Positions 1 to 32,000 of a stretch of 32,000 nt of DNA are shown here, one piece after another. Location: contig NZ_CP060715.1 in assembly GCF_014396165.1 (NCBI RefSeq), forward strand, positions 450,001 through 482,000, in the 5' to 3' direction. The notes under the pieces are model-generated. The model was not told the origin of the DNA. It searched no databases and saw nothing but the letters and a program-made list of their open reading frames with translations. This DNA is from Erysipelothrix inopinata. GTDB taxonomy: Bacteria; Bacillota_I; Bacilli_A; Erysipelotrichales; Erysipelotrichaceae. A program made the translations under genes and the position numbers. Each line of letters opens with the position of its first letter. The stretch's first letter is position 1.

Positions 1-29
1 CTTATCTTGCTAGGCCAAGATGCTGATGA

Positions 30-1403
30 TTATCCCAATGCAACAATTACAAAGTTGATGACAAAGAGTAATGTACTTCCATAAACAATCGGATGAACTT
101 CTTTTGCCTTACCGGTTGTAACTTTCACAAGAATGTATGAAATAAAACCAAATGCCAATCCATTAGAGATACTGTAAGTTAAAACTGTCATTAACACTGT
201 AAAGAATGCGGGAATTGCATCCTCAAAGTTCGTCCATTCAATATCCGCAAATGATCCTGCCATAAGGATTCCAACAACAATCAATGCAGGTGCTGTAGCA
301 GCAGAAGGAATTAATCCAATCACTGGTGCAGCAACAATACTGAGTAAGAAAAGAATTGCTGTAACAACAGAGGTTAGTCCTGTTCGTCCACCAACACCAA
401 TCCCTGCTGAACTTTCAACGAATGTTGTGACATTTGATGTTCCTAAAATAGATCCTGCTGTAGTAGCAACCATATCTGCGAAGAGACCGCGTTCCATTTT
501 TGAATTAAGCCCCGATCCCGTCTCCATTGCTTTTTCATCTTCATCAGTAAAAATTCCAGAGCGACGTCCTGTACCAATAAAAGTACCAATTGTATCAAAT
601 GTATCAGTGAGGCTGAAAGCAAAAATAATAGGAATAACTTTGAAGATATCATGATTTGTAAAGAGACTTACGATTCCTTCTTTACCCAGAGCAACACCGA
701 AAATACTCTTGAAGTCAGCGAAAACTGTTCCGTAACTGTCGGCGCCACTACCGATACTTGATATATCCACAATCCCCATTGGAATACCAATTATAGTAGT
801 CACGATGATACTGATTAAAATAGCCCCTTTAACTTTCTTTAACATAAGAATTAAAGTAATAGCAATACCAATAATTGCAAGCAACACATTCGGATCTTGG
901 AAATTGGTAAGACTTGGTACCCCAGCACTAAAGTTGATAAATCCAACATTTAATAATCCAATATATGCAATAAACAATCCAATTCCTGCCCCAATCGCTT
1001 GTTGTAACGTTTCAGGAATTGCTTTTACAAGCTGCTTTCTAATGCTTGTAACGGTTATAATCATGTTTATAACACCGCAAACAAATACCATCGCAAGTGC
1101 TTCATACGGTGTAAAGCCACCGATAATTACAACAGTATAGGTAAAGAATGCATTCAGTCCCATCCCTGGAGCTTGAGCATAAGGAATGTTTGCATAAAGT
1201 CCCATCATGAGTGTTCCAATAACTGCTGATAGAATTGTTGCGATATAAACACCATTACGTGGTAATCCAGTTTCAGCAAGCATTTGTGGATGCACAAATA
1301 ACACATATGCCATTGTAAAAAATGTTGTAACACCTGCTAATACTTCAGTACTGAAAGTCGTATTATGTTCTTTCAACTTAAAGAAATTTTCTATTTTTCT
1401 CAT
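30..1403 (-). CDS. pbuG: NCS2/AzgA-family purine (guanine/hypoxanthine) permease
   Basis: 457-aa polytopic membrane ORF. The N-terminus (FSTEVLAGVTTFFTMAYVLFVHPQ) and the APGMGLNAFF motif are typical of PbuG/AzgA-type nucleobase permeases. A guanine riboswitch lies directly upstream. Confidence 0.85.
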   Translation of the reverse strand: MRKIENFFKLKEHNTTFSTEVLAGVTTFFTMAYVLFVHPQMLAETGLPRNGVYIATILSAVIGTLMMGLYANIPYAQAPGMGLNAFFTYTVVIIGGFTPYEALAMVFVCGVINMIITVTSIRKQLVKAIPETLQQAIGAGIGLFIAYIGLLNVGFINFSAGVPSLTNFQDPNVLLAIIGIAITLILMLKKVKGAILISIIVTTIIGIPMGIVDISSIGSGADSYGTVFADFKSIFGVALGKEGIVSLFTNHDIFKVIPIIFAFSLTDTFDTIGTFIGTGRRSGIFTDEDEKAMETGSGLNSKMERGLFADMVATTAGSILGTSNVTTFVESSAGIGVGGRTGLTSVVTAILFLLSIVAAPVIGLIPSAATAPALIVVGILMAGSFADIEWTNFEDAIPAFFTVLMTVLTYSISNGLAFGFISYILVKVTTGKAKEVHPIVYGSTLLFVINFVIVALG

Positions 1404-1440
1404 TTTCTCTCCCTTGTATTTTCTTTGATTTAAACCAAAT

Positions 1441-1545
1441 AAAAAAGATCGGGAGAAACGATCCTAGGTTTCACCACGATAGTCGATACATTTACGGTGT
1501 ATCGGTAGATACTACCCAACCATATTTTGGGTATTATATTCGGTA
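1441..1545 (-). promoter_or_regulatory. Purine (guanine-type) riboswitch with intrinsic terminator expression platform
   Basis: The minus-strand RNA reads ACCGAAUAUAAUACCCAAAAUAUGGUUGGGUAGUAUCUACCGAUACACCGUAAAUGUAUCGACUAUCGUGGU. It matches the B. subtilis xpt aptamer core: UAUAAU, L2 AUAUGG, J2/3 AGUAUCUACC, L3 CCGUAAAUG, and GACUAU with the specificity C. It is followed by GGAUCG-loop-CGAUC and a U6 run (plus 1441-1463). Confidence 0.88.
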
Positions 1546-1593
1546 TAAATACACTTAAAGTGTAAAAGAACCCTATTTAAATGTCAAGGATAA

Positions 1594-3387
1594 CTATAAA
1601 TCGAATGGTTTATATGATGTTTGTTTAATTTCGAAGGTACCAAAGCCATTCGTATAAGCGATAACTTGTTGTTGATAATTAATAGAAAACTTCAGGTACA
1701 TTTCACCACGGATAACTATCATCTCTCCTTCGTAATCGGTACTTTGAATCGTTGCAGAAACATTAGTTAATTCTCTATACGCCTGCTTTAGAGAATAATC
1801 CGGAATTCGTAGTATAAATTCGCCTACTGGCTCAAGTTCCGTAAACTCAACTCGGCTCATTATTTTATGATACAAAACTTCGGTTGCATGCCTAAAGTCT
1901 GAAGGTGTACTCACTGGACTCGCAAATTCAGCTCCGGTTAATGTTAATTTAAAGTCTGTTATGAGTTTTCCTCTATAAGGAACAGAAACTAGTCTATCCA
2001 AACTTTCCACAATAGCATTCTGAAAGGATTGTCTTAAGTATCCTGTATTAATTTGCGTTTCATAGATAAATCCTTCACCGCAAGGCAGTGGATCAAGTTT
2101 GAATTTCATCGTTGCCCAGTTAGAGTTTTCAATGGTATTCATCAATACCCAATCTTCCACACAACCTCTTGGTGTCATTTTATTTTGAACCGAAACTGTA
2201 CCCAATGCCACCTTACAATGATAAGTTTCGTATAAAGTGTGTTCAATGACTTCTTTCTGAACCTCTCCTACTAAAATCAACTTAATTTCCTGAGTGATAT
2301 CATCGATTTCATATTCTAGAAAAGGATTAACATCTATCATTTTATTCAGAGCATCCAAGACTCTTGTGCGCGATCCTTTCTCATATTCTAAAGTTACTTT
2401 GTATTGACCTTGTGACCACACTGGCATGACCTTACTCTGGTCAACATTACCCAACCACTGACCAATTTTAAGGATATCAAATCCTTCAACGATTGCGATA
2501 TCTCCAGAATTTACCGTATTAGTTTCTATCATTTTTCCATTCTCTAAAACCCATAATCTACTGATTTTTATCATAGTTTCATTAATTATGAAGCGTTCTT
2601 GTTTCTTTATTGTTCCGGTAAAGATACGTAAATATGTCTGAATTTTACCTAGATGATTATATGTTTTTTTATATACAATTGAAGACAGATCATCCGATGA
2701 ATTCTTATCTGAGGACAACGTTTCTATCATATGAATTAAAGAACTAATTCCAATAGATTGGGTAGCTGATCCTTTAATAATTGGTATATATTTATTGTTA
2801 ATCACGGATTGATTCCATGCCTTTTCATAAATCTCATCGGTAACATCTTCATTTAGAACATGCTCCAAAAATGCATCATCATGGAGTGTTAACACATCAA
2901 TAACTTCTGATATGTTCTCAGCAATAGCTGCTCTATTATGAGTAAGTTCCTTTATACTATTAATCTGTTTTTCTAATGATGCACTTTCAATATCAATTTT
3001 ATTAACAAAGACAATAGTTGGAATCTTCAGCTCCTGCAAAGTATTATATAACTTTCGTGTCTGTGATTTGATGCCACCGTCATTTGCAGCAACCACCAAA
3101 ATTGCTAAATCTGTCGCAATAAGAGCTTGTTCTACTTCATGGATGAAATCCATGTGTCCCGGTGTATCAATAATATTTATTTTACAGTCCCCAACCGTAA
3201 TTGAAGTTGTTGCTGTATAAATCGAAATCCCTCTCTTCTTTTCGAGTGCATCGTTATCTGTAGTTGTTGTTCCTTTATCAACACTACCTAAAGTATTTTT
3301 ATTCATTGAGGTACTTAAAAGAGCTTCGGTTAAACTGGTTTTACCGGCATCTACGTGTGCAAGAATTGCAATATTTATTATTTTCAT
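1594..3387 (-). CDS. Tet(M)/Tet(O)-family ribosomal protection-like translational GTPase (EF-G paralogue)
   Basis: 597 aa. The N-terminus MKIINIAILAHVDAGKTSLTEALL...GSVDKGTTTTD...IIDTPGHMDF...VNKID closely parallels the Tet(M) G1-G4 motifs. It does not resemble the LepA, BipA or RF3 N-termini. It is about 40 aa shorter than canonical 639-aa Tet(M)/(O)/(W). Confidence 0.72.
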   Translation of the reverse strand: MKIINIAILAHVDAGKTSLTEALLSTSMNKNTLGSVDKGTTTTDNDALEKKRGISIYTATTSITVGDCKINIIDTPGHMDFIHEVEQALIATDLAILVVAANDGGIKSQTRKLYNTLQELKIPTIVFVNKIDIESASLEKQINSIKELTHNRAAIAENISEVIDVLTLHDDAFLEHVLNEDVTDEIYEKAWNQSVINNKYIPIIKGSATQSIGISSLIHMIETLSSDKNSSDDLSSIVYKKTYNHLGKIQTYLRIFTGTIKKQERFIINETMIKISRLWVLENGKMIETNTVNSGDIAIVEGFDILKIGQWLGNVDQSKVMPVWSQGQYKVTLEYEKGSRTRVLDALNKMIDVNPFLEYEIDDITQEIKLILVGEVQKEVIEHTLYETYHCKVALGTVSVQNKMTPRGCVEDWVLMNTIENSNWATMKFKLDPLPCGEGFIYETQINTGYLRQSFQNAIVESLDRLVSVPYRGKLITDFKLTLTGAEFASPVSTPSDFRHATEVLYHKIMSRVEFTELEPVGEFILRIPDYSLKQAYRELTNVSATIQSTDYEGEMIVIRGEMYLKFSINYQQQVIAYTNGFGTFEIKQTSYKPFDL

Positions 3388-3398
3388 GTTTTCTCCAT

Positions 3399-3431
3399 AT
3401 AAAAACCCCGAAAATATTCTTCACGGGGTTT
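3399..3431 (-). terminator. Rho-independent terminator/attenuator hairpin immediately upstream of the tet-like gene RBS
   Basis: Minus RNA AAACCCCG-UGAAGAAUAUUUU-CGGGGUUUUUAU, followed by the GGAGAA RBS and the ATG at 3387. Confidence 0.6.
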
Positions 3432-3458
3432 AAAATGAATCGAGTTTAAGAGTGAATG

Positions 3459-3542
3459 CTAAAGAATATTTATAGTTGCACAAAACACCGATGCTAACAT
3501 TGGTCTTTTGCGATTAAGTTTTACTATAATATTCTTGCGCAT
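3459..3542 (-). CDS. Candidate 27-aa leader peptide (MRKNIIVKLNRKRPMLASVFCATINIL)
   Basis: ATG at 3542 is preceded by GAAGGTGA with about 5 nt spacing. TAG stop at 3459-3461. It lies between a sigma-A-like promoter and the terminator hairpin. It is below the length cutoff of the supplied ORF track. Confidence 0.45.
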   Translation of the reverse strand: MRKNIIVKLNRKRPMLASVFCATINIL

Positions 3543-3562
3543 GCAATCACCTTCTTTAATTT

Positions 3563-3591
3563 AATATAACATTCCCATTGCCCAAAATCAA
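3563..3591 (-). promoter_or_regulatory. Sigma-A-like promoter for the leader and tet-like gene
   Basis: Minus strand TTGATT-N17-TATATT (-35 at plus 3586-3591, -10 at plus 3563-3568). It sits just downstream of the XRE gene stop. Confidence 0.5.
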
Positions 3592-3605
3592 GAAGTCTCA
3601 CTTCG

Positions 3606-4355
3606 TTATCGAGATTCGGGATGCATCGCATCATAGATATTCTCACCTAATACAATGAGCTGAATGATATTATTGGAATCCTCAACATCAATATCTTTTT
3701 TTACTAAGAAATCACAAATAATGGGGAAATGCTCGGTGACATAGGAGTCCATATCTTGCTTAAAAACTCTCCCATCACTCGTAAATACTTGAAACTGAAA
3801 CAAGTCTGGCTTAAGATCCATCGGGCTAATTCTGTGATATGCAGCATAAACAATTTTAACCTTAATGACGTCGTCATATCGGTAAGTTTGACTATATCGT
3901 GACCCATTAAATGTTGATTTTATCTTCTCTAAAAATGATTTGTATTCAATGATTGTAAGATTATTTTTGTTAATCACTATGCCGCCTTGCTTACCCATCG
4001 AAAACAACATGAGTGTCATGAAAATAAAAACACCAATAGAATACCATGGCGCGATAAACCTTCCAAAAGTTATCGCATAGAGAATTCCGATACCCAGAGT
4101 TCCTAAAATAAATAACTTAGGATTACGCTCACCAATCTTAAATGGTTTCTTTAAATATTGTGCTCCGCGAACTAATTGATCGATAGAAATATCGTACAAA
4201 TCGCTTAATAAAATAATGTTTTCTAATTCTGGATAAGACTCACCACGTTCCCATTTAGAAACAGCTTGCCGCGTTACATACAATTTATCTGCTATCTCTT
4301 CTTGGGTAAATCCATTCAACTCTCTATAATATTTTAAGTACTCATGTGTATTCAT
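3606..4355 (-). CDS. Membrane-tethered XRE-family (HTH_3) transcriptional regulator
   Basis: The N-terminal segment LNGFTQEEIADKLYVTRQAVSKWERGESYPELENIILLSDLYDISIDQLV is a classic Cro/C1 HTH. Two hydrophobic helices follow at roughly residues 80-120, then a C-terminal domain of about 125 aa with unknown function. Confidence 0.8.
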   Translation of the reverse strand: MNTHEYLKYYRELNGFTQEEIADKLYVTRQAVSKWERGESYPELENIILLSDLYDISIDQLVRGAQYLKKPFKIGERNPKLFILGTLGIGILYAITFGRFIAPWYSIGVFIFMTLMLFSMGKQGGIVINKNNLTIIEYKSFLEKIKSTFNGSRYSQTYRYDDVIKVKIVYAAYHRISPMDLKPDLFQFQVFTSDGRVFKQDMDSYVTEHFPIICDFLVKKDIDVEDSNNIIQLIVLGENIYDAMHPESR

Positions 4356-4475
4356 ACGAATTCCTCCTTGTACCTAAATTGTAGGCTTCTAAAGCCAATT
4401 CTGTCACGCAACCTGTGGTTTCCTTCATGATATATTCATTATATCAGTAAATATAACACAACTTACACACTATCC

Positions 4476-4506
4476 TTGACCTTAAACCTCCTTTAAGCTT
4501 TATAAT
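4476..4506 (+). promoter_or_regulatory. MerR-type promoter with 19-bp spacer and operator dyad
   Basis: TTGACC (4476-4481), a 19-nt spacer, then TATAAT (4501-4506). The spacer contains the perfect dyad CTTAAA-CCTCC-TTTAAG (4481-4497). RBS GAGGTGA and the ATG at 4526 lie downstream. Confidence 0.6.
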
Positions 4507-4525
4507 CTATCTGAGGTGATCTTTT

Positions 4526-5203
4526 ATGAAGATAAGTTTGGTTGAAGAAATTACAGGAATCAGTGCGAGCACAATTCGTTACTATGAACAGATTAATCTT
4601 GTTATACCCATTCGCGATGAAAACAATTATCGAAATTACTCCGATAGTAATGTAGAAACTCTCTTAGAAATTAAGTTATTAAAAAAACTAGGATTTCCTT
4701 TAAAAGTAATCGAGAAAATTATTAATAAAGAAATGTCGTTACAACAGGGAATTGATACTGCAATTCATAATTTAGAACAACAAAAAAGTGATATCGACGA
4801 TTCTCTACAACTTCTTAACCTTCTTAAAGAGAGTCATCATGATAAGAAAAAAATTGATACTCGAATTTATGTCGGCAAATTATTTGATTTTAAAGTAAGC
4901 AATCATCCCTTCATTGACTTTTGTGACTCAATTTCTGATTTGTTGGCTAAATATACGTTCACATTGAGAAAAGGATTCTACCCCGAGGAAATCATTTCGA
5001 CACCTCGAGATTTTACATTAGAGCTTTTAAGATATGCTCAAAGAGAAGAAAAAACACTGGAAATTCTCAATGAGAGTATGCACCCAGTGATTATAGTGAA
5101 CGGTCGTCAATACCAAGCAATCCGAACTTTTGAGAAATATGGTATTCCAATTGTATATTTCAAACCCAAATCTTCTTCGGATGATAACACAATACATCAA
5201 TAG
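4526..5203 (+). CDS. MerR-family transcriptional regulator
   Basis: The N-terminus EEITGISASTIRYYEQINLVIPIRDENNYRNYSDSNVETLLEIKLLKKLGFPLKVIEKI matches the MerR HTH plus wing. A coiled-coil follows, then an uncharacterised C-terminal domain of about 110 aa. Confidence 0.85.
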   Translation: MKISLVEEITGISASTIRYYEQINLVIPIRDENNYRNYSDSNVETLLEIKLLKKLGFPLKVIEKIINKEMSLQQGIDTAIHNLEQQKSDIDDSLQLLNLLKESHHDKKKIDTRIYVGKLFDFKVSNHPFIDFCDSISDLLAKYTFTLRKGFYPEEIISTPRDFTLELLRYAQREEKTLEILNESMHPVIIVNGRQYQAIRTFEKYGIPIVYFKPKSSSDDNTIHQ

Positions 5204-5298
5204 AAATATGATAATAATTATGATATTATAATTTTACTTTGGGTCCGCTACATGAATGTCATGACCCTTAATTTGTGACTAAATTAAGGAGGACCACT

Positions 5299-6261
5299 AT
5301 GATACATTTAAGTCATATTTCTAAAAATTATAAGGTTCCGATTCGAGATGGGGGAATCAAATCTGCACTTAAGTCATTTGTCCATCGAGAATATCGTGAT
5401 ATCAAAGCACTCGATGATATCAGTTTTGATATTCCTAAAGGACAAATTGTTGGCTATATCGGGCCAAACGGGGCCGGGAAAAGCACCACTATAAAAATAA
5501 TGACCGGCATCCTAAGACCTGACCATGGAATCTGTACGATTGACAATATTTCCCCATTTTCAAATAGAAAGCAACACGCTAAACAAATTGGCGTGGTTTT
5601 TGGTCAACGCACTCAACTCTGGTGGGATATTCCGGTCATTGATTCGTTCGAACTTATAAAGGATATGTACGATATTCCTATTGTTGATTATCATGAGCGT
5701 CTTGCCGAACTCACTGATTTACTAAATCTCAATGATCTGCTTACGATGCCTACACGACAGCTTAGTTTGGGACAACGCATGCGTTGCGATATCGCTGCCG
5801 CACTTCTACATGATCCGAAGGTATTATTTTTAGATGAACCGACAATAGGTCTCGATGCTCCTTCGAAAGTAGCAGTAAGACAATTTATAAAAAAAATTAA
5901 TGAAAAGCATCAAACAACAGTTGTCCTTACAACACACGATATGCAAGATATTGAGTCCTTAGTAGATCGAATTATTCTAATAGGCAAAGGAAAAATACTT
6001 TTTGACGGAAGTATGATGGAGTTAAAAAAATCTTATCCAATGCGTAAGAATCTAAAAATTCAATACGAAGGATCACTCCGTCCAAGTTCACACTATATAA
6101 TAGAATCCGACACAGGAAATTATGCAACCTTGCTGATTGAAGGTTCTGTTCAGAAGGCATTAACACAGCTAAATACCGACTTGGTTATTCAAGATTTCGA
6201 AGTTGGTAGCGAATCATTAGATGACTTAATAATAAAAATTTACGAGGATTATGATATATGA
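5299..6261 (+). CDS. ABC transporter ATP-binding protein
   Basis: Walker A GPNGAGKST, signature LSLGQRMR, Walker B VLFLDEPT, H-loop TTHD. The start is placed at ATG 5299 (MIHLSHISKNY), which follows AAGGAGG (5286-5292), not at the GTG at 5275 used by the ORF track. Confidence 0.9.
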   Translation: MIHLSHISKNYKVPIRDGGIKSALKSFVHREYRDIKALDDISFDIPKGQIVGYIGPNGAGKSTTIKIMTGILRPDHGICTIDNISPFSNRKQHAKQIGVVFGQRTQLWWDIPVIDSFELIKDMYDIPIVDYHERLAELTDLLNLNDLLTMPTRQLSLGQRMRCDIAAALLHDPKVLFLDEPTIGLDAPSKVAVRQFIKKINEKHQTTVVLTTHDMQDIESLVDRIILIGKGKILFDGSMMELKKSYPMRKNLKIQYEGSLRPSSHYIIESDTGNYATLLIEGSVQKALTQLNTDLVIQDFEVGSESLDDLIIKIYEDYDI

Positions 6262-7037
6262 GAATATATTTATCCTATTTTAAAATTCGTTTTGTATCTG
6301 GATTGCAATATCGTAGTGCAGCACTCGCAGGAATGATTACCCAAGTAGTTTGGGGGATTCTTAGCATTACTTTTCTCAACATCTTTAATACCAACGTAAT
6401 GTCACATGATAATCTTTCTACTTATATTTGGCTAAATCAAGCGTTTCTTGCTATAACTGCGATTTGGGCAACCGATACAAGCATCTTTGATCTTATTGAA
6501 AATGGTGACGTAGCCCTTGAAGCGCTTCGTCCTGTAAATCTTTATAGTCTGTGGTTTATTCGAAATCTAGCATTTCGAATATCGCGATGTCTTCTACGAT
6601 TTGCGCCTGTAATTATCACAGCATTTTTACTTCCAAGTCCCTATAAAATGTCCCTTCCAAGTTCACCTCTTGTTTTTATCTACTTCTTAATCTCATTAGT
6701 TCTAACATTATTAATAGTTGTGGCAATTACAATGTGGATGGCAATTTTCACAATTCATATTAAAACCTCTTTAGGAATTCGCACATTATTTATGGCTATT
6801 TTTGATTTGTTTTCAGGGACTAATATTCCTCTTATTTTCTTCCCAAGTTGGCTACAAAGAATTTTATCATTAACATTCTTCATTGGTTTACAAACTGCAA
6901 CTTTCAACATTTATCTCGGTCTTGCAAACCCGCTACCAACCCTAGTACTTCAATTTGTTTGGGCGGTTATACTTATTGGATCTGGTTACTTCGCTATGCA
7001 ACATGCTCTTAAACACTTAGAAATTGTAGGAGGTTAA
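6258..7037 (+). CDS. ABC-2-type transporter permease
   Basis: 259-aa polytopic membrane ORF. Its start overlaps the ATPase stop by 4 nt. Probable ABC2_membrane_6-like family, not verified. Confidence 0.72.
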   Translation: MRIYLSYFKIRFVSGLQYRSAALAGMITQVVWGILSITFLNIFNTNVMSHDNLSTYIWLNQAFLAITAIWATDTSIFDLIENGDVALEALRPVNLYSLWFIRNLAFRISRCLLRFAPVIITAFLLPSPYKMSLPSSPLVFIYFLISLVLTLLIVVAITMWMAIFTIHIKTSLGIRTLFMAIFDLFSGTNIPLIFFPSWLQRILSLTFFIGLQTATFNIYLGLANPLPTLVLQFVWAVILIGSGYFAMQHALKHLEIVGG

Positions 7038-7038
7038 A

Positions 7039-7803
7039 ATGAAACTCTACTTCAAACTGATTGGAATGCATTTTAAATCTCAAATGCAGCATCGAACATC
7101 ATTCATTACTCTCACAGTTGGGCAAGCACTCATGACAGTCAGTGCAGTGATGAGTGTTCTTATTCTTATGTCTCAGTCTCAAAATAATACAGAGTTCACA
7201 ATCATGGAAATGTTACTTGCGGGATCGATTGTGAATGCTACATTCTCTCTCGCAGAGTGTTTCTTCAGAGGCTTTGATTTATTTCCTCGACTGCTTGGAA
7301 ATGGCCAGTATGAGCGGATGCTTCTTAGGCCCAAAAATATTCTAATTCAGATTTTAGGAAGTACCATGGAATTTAGTCGACTCGGAAGAACTTTTGTTGC
7401 TCTTGTTATTTTGATATTTGTTTTACTTCAAGTCCCCATCCAACATGGTTGGATGATTCTACTGATGATACTTTCTGGAATCGTTCTCTTTGGTTCTTTA
7501 TTCATTATTTACGGAGCTTGCAGTTTTTACACCACTGATTCCCTCGAGGTCTTTAACATCTTCACGGATGGAGGGCGCCAGTTTGGTCAAATTCCATTTA
7601 ATCTTTATGGCAAGAATATTTTAGTATTCGCAACTTTCGTCATTCCTTATGCTTGTTTTCAATATTATCCACTGTTAGTTATTCTCGGAAAAAGCGTCTC
7701 CACGATTTATATGCTCGCACCTCTCGCATCGTTTATATTCATAATACCTGCCATGTTAATCTGGCAGCAAGGAATGCGTCATTATCAATCTACAGGTTCT
7801 TAA
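7039..7803 (+). CDS. ABC-2-type transporter permease (second subunit)
   Basis: 254-aa polytopic membrane ORF. It starts 1 nt after the previous stop and is a distant paralogue of the preceding permease. Confidence 0.72.
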   Translation: MKLYFKLIGMHFKSQMQHRTSFITLTVGQALMTVSAVMSVLILMSQSQNNTEFTIMEMLLAGSIVNATFSLAECFFRGFDLFPRLLGNGQYERMLLRPKNILIQILGSTMEFSRLGRTFVALVILIFVLLQVPIQHGWMILLMILSGIVLFGSLFIIYGACSFYTTDSLEVFNIFTDGGRQFGQIPFNLYGKNILVFATFVIPYACFQYYPLLVILGKSVSTIYMLAPLASFIFIIPAMLIWQQGMRHYQSTGS

Positions 7804-7810
7804 ATATATC

Positions 7811-7846
7811 AAAAGCATGACCAAGTATATTGATCATGCTTTTTGT
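7811..7846. terminator. Bidirectional intrinsic terminator between convergent genes
   Basis: AAAAGCATGA-loop-TCATGCTTTTT. The stem (7814-7820 with 7834-7840) is flanked by an A-run on one side and a T-run on the other. Confidence 0.6.
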
Positions 7847-7850
7847 TTAA

Positions 7851-9962
7851 TTATTGGTATTTCTTCTTCGAGACATAAATCATTACAACACCTGCACTGA
7901 TCATAAGTGTAGTGAGAACAAGTATCTTCTTACTGGTTGATTCAACACCGGTCTTCGGCAATTCATCTTTAGACTTATCCTTCGGATCCACCTTAGGTTT
8001 TGGTGTCTCAGAATTTTTATCATAGATGTAATCTACTACAATCTCCGATTCTCCAAAGGTTCCCGTTGCGTTAGTAGGAAGTTTGCTTTCGTTGAGTGTA
8101 TACCCTTCAATTATATTAATATAATCTACTCCTGAGACATTGTAAGAATCGCCAACAATACCATTGACTACTTTCTGTGTTGCTATTTCTTGTAGGTTAG
8201 TATCAAGGTATCTTATAATTACGTTGCCATTTTTTACTTCTTCCTTATTGAAGACATAGGTTACTTTTTGAGAATCCAACGTGATAAAGCCTTTCGCATT
8301 GCTTGGCAGTTTAGAATCATCAAGTGTGTATCCTGAAATTTCAGTTACATATTCGGAAGTAGAAGCATCATAAGGATTCCCTACGATACCTTCAATAGTT
8401 TGTTGTGGAGCTATCTCATTATTATTCGTATCCACATACTCAACAATAACCTTACCATTTTTAATTACTTCTTTAGTATAGACATATGTTACTGTTTGAG
8501 GATCAGAGGTAATCGTACCTTTCGCATTGCTTGGTAGTTTAGAATCATCAAGTTTGTATCCTGAAATTTCAGGTACATATTCCGAAGTAGAAGCATCGTA
8601 AGAATTTCCTACGTTACCTTCAATAGTTTTCTCCGGAGCAATCTCATTATTATTCGTATCTACATACTTCACAACAACCTTACCATTTTTAACTTCTTCT
8701 TTAGTATAAACATAGGTCACTGTTTGAGGATCGGAGGTGATCGTACCTTTCGCATTCACAGGTAGTTTTTCCACATTTAATGTGTATCCGGGAATATTAA
8801 TTTTATATTCTGACGTCGATGCATCATATGTTTTTCCGATGATTCCATTAATTTTAAGTTGAGGTGCAATTTCAGTATTACCTTCATCTACAAAACGAAC
8901 GGTTACCGTTTGATATTTGGGAGTTTCATATAAACTTAGCGAATGCGTATACTGACCACTCGAGATAGCATAATCTGTAAAGTTATTCGGAACTGCATAA
9001 CTTCCGTGTGGATTATTAAACCGAATGTTTAAATAGATGCGGTCAAGATTCTTAAAATCCTCCGATGTGACATTATCTACAATAATTGAGTCATCAGTAA
9101 TAACTACACGACTACCATCGACAGAATTTTGATCAAACTTCAATATCATGTTGTAAGGGTCTGTCTTTGTCGTGAATGGGGGTTGATATCCATCAAAATT
9201 GGTAAGTCGATTTGGGTAGAGTGAAATTGGAATCGTTAATTTTAAGTTTTCTTCATCGAATTGTAATAAGTCTTTATCGACTCGAGATTCTGATGAATCA
9301 TTCCCTACCGACTGACTGTATGCCATTAACTTTTTAAGTGATTTCATTTCATTAATGGGTCTAAAATCAGAGACACTGGTGAACTGCATTAAGAGACTTT
9401 CTAATTTTTCTGATTTTGTTAGTGGCTCGATACTTTCGATTCCTTTTGTTTCACTAATTTGCAGATAAATCAAAGACTTAATGTTTGCTACTTTTACTAG
9501 ACTTTTTGAAGTTATTGATGTTCTTTGTAGTGATAAGTAAGTTACTGAATCTGCAAGTTGTGGAAAGTTCGCATCATTTAGAGACGGTGTTGTGATAGAT
9601 ACAAAAGCAAGTTTTCCCATTTTTTCTAATGGACTAAAATCACTGATTAGATTTCCTTCCGCAATATTGAGATTTGTTACTTCCGTTGCGTATTCGAGCC
9701 CCTTAATATTTGAAATTGGCTCTGAGCTTTCTTTTATATCAATGTTACGCAAGGACTTCATTGATTCTTTTGTTAGTTGATCTACAGGAATACCCATCTG
9801 GGAAGCAATCTTTTTTTGTAGATTTTCATCCGGCATCCACTCACTTACATCGGATGTAGAAACCACGGTATTATTCTGAGGTGTTGTTTCAGCAAGAACA
9901 GGGAAAACACACCCTGCCAAGATAATACAAATGGATAAGATACCTATTTTTTTCTTTTTCAT
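7851..9962 (-). CDS. LPXTG-anchored surface protein with internalin-like LRR region and four MucBP-like repeats
   Basis: N-terminal signal sequence MKKKKIGILSICIILAGCVFPVLA. An LRR-like segment runs from NIKGLEYATEVTNLNIAEGNLISDFSPL onward. Four repeats of about 76 aa follow (V.V.YVD.N..EIAP...I.G..G..YDASTSEY...I.GY.L...KLP.NAKG.ITSD.Q.VTYVY.K). The C-terminus has LPKTG, a hydrophobic helix and KKKYQ. Confidence 0.85.
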   Translation of the reverse strand: MKKKKIGILSICIILAGCVFPVLAETTPQNNTVVSTSDVSEWMPDENLQKKIASQMGIPVDQLTKESMKSLRNIDIKESSEPISNIKGLEYATEVTNLNIAEGNLISDFSPLEKMGKLAFVSITTPSLNDANFPQLADSVTYLSLQRTSITSKSLVKVANIKSLIYLQISETKGIESIEPLTKSEKLESLLMQFTSVSDFRPINEMKSLKKLMAYSQSVGNDSSESRVDKDLLQFDEENLKLTIPISLYPNRLTNFDGYQPPFTTKTDPYNMILKFDQNSVDGSRVVITDDSIIVDNVTSEDFKNLDRIYLNIRFNNPHGSYAVPNNFTDYAISSGQYTHSLSLYETPKYQTVTVRFVDEGNTEIAPQLKINGIIGKTYDASTSEYKINIPGYTLNVEKLPVNAKGTITSDPQTVTYVYTKEEVKNGKVVVKYVDTNNNEIAPEKTIEGNVGNSYDASTSEYVPEISGYKLDDSKLPSNAKGTITSDPQTVTYVYTKEVIKNGKVIVEYVDTNNNEIAPQQTIEGIVGNPYDASTSEYVTEISGYTLDDSKLPSNAKGFITLDSQKVTYVFNKEEVKNGNVIIRYLDTNLQEIATQKVVNGIVGDSYNVSGVDYINIIEGYTLNESKLPTNATGTFGESEIVVDYIYDKNSETPKPKVDPKDKSKDELPKTGVESTSKKILVLTTLMISAGVVMIYVSKKKYQ
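8020..8906 (-). repeat. Tandem 228-bp coding repeats (MucBP-like modules), four copies
   Basis: The landmark CTTTCGCATT recurs at 8291, 8519 and 8747, giving a 228-bp period. The two central copies are near-identical at DNA level and the outer copies are more diverged. Confidence 0.75.
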
Positions 9963-10094
9963 ATTATTCCTTCTCTTTCTATTTTTATAAGACTAAATAT
10001 ACGCACAATTTACACCATTATAATACCAACAAACACAATCTAAATCTTTGATTTAACAAAACGTTCATTTTATGTCACAAAAATTCCATAAAAA

Positions 10095-10126
10095 TAAAAA
10101 AACGAGGATAGATGCACTATCTCTCG
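10095..10126 (-). terminator. Intrinsic terminator of the GNAT gene
   Basis: Minus RNA CGAGAGAUAG-UGCAU-CUAUCCUCG followed by a U-run. The stop codon lies inside the hairpin. Confidence 0.5.
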
Positions 10127-11067
10127 TTAATTTGCTTTCCATTCCAGTCACTGTTTAGTATGGAATAGAAATGAATATCATATTTTTTCTTATCAAATTG
10201 GAACGCTTCGCGTTTCGTTCCTTCATAAACAAATCCAACTTTTTCGTAGGCGCGTCTTGCTCTTGGATTGAAACTATAAACTTCCAACTCAATGCGATTA
10301 AAATCAAATTGTTTAAACGCATATGTCAGAAATAACGTCATCGCTTCACTTCCATATCCATGACTTGCATGGTTTGGATCCATGAGAATTCGGAAGCTAA
10401 TCAAATCCATTTCCGGATCCCACTCATTCAATACTATCTCTCCAAGGACTTCGCCATCAACCGTAATTGCTAAGTCGAGTCTGTCTGATGCTGTTTGAAT
10501 GTCTTTATACCATTGTCTGTAGCGCGCCAGTTCTTCGGGTGTACGTTCTCGGTTTAACTCTTCCGTAGTTATCGCACTCCCCGTTAGAAAGCCAACTTCA
10601 GGAATCTGAATAATTTCTATCATTCGGTCGATGTCACTATCTTCAAACTTACGTAGAATAACACGATCTCCGACTAATGTCGGTTTTATCTCAAATCCTG
10701 TTAGTTTTACTTTTTCCTCTGACTTACCACTTAGTTTTTCAATATCTGACAATGACTTGGCATTCACATCCAACATTAATATTTCCTTAAACTTCTGAAT
10801 ATCCTCGTCACTCATAACAAGTAATTCTTTGTTCAGTTCAAGATCACTCTTTTCATCACCATCGAGATATGCTTCTTTTACAAGAAGATAGTAATAGAAT
10901 ACATTTGGATTGATTTTATAACGCGATAAAAAAGTTTTATCGATTGTCTCTTTTAATAGAACTTGTTGTTTCTCACCATATGGGAACATCTTCGTATAAT
11001 AGTTTCGAGCTTCCTGCTCCTTATCTGCTTTTGTTTGAAATAGATTTTTAAATCCCATAGCACTCAC
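10117..11067 (-). CDS. GNAT-family N-acetyltransferase (RimJ/RimL-like) with an uncharacterised N-terminal extension of about 135 aa
   Basis: The C-terminal half (RVILRKFEDSDIDRM...SHGYGSEAMTLFLTYAFKQFDFNRIELEVYSFNPRARRAYEKVGFVYEGTKREA) matches the Acetyltransf_3-type fold motifs. The N-terminal region has no recognisable motif. Confidence 0.78.
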   Translation of the reverse strand: MSAMGFKNLFQTKADKEQEARNYYTKMFPYGEKQQVLLKETIDKTFLSRYKINPNVFYYYLLVKEAYLDGDEKSDLELNKELLVMSDEDIQKFKEILMLDVNAKSLSDIEKLSGKSEEKVKLTGFEIKPTLVGDRVILRKFEDSDIDRMIEIIQIPEVGFLTGSAITTEELNRERTPEELARYRQWYKDIQTASDRLDLAITVDGEVLGEIVLNEWDPEMDLISFRILMDPNHASHGYGSEAMTLFLTYAFKQFDFNRIELEVYSFNPRARRAYEKVGFVYEGTKREAFQFDKKKYDIHFYSILNSDWNGKQINER

Positions 11068-11218
11068 CTCTTTAATAAACTTATTATAACAAGCTCATTC
11101 CCTAATAACACTTTATTTTATCTTAATCCAAATCTCAGTGACCAAGTTAGGATACTACGGGTCCTCACCGGTAATTTTATGCTATGTATTTCCCATAAAT
11201 AGTCACGAAGCGTACTTA

Positions 11219-11674
11219 CTAAAATAATCCTCGCTTCGTTTTACACGTTCCCCCGTTAATTTTGTATTTCTCTGTTTTTATATTGATGTCTATAGAATCA
11301 GAATCCAAGGAATCGAGTAAATCAATATAATAGGTCCTTTCTAACGATAACTTTTCAAAATCCAATACAATTGTTTCTACACCTTTATCTTTTTCTATCT
11401 CATAGGAATAACGAGCACCATTTACAACGGAATAAGCACGACTTCTTTCAAAAAATAATGATTCAACTTCTTGTGTACCCATTTCTCCCTTATTTTTTAA
11501 ATCAGTCGTAATAACCATTTCTGTTTCTATGACTCTATCATTGTCTACAACCATTGTTTCTTTGATTGGTTTACCATTCAATTTTCCTTCGCAAACCACA
11601 TTGGAAACTGTACTATTCATACAGCCAGATAAAGCAAATATAATCACGGGTAAAACTAATCTTTTTCTCATCAT
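11219..11674 (-). CDS. Lipoprotein of unknown function (possibly DUF1307/YehR-like)
   Basis: The start is placed at the ATGATG that follows GGAGGAAA. The signal peptide MMRKRLVLPVIIFALSGC carries the lipobox LSGC. The ORF-track start at 11755 adds an implausible 27-aa extension. Confidence 0.7.
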   Translation of the reverse strand: MMRKRLVLPVIIFALSGCMNSTVSNVVCEGKLNGKPIKETMVVDNDRVIETEMVITTDLKNKGEMGTQEVESLFFERSRAYSVVNGARYSYEIEKDKGVETIVLDFEKLSLERTYYIDLLDSLDSDSIDINIKTEKYKINGGTCKTKRGLF

Positions 11675-11781
11675 TTTCCTCCGATAATTATAGTTATTCT
11701 TCTCTATTGAATATCTAACTTTAGTATACACTAAAAGGCGTAACTGTGGCATCAATCTCTTTACTGTGTGTAATCAGATAT

Positions 11782-11813
11782 AAAAAAAGCACTTATCGAT
11801 GATAATCGTGCTT
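11782..11813 (-). terminator. Intrinsic terminator after the second lipoprotein gene
   Basis: Minus RNA AAGCAC, a 15-nt loop, GUGCUU, then U7. Confidence 0.6.
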
Positions 11814-11825
11814 TGTTTTAATTCT

Positions 11826-12338
11826 TTATTCTTCAATAGCCTTACATCTCATACCATCATCGAGATAACTTTCTATAGTTCTGTCCATACTAATATACTC
11901 TGATTCTTTAGTATCAACCATACCTTCGAAATAAAGTTGTTTCATCGACGCTTTCGTGTAGTCTGTTATCAGTTTCTCCGTAACAATAGTTCCTTCAATA
12001 CTATATTCGTAGGATACACCTTCGATTCCTAAATAATCTTTCTTTGTGTCTTCCATATTATTTTTAATATCCGTTTCAGTGATTTTTCCTCTCTCGATAT
12101 CATTGCTATAGTCCATTACCGACTCAATTGTGGATGTCTTCATTCGATCTTGAAATCCTGTCATCGTATCTGTTAATGTATTGTCCCCTTCAGTAATTTC
12201 ACACACGACAACGTCCAGTTTTTCCTCCTCAACAATATCAATAGGAAGATCTTTGGCTAAATTAATGGGTTTCTCTTTCTTGTTTGTGCATCCCACCAAG
12301 ACAAGCATTATAATGCCTATGATAAGTACTTTCTTCAT
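11826..12338 (-). CDS. Lipoprotein of unknown function, paralogue of 11219-11674
   Basis: The start is placed at MKKVLIIGIIMLVLVGC (lipobox LVGC), which follows GGAGGAAAGA. It shares VVCE..., ...Y.Y.IE... and a C-terminal G..CK with its neighbour. Confidence 0.7.
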   Translation of the reverse strand: MKKVLIIGIIMLVLVGCTNKKEKPINLAKDLPIDIVEEEKLDVVVCEITEGDNTLTDTMTGFQDRMKTSTIESVMDYSNDIERGKITETDIKNNMEDTKKDYLGIEGVSYEYSIEGTIVTEKLITDYTKASMKQLYFEGMVDTKESEYISMDRTIESYLDDGMRCKAIEE

Positions 12339-12354
12339 TCTTTCCTCCATTATT

Positions 12355-12418
12355 TAAAAAGCCCCACTTTTAGGATTGTTGAAAATGTTATTTCAACGAT
12401 CCCCTCAAGTGAGGGCTA
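12355..12418 (-). terminator. Compound intrinsic terminator of pflB
   Basis: Minus RNA AGCCCUCACUU...AAGUGGGGCU forms a long stem enclosing an inner GUUGAAA/UUUCAAC hairpin. A U5 run follows. Confidence 0.55.
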
Positions 12419-12444
12419 AGTATTATTAACTCTCTAATTATTTA

Positions 12445-14685
12445 TTAAACAGTACGTTCGTGAGCTGTTCTCATGAGAACATCAAGTTGTTGTTCTTTTG
12501 TTAATTCAACAAAACGAACAGCATATCCTGAAACACGAATTGTAAGGTTTGGATATTTCAATGGGTTTGCCATTGCATCTTCAAGAAGTGAGTTATCAAA
12601 TACGTTAACGTTTAGGTGATATGCTCCTTGTGAGAAGTATCCGTCCATAATTCCACGTAAGTTATTGACACGTTCTGCGTCAGATTTACCAAGTGAAATT
12701 GGAGCGATTGTTTGAGTATTAGAAATACCATCTAATGCACAGTTATAGTCTAATTTAGCTGTTGAGTTTAATGAAGCGAGAAGACCATTACGTTCTGCAC
12801 CGTATGATGGGTTTGCTCCTGGAGCAAGTGGAACACCACGACCACGGCCATCAGGTGTGTTACCTGTAGCTTTACCATAAACAACGTTAGATGTAATTGT
12901 TAACAAGCTAAGTGTTGGTGTTGAATTACGATATGTATGGTGACGTTTGATTTGAGTCATGAAGTATTGTAATGCCCAGTTTGCTAAGTCATCAGCACGG
13001 TTATCATCATTACCGTAACGTGGGAATTCTCCTTCAATTTCAAAGTCTACAGCGATTCCATTTTCATCACGAATTGGTTTAACTTGTGCATATTTGATTG
13101 CTGATAATGAGTCAGCAACGTGTGAGATCCCTGCGATACCTGTAGCAAATGTACGTTTAAGATCTGAATCCATAAGTGCTAATTGTGATTTTTCATATGC
13201 ATATTTATCGTGCATATAGTGAATTGAATTTAGAGTATTTACATAAAGTTCTGCAAGCCAATCCATCATGTCTTGGTAAGCAAGTTTTACTTCTTCAAAG
13301 TCTAATACTTCTGAAGTAATTGGACGATAACGTGGACCAACTTGTGCTCCTGTAATTTCGTCAACACCACCATTGATTGCATAGAGTAATGCTTTAATCA
13401 AGTTAGCACGTGCTCCAAAGAATTGCATGTCTTTACCAATAACTGTTGCGGAAACACAACATGCGATTGCTGCATCATCTGAACCCCATTTTTCACGGAG
13501 TAATTCATCATTTTCAAATTGAATTGATGACGTTTCAATAGCAATGCGTGATGCGAAAGTACGGAAACCTTCAGGTAGTGAATCACAGTATAATACTGTT
13601 AAGTTTGGCTCTGGTGATGGTCCCATGTTAATGAGTGTATGAAGAAGACGGAAGTCAGTTTTTGTAACTAATGAACGTCCATCAAATGCCATACCAGCAA
13701 TTGAAAGTGTTGCCCAAATTGGGTATCCACTGAATAACGAGTTGTATTCTGGTGTACGAGCAAATTTAACCATACGTAGTTTCATAACTAAGTGGTCAAT
13801 AAGTTCTTGAGCTTCTTTTTCAGAAATAACTCCTGCTGCAAGGTCACGTTGGATATAGATATCTAAGAATGCTGAGATACGTCCAATTGACATCGCTGCA
13901 CCGTTATTTTCTTTGATAGCTGCTAAGTAACCAAAGTATAACCATTGTACTGCTTCTTGAGCATTTGCTGCTGGTTGAGAAATATCGCAACCATAGCTTG
14001 CTGCCATTTCTTTCATGTCGCTTAATGCACGAATTTGTTCGTTGATTTCTTCACGTAAACGGATAACATCGTCTGTCATTGTACGGTAACCTGTATGGTT
14101 TAAGTCGTTTTTCTTAGCTTTGATTAAGTAATCGATTCCGTAAAGAGCAACACGTCGGTAGTCACCAATTATACGTCCACGACCGTATGCATCTGGTAGA
14201 CCCGTAATAATTTTATTCTTACGAGCTGCACGCATCTCTGGTGTATAAACATCAAAGACACCTTGGTTATGTGTTTTACGCCATTTTGTAAAGATATGAA
14301 CAAGTTCTTCATCCGGTTCGTAGCCATTACTTTCTAATGATTTCACAGCCATTCCGATTCCACCAAATGGAATAAATGCTTGTTTTAGTGGTTCATCTGT
14401 TTGGAACCCTACGATTTGTTCTTTATCTTTATTCATATAGCCTGGGCCATGTGAAGTAACAGTTGAAACAATCTTTGTATCCATATTGTAAACGCCATCG
14501 TGTTCACGTTGATATGCATTCATTTCCTCAAGTTGTTCCATGAGATCCAATGTGTTTTGCGTTGGTCCTTCTAAGAATTCATCATCCCCGCGATACTCTG
14601 TATAGTTTTCTTTAATGAAATTACGAGTATCAATGTTTTCTTTCCAATAGTTTCCTTTGAAACCATTCCATTGATTATACATCAA
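12445..14685 (-). CDS. pflB: Formate C-acetyltransferase (pyruvate formate-lyase)
   Basis: 746 aa. Glycyl-radical motif RVSGYAVRF near the C-terminus and catalytic Cys pair in AIACCVSAT. The length is typical of PflB. Confidence 0.95.
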
Positions 14686-14906
14686 GATACCTCCTTATTT
14701 AGTATTCTATTTCCAATACCTTATGTACTACCCTATCATTATAACGAGTCGTCATTTAATCCTTATCGTCTTCCCTTTATTTTTCAGAAAAAAAACACAA
14801 TAAAACCTCTGATTTTCGAAAGTTTGTGAAAAGTATGCCAAATTTATCCTTATCTTCACAAGCCAAAGCTATTGTTATTATACGCACAAAGAGACACCTT
14901 ATCATT

Positions 14907-14936
14907 AAAAAGAGTCACCCTTAGATAAGGTGACTC
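14907..14936 (-). terminator. Intrinsic terminator of the PTS EIIC gene
   Basis: GAGUCACC-loop-GGUGACUC followed by U5 on the minus strand. Confidence 0.65.
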
Positions 14937-14975
14937 AAATACTCTCAATTATTATTTTTTAAATGCTTTATTTAT

Positions 14976-16292
14976 CTATGAAAGTGTTATTTCTTCTGAG
15001 GGTTTACTTTGTGTTTCTTCTTCTACATAAAGTTTGTCTTGAACTTTAAAGAATGGATAGTAAATAAAGATACCAAGAACAATCAGTCCTAGTTGCAACA
15101 TTCCTGCCATAACGCTTCCTGTCGATAACCAACCCGAGAAAAATGGTGGCATGGTCCATGGTAATGTAACACCTGTTGTATAAGGAATCCATCCCAGAAC
15201 TGTAAAACCTGTAGCTATTATTGTATTGATCAAAGGTACAATAATAAATGGAATTACCAGAATAGGATTGAGGACAATTGGAAGTCCAAAAATAACCATT
15301 TCATTAATACCAAATATTGCAGGAACAATTGATAATTTACCCAATTGTTTCATTCGTTCCGATTTTCCACGCCACATCATCAAGATGACCAGTGAAATGG
15401 TACTTCCACTTCCTCCAAAATTTGTAAAGAAATCAGAGAATGTTTTCGTGTAGATATATGGTTGGACTAATCCTGCATTAAATGCTTCTAAGTTTGCATA
15501 AGTCATTGCATTGTGAATCGGTTGATAAACCGTATTCGCAACCCCTGGTCCATGAATTCCAAAGAACCAAAGAATTGATGAGATAAATTGGTATGATAAC
15601 TCAAAGAATTTTGATTCTCCCACCTTTAATAGTGGTGTTTGTAAAACTGCGTAGATAAAGTTTTGTGCAAATTCAAAGCTCGTAAGTCCGAAGAGAATTC
15701 GAACAGCAAAGAACACACTCATAACAACAAAACTTGGAATTAAAACAGAGAATGACAACGCTACAGCCGAAGGAACTCCTTCAGGAAGCTTAATTACCCA
15801 GCCTTTATTCGTTGCGAAACTAAAGATTTCTACCGCAATAATTGCGACGATCATACCTAGAAATAATCCTGTCGAGGATAGGTTCCCAAAAGCATAACCT
15901 TTAAAGACTTCTCCTGTTGCATTCGTAAATTCAGGATGTACTTGTGGTGTTAAAATTAAAAATGAAACATACGCAAGGAGTGCTCCAGAAAAAGCATTTA
16001 CATTTTTAGTTTTACTATATGAATAACCAATTGCCATAACATTTAAAACACCAATTAAATTAATCGATGCGTTGGATATTGCATCCAAATAACTCTTCCA
16101 TCCTGCACCAAAAATACCAGCCATAAATTCAGCATATCCTGTTATTGGAAAATTACCAATCAACATAAATACTGATGCAACAATTATTAATGGCGTCGTT
16201 AATAAGAATCCATCTCTAATTGCAATTAAAACCTTATTATTTCCCAATTTTAAAGCAATGGGAGCCAGCTTATTTTCTATAAATTCTATCAT
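14976..16292 (-). CDS. PTS lactose/cellobiose-family EIIC component
   Basis: 438-aa polytopic protein. The N-terminus MIEFIENKLAPIALKLGNNKVLIAIRDGFLLTTPLIIVASVFMLIGNFP is typical of CelB/LicC-type EIIC. No EIIA or EIIB gene is adjacent. Confidence 0.85.
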   Translation of the reverse strand: MIEFIENKLAPIALKLGNNKVLIAIRDGFLLTTPLIIVASVFMLIGNFPITGYAEFMAGIFGAGWKSYLDAISNASINLIGVLNVMAIGYSYSKTKNVNAFSGALLAYVSFLILTPQVHPEFTNATGEVFKGYAFGNLSSTGLFLGMIVAIIAVEIFSFATNKGWVIKLPEGVPSAVALSFSVLIPSFVVMSVFFAVRILFGLTSFEFAQNFIYAVLQTPLLKVGESKFFELSYQFISSILWFFGIHGPGVANTVYQPIHNAMTYANLEAFNAGLVQPYIYTKTFSDFFTNFGGSGSTISLVILMMWRGKSERMKQLGKLSIVPAIFGINEMVIFGLPIVLNPILVIPFIIVPLINTIIATGFTVLGWIPYTTGVTLPWTMPPFFSGWLSTGSVMAGMLQLGLIVLGIFIYYPFFKVQDKLYVEEETQSKPSEEITLS

Positions 16293-16454
16293 TTTATATG
16301 ATTCCTCTCGTATTTTTTATTTGTCTATTTTAATACTAAAGGCTACAACATTCCTTATTCATACATATCACCCCATATCAACTTAACCATATTAGCATAT
16401 ATGTTTAATATGTTAAACAGAGATGCACACAAATTTTAAAGATTTATCACATAG

Positions 16455-16480
16455 AAAAAAGAGTCCTTTTTAAGGACTCT
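16455..16480 (-). terminator. Intrinsic terminator of upp
   Basis: AGAGUCCUU-UUU-AAGGACUCU followed by a U-run on the minus strand. Confidence 0.65.
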
Positions 16481-16489
16481 TTACAGTTA

Positions 16490-17110
16490 TTATTTAGTAC
16501 CGTAGATTCTATCTCCAGCATCTCCAAGACCTGGAACAATATATCCTTGATCATTGAGTTTTTCATCAAGTGCTGCAAGGAAGATATCAACATCTGGATG
16601 ATTTTTCTTAATGAGTTCTACACCTTCAGGAGCTCCTACTAAACAAACAAGCTTAATGTTTTTTGCACCACGATTTTTAACAATTTCAATCGCCGCATCG
16701 GCACTACCACCTGTTGCAAGCATTGGATCTAAAACAAGAACCTCAGCATTTTCTAAATTCTCAGGGAACTTAGCAAAATATTCATGTGGAAGTAATGTTT
16801 CTTCATCACGATAGACTCCAACATGTCCTACCTTTGCAGTTGGGATTAAGTCAAGAATTCCTTCAACCATTCCGAGACCTGCACGGATAATTGGAACAAG
16901 GACGATATCTCTTTTTAGTTCGAATGTGTTGTAAGGTCCACTGTGTGTTTCCACAGTGATTGGGTCAAGCTTAATATCTCTTGTAATTTCATATGCCATC
17001 AGTCCAGCAATTTCGTCTAAATTCTGGCGGAAATCTTTTGTTCCTGTTGACATACAACGCATTTGAGTCAATTTATGGGTAATTAATGGGTGATTTAATA
17101 CTGTAATCAT
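16490..17110 (-). CDS. upp: Uracil phosphoribosyltransferase
   Basis: 206 aa. [18 protein letters not shown]... and the PRPP-binding loop [14 protein letters not shown]. Confidence 0.95.
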
Positions 17111-18342
17111 TAGATTCTTTCTCCTCTTACTGGAAATTTACGTGTCATTGCTTTCACTTCATTTCCAATTCTTTCTAAAATTTCTTCATTTTCATAGTTT
17201 CTTAATGCTTCATCAATAAAATGAGCGGTCTTTTTAAACTCTTCAATGCCAAAGCCACGACTTGTCATAGCGGGTGATCCAAGACGAATACCACTTGTAA
17301 CAGCAGGGCGTTCTTTATCAAAAGGAATCGCGTTTTTATTGATGGTAATACCAATTCTATCGAGAATTTTCTCAGCGTGAGCTCCCGTCATTCCAAGACT
17401 TGCTTTAACATCTACAAGTACAAGGTGATTATCGGTGCCACCACTTACCAAACGATAATTTAAACTTTCAAGCTCTGTAGAAAGAATCTTTGCATTATCA
17501 ATAACTTGTTGTTGATAAACTTTAAATTCTGGTTGTAATGCTTCAAAGAAACAGACTGCTTTACCACCAATAACGTGCATCAATGGTCCCCCTTGAGTTC
17601 CAGGGAATACTGAGCGGTCCAGTTTCTTTGCATATTTACTCTTACAAATAATAGCGCCACCACGAGGTCCACGTAGTGTTTTATGAGTTGTGGTCGTTAC
17701 AAAGTCAGCATAAGGAACTGGTGATGGATGAAGTCCTGTTGCTACAAGACCTGCAATATGAGCCATATCTACCATTAGGTAAGCACCAACTTCATCAGCA
17801 ATTTCTCTAAATTTTGAGAAATCGATTGAACGTGCGTATGCACTAGCACCTGCAACAATTAGCTTTGGCTGAACTTCACGAGCAATCTCAAGAACTTTAT
17901 CATAATCAATCATTTCTGAATGAGGATCCACACCATATCCAAAGAAAGTATAGTTAATTCCAGAAAAGTTAAGATTGTGTCCGTGTGTTAAGTGACCACC
18001 CGAATTTAAATCCATACCCAATACGACATCGCCATGATCTAAGATTGTCATGTAGACAGCCATATTGGCTTGAGAACCACTGTGTGGTTGAACATTAACA
18101 TGCTCAGCACCATAAAGCTCTTTCATACGATCAATCGCAAGATTTTCCACGACATCAACGTATTCACAACCACCATAATATCGTTTCCCAGGGTAACCTT
18201 CCGCATATTTATTAGTTAATATACTTCCTGTTACTTCTAACACTTGATTAGAAACATAATTTTCAGAAGCAATCAGTTCGATATGTTCAAGTTGACGCTC
18301 TTCTTCAAGAGCAATAGCATCAAAAACTAAAGTATCTCGCAT
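17110..18342 (-). CDS. glyA: Serine hydroxymethyltransferase
   Basis: PLP-lysine motif [14 protein letters not shown]. The start is placed at the third codon of the ORF-track protein (ATG 18340-18342), 7 nt after GGAGG. This forms a TAATG overlap with the rpiB stop. Confidence 0.95.
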
Positions 18343-18794
18343 TAACATTCCTCCTTTTGTTCGATATCTGCTAATTTGCAGATACGACGACTGTGTCGTG
18401 GGTCTTCACTAAACTCTGTGTTGATCCATGTTTTCATGATTTCAACATTTGTTTCGTAATCAGTAGTACGTCCTGCCATAGCAAGTACGTTTGAGTCATT
18501 ATGTTCACGTGTCAACTGAGCAACTTCTACACTTGTAACAAGCGCACATCTTACACCATGAACTTTATTTGCAGCAATTGAAGCTCCGATTCCAGTACCA
18601 CATAAAATTACACCACGATCGAATTCTTTATTTGCAACTGCTTTTGCAGCTGGATAAATTACATCTGGGTAATCTTGACTCTCTTCAGAGTGGACACCAT
18701 AATCATCAACTTCATGTCCCATATCCAACAACACTTGTTTCAAGCGTTCTTTTTGTTCAAATCCCCCATGATCACATGCCATTACTATTTTCAT
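18342..18794 (-). CDS. rpiB: Ribose-5-phosphate isomerase B
   Basis: 150 aa. [11 protein letters not shown]...[23 protein letters not shown] matches the RpiB/LacAB family. Confidence 0.9.
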
Positions 18795-19405
18795 ATAACA
18801 TCCTCCTTCATCACTGTTTCTAATTTAATAATACCTTCTCTTAAGCAAACAATCTTTTCCTGCGTTAAATCAAAGACACTCGATGATTGTCCACCTGTAC
18901 ACACACCTTCCACAACGCCTTCAATACGACCCGATAGTTGTTCTAATACCATATCTGAATTAAGCGCTGTATCCAGTCCTGAACGATTTGCAGATGGTAA
19001 CCAAACTGGGTTTCCCACTTTATTAATTAAACTTTGAACCCATGGATCATCTGCCATTCGTATTCCAATTGTCTTCTGATCACCCAGGAAATCAAAGACA
19101 CCCTCTTTACGATTAAAGATAAATGTCACTGCCCCTGGCATAAACGTCTCAATTAGATGCTTTTCACGATCTGTAATTTGAGCTATCGACTCAATTTGAT
19201 CTAACGAACTTACCATTAACGGGAAAGGTTTTGTTTCCGGTCTTTCCTTGGCTTCCTTCAATTTCGTATAGTTCTCTGGTTCTTTACTGCTTGCAGCTAA
19301 ACCATATACCGTATCTGTTGCGATAGCGACCAATCCACCATCTGCAATAACACTTGCTATTTCTTCTATCTCACTTTTTGTATATACTTTTGTTTCCATA
19401 TTCAT
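18791..19405 (-). CDS. tsaC: L-threonylcarbamoyladenylate synthase, short YrdC-type (no Sua5 C-terminal domain)
   Basis: 204 aa. The motif PTDTVYGLAA appears here as ATDTVYGLAA. It occupies the position of B. subtilis ywlC in the conserved block. Confidence 0.82.
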   Translation of the reverse strand: MNMETKVYTKSEIEEIASVIADGGLVAIATDTVYGLAASSKEPENYTKLKEAKERPETKPFPLMVSSLDQIESIAQITDREKHLIETFMPGAVTFIFNRKEGVFDFLGDQKTIGIRMADDPWVQSLINKVGNPVWLPSANRSGLDTALNSDMVLEQLSGRIEGVVEGVCTGGQSSSVFDLTQEKIVCLREGIIKLETVMKEDVI

Positions 19406-19439
19406 CCCTCTTTACAGTATTTTATCACAAAAAAAGATA

Positions 19440-20291
19440 CTAATCTTGTGGATTAATACCTCTATAGACAAACACCATACGGTCAAGACCGTTCATGTCT
19501 TGACGTAATTCAATTTTTGAGTCCTTAAAATAGTGTTTTGCGAGTTCTACAACTGCGTCACCAATATCAAAACCAATCTCAAAAGCAATCATTGCTTTCT
19601 CATTGAGTACTTTATCTGCATTCTCTAAAACACGTCGGTAAAAGTATAAACCATCCTCGCCACCAAATAGGGCAACATGGGGTTCATAGGTTAATACAGA
19701 GCTTTGAATATGCTCCGTATTCTTAATATAAGGGGGATTACATACGAGAACATCAAGTTTAATATTTCTATCAATTAATGGCTCTAACATATCTCCTTGA
19801 TATATTTTTAAGTCAACATCATTTAATGTCGCATTTTTCTGCGCTACTTCTAATGCACCCTCGCTAATATCCGTTGCATAAACAGATTGATCGAGTTCCT
19901 TAGCCAAAGCAATACCAATTGCTCCACTACCACACGCAACATCTGCTACAACAGGATTAACAAAGTAATCATCAATATCACTTAAGACATATCCTACTAA
20001 TTCTTCTGTTTCTGAACGAGGAATCAACACATTCTCGTCAACAAGCATTTTATAACCATAAAACCACTCATAACCCAAGACGTATCCTAATGGAATGTCT
20101 TGAGTTAATAGTGCAATTTTTTCATGGTAAGCTTCTTGAAGAGTAGAACTTGCTTCTTGACTCATTTCTAAGTAAAGATCACGATTTTCTTCACGTAACA
20201 ACTCGAGCATTAAAACTCGGGAAAATCCCGCATAGATTTGATGTGATTCTAAAGTCTTAGTTCCTTCGTCCATTAATTCTTTAATTAACAT
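19440..20291 (-). CDS. prmC: Release-factor glutamine N5-methyltransferase
   Basis: SAM-binding DVACGSGAIG and the catalytic NPPY motif (VCNPPYI). It lies directly downstream of prfA. Confidence 0.9.
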   Translation of the reverse strand: MLIKELMDEGTKTLESHQIYAGFSRVLMLELLREENRDLYLEMSQEASSTLQEAYHEKIALLTQDIPLGYVLGYEWFYGYKMLVDENVLIPRSETEELVGYVLSDIDDYFVNPVVADVACGSGAIGIALAKELDQSVYATDISEGALEVAQKNATLNDVDLKIYQGDMLEPLIDRNIKLDVLVCNPPYIKNTEHIQSSVLTYEPHVALFGGEDGLYFYRRVLENADKVLNEKAMIAFEIGFDIGDAVVELAKHYFKDSKIELRQDMNGLDRMVFVYRGINPQD

Positions 20292-21373
20292 TATACGCCT
20301 CGTTCAAGTATCTCTTTTTGTTCTTCTTCTAATAATGCGTCGATGAATTCACCCAATCGACCTTCCATAACCATGTCCAATTTTTGGAGTGTAAGACCAA
20401 TTCGGTGATCACTAACACGGTTTTGTGGATAGTTATACGTTCTAATTTTTTCAGAACGATCACCACGCCCAATTTTTGATTGTCGTGATTGATTTCTTTC
20501 TTCGTCTGCTTTTCTTTGGTATTCCTCAAAGACGCGCGCACGAATTAATCGCATTGCTTTATCTTTGTTATCATGTTGTGAACGACCATCTTGGCACTTC
20601 ACAGCAATACCTGTAGGCTTATGAACAATACGAACTGCTGAGTCAGTCTTATTAACGTGTTGTCCACCAGCACCACTGGAACGCATTGTATCAATTTCTA
20701 AATCATTTGGATCGATATCTACTTCTTCCTCTTCAACATCCGCTAGTACAAGCACAGTTGCAGTAGAAGTATGGATACGCCCTTGTGTTTCAGTCTTCGG
20801 TACACGTTGAACACGATGTGCTCCTGATTCAAATTTAAAGTGACGATACGGTTCAGCACCTTTAACTACAAATGAGATTAATGTATAGCCGCCAGCTTCA
20901 GCATCTTGAGCTTCAATAATTTCATATTTATAGCCCAAGCTTTCAGCATAACGCGTATACATACGATAAAGGTCTCCTGCAAAGATATTTCCTTCATCGC
21001 CACCAGCAGCCCCACGAATTTCAACGATTGCATCGTATGAATCACTTGGATCACGTGGAATTAATAATACACGTAACTCTTCAATTAATGTTTCTAATTT
21101 TTCTTTGTACTCTTGGACTTCCATTTGAGCCATTTCTTTCATTTCGGCATCTTCTTCTATTTCTAAAAGTTCAGACGCTTGTTTGTAGAAATCCTCAGCC
21201 TCTAAATAACTATTATATGATGTGAGAACTTGTTGTAACGAAGATTGTTCTTTACCAAGTTTCGCCATCTGTTTTCTATCGCCCAACACTTCTGGAGTCA
21301 TCATTAAATCTGTGATTTCTAAATCACGATTTTTGATTGTTTCCAAGCGTGTGCGCATTGTACTTTCCATCAT
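20291..21373 (-). CDS. prfA: Peptide chain release factor 1
   Basis: GGQ motif in SGAGGQHVNKTDSAVRI. The start is placed at ATG 21373 (MMESTMRTRLE), 5 nt after GAAGGTGA. The track start at 21400 would overlap tdk. Confidence 0.93.
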   Translation of the reverse strand: MMESTMRTRLETIKNRDLEITDLMMTPEVLGDRKQMAKLGKEQSSLQQVLTSYNSYLEAEDFYKQASELLEIEEDAEMKEMAQMEVQEYKEKLETLIEELRVLLIPRDPSDSYDAIVEIRGAAGGDEGNIFAGDLYRMYTRYAESLGYKYEIIEAQDAEAGGYTLISFVVKGAEPYRHFKFESGAHRVQRVPKTETQGRIHTSTATVLVLADVEEEEVDIDPNDLEIDTMRSSGAGGQHVNKTDSAVRIVHKPTGIAVKCQDGRSQHDNKDKAMRLIRARVFEEYQRKADEERNQSRQSKIGRGDRSEKIRTYNYPQNRVSDHRIGLTLQKLDMVMEGRLGEFIDALLEEEQKEILERGV

Positions 21374-21374
21374 T

Positions 21375-21986
21375 TTATTCACCTTCTTTATATCTATCAA
21401 TGGTTGGTTTGTCTAAGACGATATGGTCATGTCGACAACGTGCTTCATAAGACTCGCTCGCACCGATTAATACGGTCGGATCATTATAGGATGCGGGTTC
21501 ACCATTAACGAGTCGTTGTGTACGTGTTGCGGGAGCACCACACTTCGTACATACAGCTGTTAGTTTCGTAACAAATTCCGCAGTAGTCATTAATTTAGGA
21601 ATAACCCCAAAAGGTTCTCCACGAAAGTCCATATCCAAGCCTGCAACCATAACACGCTTTCCTAACAAGGCGAGATGATCACAAACCATTGTGATTTCAT
21701 CATCAAAAAATTGAACTTCATCAATGGCAACAACATCAGTTTCATCACTGATATGATCCAATATTTCTACAGCTGTTTTCACAACAATACTTTCTACTTT
21801 AGTACCTGAATGTGAAACAACTTCTGAGTAACTATAGCGATTATCGATTTCCGGTTTAAATACTAAAATATTCTTATTAGCATACTTTAATACATTAATA
21901 CGACGGATTAACTCTTCCGTCTTTCCAGCAAACATACAACCTGTTATAACTTCAATATAACCTTCTTGATATTGATGATACATCAT
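21375..21986 (-). CDS. tdk: Thymidine kinase
   Basis: P-loop [11 protein letters not shown] and zinc-ribbon cysteines (CTKCG...CRHDH). The length is typical of type II TK. Confidence 0.95.
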
Positions 21987-22026
21987 AATTTTTCCACCTC
22001 TTACGTACTATTTTATCCTATTTGAC

Positions 22027-22052
22027 CAAAAAAAATAAGGGATATCCCTTAT
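22027..22052 (-). terminator. Intrinsic terminator (probably partial) after rpmE
   Basis: The palindrome AUAAGGGAUAUCCCUUAU overlaps the stop codon and is followed by U8 on the minus strand. Confidence 0.55.
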
Positions 22053-22252
22053 TTTAAACCATATTTTTTGTTGAACTTGTCAATACGTCCAGCAGCATTC
22101 GCAAAGCGTTGTTTTCCAGTATAGAATGGATGACAGTTTGAACATGTATCCACACGTAAGTCTGTTGCTGTTGATCCTACTTCAATTTCAGTATTGCATG
22201 ATGTACATACAATCTTGGTTTTATTGTATTCAGGATGAATTCCTTTTTTCAT
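22049..22252 (-). CDS. rpmE: 50S ribosomal protein L31, Zn-ribbon (C+) form
   Basis: 67 aa. MKKGIHPEY...CTSCN...[10 protein letters not shown], with both CxxC pairs present. Confidence 0.95.
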
Positions 22253-22345
22253 TCTTCAAGTCTCCTTCCGCCTAAGACACTTTCATATCTTAGATAAGTG
22301 CTATGATATAATACCATAATCACTGAGGTTACGCAATAATTTTAA

Positions 22346-22708
22346 TTACTTTCTTGATGAGTTACGATTGTTTTCAAATCGACCTTCACGATCACAACAA
22401 TCATTGCGATTATCACCACGACGTGACCCTCTCATCGAGCGATGATGACCGGATTCATTATCCGTCATATGGTCATTACCATTCATATGATTTCTTCCGT
22501 TCATATGATTTTCATCATTCATGTGATCTTCATGATTTTCAAAATCTTCATCTGTCATGTGATTGTTGTTGTTATGACGCTCTGTCATAACTTCACGATC
22601 TGTATCATTTCCATTAATCATATCTGATGCTGCAGAAATTGTAAGTGGATTTACTAGAAGTATTGCAACTAGTGCCATTGCAGTTAAAATGCTGTATTTT
22701 TTATTCAT
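22346..22708 (-). CDS. Secreted low-complexity His/Met/Asn/Asp-rich repeat protein of unknown function
   Basis: Signal peptide MNKKYSILTAMALVAILLVNPLTISA. The mature region has no hydrophobic core and carries five (N/D)HM(T/N)(D/G) repeats, a GHH and a CC pair. RBS AAGGAG lies 6 nt before the ATG, and the gene has its own promoter. Confidence 0.6.
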   Translation of the reverse strand: MNKKYSILTAMALVAILLVNPLTISAASDMINGNDTDREVMTERHNNNNHMTDEDFENHEDHMNDENHMNGRNHMNGNDHMTDNESGHHRSMRGSRRGDNRNDCCDREGRFENNRNSSRK

Positions 22709-22750
22709 ACGAACTCCTTCTTATATATATCCCCTCATTACTTCCACAAT

Positions 22751-22779
22751 ATTATACCACGTATGGTTGTGTAAGTGAA
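22751..22779 (-). promoter_or_regulatory. Sigma-A-like promoter with extended -10 for the His-rich protein gene
   Basis: Minus strand TTCACT-N17-(TGg)TATAAT. The -10 is at plus 22751-22756 and the -35 at plus 22774-22779. Confidence 0.45.
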
Positions 22780-22852
22780 TGTTCGTACTATTTAGCAATA
22801 AACTAAAAAGCGATTCATAACTTTATGATAGTCACGCTCGCTTTTACTTCGA

Positions 22853-23026
22853 TTATTTATTTTTTTTAGTAATTATTCTTATTACGATCAAACTACCAAC
22901 GACAAGTGTTGCCGAACTGATTAGATATTGTTTCTCAGTCATATAAAGCGGTACTACTTGACTATATATAATAGTAAATACTGCTACAAAAATAACAATT
23001 ACAATATAACTCTTCCAGTCTTTCAT
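22853..23026 (-). CDS. Unannotated 57-aa two-helix membrane protein
   Basis: ATG at 23026 lies 6 nt after AGGTGGA. Product MKDWKSYIVIVIFVAVFTIIYSQVVPLYMTEKQYLISSATLVVGSLIVIRIITKKNK, with TAA at 22853-22855. It is below the ORF-track cutoff. It lies 45 nt downstream of the surface protein gene. Confidence 0.45.
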   Translation of the reverse strand: MKDWKSYIVIVIFVAVFTIIYSQVVPLYMTEKQYLISSATLVVGSLIVIRIITKKNK

Positions 23027-23071
23027 GAACCGTCCACCTACTTTTCAAATTAATATCTATTATTTGAGTGT

Positions 23072-24148
23072 CTATTTCCGTTTCTTTTTCAGGTATGTAT
23101 GAACACCAAACGCTCCTGCAGCAGCTCCGGTAGCAGTGACAGCCACTCCAACAGCAACCGATCCGCTACTCTCAACTTCTAAGGGAATAGAAAATCGTCC
23201 ACTGAGAGTAGTAACTTCTATTATGTTTTCTTCTTCATTAAACTCCAACTCTTTTCCACCGATTGAAGTATCATTCACTTTCAATCCTTGAATATTAAAT
23301 TTTTTAATATGTTTATAATCTTTATTAGAAATTTTCATGAAATTTCCACCTGGAGACAATTCAATATTTTCTCCACTTGAAATTACTGTAATTTTATAAT
23401 CATCAAATTTCATGTTTTCATCAATATATATAATTGAATAAACATATTTTTTTGATTTTGATTCATCTTCTGAAGTAACTTCAACATTGATTTTAGATTC
23501 TTTAAAATTTTCTGATTTATCCATTTCCACTTTATAACTTGCATCTTTGTTTTTTAAATCAACTTGAATATTCGTTGGAAATGGCTGTTCCGCTAGATAT
23601 ATATTGCTTTGATTCAAATTCAAAGGAACAAAGCCCTTCGTTTTTGTTTCGAGTTTTATATTATCAATCTCTACACTCTCAAGGCGTTCTTTTTCTTCTT
23701 TAGCACGTTGTTCTTCCTCAAGACGTTCTTTCTCTAGTCTTTCCGCTTCCAGTTTTTCAGCTTCTAATCTTTCCGCTTCAATTCTTTCGTCCTCAATCCT
23801 TTTTGCTTCTGCTTTCTCTGCCGCGATTCTTTCATTTTCTACTCGAGCAGCTTCTGACTTTTCAGCAGCAACTCGTTTTTGTTCCGAATTGTTTGATGCA
23901 GGTGCGGGTGCTGAACCACCACCACAAGGATTAGAGTAACCAAGGTTATCACCATCAGGATAATAACGATTACCTTTTTTTGATGCACGATGCCAGTGAT
24001 TATCTGGACCATGGCTGCCATACAATTGTCCATTACAACTCACTACATTACCTGAACTTATTTGACCACCACTTGCCTCAATACTCATTCCAAAAGTGAT
24101 GAACATTAACATTGCTAGAAGTGATACCTTTATTTTACGATTCTTCAT
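23072..24148 (-). CDS. Cell-surface protein: signal peptide, Cys/His module, Glu/Arg/Ala-rich coiled coil, beta-rich domain, C-terminal membrane anchor
   Basis: Signal sequence [25 protein letters not shown]. Then [18 protein letters not shown]...NPCGGG. Then (A/I)E(K/R)(L/A)EAE(R/K) heptad-like repeats. The C-terminus has [25 protein letters not shown] followed by KKKRK. Confidence 0.7.
23680..23875 (-). repeat. Imperfect short tandem coding repeats (ER/EK coiled-coil segment)
   Basis: Reiterated CTTTCCGCTTC / TTTTCAGCTTC-type units encode [52 protein letters not shown]. Confidence 0.5.
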
Positions 24149-24272
24149 GTTTCCTCCAAGATATTCCCTATCATCATGAATTTCATACGCTATTACTTTA
24201 TTGCAACTACGAGTTTATCCTCACTAATGAATTTTATCCTTTATAATTAACTTAACAAAGGAGATACTCACC

Positions 24273-24902
24273 ATGAAAATAATAGATCTTTCACACCCTC
24301 TCAATGATCATACCCCAACATATCCTGGAGATCCAAAAACAGTAATTAAAGAAATTACTTCATTAAAAAAAGATGGATACTTAACAACACGACTCACTAC
24401 GTCACTCCATAATGGGACACACGTTGATTCACCATGTCATTTATCTGATAATACAAAGCACATTGATGACTACTCTCTTGATACTTTCATTGGTACGCCA
24501 ACGATTATTAAAACATCTGATCCAATCATTGATTTAACACAGAGTATTCAAGATACTATCTCAAATTCTAAGATAGTCATTTTCCAAACAAACTACGATA
24601 CTTATTATGGTACTGATGATTACTACAGCAACCATCCTATCATTACGCTGTCTCTTGCTGATGCCTTAATTGATGCAGGAGTCAAAGTAGTAGGGTTTGA
24701 TTCTCCTTCTCCAGACAAGGATCCCTTTGAAGTTCATCAACACCTTTTTAATCATGATGTTTTGATTGTGGAAAACTTAACCAATCTCGCATCATTAGAA
24801 GATTATAAAGACATTGTTATCCACATGGTTCCTTTAAGAATTCACGCAGAAGCATCTCTCATACGTGCTTACGCTATTGTGGACGACGAGAAGCCATTCT
24901 AA
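24273..24902 (+). CDS. Cyclase-family protein (kynurenine formamidase-like)
   Basis: 209 aa. IDLSHPL and HNGTHVDSPCH match the HxGTHxDxPxH metal-binding motif of the putative cyclase / arylformamidase family. Confidence 0.78.
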   Translation: MKIIDLSHPLNDHTPTYPGDPKTVIKEITSLKKDGYLTTRLTTSLHNGTHVDSPCHLSDNTKHIDDYSLDTFIGTPTIIKTSDPIIDLTQSIQDTISNSKIVIFQTNYDTYYGTDDYYSNHPIITLSLADALIDAGVKVVGFDSPSPDKDPFEVHQHLFNHDVLIVENLTNLASLEDYKDIVIHMVPLRIHAEASLIRAYAIVDDEKPF

Positions 24903-25332
24903 CAAAGAAGCGGTAGAACACTTCAACCATAACAATCGCAAGTGCTATCGATACTGAAATTGAGAATGTTTTGACGATTAATCCCATTCCTAAAATGTAA
25001 TCACCACTTACAAATGCGTTAACGGTTTGATAAGCTGCAATCCCTGGAACGAGTGGAAAAACACCTGGAATATTAAAGGTTGTAGCAGGCATACGGTTTT
25101 TCTTAGCAAAATAGATTGACAAGAATGATACGAAAATTGATCCGATAAACACAGCGATAATCTGACTGACTCCCAGTTGCATTAGAATCCAAGCGCTAAT
25201 CCAACCAGCCATTCCAGTAAAGCCACAGTTAAACAACACTTTTCTCGGAACATTTACGATAATGCCGAAGAAAAATGCTGATACAAAACTACTTAATGCT
25301 TGTACTAAGACTCTCATATCCATATTCATCAC
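24874..25332 (-). CDS. Threonine/serine exporter family protein, small subunit (YjjB/DUF3815-like)
   Basis: 152-aa four- to five-helix membrane protein. It immediately follows its YjjP-like partner with no gap. Confidence 0.75.
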   Translation of the reverse strand: MMNMDMRVLVQALSSFVSAFFFGIIVNVPRKVLFNCGFTGMAGWISAWILMQLGVSQIIAVFIGSIFVSFLSIYFAKKNRMPATTFNIPGVFPLVPGIAAYQTVNAFVSGDYILGMGLIVKTFSISVSIALAIVMVEVFYRFFVRMASRRPQ

Positions 25333-26085
25333 CTAAAACATCTTGAGTGCAGACATTACGCCTGCCCCAATCATCCCTGCTATTACCATAGCTTCCATCA
25401 TAAATACAGTTCCAGAAATTGTGTTACCTGCTAAAAAGTCACGGATTGAATTCATAATTTGAATTCCAGGAACCAATATTATAATGCTTCCAATAATGAC
25501 TGTATCGGGATTGGTAACCAAACCGAGTTGATTCAAGCCATTAGCCAGAAGCGCCATTAGGAAGGTAGCTACAAATTCTTGGATAAATCGTGCTTTCATA
25601 ACTCTTGCAAGATAAGAGTAAAAACTATATCCTAAAGCACCAATCAACATCGTAATACCAATATCTTGAAATGAACCCTCGAACAGAAGCATCATGAAGC
25701 CACTAATCAATCCTGAACTGACGATCTTTAGCCAGTATGGAAAGTCGGCTTCATTTTTTTCAAGTTCGGTTAGCGCGTCATACAACTCATCAACTGATAA
25801 ATCTTGAGCACTAAATTGTCTCGATAAGCTATTTACTTCAACGATCATTTCTAAGTTTTGACGACGTTTCACGATTCGCTTCATTTTCGTTGTTCTACCA
25901 TAACGAGTCGTAACAAAAATCCCAGTTGGAATTACAAAGCTCATTGCTTCCCCATCGCCATGTCGTACATCTAAAATGCGATTCATTGTATCTTCTACAC
26001 GATGCATCTCGGCACCATTTTCCATTAATATCTTGCCTGCAATCATGCAAGCATCCATTAATTTTTCTTCATCTAAGAAATCCAC
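25333..26085 (-). CDS. Threonine/serine exporter family protein, large subunit (YjjP/ThrE N-domain, DUF1212-like)
   Basis: AGKILMENGAEMHRVEDTMNRI is the family-typical N-terminal motif. GTG start at 26085 follows GGGGTGG. An ATG ten codons downstream is an alternative start. Confidence 0.75.
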   Translation of the reverse strand: MDFLDEEKLMDACMIAGKILMENGAEMHRVEDTMNRILDVRHGDGEAMSFVIPTGIFVTTRYGRTTKMKRIVKRRQNLEMIVEVNSLSRQFSAQDLSVDELYDALTELEKNEADFPYWLKIVSSGLISGFMMLLFEGSFQDIGITMLIGALGYSFYSYLARVMKARFIQEFVATFLMALLANGLNQLGLVTNPDTVIIGSIIILVPGIQIMNSIRDFLAGNTISGTVFMMEAMVIAGMIGAGVMSALKMF

Positions 26086-26114
26086 ACTACCACCCCGCTA
26101 ACATTAACTCTATT

Positions 26115-26798
26115 TTAACAGATATCTATTTTTTTGTTGGATTTAATTTCAAAGATATAGAGAACCATCATAGCAACCATAAAGACTAAGAAGACGGAAA
26201 ATACTATCACACTCCCATGCGGATTCTTAAATTTACTTATTATCGAATAATACCCAGGACTAAAAAACATAAATAAGTAAAAAAATGCATTCGATGTATT
26301 CGATATCAACAGAGGTCTTTGTGTCTTAAAGTATAGTGTCATTACAATAATGGATACTACAACCATTGTCGTTAAAATAATTAACTGAGTTAATCCAAAG
26401 GATATCCCTGGAAAATACGGTAGTAAAGATTTAAAACAACCAACATATACAAACGATACCATCATCGTTGTAATTAGATAAGGTATTAGAGCTCTGTAAA
26501 ATAGATATTTTCTTATTTCTGTTTCGCTTTCTTTGCCTGAAAGTATATAGGAGAGAACTGTAGGTTCCTGTATAGAAACATAGGATGATTTAAGAAAATA
26601 TATAAATGCTACCGCATTAAATATAAACACAATGATTTGGTTCGTATAGAAATAATCCAACATAAGCGTTTGATTATTTTCTAGCAAATCAATAGCGATA
26701 TAATTATCAGCAGTAGAGGCAACCAACAGTGAAAGAACCATCACGAGGAGAATAAAAGCATAGTAACGTAAGCATGACCTGTTTATGTAGTTTTTCAT
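26115..26798 (-). CDS. Module A: 227-aa polytopic membrane protein (putative ABC membrane component)
   Basis: About 6 predicted helices. A 4-nt ATGA overlap joins it to the upstream NBD gene. It is the same length as, and colinear with, its paralogue at 29038-29721. Shared motifs: F(Y/I)RALIPYL and the C-terminal KK(I/V)D(I/L)C. Confidence 0.7.
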   Translation of the reverse strand: MKNYINRSCLRYYAFILLVMVLSLLVASTADNYIAIDLLENNQTLMLDYFYTNQIIVFIFNAVAFIYFLKSSYVSIQEPTVLSYILSGKESETEIRKYLFYRALIPYLITTMMVSFVYVGCFKSLLPYFPGISFGLTQLIILTTMVVVSIIVMTLYFKTQRPLLISNTSNAFFYLFMFFSPGYYSIISKFKNPHGSVIVFSVFLVFMVAMMVLYIFEIKSNKKIDIC

Positions 26799-27613
26799 AC
26801 AGTTCCTCTTTCTAACATAATTAATAAATCATGGAGTTTGATTTCACTGACTTCATTACTATTGTTTTTTGTAGTATCAATTAATACTTCTACAAAGTCT
26901 CTCTTTTTTCGAATCCCCACAACTCCTTCAGTCGGAATTTTCTCTTTACTTCCTGTCCACAATTTATATCGGTCTTGAAGTTCTAAGACACTTCCTTCAA
27001 AGAATTTCTTCCCATTCTTCATATAAACTAAATGATCACAAATATTTTCAATGTCTTCAACATTATTAGATGCGATGACTACATAGTTTTCTTCATTGAG
27101 TAAGTATGTCTGAATCATATTTTTAAACTCTATTTTATTCTTTTCATCAAGCCCATTGGTAGGTTCATCTAACAGTAGCATCTTTGAATTGCTTAATTTC
27201 ATCAACTCAAACATATATTTCTTTTGCTGACCTTTTGACAATTCTCTTATTTTTAAGTGTGTTGGAATGCCAGCACTGATTAAGTTTCTTTCGAATACTC
27301 GAGCATTAAACCCATCATAAACTTTCTCAAACAAAACAGTACTACTGAATACTCCCATATGAGGAGTAACAGGGACAGAATCCGGCATATAAAAAACAGT
27401 ATTATTTTTCTTGTAGTCTTCTAGCGAATATGAATCAACAGAATACGTTCCTTGATCCAAACTTAGGGCGCCACATAGGATTTTTAACAGCGAACTCTTT
27501 CCCCCTGAATTACGGCTCACAATCATGGTTACGAGGCCCTTGGGAATTTCTAGGTAATCGATGTTAATTTCCAAGTTTCTTCTACTCTTAGTTGCATTTT
27601 CTAATACAATCAT
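26795..27613 (-). CDS. Module A: ABC-type ATPase subunit 2 (partly degenerate)
   Basis: P-loop SRNSGGKSS, signature LSKGQQKK, Walker B MLLLDEPT. The H-loop position is ASNN, with no His. It carries a C-terminal extension of about 70 aa. Confidence 0.8.
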   Translation of the reverse strand: MIVLENATKSRRNLEINIDYLEIPKGLVTMIVSRNSGGKSSLLKILCGALSLDQGTYSVDSYSLEDYKKNNTVFYMPDSVPVTPHMGVFSSTVLFEKVYDGFNARVFERNLISAGIPTHLKIRELSKGQQKKYMFELMKLSNSKMLLLDEPTNGLDEKNKIEFKNMIQTYLLNEENYVVIASNNVEDIENICDHLVYMKNGKKFFEGSVLELQDRYKLWTGSKEKIPTEGVVGIRKKRDFVEVLIDTTKNNSNEVSEIKLHDLLIMLERGTV

Positions 27614-27618
27614 TTGAA

Positions 27619-28356
27619 TTACCTCCTTTGGTAGGCACTTACAAATTCTTTGATATCAATTACTTGCGAGTCTGATTCTATGAGTTGATGCGCTATATTT
27701 GAAAATTCCACAATATCAGCATTGATGATAGGATATCCTTCATCAAAATATAAAACATAATCCACAACATCATTAACCTCTTCGATATTATGTGTACTTA
27801 TTATTGTGACACTTTCATTTTCATATGTGTAATCTATAATATCGTCAAGAATTTCACTTCTAACAAAAGGATCAATACCTGCCATCGGTTCATCAAAGAT
27901 AAGAAGTTTCGGTTTGTGAGATAAGGCAACAGCTACCATGAGCCTTTGTTTCATCCCTAAAGAGAGATTCTTTGAACTCGATGTTTCATCAACATGATAC
28001 TTATCTAAGTACGCTAAGCAAGTATCTCTATCCCACAGATTACCAAATAGGGTTTCATGAAGTTTTAATATCTCCGAAACTTTTGTAGCAGGTCCGAAAG
28101 GAAATAAATCAGGAATGTAAGCAAGATCGTTATTGAACCAGTCCTTATCATTAAAATTTATTATTCCAGAATCTTTATATTTAATTCCAGTTAGAAGTTT
28201 AATAAATGTCGTCTTTCCAGAACCGTTTTCTCCGAAAACTCCAATTATTTGGCCACCTTGTACATCTAAATTAACAGGACCACATTTGAATTTCACATTT
28301 AAAGCATTATCTTTCAACAACTCTCTTTGAAGCTTTTCAATATGTAGTTTATTCAT
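27619..28356 (-). CDS. Module A: ABC-type ATPase subunit 1 (canonical motifs)
   Basis: Walker A GENGSGKTT, signature LSLGMKQR, Walker B LLIFDEP, H-loop STHN. The start is placed at ATG 28356 (MNKLHIEKL), 8 nt after AGGAGGG. Confidence 0.85.
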   Translation of the reverse strand: MNKLHIEKLQRELLKDNALNVKFKCGPVNLDVQGGQIIGVFGENGSGKTTFIKLLTGIKYKDSGIINFNDKDWFNNDLAYIPDLFPFGPATKVSEILKLHETLFGNLWDRDTCLAYLDKYHVDETSSSKNLSLGMKQRLMVAVALSHKPKLLIFDEPMAGIDPFVRSEILDDIIDYTYENESVTIISTHNIEEVNDVVDYVLYFDEGYPIINADIVEFSNIAHQLIESDSQVIDIKEFVSAYQRR

Positions 28357-28369
28357 CGTATTTGCCCTC

Positions 28370-28897
28370 CTATTCGAAATCAAGTTTTTTAAGTTTATTC
28401 AAGCGGTATCCATCTAGAAATACTGATACCACAGTTATTACTAGTTTAGCTATAATATTCTGACTCATACTAAATAATATCCATATTACTGTTACAACTA
28501 GGAGATCCAGTAATATATATGCGAAATCCTTTGAATTTTTTCCTAAGTTCAACTTGAAATACATTGCTAGCGATAACCAAGTAATTACCATTAACGCAAA
28601 TGACAAATCAAAATTAACCTGGAATCCTTTGATATAAAGAACTACAGATGTGATTATAAAAAATATTATTGTATCGAGTAACATACTTTTTATAAATTCA
28701 TTGATACTGAATGGTAAGGTTTTAAAGTAACCCTGAGCGATTGAAGTATCTCTTATAGTAAATGATGAATAACCTAAAGCAATTCCCCATGCAAATTCGT
28801 TTCCCCAATCATTTCTAACGAGTAACATTACTACAATAAGAGCCCAGATTAAATTCTTGAAGTTATTTCTCATGTTAATCTTGAAAATTCTAATCAT
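28370..28897 (-). CDS. Module A: 175-aa polytopic membrane protein of unknown family
   Basis: About 5 helices. It shares GYF.TLP, MYFKLN.GKNS and the C-terminal YRL..L.KLDFE with its paralogue at 31292-31816. Confidence 0.7.
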   Translation of the reverse strand: MIRIFKINMRNNFKNLIWALIVVMLLVRNDWGNEFAWGIALGYSSFTIRDTSIAQGYFKTLPFSINEFIKSMLLDTIIFFIITSVVLYIKGFQVNFDLSFALMVITWLSLAMYFKLNLGKNSKDFAYILLDLLVVTVIWILFSMSQNIIAKLVITVVSVFLDGYRLNKLKKLDFE

Positions 28898-29006
28898 AAA
28901 TTTTCCCTCCTTGCCCTTTTACTACAATAAGAAAATATTAATAACTATTTCTTTCAATTATTTCGTTTAGCATCATTGACTTACTGTTGTCTGGGAGTTC
29001 TATACG
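28898..29006 (-). pseudogene. Relic of the 3' end of a YtrA-type gntR gene (duplication scar)
   Basis: An ungapped hand alignment to 31809-31924 gives about three quarters identical positions over roughly 116 nt, including an identical TAAGTCAATGATGC. The corresponding frame reads ...RIELPDNSKSMMLNEIIERNSY*YFLIVVKGQGGKIYD*, with an in-frame stop. No HTH-coding part is present. Confidence 0.55.
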
Positions 29007-29037
29007 TGCTCATATTATTTATGATGATACTTTTTAT

Positions 29038-29721
29038 TTAACAAAGATCTACTTTTTTACTTGATTTAATTTGGTATAAGTAATAAGCATCCATTCCTAA
29101 CATCACCACAATAAACACTAGACTAAGTATTCCTCTTCCAGAGAAATCCGCATCATTTATTAATGTCGGAAGGTAAGTAAATGCAAATAAGAATACAACA
29201 TACATAATTACTTTTTTCTCAAGAGAAGGTTTAAAAACATTTTCTGTTTTATAGTATATGACCATAGATATTATCGTAATCGCAACAATACATAATAGAA
29301 TTATGTTCTGTAGTGGATCAACAACAATTCTGGGGTTATATTGCGTTAGTGCCTCGAATTTCGAATAAAATATCATGTAGTTTATAACAGTAACAGCCAG
29401 GTAAGGAATTAATGCTCTTATAAACAGAAACTCCTTAATATCTTCTTTAGCATCTACTCTTGACAATAAAAATGATAGATTCGTAGTTGTAAATGTATAT
29501 TCGTAAACACTCCCTAGTAAATATACAAATGCAAATGTATTCATCATAAATACTACTAATTGACTAATATATATCTTCTCTATTATTTGCTCTATTGAAG
29601 AATCAAATAAATAGACTAAACCAAGATTAAATGATGATGCAGCAATCATACTTGTAATTGCTAGTACTAACATAATCAATCCATAATACCACTTGCTGGA
29701 TTTTCTAATAAATTTTTTCAT
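29038..29721 (-). CDS. Module B: 227-aa polytopic membrane protein (paralogue of 26115-26798)
   Basis: Same length and topology as the module A protein. A 4-nt overlap joins it to the upstream NBD gene. It ends in KKVDLC. Confidence 0.7.
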   Translation of the reverse strand: MKKFIRKSSKWYYGLIMLVLAITSMIAASSFNLGLVYLFDSSIEQIIEKIYISQLVVFMMNTFAFVYLLGSVYEYTFTTTNLSFLLSRVDAKEDIKEFLFIRALIPYLAVTVINYMIFYSKFEALTQYNPRIVVDPLQNIILLCIVAITIISMVIYYKTENVFKPSLEKKVIMYVVFLFAFTYLPTLINDADFSGRGILSLVFIVVMLGMDAYYLYQIKSSKKVDLC

Positions 29722-30536
29722 CGTGAACCCCTTTCTAGCATGTTTAGAAGATCGTTGAGTTCAAGTCTTTCTACTGGGGCAAGGTCAAACACATACGTAT
29801 CAATCAAAGCCTCTAATGTCTCTTTATTTCTTCTGATTCCAACTACTCCTAGTTTGGGTAATTCCTCTTCTTTTCCTTGCCACATTTGATATCTTTCTTG
29901 CATTTCTAAGGCAGTTCCTTCAAAGAATACTTCGTTATTTTTAAGGTAGATTAAATGATCACCAAACATTTCAATATCTTCCGCATTGTTTGAGGCCATC
30001 ACGACATAATTGCTTTCATTGATTAGATGCGTTTGAATCAGTTGTTTTGCGTTTAGTTTGTTTTCTTCATCCATGCAACTCATGGATCCATCTATGAGTA
30101 ACATCGCATCGTTAGTCAACTTGAATAATTCCAACATATATCGTTTTTGTTGTTCTTTAGAAAGTGCCTCTAATTTAAGATGTGGGGGAATATCTGCTAA
30201 CTTTAGAGCTCTTTCTAACTTCCTTGAATCAAAACTAGGAATCATATCTTCAAAGAGATCGATATTTTTAAATACAGTCATGTTTTGTTTCCCAACTGCT
30301 TTGTCTGGTGCATAAAAAATCCCATGATACTTCTTGTATTTGTCAATTGACATATCATCAATTTTTATGACTCCGGCATCAAATTCTATGGCTCCACTTA
30401 TGAGCTTTAATATTGTACTCTTTCCAGAAGATTTTTTTCCCACAATCATTGTTACAAGACCTTGGGAAATTTCGAGGTGATCAATTTCAAGAACCAAGTT
30501 TTTACGTTTCTTAGTAACATTTTCTATTATAATCAT
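29718..30536 (-). CDS. Module B: ABC-type ATPase-like subunit 2 with degenerate Walker B and signature
   Basis: 272 aa, colinear with 26795-27613. Walker A GKKSSGKST is intact. The signature is LSKEQQKR (G to E). Walker B is MLLIDGS, so the catalytic Glu is absent. The H-loop position is ASNN. Confidence 0.75.
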   Translation of the reverse strand: MIIIENVTKKRKNLVLEIDHLEISQGLVTMIVGKKSSGKSTILKLISGAIEFDAGVIKIDDMSIDKYKKYHGIFYAPDKAVGKQNMTVFKNIDLFEDMIPSFDSRKLERALKLADIPPHLKLEALSKEQQKRYMLELFKLTNDAMLLIDGSMSCMDEENKLNAKQLIQTHLINESNYVVMASNNAEDIEMFGDHLIYLKNNEVFFEGTALEMQERYQMWQGKEEELPKLGVVGIRRNKETLEALIDTYVFDLAPVERLELNDLLNMLERGSR

Positions 30537-31282
30537 TTTTGATTCCTCCTGTTATATTCCTCTACAAATTCTGTAATATTCATTTTGTTGTTATCCGTAT
30601 TGAGAATTCTATTGGCTTCTTCTGGAAAATCAAATTTGCTGGCATTGATTATAGCACTACCCTGTTCAAAATATAGAATATGATCAACTACATCATTCAC
30701 AACTTCAGTATCATCTGTAGAAATGAATGTGATACTTTCATATTCATACGTACATTTAATAATATCATCATAAATTTCTTTTCTTATAAACGGTTCAAAC
30801 CCTTCTTTAGGTTCATCAATGATTAGAATTTTTGCATTATGAGACAAGGAGACAGCTACGATTAGTTGTTGTTTCATTTCCAAAGATAAATGTAAAACTT
30901 TTAGTGTTGGATCTATATTATATCTAATAAGAAAATACTTCCATTTATCATCGTCCCAACTATCCCAATATAATGTCTGATACGTTGTTATTATATCTTT
31001 AACTTTCATTTTTGAATTAAATGGAAATTCCGAAGGAATATACGCGAGTTCATTTTTAAACCATGTTTTTTCGTTAAAAATCACCACCCCTGAATCAGAA
31101 TATTTAATTCCCGACAATAATTGTATAAATGTTCTTTTTCCAGACTCTTTTTGTCCAAATATTCCTATTATTTTATTTCCGGATATATCTAGGGAAACAG
31201 GCCCTACTTTGAGCACATTTTTTTGTGGTTTTTCTACAGTTATCGTTCTTTGCAGACTCTCTATTTTGATTCTATTCTCCAT
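30533..31282 (-). CDS. Module B: ABC-type ATPase-like subunit 1 with degenerate Walker A, signature and H-loop
   Basis: P-loop GQKESGKRT, with Arg where Ser/Thr is required. The signature is LSLEMKQQ. Walker B ILIIDEP is retained. The H-loop position is STDD, with no His. Confidence 0.75.
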   Translation of the reverse strand: MENRIKIESLQRTITVEKPQKNVLKVGPVSLDISGNKIIGIFGQKESGKRTFIQLLSGIKYSDSGVVIFNEKTWFKNELAYIPSEFPFNSKMKVKDIITTYQTLYWDSWDDDKWKYFLIRYNIDPTLKVLHLSLEMKQQLIVAVSLSHNAKILIIDEPKEGFEPFIRKEIYDDIIKCTYEYESITFISTDDTEVVNDVVDHILYFEQGSAIINASKFDFPEEANRILNTDNNKMNITEFVEEYNRRNQK

Positions 31283-31291
31283 GACGTCCTC

Positions 31292-31816
31292 CTACTCGAA
31301 ATCCAATTTTTGTAAAGTCTTAAGTCGGTACACTACACCTGCAGTAGGTATTAGCAATACAAGTATTTTTAAGTTTATTGATGGTGCTAAAGTAAATAGG
31401 AACCATACAGCGACTATTGCAGCTAAATCCAAGAACCAGTACTTTTTTTGTAACGAGTTTTTTCCAACATTAAGTTTGAAATACATAGACGAAAGCAGAA
31501 TTTCTAACATATAAATTAATATGATCTGATCAGTAAAAGCAACATCTTGAATCATAGCAACTGTCATGTAAATTGTTATTATTACTAACGTTTCTATTAA
31601 TTTTTGATAAATTATATTTTTCATTTCTATAGGAAGTGTACTAAAATAGCCTACTGACAATCTTCCTGGGTTTGATGATAAAACCGTATACATAAGAATC
31701 CAAAACATATTCCTCTCAAGGGTTGAATCTGGATCAATGAAAATCATAATCAAAAGGGTAGTACCTATAATATAAAGAAATCTGTCTCTAATTGTACTTA
31801 CTAACATGTTAATCAT
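31292..31816 (-). CDS. Module B: 174-aa polytopic membrane protein (paralogue of 28370-28897)
   Basis: Its start overlaps the gntR stop by 8 nt (ATGATTAA). It ends in KLDFE followed by TAG-GAGG, the same junction as in module A. Confidence 0.7.
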   Translation of the reverse strand: MINMLVSTIRDRFLYIIGTTLLIMIFIDPDSTLERNMFWILMYTVLSSNPGRLSVGYFSTLPIEMKNIIYQKLIETLVIITIYMTVAMIQDVAFTDQIILIYMLEILLSSMYFKLNVGKNSLQKKYWFLDLAAIVAVWFLFTLAPSINLKILVLLIPTAGVVYRLKTLQKLDFE

Positions 31817-32000
31817 AAACTTTTCCTCCTTGCTCTTTCACTTCATTGAGAAAATCCTCATAACTTATTCCTGAATTTTTTGCTTGTTGCATCATTGACT
31901 TAATGTTATTAGCCAGTTCTTTACGATAGATAGTTTGAAAAGTTTCTGGTTTCTTTTCGGAAACATAACAACCTTTCCCCGCTACCATCACGACATAACC
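31809..32000 (-). CDS. GntR-family (YtrA-subfamily-like) transcriptional regulator, 5' end outside the window
   Basis: The reading frame is open to the window edge. ...GYVVMVAGKGCYVSEKK matches the wing of the GntR winged helix (G.GtfV). The short helical tail that follows is typical of YtrA-type regulators, which precede ABC operons. Confidence 0.6.
   Translation of the reverse strand, partial: GYVVMVAGKGCYVSEKKPETFQTIYRKELANNIKSMMQQAKNSGISYEDFLNEVKEQGGKVYD

Follow-up and report, generated by a model that had tools for sequence, protein, structure and literature searches.

The region from 26115 to 32000 of the window, by which we mean the whole 32,000-nucleotide stretch of DNA analyzed, is best read, with somewhat better than even confidence, as one autoregulated operon in which a YtrA-type GntR repressor gene is followed by two four-gene ABC modules. 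The explanation that we favor, to the same modest degree for its whole, is that each module forms an asymmetric peptide exporter, that the locus is a cassette site, that module A is a working pump and that module B has acquired a changed role.

Organization of the locus

Eight intact minus-strand genes make up two paralogous four-gene modules, A and B, each comprising a small membrane protein (small TM), two ATPases (NBD1 and NBD2) and a large membrane protein (large TM). The features of the region are:

26115-26798, minus strand: large TM A, membrane protein of 227 aa with ~6 TM helices (ORF)
26795-27613, minus strand: NBD2 A, ABC ATPase of 272 aa (PF00005, E=3.6e-14)
27619-28356, minus strand: NBD1 A, canonical ABC ATPase of 245 aa (PF00005, E=2.6e-23)
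28370-28897, minus strand: small TM A, 175 aa, 6 predicted helices (ORF)
28891-29006, minus strand: pseudogenised remnant of the regulator 3' end (tblastn)
29038-29721, minus strand: large TM B, 227 aa (33% identity to large TM A)
29718-30536, minus strand: NBD2 B, 272 aa (motifs; clade with the NBD2 of L007, a conspecific locus)
30533-31282, minus strand: NBD1 B, 249 aa (motifs)
31292-31816, minus strand: small TM B, 174 aa (30% identity to small TM A)
31809 to beyond 32000, minus strand: YtrA-type GntR repressor gene, 3' part only (PF00392 in the full copy)

The initial annotation had proposed that a YtrA-type GntR regulator precedes a tandem pair of paralogous modules that have diverged deeply, with an identity of roughly one third to one half estimated by eye. 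Pairwise BLASTP bears this out, giving 50% identity for NBD1 (E=1e-88), 51% for NBD2 (E=7e-100), 33% for the large TM (E=1e-37, gap-free) and 30% for the small TM (E=8e-22); this range of 30-51% is far above chance, and all four A/B pairs are significant at E≤8e-22. The lengths of the A/B ORFs also match as described (175/174, 245/249, 272/272 and 227/227 aa), and so do the junctions: in both modules KLDFE-TAG-GGAGG stands behind the small TM gene and an ATGA overlap joins NBD2 to the large TM gene. NBD1 B and NBD2 B are also joined by an ATGA overlap, and the start of small TM B overlaps the stop codon of the regulator. NBD1 A begins at an ATG with a GGAGGG RBS, the mechanical ORF start being a TTG at 28383, and small TM A is 100% identical to E. 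inopinata H9L01_02430. The suspected AT-richness is real but needs qualifying: the module genes have a lower GC content than other genes (0.309 vs 0.362), but their GC3 is equal (0.273 vs 0.272), so the difference reflects amino-acid composition and gives no sign of foreign DNA.

The full regulator, read from a sister contig (L001:1604-1954), is a 116-aa PF00392 GntR protein whose closest solved structures are the YtrA-type proteins Lmo0741, Lmo2241 and Lin1836 (121-134 aa). A promoter (TTTACA-17-TATAAT) sits just outside the window, upstream of the regulator, and is overlapped by the palindrome ACTGTATATA-N5-TATATACAGT. This predicted operator is a perfect inverted repeat across the -10 box and is conserved between species, being identical in L001 and L002; expression would be switched on once the repressor leaves it. 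Within the operon we found no internal promoter, terminator or operator, the minus strand of the B/A spacer matches neither a promoter nor a terminator consensus, and no peptide gene lies within or adjoining the cassettes. The gene order is indeed atypical: REG-TM-NBD-NBD-TM is absent from a set of 36 metagenomic loci that have related YtrA regulators, among which REG-NBD-TM is the dominant order.

ATPases, membrane proteins and their assembly

All four NBDs contain a PF00005 domain and have PmtA as their best NCBIfam model, followed by lantibiotic-protection and DrrA families, with PmtA scores of 79-125 bits (125 for NBD1 A) against an equivalog cut-off of 350. Their PDB neighbors are ABCA NBDs, PmtC, NosF and LptB; for NBD1 A, the matches are the ABCA4, ABCA3 and ABCA1 NBDs and PmtC 6xjh_C at 7e-19. 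By sequence, the ATPases are of the ABC-2/Pmt/lantibiotic-immunity class. The motifs of NBD1 A are canonical (GENGSGKT, LSLGM, LLIFDEP and STHN). NBD2 A has Walker A SRNSGGKS, signature LSKGQ, Walker B LLLDEP and an H-loop without His (ASNN), together with a C-terminal domain of ~70 aa that is common to YtrA-associated "ABC-2 type" ATPases; its clade is isolated, with relatives at 436-527 bits and the next match at 105 bits. A complementary NBD1/NBD2 asymmetry is seen in every cassette type. NBD2 is without the H-loop His, yet has the better signature, LSKGQ, and the Walker A, Walker B and H-loop motifs of NBD1 are canonical. The Q-loop Gln is replaced by Asp or Ser in all NBDs of the locus, a trait also present in the outgroup subfamily. 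Only in module B are both ATP sites affected by non-canonical residues, with Walker A GQKESGKR, signature LSLEM, D-loop EGFEP and H-loop STDD (His to Asp) in NBD1 B, and Walker B LLIDGS (catalytic Glu to Gly), signature LSKEQ and H-loop ASNN in NBD2 B.

Both membrane proteins are orphans as judged by homology searches. As initially suspected, they have no recognizable family: Pfam and NCBIfam are empty for every family member even at E≤10, and neither protein has a PDB sequence match. The large TM has just 4 relatives among 1.84 billion (1.84e9) representatives, and the four-gene module is known from the genus Erysipelothrix alone. In the small TM family alignment, a GY(F/L)..LP motif is invariant and the C-terminus is DFE. 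The AF2 model of small TM A has a pLDDT of 73.6 and a pTM of 0.70, and the large TM model a pLDDT of 52; every match in fold searches with these models had E>0.4, ABC-2 TMDs (NosY, PmtD, CcmB and ABCG16) recurring at the top of these otherwise non-significant searches. By hhalign, the small TM weakly matches ABC2_membrane_5 permeases at the LP-motif region (prob 38%, E=3e-4), and the large TM is unrelated to them (prob 0.5%).

The four products of each module, a pair of dissimilar ATPases and a pair of unrelated membrane proteins with six helices each, would form a heterotetrameric exporter that is asymmetric, one of its ATP sites being consensus and the other degenerate. This is not the sole option, since the four genes of Pmt encode two homodimeric transporters, PmtAB and PmtCD being distinct complexes from one YtrA-controlled operon (PMC7527219). 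A comparable split here into (small TM + NBD1)2 and (NBD2 + large TM)2, making the locus four transporters, is possible but in our view unlikely. Gene adjacency and translational coupling do link NBD1 to the small TM (stop-GGAGG-start) and the large TM to NBD2 (ATGA), canonical relatives consist of one ATPase and one permease, the small TM weakly resembles that permease, and NBD2 has the C-terminal domain of the triplet ATPases. An NBD2 homodimer, however, would lack the H-loop His at both of its sites in every cassette type, and the ATPase with the poorer catalytic residues carries the more canonical signature, as is classic for heterodimers; moreover, NBD1 and NBD2 of module B likewise overlap by ATGA and are accelerated together.

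A different reading of the same four-gene content, as ECF-type importers of a vitamin or metal with the small TM as S, the NBDs as EcfA/EcfA' and the 227-aa protein as T, seems highly improbable. Dedicated ECF operons, such as ykoEDC and cbiMNQO, are similar in S-A-A'-T content, order and protein sizes, and the TIGR04521 ECF ATPase model is among the NCBIfam matches. Its scores (51-97 bits), however, are far under the cut-off (330) and also under those of PmtA; a CbiQ/EcfT (PF02361) signal is absent from all large TM members even at E≤10, and neither the PDB sequence search at E≤10, for T or S components, nor the top 50 Foldseek matches of the pLDDT-74 small TM model, for S components, returned any. 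The Asp/Ser Q-loop also differs from the FQNP conserved in ECF ATPases, the R of the RALIPY motif is not invariant, and a YtrA repressor with hypervariable cassettes would be unexpected in a vitamin importer.

Cassette variation, the tandem junction and the fate of module B

The double module is not the norm: a single module prevails. Three other lineages have one module at the same site, strains of one species differ in cassette version, and at least 8 contigs with a ThrE identical to that of the window carry a single C module, vs one with the double. The flanks are 95-98% identical in nucleotides vs ~67% for the cassettes, with sharp boundaries at 31810 and 26152, and have a dS of 0.10-0.20, cassette dS being saturated. 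Regulator DNA is 97.9% identical to L007 up to 31810, and at the other end the nucleotide-identity boundary between large TM A and L007 is at 26152, the last ~12 codons of the gene (to 26152) being part of the conserved flank. The sister of module B is the single cassette C of conspecific strains (L007), not module A: NBD2 B and the L007 NBD2 form a clade with 100% bootstrap, and large TM B is 51% identical to its L007 (C-type) counterpart vs 33% to A. Module A clusters with the module that other species have as their only copy, large TM A being 69% identical to that of L002. The locus is polymorphic for its cassette, and we lean toward regarding it as a recombining site, with conserved regulator and thrE flanks and anciently diverged alleles of the A, B, C and L008 types between them.

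The 140-nt B/A spacer (28898-29037) holds a decayed copy of the last ~38 codons of the regulator, with 53-55% aa identity over 38 codons and an in-frame stop (tblastn, E ~1e-8). It differs from the functional 3' end (31810-31925) at 28 of 116 nt (76% nt identity, K=0.29), and its region shows contiguous homology with the regulator-plus-module of L002. This regulator remnant is a fossil marking the tandem junction. The initial annotation had spoken of an old duplication with all frames intact; the frames are intact and the remnant documents a tandem-junction event, but the catalytic motifs of module B are altered, and duplication by itself is too simple, as B groups with cassette C.

Because B groups with C and A with the module of other species, the tandem goes back either to the joining of two alleles that had already diverged or to an ancient duplication with several later losses. 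We favor the former, in which two alleles would have been joined in tandem in the E. inopinata type lineage by recombination inside the regulator gene. The latter is plausible, although we rate it below even: module and regulator 3' end would have been duplicated in situ before all sampled Erysipelothrix lineages and the A-type and B/C-type copies would have diverged in place, with later differential loss of the upstream copy by recombination between regulator 3' repeats (L002, L008) and of the downstream copy by recombination between conserved large-TM tails (C-type strains). The remnant proves a duplication-type junction, the 116-nt regulator 3' end is a direct repeat easing loss, the EIKSNKKIDIC tail is also a repeat (from 26152 on, its DNA in A strains matches that in C strains at 97.7% identity), and the topology of (A, L002, L008) vs (B, C) is compatible with one old split. 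This history nevertheless requires at least 3 independent, precise losses, and the K of the remnant (0.29-0.35) is below the between-species dS of the regulator (0.55-0.94) and far below the saturated A/B dS (≥1.6). By this measure the junction appears to be more recent than the separation of A and B, although the remnant that dates it is only 116 nt long and may be partly constrained because it carries the RBS of small TM A.

The NBDs of module B evolve ~3-4 times faster than those of its sister (relative-rate tests: NBD1 B, 54-61 vs 13-18, p≤2e-5; NBD2 B, 42-47 vs 13-16, p≤6e-4), and its membrane proteins show no acceleration. NBD1 B carries 45 private changes at positions where the four other cassette types do not vary, the corresponding counts for those types being 1-8. 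Between the window and L006, dN/dS is 0.35 for large TM B, 0.24 for NBD2 B, 0.24 for NBD1 B and 0.18 for small TM B, compared with 0.06-0.17 for the module A genes of these two strains, and the degenerate motifs are conserved in both strains. Module B is still under purifying selection and, judging from its motifs, is probably a repurposed, hydrolysis-impaired paralogue. Accelerated evolution specific to the NBDs would have removed canonical catalytic residues from both composite ATP sites, giving a changed, hydrolysis-poor role rather than a redundant second pump. Module A, as the orthologue of the single module of other species with canonical motifs kept, would be the working pump.

That module B is instead a redundant copy in slow decay, its motif losses being first steps of pseudogenisation, is considerably less probable. 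Catalytic residues gone from both sites, private changes (45 and 34) at NBD positions that do not vary elsewhere, a dN/dS above that of module A and conspecific strains managing with one module would agree with decay. All four frames, however, are intact in three strains at dS up to 0.2, dN/dS is well under 1 in 4 of 4 genes, the degenerate motifs are themselves kept between strains, the membrane proteins are not accelerated, and module B is still present although a direct-repeat deletion route is available.

Related systems and proposed function

The closest known systems, not named in the initial annotation, are Pmt of S. aureus and the YtrA/ABC2_membrane_5 "Mbr" type. Controlled by the YtrA-type PmtR, Pmt exports PSMs and protects against them (PMC5080381, PMC7527219, PMC9974410). 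Like the locus described here, pmtR-pmtABCD has a small, co-oriented YtrA-type GntR gene overlapping the first transporter gene and one promoter and operator upstream of the regulator (PMC5080381), and its structural genes, four in number, specify two distinct ATPases and two distinct ~6-TM membrane proteins. All four NBDs here score best with the PmtA model of NCBIfam, PmtC is a PDB neighbor, and PmtD is among the top, non-significant fold matches. The two systems differ in that the NBD scores here (79-125 bits) are far under the equivalog cut-off of 350, the order is TM-NBD-NBD-TM instead of NBD-TM-NBD-TM, neither membrane protein resembles PmtB or PmtD in sequence, and NBD2 has no H-loop His; in addition, the module is present twice, the cassettes at the locus are polymorphic within the species, and PSM-like peptide genes are not known at it.

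MbrRAB of Streptococcus salivarius confers multi-bacteriocin resistance (bioRxiv 10.64898/2026.02.18.706565). Systems of this type share the regulator subfamily and a similar palindromic operator style, and the nearest outgroup ATPases, located in REG-NBD-TM triplets, have the Q-loop D/E variant, a LLLDEPTNGLD Walker B and the C-terminal domain of NBD2; the small TM aligns weakly to the LP-motif region of ABC2_membrane_5. In contrast, the modules here have a second ATPase gene and a second, unrelated membrane protein, a membrane protein between regulator and ATPases, a large TM unrelated to ABC2_membrane_5 (hhalign prob 0.5%) and a regulator identity of 41-53% only. The B. subtilis ytrGABCDEF operon similarly combines a YtrA repressor, two ATPases (YtrB and YtrE) and several membrane proteins, but differs in gene order, and Pfam has no family for the membrane proteins of the present locus. 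YtrF, an FtsX-type permease with a large extracellular domain, has no counterpart here. The ytr operon is induced by cell-envelope antibiotics (PMC12772383, PMC8060467). BraDE/VraDE of S. aureus offers a conceptual precedent for paired paralogous peptide-resistance ABC transporters, dividing sensing/signaling and detoxification between them (PMC6291627). Those transporters, however, are BceAB-type (FtsX-fold), signal via a two-component system and are not adjacent tandem copies; BraD keeps its catalytic residues, and what could suggest such a division here is the motif degeneration of module B.

We infer the stoichiometry, the direction of export, the peptide substrate and the altered role of module B. 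Since YtrA-type repressors control ABC-2-class pumps against membrane-active peptides, the likeliest job would be to clear the membrane of amphipathic peptides by extruding them, whether these are bacteriocins, host AMPs or peptides that the cell makes itself. Peptide immunity or envelope stress, as initially guessed, may thus be the best functional assignment, and by analogy the best reading of the locus would be an ABC-2-class system resembling Pmt and Mbr, repressed by a YtrA-type protein, that exports membrane-active peptides or gives immunity to them, with a cassette-site pattern that fits an arms race over peptide specificity.

Two paralogous modules behind one regulator

Eight minus-strand reading frames, of the sizes listed in the initial annotation, lie back to back in 26115-31816, and the 3' part of the regulator gene leaves the end of the window. 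The features concerned are the following:

31809-32000, minus strand: 3' part of the gene for a YtrA-type GntR repressor, upstream of module B
29038-31816, minus strand: module B, encoding a small membrane protein (small TM), two ABC ATPases (NBD1 and NBD2) and a large membrane protein (large TM)
26115-28897, minus strand: module A, with the same four genes in the same order
24883-26085, minus strand: ThrE-family exporter, as two adjacent genes of 250 aa and 149-152 aa (PF06738/PF12821)
23072-24148, minus strand: 358-aa protein with a signal-like N-terminus, charged coiled-coil repeats rich in E, R, L, K and A, and a C-terminal TM anchor

The two four-gene sets are paralogous, as had been proposed, and align end to end with pairwise E values from the 1e-22 level to 7e-100. 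Identity between the modules is 51 % for NBD2 (E=7e-100), 50 % for NBD1 (E=1e-88), 33 % for the large TM (227 aa, no gap, E=1e-37) and 30 % for the small TM (E=8e-22). The gene junctions were also read correctly, with KLDFE-stop-GGAGG at the end of the small TM and an ATGA overlap between NBD2 and the large TM. The impression that the region is more AT-rich than the housekeeping block was accurate for overall GC (0.309 versus 0.362) but not for GC3 (0.273 versus 0.272); the low GC arises because the membrane proteins are rich in Ile, Phe, Lys and Asn, and with GC3 equal it is no sign of a foreign origin. Small TM A matches H9L01_02430 of E. inopinata at 100 % identity, which assigns the window to this species. 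NBD1 A has two possible starts, TTG at 28383 (254 aa, the mechanical ORF, overlapping small TM A) and ATG at 28356 (245 aa), the latter having a GGAGGG RBS and agreeing with the gene calls in sister contigs. Overall, the locus is more structured than the first description could show.

The full regulator, read from a sister contig, is a 116-aa PF00392 protein of the class with a wHTH and a short C-terminal extension (YtrA, ~115-135 aa), and its nearest solved relatives are the YtrA-type proteins Lmo0741, Lmo2241 and Lin1836 (121-134 aa). Its gene directly precedes and overlaps that of small TM B, the first transporter gene, and one promoter and one candidate operator lie further upstream. This stretch, outside the window, was located at 1500-1565 of the sister double-module contig (L001) and at 9555-9620 of an Erysipelothrix MAG (L002), and it comprises the pflA terminator, a TTTACA-17-TATAAT promoter and an inverted repeat. 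The repeat is a perfect 10+5+10 structure, ACTGTATATA-ATAGG-TATATACAGT, which covers the -10 box and is identical in these two species. The repeat is of the GT...AC type, as expected for GntR proteins, and the candidate target palindrome of the regulator, ACTGTATATAATAGGTATATACAGT, is likely the YtrA operator. No second operator copy, internal promoter or terminator was seen in the stretch from the regulator to the end of module A, and a single transcript therefore probably spans the regulator and all eight genes. Only 29 nt, with no terminator, separate large TM A from thrE.

Across 36 metagenomic loci with regulators 41-53 % identical, the arrangement is mostly regulator-ATPase-permease, the permease belonging to PF13346 (ABC2_membrane_5). 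The gene order regarded as unusual from the outset, regulator-TM-NBD-NBD-TM, with its two ATPases and two unrelated membrane proteins, occurs in 0 of the 36. Anchoring on the regulator in metagenomes gave no relatives above 53 % and no new cassette types. Some gut metagenome contigs (L026:8189-8710 and L052:8074-8598) encode, immediately after a related YtrA regulator, an unrelated 4-TM protein of 173-174 aa and have no ATPase next to it; this may represent a different YtrA-controlled membrane-protein module.

ABC-2-type ATPases with orphan membrane proteins

All four NBDs match PF00005 (ABC_tran) at 47-84 bits against a cut-off of 25. For each of them the top curated NCBIfam family is PmtA, from the staphylococcal PSM exporter, with scores well under the cut-off; lantibiotic-protection, DrrA, GldA and ECF ATPases come next, all far under theirs. 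The nearest solved NBDs in the PDB (ABCA4/ABCA3/ABCA1, PmtC, LptB and NosF) belong to the type II/V 'ABC-2' world. A profile search with NBD2 returned six clade members at 436-527 bits, followed by the next match at 105 bits. The outgroup YtrA-associated ATPases and NBD2 have in common a D/E variant of the Q-loop, an LLLDEPTNGLD Walker B and a C-terminal domain of ~70 aa, and the system therefore descended from YtrA-associated ABC-2 stock. In every NBD of the clade, Asp, Ser or Glu stands in place of the Q-loop Gln (for example, 'AYIPD' in NBD1 A, in the region of 28100-28120), and the same holds for the outgroup ATPases (FIPEE, FVPEE, FINDE); in this the whole subfamily deviates from the ABC consensus.

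Among characterized systems, Pmt has in common with the locus its class of ATPases, a set of four structural genes and a YtrA repressor gene that directly precedes and overlaps them behind one promoter and operator, but the NBDs score only 79-125 bits against the cut-off of 350 for NF047565 (PmtA) and 46-81 against 375 for NF047568 (PmtC), the Pmt order is NBD-TMD-NBD-TMD instead of TM-NBD-NBD-TM, and the membrane proteins differ as well. Mbr-like triplets resemble the locus in the size of the YtrA-subfamily regulator (116 aa) and in its PF00392 domain, whereas they consist of one ATPase followed by one permease. ECF importers have a similar gene content (S-A-A'-T); this candidate was rejected, with no PF02361 (CbiQ/EcfT) match and no T or S chain from the PDB at E<=10, no S component among the Foldseek matches, and TIGR04521 scores of 51-97 bits against a cut-off of 330. 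LanFEG was likewise rejected, given TIGR03740 scores of 37-115 bits against 310, the presence of two ATPase genes where LanFEG has one plus LanE/LanG, and no lantibiotic genes nearby. PADLOC, searched for anti-phage defence, gave generic ABC/AAA ATPase matches only (mad3 and AriA, <=68 bits) and was blank for the four membrane proteins, and a known defence system was therefore rejected.

The initial annotation recognized no family for either membrane protein, and profile searches bear this out: across every family member, Pfam and NCBIfam gave nothing at E<=10 beyond scattered single Pfam matches. PDB sequence profiles yielded 0 matches at E<=10 for both proteins, PmtD included. An exhaustive HMMER search over 1.84 billion representatives recovered four membrane-protein relatives, all of this clade, and the word-indexed and exhaustive protein searches found nothing outside the Erysipelothrix clade. 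Homology between the small and the large TM was considered and rejected (hhalign probability 0.3 %).

AF2 produced a usable six-helix model of the small TM (pLDDT 74) and a model of pLDDT 52 for the large TM. Foldseek searches of both against the PDB gave no significant match. The ABC-2 TMDs NosY, ABCG16, PmtD and CcmB recur near the top of both non-significant lists, which is no more than a hint; the large TM model (pLDDT 52) compares with the PmtD fold at a TM-score of 0.40 (E=3). When aligned with a profile of 19 PF13346 permeases, the small TM family gave an hhalign probability of 38 % (E=3e-4, 58 columns), over a span that includes the invariant GYF-TLP-S motif of the family, LP included, and the large TM gave 0.5 %. 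These profile alignments suggest a weak link between the small TM and the ABC2_membrane_5 permeases. Both membrane proteins also have invariant tails (26115-26152 and 28370-28390), the large TM ending in ...EIKSNKKIDIC, with a terminal Cys, and the small TM in ...K(L)DFE. This conservation is in part overlap with a recombination flank or RBS; the remainder may reflect an NBD docking element.

Cassette polymorphism and the origin of the tandem

L002, L007 and L008, which represent three other lineages, have a single module at the corresponding position (pflA - regulator - module - thrE). The window ThrE protein, used as an exact-match anchor, identified 17 contigs, and among the best 10 of the 17 inspected, at least eight hold a single module of the L007 type, here called C (at least 95 % identical to L007), and one, L001, a double module. 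A scan of genome contigs returned one MAG only. Over 10.8 kb of downstream flank, nucleotide identity to the window is 95.5-95.7 % for C-type strains, 95.1 % for the other double-module strain and 87.8 % for L002, placing the first two equally near the window. In the 1.95 kb upstream flank, C-type strains are 98.1-98.3 % identical to the double-module contig L012. Against L007, the window is 97.9 % identical as far as the regulator stop (31810) and 97.7 % from 26152, but 66-68 % in between; dS is 0.10-0.12 for thrE, 0.20 for the regulator and saturated for all module genes. Young flanks around saturated modules indicate that the cassettes are old allelic lineages, exchanged or retained, and not products of fast evolution in place.

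Module A groups with L002 (59-84 % aa identity) and then with L008, and module B groups with C, in an NBD2 clade with 100 % bootstrap and with 51 % identity in the large TM, against 33 % to A. NBD2 and the large TM show the B-C relationship clearly, NBD1 shows it weakly, and the small TM, with identities of 31 % (B-C), 37 % (A-C) and 30 % (A-B), does not show it. This unevenness may come from a mosaic structure of the cassette, broken between the two NBD genes, or simply from rate differences.

Directly beside the hypervariable cassette, the two thrE genes are extremely conserved, with ThrE1 99.6-100 % identical in amino acids among strains. Flank alignments lose identity or break at the coiled-coil gene (23072-24148), whose product varies from 353 to 374 aa and is sometimes split among otherwise near-identical strains.

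The 140-nt spacer between B and A preserves a trace of how the tandem formed. It ends in RIELPDNSKSMMLNEIIERNSY*YFLIVVKGQGGKIYD, a sequence with an in-frame stop that is 53-55 % identical to the last 38 residues of the regulator; 28 of 116 nt differ from the functional 3' end. The remnant aligns collinearly with the junction between regulator and module A in L002; the regulator-A adjacency is therefore ancestral, and the addition of B began inside the regulator gene, near codon 79. The divergence of the remnant (K=0.29-0.35) lies below both the saturated synonymous divergence between A and B and the interspecies dS of the regulator (0.55-0.94), which speaks for unequal recombination that brought together two alleles after they had diverged, a scenario to which we give even chances; a date drawn from 116 nt, possibly under partial constraint, is no more than suggestive. 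The same small and perhaps partly constrained sample leaves some room for an ancient duplication in situ followed by several losses; precise losses would come easily at the two direct repeats and at the conserved large-TM tail. With K well under the saturated A/B divergence, we consider this history the less probable. The spacer itself differs by ~3-5 % between strains with dS of 0.03-0.23, so that some constraint on it is possible.

Degenerate ATP sites in module B and a possible role in repressor control

In all cassette types except B (A, C, L002 and L008), NBD1 has Walker A GxNGSGKT, Walker B DEP, H-loop STH and signature LSLGM, and NBD2 has Walker A SxNSGGKS, Walker B DEP, an H-loop ASN(N/S) without His, and signature LSKGQ. 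The catalytically poorer subunit, NBD2, thus bears the better signature, an arrangement typical of heterodimeric ABC exporters that pair a consensus ATP site with a degenerate one, and on this sequence pattern NBD1 and NBD2 would form such a heterodimer. That each module would instead form two separate homodimeric transporters, for which the four genes of Pmt provide the precedent (PMC7527219), is a less likely but serious alternative.

Module B alone departs in both ATP sites, with the same residues in two strains. Its NBD1 reads GQKESGKR in Walker A (T to R), LSLEM in the signature, EGFEP in the D-loop and STDD in the H-loop (H to D), and its NBD2 reads LLIDGS in Walker B (DE to DG, the catalytic Glu becoming Gly) and LSKEQ in the signature, so that both signatures change G to E. 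Between the window and another double-module strain (L006), dN/dS is 0.18-0.35 for the four genes of module B, with dS up to 0.23, and 0.06-0.17 for module A; selection on B is purifying, yet looser than on A. When B was compared with its sister C in Tajima relative-rate tests using three outgroups, the counts were 54-61 B-unique versus 13-18 C-unique changes for NBD1 (p <= 2e-5), 42-47 versus 13-16 for NBD2 (p <= 6e-4), and 21-24 versus 13-22 for the large TM (not significant). At sites invariant in the four other cassette types, B has 45 private changes in NBD1 and 34 in NBD2, compared with 1-10 for any other type. Together, these results place the acceleration of B in its ATPase engine and in the past, the new state now being conserved, which argues for a changed role and not plain decay.

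The MbrRAB system suggests what such a role could be. There, the ATPase in its ATP-bound state can capture the YtrA-type repressor, which hydrolysis frees again, and the catalytic-Glu mutant MbrA-E153A shows ~10-fold derepression without stimulus (bioRxiv 10.64898/2026.02.18.706565). The natural changes of module B resemble MbrA-E153A, and B lies directly after the repressor gene; by analogy, B might be a former pump, naturally hydrolysis-dead, that now serves regulation as a 'sensor or trap' transporter, although we rate this proposal as improbable. In such a scheme, B would hold or titrate the repressor, perhaps when its diverged membrane proteins bind another peptide, and would thereby determine how strongly the working pump A is expressed or broaden the range of its inducers. 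Pairs of sensing and detoxifying transporters have a precedent in BraDE/VraDE (PMC6291627), and the tandem would then be a self-contained ABC division of labour between sensing and detoxification without a kinase.

Rather than a categorically new machine, the locus represents the YtrA-controlled ABC-2 peptide pumps in a strongly diverged form restricted to one lineage; its function and substrate we infer. It combines an unusual subunit set, a within-species cassette polymorphism and a tandem haplotype in which the ATPase of one module is degenerate yet conserved. Resistance to antimicrobial peptides through YtrA-controlled ABC pumps, without a kinase, is emerging as widespread among Gram-positive bacteria, and three features found here are absent from the studied Pmt, Ytr and Mbr systems: membrane subunits invisible to family models, cassette polymorphism, and the pairing of an intact with a degenerate module. 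Membrane subunits that escape every family model indicate the scale of transporter diversity labelled 'hypothetical'. Ancient alleles between near-identical flanks constitute a natural experiment on what drives pump specificity, most plausibly bacteriocin competition. Finally, with one repressor over an intact module and a catalytically degenerate one, the recently proposed model of ATP-cycle-dependent repressor sequestration becomes testable, and existing strains with the B+A or the single-C haplotype are direct material for that test.

Follow-up and report, generated by a model that had tools for sequence, protein, structure and literature searches.

The window, a 32,000-nucleotide stretch of Erysipelothrix inopinata DNA, carries two tandem four-gene ABC cassettes, and the regulator-proximal one, module B, may be a complete and expressed cassette that is selectively maintained and at the same time unable to hydrolyse ATP. 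We hold this reading at roughly even confidence. Almost all ATP-site motifs of its two ATPases have had residues replaced, and because the genes are intact and under purifying selection, a non-hydrolysing functional role is the best reading of the module.

Organisation of the locus

The cassettes span window positions 26115-31816 on the minus strand, downstream of a PmtR-like GntR regulator gene, and share the order M1-N1-N2-M2, where M denotes a membrane protein and N an ATPase. An A-type cassette, module A, lies downstream of module B. The features of the locus, in the direction of transcription, are:

31809..32000, minus strand: regulator gene (short GntR of the YtrA type), 3' end only, clipped at the window end
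31292..31816, minus strand: B_M1, module B membrane subunit, 174 aa (ORF)
30533..31282, minus strand: B_N1, module B ATPase, 249 aa (PF00005, 47.1 bits)
29718..30536, minus strand: B_N2, module B ATPase, 272 aa, NBD plus an extra domain at the C-terminus (PF00005, 48.8 bits)
29038..29721, minus strand: B_M2, module B membrane subunit, 227 aa (ORF)
28898..29037, minus strand: B-A spacer, a decayed copy of the GntR 3' end with the ribosome-binding site of A_M1 (alignment)
28370..28897, minus strand: A_M1, module A membrane subunit, 175 aa (ORF)
27619..28356, minus strand: A_N1, module A ATPase, 245 aa from an ATG preceded by a ribosome-binding site, all motifs canonical (PF00005, 83.6 bits)
26795..27613, minus strand: A_N2, module A ATPase, 272 aa (PF00005, 54.0 bits)
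26115..26798, minus strand: A_M2, module A membrane subunit, 227 aa (ORF)

All four NBDs score above the PF00005 (ABC_tran) gathering threshold of 25 bits. The Shine-Dalgarno sites and overlapping start and stop codons of module B are intact, with GGAGG preceding B_M1 and a 4-nt overlap between the B_N1 and B_N2 genes. A TTG at 28383 appears in the ORF list and is probably not the start of A_N1. The translation of the regulator ends within the window as ...GYVVMVAGKGCYVSEKKPETF..., and its full-length orthologues at the related loci L001 and L003, the latter from an Erysipelothrix sp. MAG that also encodes an A_M1 orthologue, match PF00392 (GntR); their best NCBIfam match is PmtR, with full-length coverage and 102 bits, below the 200-bit cutoff.

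The closest characterised system is the staphylococcal phenol-soluble-modulin exporter PmtR-PmtABCD (Pmt), in which PmtAB and PmtCD work as separate transporters, each a homodimer (PMC7527219). The likeness comprises a YtrA-type GntR gene directly upstream of an operon for two ATPases and two small membrane proteins, a signature of the xSxGM type as in PmtC and PmtA (PMC7527219), PmtA as the best NCBIfam match of all four ATPases, and the presence of PmtC (6xjh) among their PDB sequence matches; the C-terminal extra domain of N2 may correspond to the PmtC basket domain. The differences, however, are considerable. Scores of the ATPases are 79-125 bits with PmtA (cutoff 350) and 46-80 bits with PmtC (cutoff 375), no Pmt model recognises the membrane subunits, and the gene order is M1-N1-N2-M2 rather than A-B-C-D; moreover, N2 is degenerate family-wide here, and both ATPases of module B are degenerate, whereas those of Pmt are active.

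The membrane subunits M1 and M2 have no Pfam or NCBIfam match at E <= 0.01, retrieve nothing at E <= 10 in a profile search of PDB sequences that included the PmtCD entries, and show no detectable homology to each other. B_M1 is 30% identical to A_M1, and B_M2 is 33% identical to A_M2 and 51% to its counterpart in cassette X, the sole cassette in a conspecific strain. For M2, an alignment of two sequences gave only a poor AlphaFold2 model (mean pLDDT 60.8), which was left out of the fold search. PADLOC returned weak P-loop matches only, with no link to a defence system, and the window showed no PSM-like or other candidate peptide gene.

ATP-site motifs and subunit pairing

A preliminary description of this DNA had stated that both ATPases of module B have lost catalytic residues while remaining full length. 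Its coordinates and all motif strings of its table are present in the sequence, and phmmer alignments to the solved NBDs EcfA2 (4mki_B), TM0544 (1vpl), ModC (3d31) and ABCA4 support the assignment of the motifs, which are located as follows:

31130..31156, minus strand: B_N1 Walker A GQKESGKRT; Lys kept, Mg-binding Ser/Thr changed to Arg, 4th Gly to Glu
30866..30889, minus strand: B_N1 signature LSLEMKQQ; Gly changed to Glu, Arg to Gln
30791..30829, minus strand: B_N1 Walker B and D-loop ILIIDEPKEGFEP; Asp-Glu pair kept, D-loop Asp changed to Glu
30710..30724, minus strand: B_N1 H-loop ISTDD; His changed to Asp
30414..30440, minus strand: B_N2 Walker A GKKSSGKST; canonical, more so than SRNSGGKSS of A_N2
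30141..30164, minus strand: B_N2 signature LSKEQQKR; Gly changed to Glu (LSNEQQ at locus L063)
30069..30104, minus strand: B_N2 Walker B and D-loop MLLIDGSMSCMD; catalytic Glu changed to Gly
29985..29999, minus strand: B_N2 H-loop MASNN; Asn for His, family-wide

Two further changes in B_N1, GIDP to GFEP in the D-loop and D to S at the Q-loop position, were absent from the earlier table. In B_N2 the Walker B and D-loop residues DEPTNGLD have become DGSMSCMD (within LLIDGSMSCMD), with six residues in a row rewritten; a compensated frameshift was considered as the source of this rewrite and rejected. Compared with the Walker A pattern GxxGxGK[ST], B_N1 deviates (Arg at Ser/Thr) and B_N2 conforms (GKKSSGKST), and with the Walker B pattern hhhhDE it is B_N1 that conforms (IIDE) and B_N2 that deviates (LLIDGS). 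Neither protein agrees with the signature pattern xSxG[QM] (LSLEM in B_N1, LSKEQ in B_N2), and the H-loop His is replaced in both, by Asp and Asn respectively.

The alignment with homologues shows that these states are exceptional, beyond what chance would give: the positions concerned are canonical in 118-124 of 124 N1 relatives, in 74-75 of 75 N2 relatives and in all other types of cassette at this locus. The N1 set consists of the 124 nearest single-NBD representatives from an exhaustive HMMER search, among which the Walker A Ser/Thr is found in 123 (the remaining one has a gap), the Walker A Gly that is Glu in B_N1 in 118, the signature Gly and the D-loop Asp in 123 each and the H-loop His in 121. 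Among the 75 relatives of N2, all have the signature Gly and the Glu, Pro and Leu of the Walker B/D-loop segment, and its Thr and Gly each occur in 74. An H-loop His is present in 74/75 distant N2 relatives, in contrast to the Asn in N2 of cassettes A, B, X and Y, and it is likewise absent from the outgroup N2; the Asn noted earlier for both modules is a family-wide trait. Alteration also affects 45 of the 133 columns of B_N1 that are invariant across all other cassettes and 36 of the 132 otherwise invariant columns of B_N2.

B_N2 is predicted to retain the fold of an ABC NBD, its AlphaFold2 model (mean pLDDT 91.4, pTM 0.88) matching TM_1403, TM0544, LptB, MJ0796 and other ABC NBDs in Foldseek with probability 1.00. 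Its P-loop has shifted toward consensus (S33G). The suggestion that module B is ATP-binding but non-hydrolysing can be followed in its second half, a non-hydrolysing functional role being the preferred reading, whereas its first half has to be narrowed, as ATP binding is plausible solely at the P-loop of B_N2, B_N1 being without the Mg-coordinating hydroxyl.

Module A has the motifs GENGSGKTT, LSLGMKQR and STHN in N1 and LLLDEPT, LSKGQQ and ASNN in N2. Its N1 is fully canonical; its N2 combines a non-canonical P-loop (SRNSGGKSS) and an H-loop Asn with a canonical Walker B and signature. The H-loop Asn and a Gly-poor P-loop recur in N2 of every cassette type, and in cassettes A, X and Y one NBD is canonical and its partner has a non-canonical H-loop and P-loop yet a good signature. 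This fits the pattern of one consensus and one degenerate site that had been put forward for module A, provided that N1 and N2 heterodimerise. The same split characterises TM287/288, TmrAB, TAP1/2, CFTR, ABCG5/G8 and Pdr5, and the kinds of substitution seen in module B (Walker B Glu, H-loop, signature, Walker A) are all listed for degenerate-site ABC proteins (PMC7756269). The reviewed systems, however, keep one hydrolytic consensus site (PMC7756269) and module B keeps none; in addition, the present cassettes have separate small subunits and ABC-2-like NBDs, unlike type I/IV exporters.

Motif comparison agrees with the earlier view that both composite sites of module B are compromised and extends it, since all possible composite sites (N1:N2, N1:N1, N2:N2 and mixed A/B) are predicted to be affected, a conclusion that holds independently of hetero- or homodimer stoichiometry. 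The obligatory mixing of subunits between modules proposed in the preliminary description would bring no catalytic rescue. Swaps between A and B would restore no consensus ATP site, because the Gly-to-Glu change in the signature of both B subunits acts in trans: in an A_N1:B_N2 pair the sole consensus site would be struck by LSKEQ, and in a B_N1:A_N2 pair one site would have a dead Walker A and H-loop and the other, itself H-loop-less, would face LSLEM. It is quite unlikely that the ATPases of A power the membrane subunits of B, or that mixed complexes are obligatory, with the B ATPases serving as adaptors or regulators. Such an arrangement would agree with the normal rate of M2 in B while the B NBDs changed (see below), and also with the presumed co-transcription of A and B, no terminator-like site having been found in the spacer between them and no promoter-like site on its coding strand. 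Yet the A and B membrane subunits are only 30-33% identical, so a common NBD docking surface is not assured, and the ongoing selection on B_N2 would be left unexplained if A NBDs served the B membrane subunits.

Module B could also still be ATP-driven through unconventional catalytic chemistry, the motif changes retuning its kinetics only, and this we consider highly improbable. In its favour, the Walker A Lys and the Walker B Asp-Glu pair survive in B_N1, as do a perfect P-loop and the Walker B Asp in B_N2, and slow hydrolysis is possible at degenerate sites of other ABC proteins in which Glu has become Asp (PMC7756269). In module B, however, several changes are combined at each site. Substrate secretion fails in the Walker B mutant E145Q of the related exporter PmtCD, and the same study describes a structural need for the signature Gly (PMC7527219); in BSEP the Walker B change of Glu to Met apparently blocks hydrolysis completely (PMC7756269). 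The degenerate states of B occur in none of about 200 relatives. An NBD is strongly inactivated when the hydroxyl of the Walker A Ser/Thr is lost, and likewise by a change of the CFTR G551D type, at a position that we take to be the second Gly of the signature, replaced by an acidic residue as in B_N1 and B_N2. The positions altered in CFTR G551D and in mutants of the Walker B Glu, inactive NBDs that were engineered or that cause disease, are the same as those altered in B_N1 and B_N2, but the former are loss-of-function mutations, whereas the states of module B became fixed in a natural lineage and were followed by purifying selection.

Origin, rate and selection

Modules A and B are not the simple duplicates for which they had been taken but members of two deep cassette lineages. 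Each of the four gene trees places B as the sister of X (bootstrap 98/59/93/99), and a recent in-place duplication of A as its source was rejected, as B groups with X and not with A. The spacer between the modules copies the final ~110 nt of GntR, is 75-79% identical to the 3' ends of live GntR genes and contains an in-frame TAA; B and A may have been joined by recombination in this conserved end of the regulator gene. Judged from the alignments, the changes in B are derived, since A, X, Y and outgroups of 27-35% identity are canonical at those positions.

Only three B-type loci were found in ~15 billion public proteins, namely the window, L001 and L063, and the degenerate substitutions are conserved throughout this lineage, being the same in all three despite protein divergence of up to 11%. 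An exhaustive HMMER search returned no further B-like protein, the next relative being 35% identical. Scans of genome contigs yielded no relative with the M2 alignment and, with the N2 alignment, one true relative (in an Erysipelothrix sp. MAG) along with 59 generic ABC ATPases; the sole match of B_N1 in a metagenome scan was unrelated and 25% identical.

The ATPases of B have evolved 3-4.7 times faster than those of X (3.0-4.7 fold for B_N1). In Tajima relative-rate comparisons, residues unique to B outnumber those unique to X by 54-61 to 13-18 in N1 (p 1e-8 to 3e-5) and by 42-47 to 13-16 in N2 (p 1e-5 to 9e-4), against 28-33 to 14-20 in M1 (p 0.04-0.24) and 21-24 to 13-22 in M2 (not significant). 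Purifying selection is nevertheless detectable in all four genes after the loss of the catalytic residues, with pN/pS of 0.20 for B_M1 against L063 (p 3e-6), 0.25 for B_N1 (p 0.03, weak evidence for B_N1 by itself), 0.26 for B_N2 (P(neutral) 2e-7) and 0.37 for B_M2 (p 0.003), in tests that draw on few changes and three B-type loci. B_N1 differs from L063 by five synonymous and five non-synonymous changes.

An alternative is that module B is redundant and on its way to becoming a pseudogene, selection on its ATPases having lapsed beside an active module A and residual constraint alone persisting, for example to keep membrane proteins from misfolding or to spare the A genes downstream from polar effects. 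We regard this as possible, if doubtful. Module B lies upstream of a fully competent module A in the same operon, and one cassette suffices at loci L002, L003 and L065 of conspecific or related strains. The catalytic columns, normally the most constrained, are altered together with many other otherwise invariant ones, and the window's B_N1 differs from that of L001 by five non-synonymous changes and no synonymous one. pN/pS of B exceeds that of A in all four genes (dN/dS of A_M1 is 0.14; with the NBDs pooled, B is less constrained at Fisher p = 0.051), and this somewhat weaker constraint also fits slow decay. On the other hand, pN/pS remains significantly below 1 throughout, and the speed-up is confined to the NBDs, although relaxation of the whole module would have accelerated M2 too; the S33G change of B_N2, being toward consensus, also speaks against decay. 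The full length reported earlier is borne out by a gap-free alignment of B with A and by the lack of any stop, indel or frameshift in the 12 B gene copies of the window, L001 and L063. In neutral simulations of the B stem, in which indels were uncounted, an open frame was left in 3.3% of runs for N1 and 5.7% for N2, and both frames would stay open in about 0.2% (substitutions alone). The marks of a pseudogene are thus missing from module B, which has no disrupted frame or ribosome-binding site and a dN/dS distinguishable from 1.

Possible role and significance of module B

The preferred reading is a maintained but non-hydrolysing cassette. The ATPase genes of B passed through a burst of accelerated protein evolution that replaced residues in nearly every ATP-site motif, while the rate of M2 stayed normal and that of M1 rose mildly at most; purifying selection has since acted on all four genes. 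On this reading the B complex would still assemble, its NBDs being structural or nucleotide-binding rather than nucleotide-splitting parts of a membrane complex, and the useful activity would reside in the membrane subunits. It is conceivable that these bind an amphipathic peptide or shield against it, or that they sense or modulate the neighbouring active module A, which, with one consensus ATP site kept, would carry out energy-dependent export.

A more specific and very unlikely version would make module B independent of nucleotides altogether: the signature Glu acquired in parallel by both ATPases and the new basic residues of the P-loops opposite (T50R and N45K in N1, N35K in N2) would form salt bridges across the dimer interface and replace ATP as its 'glue'. 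The ATPase dimer, and thus the membrane subunits, would then be locked in one conformation, and B would serve permanently as a binding site, conduit or sensor and would not pump.

An ABC architecture kept for a non-pumping role is also seen in SUR1/SUR2. SUR, however, retains a catalytically competent site and regulates a partner channel, whereas the sites of module B are all predicted to be compromised. ABCC8/9 are listed as channel regulators (PMC7756269). In a limited search of the literature, no ABC module described as degenerate at all its sites came up, which is absence of evidence only.

At this locus, interchangeable and highly divergent cassettes lie between conserved flanks, suggesting that a Pmt-like system for peptide export or immunity is under diversifying pressure in Erysipelothrix. 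Many ABC proteins have a degenerate ATP site, but in the accepted picture one consensus site remains and drives the cycle (PMC7756269). If the preferred reading of module B as a maintained, non-hydrolysing cassette is true, the module would be a natural 'pseudo-ATPase' transporter, with all sites lacking catalytic residues yet kept by selection. It would then offer a test case for hydrolysis-free roles of ABC proteins, for instance binding, shielding, sensing or the regulation of a sister pump, in an unusually clean comparison with an active paralogue, A, in the same operon and an active sister allele, X, in a conspecific strain.

Cassette locus and its exchangeable alleles

The final 6 kb of the window form a single minus-strand gene string with two tandem four-gene ABC cassettes, the regulator-proximal module B and module A. 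In both, N1 and N2 are ABC ATPases (PF00005), whereas the small membrane subunits M1 and M2 have no matches in Pfam or NCBIfam.

Genes of the cassette locus
31809-32000, (-), 3' end of the regulator gene
31292-31816, (-), module B M1
30533-31282, (-), module B N1
29718-30536, (-), module B N2
29038-29721, (-), module B M2
28898-29037, (-), 140-nt spacer between B and A
28370-28897, (-), module A M1
27619-28356, (-), module A N1
26795-27613, (-), module A N2
26115-26798, (-), module A M2

A ThrE-family pair and a cyclase come after module A in the gene string. The regulator is a short GntR protein; PmtR is its top NCBIfam match and PmtA that of all four ATPases, with scores far under the equivalog cutoffs. 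Given the tight junctions (one 9-nt gap, then two 4-nt overlaps), the good Shine-Dalgarno sites in all genes and a B-A spacer in which scanning found neither a terminator-like site nor a coding-strand promoter-like site, the eight cassette genes look like a single operon behind a repressor gene. The TTG start at 28383 listed for N1 of module A (27619-28383) is probably wrong: the ATG at 28356 is preceded by TAGGAGGG and yields a 245-aa protein; the related loci L001 and L063 have this protein among their called genes, and L003 has it in its ORF list.

The spacer at 28898-29037 duplicates the final ~110 nt of the GntR gene in decayed form (75-79% identity to live copies); it has an in-frame stop (TAA) and still provides the ribosome-binding site of module A M1. 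The remnant looks like the scar expected if a unit of GntR 3' end plus cassette was joined in tandem; B and A may have come together via recombination in the conserved regulator gene.

The cassette family is very narrow: exhaustive HMMER searching of 1.84 billion representatives returned one cluster for it, with the next match 35% identical. Word-indexed searches and contig look-ups recovered five related loci, listed here with an outgroup operon.

Related loci
L001 (Logan), B+A, protein identity 98-100%
L063 (Logan), B+A, N2 of B 89% identical
L003 (Erysipelothrix sp. MAG), A only, at 8718-11499; flanks ~85% DNA identity, fully syntenic
L002 (Logan), single cassette X, at 406-3196
L065 (Logan), single cassette Y, at 406-3188; flanks 80-88% identity
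L066 (Logan), outgroup operon, ~35% identity

The flanks of L002, a conspecific contig, are 97.7-97.9% identical to those of the window, whereas its cassette X shares only ~67% identity with A or B, the breakpoints being sharp and falling at the opening codons of M1 and the final ~38 nt of M2. The cassette thus behaves as an interchangeable allele within the species, and what lies between the PmtR-like GntR gene and the ThrE genes is an allelic cassette locus, where other species have only A or only Y. In neighbour-joining trees of the four genes the partner of B is X (bootstrap 98/59/93/99) and that of A is Y, so that B and A represent two old cassette lineages, and a fresh duplication as the source of the pair was rejected. 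Synonymous divergence is markedly mosaic along the locus, both between the window and L063 (dS 0.035 in N1 of B, 0.23 in N2) and between the window and L001 (0.12 in N1 of A, 0.01-0.03 in neighbouring genes), which points to within-cassette recombination among strains.

Elsewhere in the window, 4526-7803 holds a second, unrelated small ABC system in which a MerR-family regulator accompanies a single 328-aa ABC ATPase and a pair of membrane proteins, ABC2_membrane_6 and one without a Pfam match. The likely adhesin at 7851-9962 is a surface protein with an LPXTG anchor that combines leucine-rich repeats with an internalin-K D2 domain and four MucBP domains. A secreted 120-aa protein with His/Asn/Asp/Met-rich repeats (HMTD/HMNG; 22346-22708) and a 358-aa surface protein that has a coiled-coil segment rich in Glu, Lys and Arg (23072-24148) have no Pfam match on record, and both are kept in L001 and L003. 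The pyruvate formate-lyase-like gene at 12445-14685, ~17 kb from the cassette locus, shares only ~68% DNA identity with the PFL gene that directly precedes the regulator in L003 (5313-8277), an indication that these genomes have two PFL paralogues; the L003 gene is also the one whose 3' end opens L001.

ATP-site motifs of the module B ATPases

A preliminary description had proposed that both module B ATPases lost catalytic residues while staying full length. Every motif string it tabulated is found in the gene concerned, and phmmer alignments to solved nucleotide-binding domains (NBDs) place the strings on the expected motifs. For N2 of B, AF2 gave a high-confidence model (mean pLDDT 91.4) whose structural matches are ABC NBDs.

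Module B motifs and the strings they align with (phmmer)
N1 GQKESGKRT: EcfA2 GHTGSGKST
N1 LSLEMKQQ: LSGGQKRR
N1 IIDEPKEGFEP: ILDEPTAGLDP
N1 STDD: SH of the H-loop
N2 GKKSSGKST: GPNGAGKTT
N2 LSKEQQKR: LSGGEQQR
N2 LLIDGSMSCMD: LLLDEPLSALD
N2 ASNN: SSHN

These deviations are far from background. Among the 124 nearest N1 representatives the Walker A Ser/Thr is kept in 123 (the remaining one is a gap), the signature Gly and the D-loop Asp each in 123 and the H-loop His in 121; all 75 N2 relatives keep the signature Gly and the Walker B Glu and Pro, and 74 the D-loop Gly.

The proposed contrast with A holds for the motif losses in B, but N2 of A is itself non-canonical on the catalytic side (P-loop SRNSGGKSS, H-loop Asn). 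N2 of X and Y likewise combines the SxxSGGKS P-loop with an H-loop Asn, the outgroup N2 (35% identical) also lacks the His, and N2 of B shares the Asn; the second ATPase therefore seems degenerate family-wide. Distant N2 relatives have the H-loop His in 74/75 and the P-loop Gly in 74-75/75. A canonical P-loop has been regained in N2 of B, where it is closer to consensus than in N2 of A.

Accelerated change and retained constraint

At positions degenerate in B, cassettes X, Y and A and the outgroups are canonical, so the B states are derived. Tajima tests of B against X place the acceleration mainly in the ATPases. Of the columns invariant in every other cassette, B has altered 45/133 in N1 and 36/132 in N2 (8/96 and 8/104 for X).

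Relative rates (B-unique vs X-unique changes; outgroup A or Y) and pN/pS (window vs L063; P under neutrality)
M1: 28-33 vs 14-20, p 0.04-0.24; pN/pS B 0.20 (P 3e-6), A 0.14
N1: 54-61 vs 13-18, p 1e-8 to 3e-5; pN/pS B 0.25 (P 0.03, only 10 changes), A 0.06
N2: 42-47 vs 13-16, p 1e-5 to 9e-4; pN/pS B 0.26 (P 2e-7), A 0.17-0.19
M2: 21-24 vs 13-22, not significant; pN/pS B 0.37 (P 0.003), A 0.15

The residues replaced indicate that this acceleration swept the ATP-site motifs of both B ATPases. In N1 they include N45K, G46E, T50R, D84S, G135E, R139Q, I162F, D163E, H190D and N191D; in N2, S33G, N35K, G37S, G128E and the block E150G-P151S-T152M-N153S-G154C-L155M. Most motif changes are single-nucleotide, and a compensated frameshift behind the six-residue block was rejected. 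The signature Gly->Glu occurs in both ATPases (30866-30889 and 30141-30164; GAA vs GGN in other cassettes) beside new basic P-loop residues (T50R and N45K in N1, N35K in N2); as opposed to random decay, this combination could be parallel adaptive change, e.g., charge pairing across the dimer.

The preliminary description noted no frameshifts or stops in B; every copy of the B genes is indeed free of stops and indels, and the B-to-A alignment is gap-free. In neutral simulations of the B stem with substitutions alone, an open frame survives in 3.3% of runs for N1 and 5.7% for N2. Homologue alignment and a dN/dS estimate had been proposed in that description as checks: the degenerate residues are common to all three B loci (window, L001, L063), so divergence among these post-dates the catalytic loss, and pN/pS over that divergence is 0.20-0.37 across the four B genes. 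Against this background, B as a redundant copy in slow decay is an unlikely, though not negligible, alternative; N1 of B is the weak spot, since here the window and L001 differ by 5 non-synonymous changes and no synonymous one, and the B vs A contrast in pN/pS for the pooled NBDs is borderline (Fisher p = 0.051).

Functional reading and known systems

In A, X and Y, N1 is fully consensus, whereas N2 has the H-loop Asn and a Gly-poor P-loop yet a good signature. The pattern of one consensus and one degenerate site suggested for A would thus hold by motifs in all three, if N1 pairs with N2, and the split may mildly favour such a pair over two Pmt-like homodimers; the Pmt precedent comprises two homodimeric transporters (PMC7527219).

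The earlier view that both composite sites of B are compromised agrees with motif changes that reach every N1:N2 site. The former consensus site would be damaged by the N1 Walker A and H-loop and by the N2 signature Gly->Glu, a change analogous to CFTR G551D; the other, facing the N1 Gly->Glu, would have neither a catalytic Glu nor an H-loop His. Homodimers N1:N1 and N2:N2 would carry their own defects twice each. From established ABC enzymology, B would be non-hydrolysing regardless of stoichiometry. In the PmtC E145Q mutant PSM secretion fails, and a structural requirement for the signature Gly is described (PMC7527219); in BSEP, Walker B Glu->Met appears to abolish hydrolysis completely (PMC7756269). 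Beside such precedents, real but unconventional catalysis in B is very improbable. Somewhat less so, but still improbable, is that the ATPases of A serve the membrane subunits of B, or that mixed complexes form; mixing between modules, as suggested earlier, would not rescue catalysis, in that the signature Glu of B acts in trans and would spoil the partner's site. We regard it as about an even call that B is a non-hydrolysing, still-selected ABC complex. The benefit of such a complex may come from its membrane subunits, from behaviour that is nucleotide-independent or limited to binding, or from modulation of A.

The system would work in the manner of the repressor-controlled ABC-2 peptide exporters of the PmtR-PmtABCD type, to which it is distantly related. 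It does not belong to Pmt, however, since no equivalog test was passed and the membrane subunits show no sequence relationship. It is also similar to heterodimeric ABC systems that have a degenerate site, but module B is without their defining consensus site; a limited literature search found no description of an ABC module with all sites degenerate. The finding is of moderate interest, a solid observation being set against only three B loci. Its evolutionary contrast is unusually clean, with a putatively active paralogue, A, in the same operon and a putatively active sister allele, X, in a conspecific strain.
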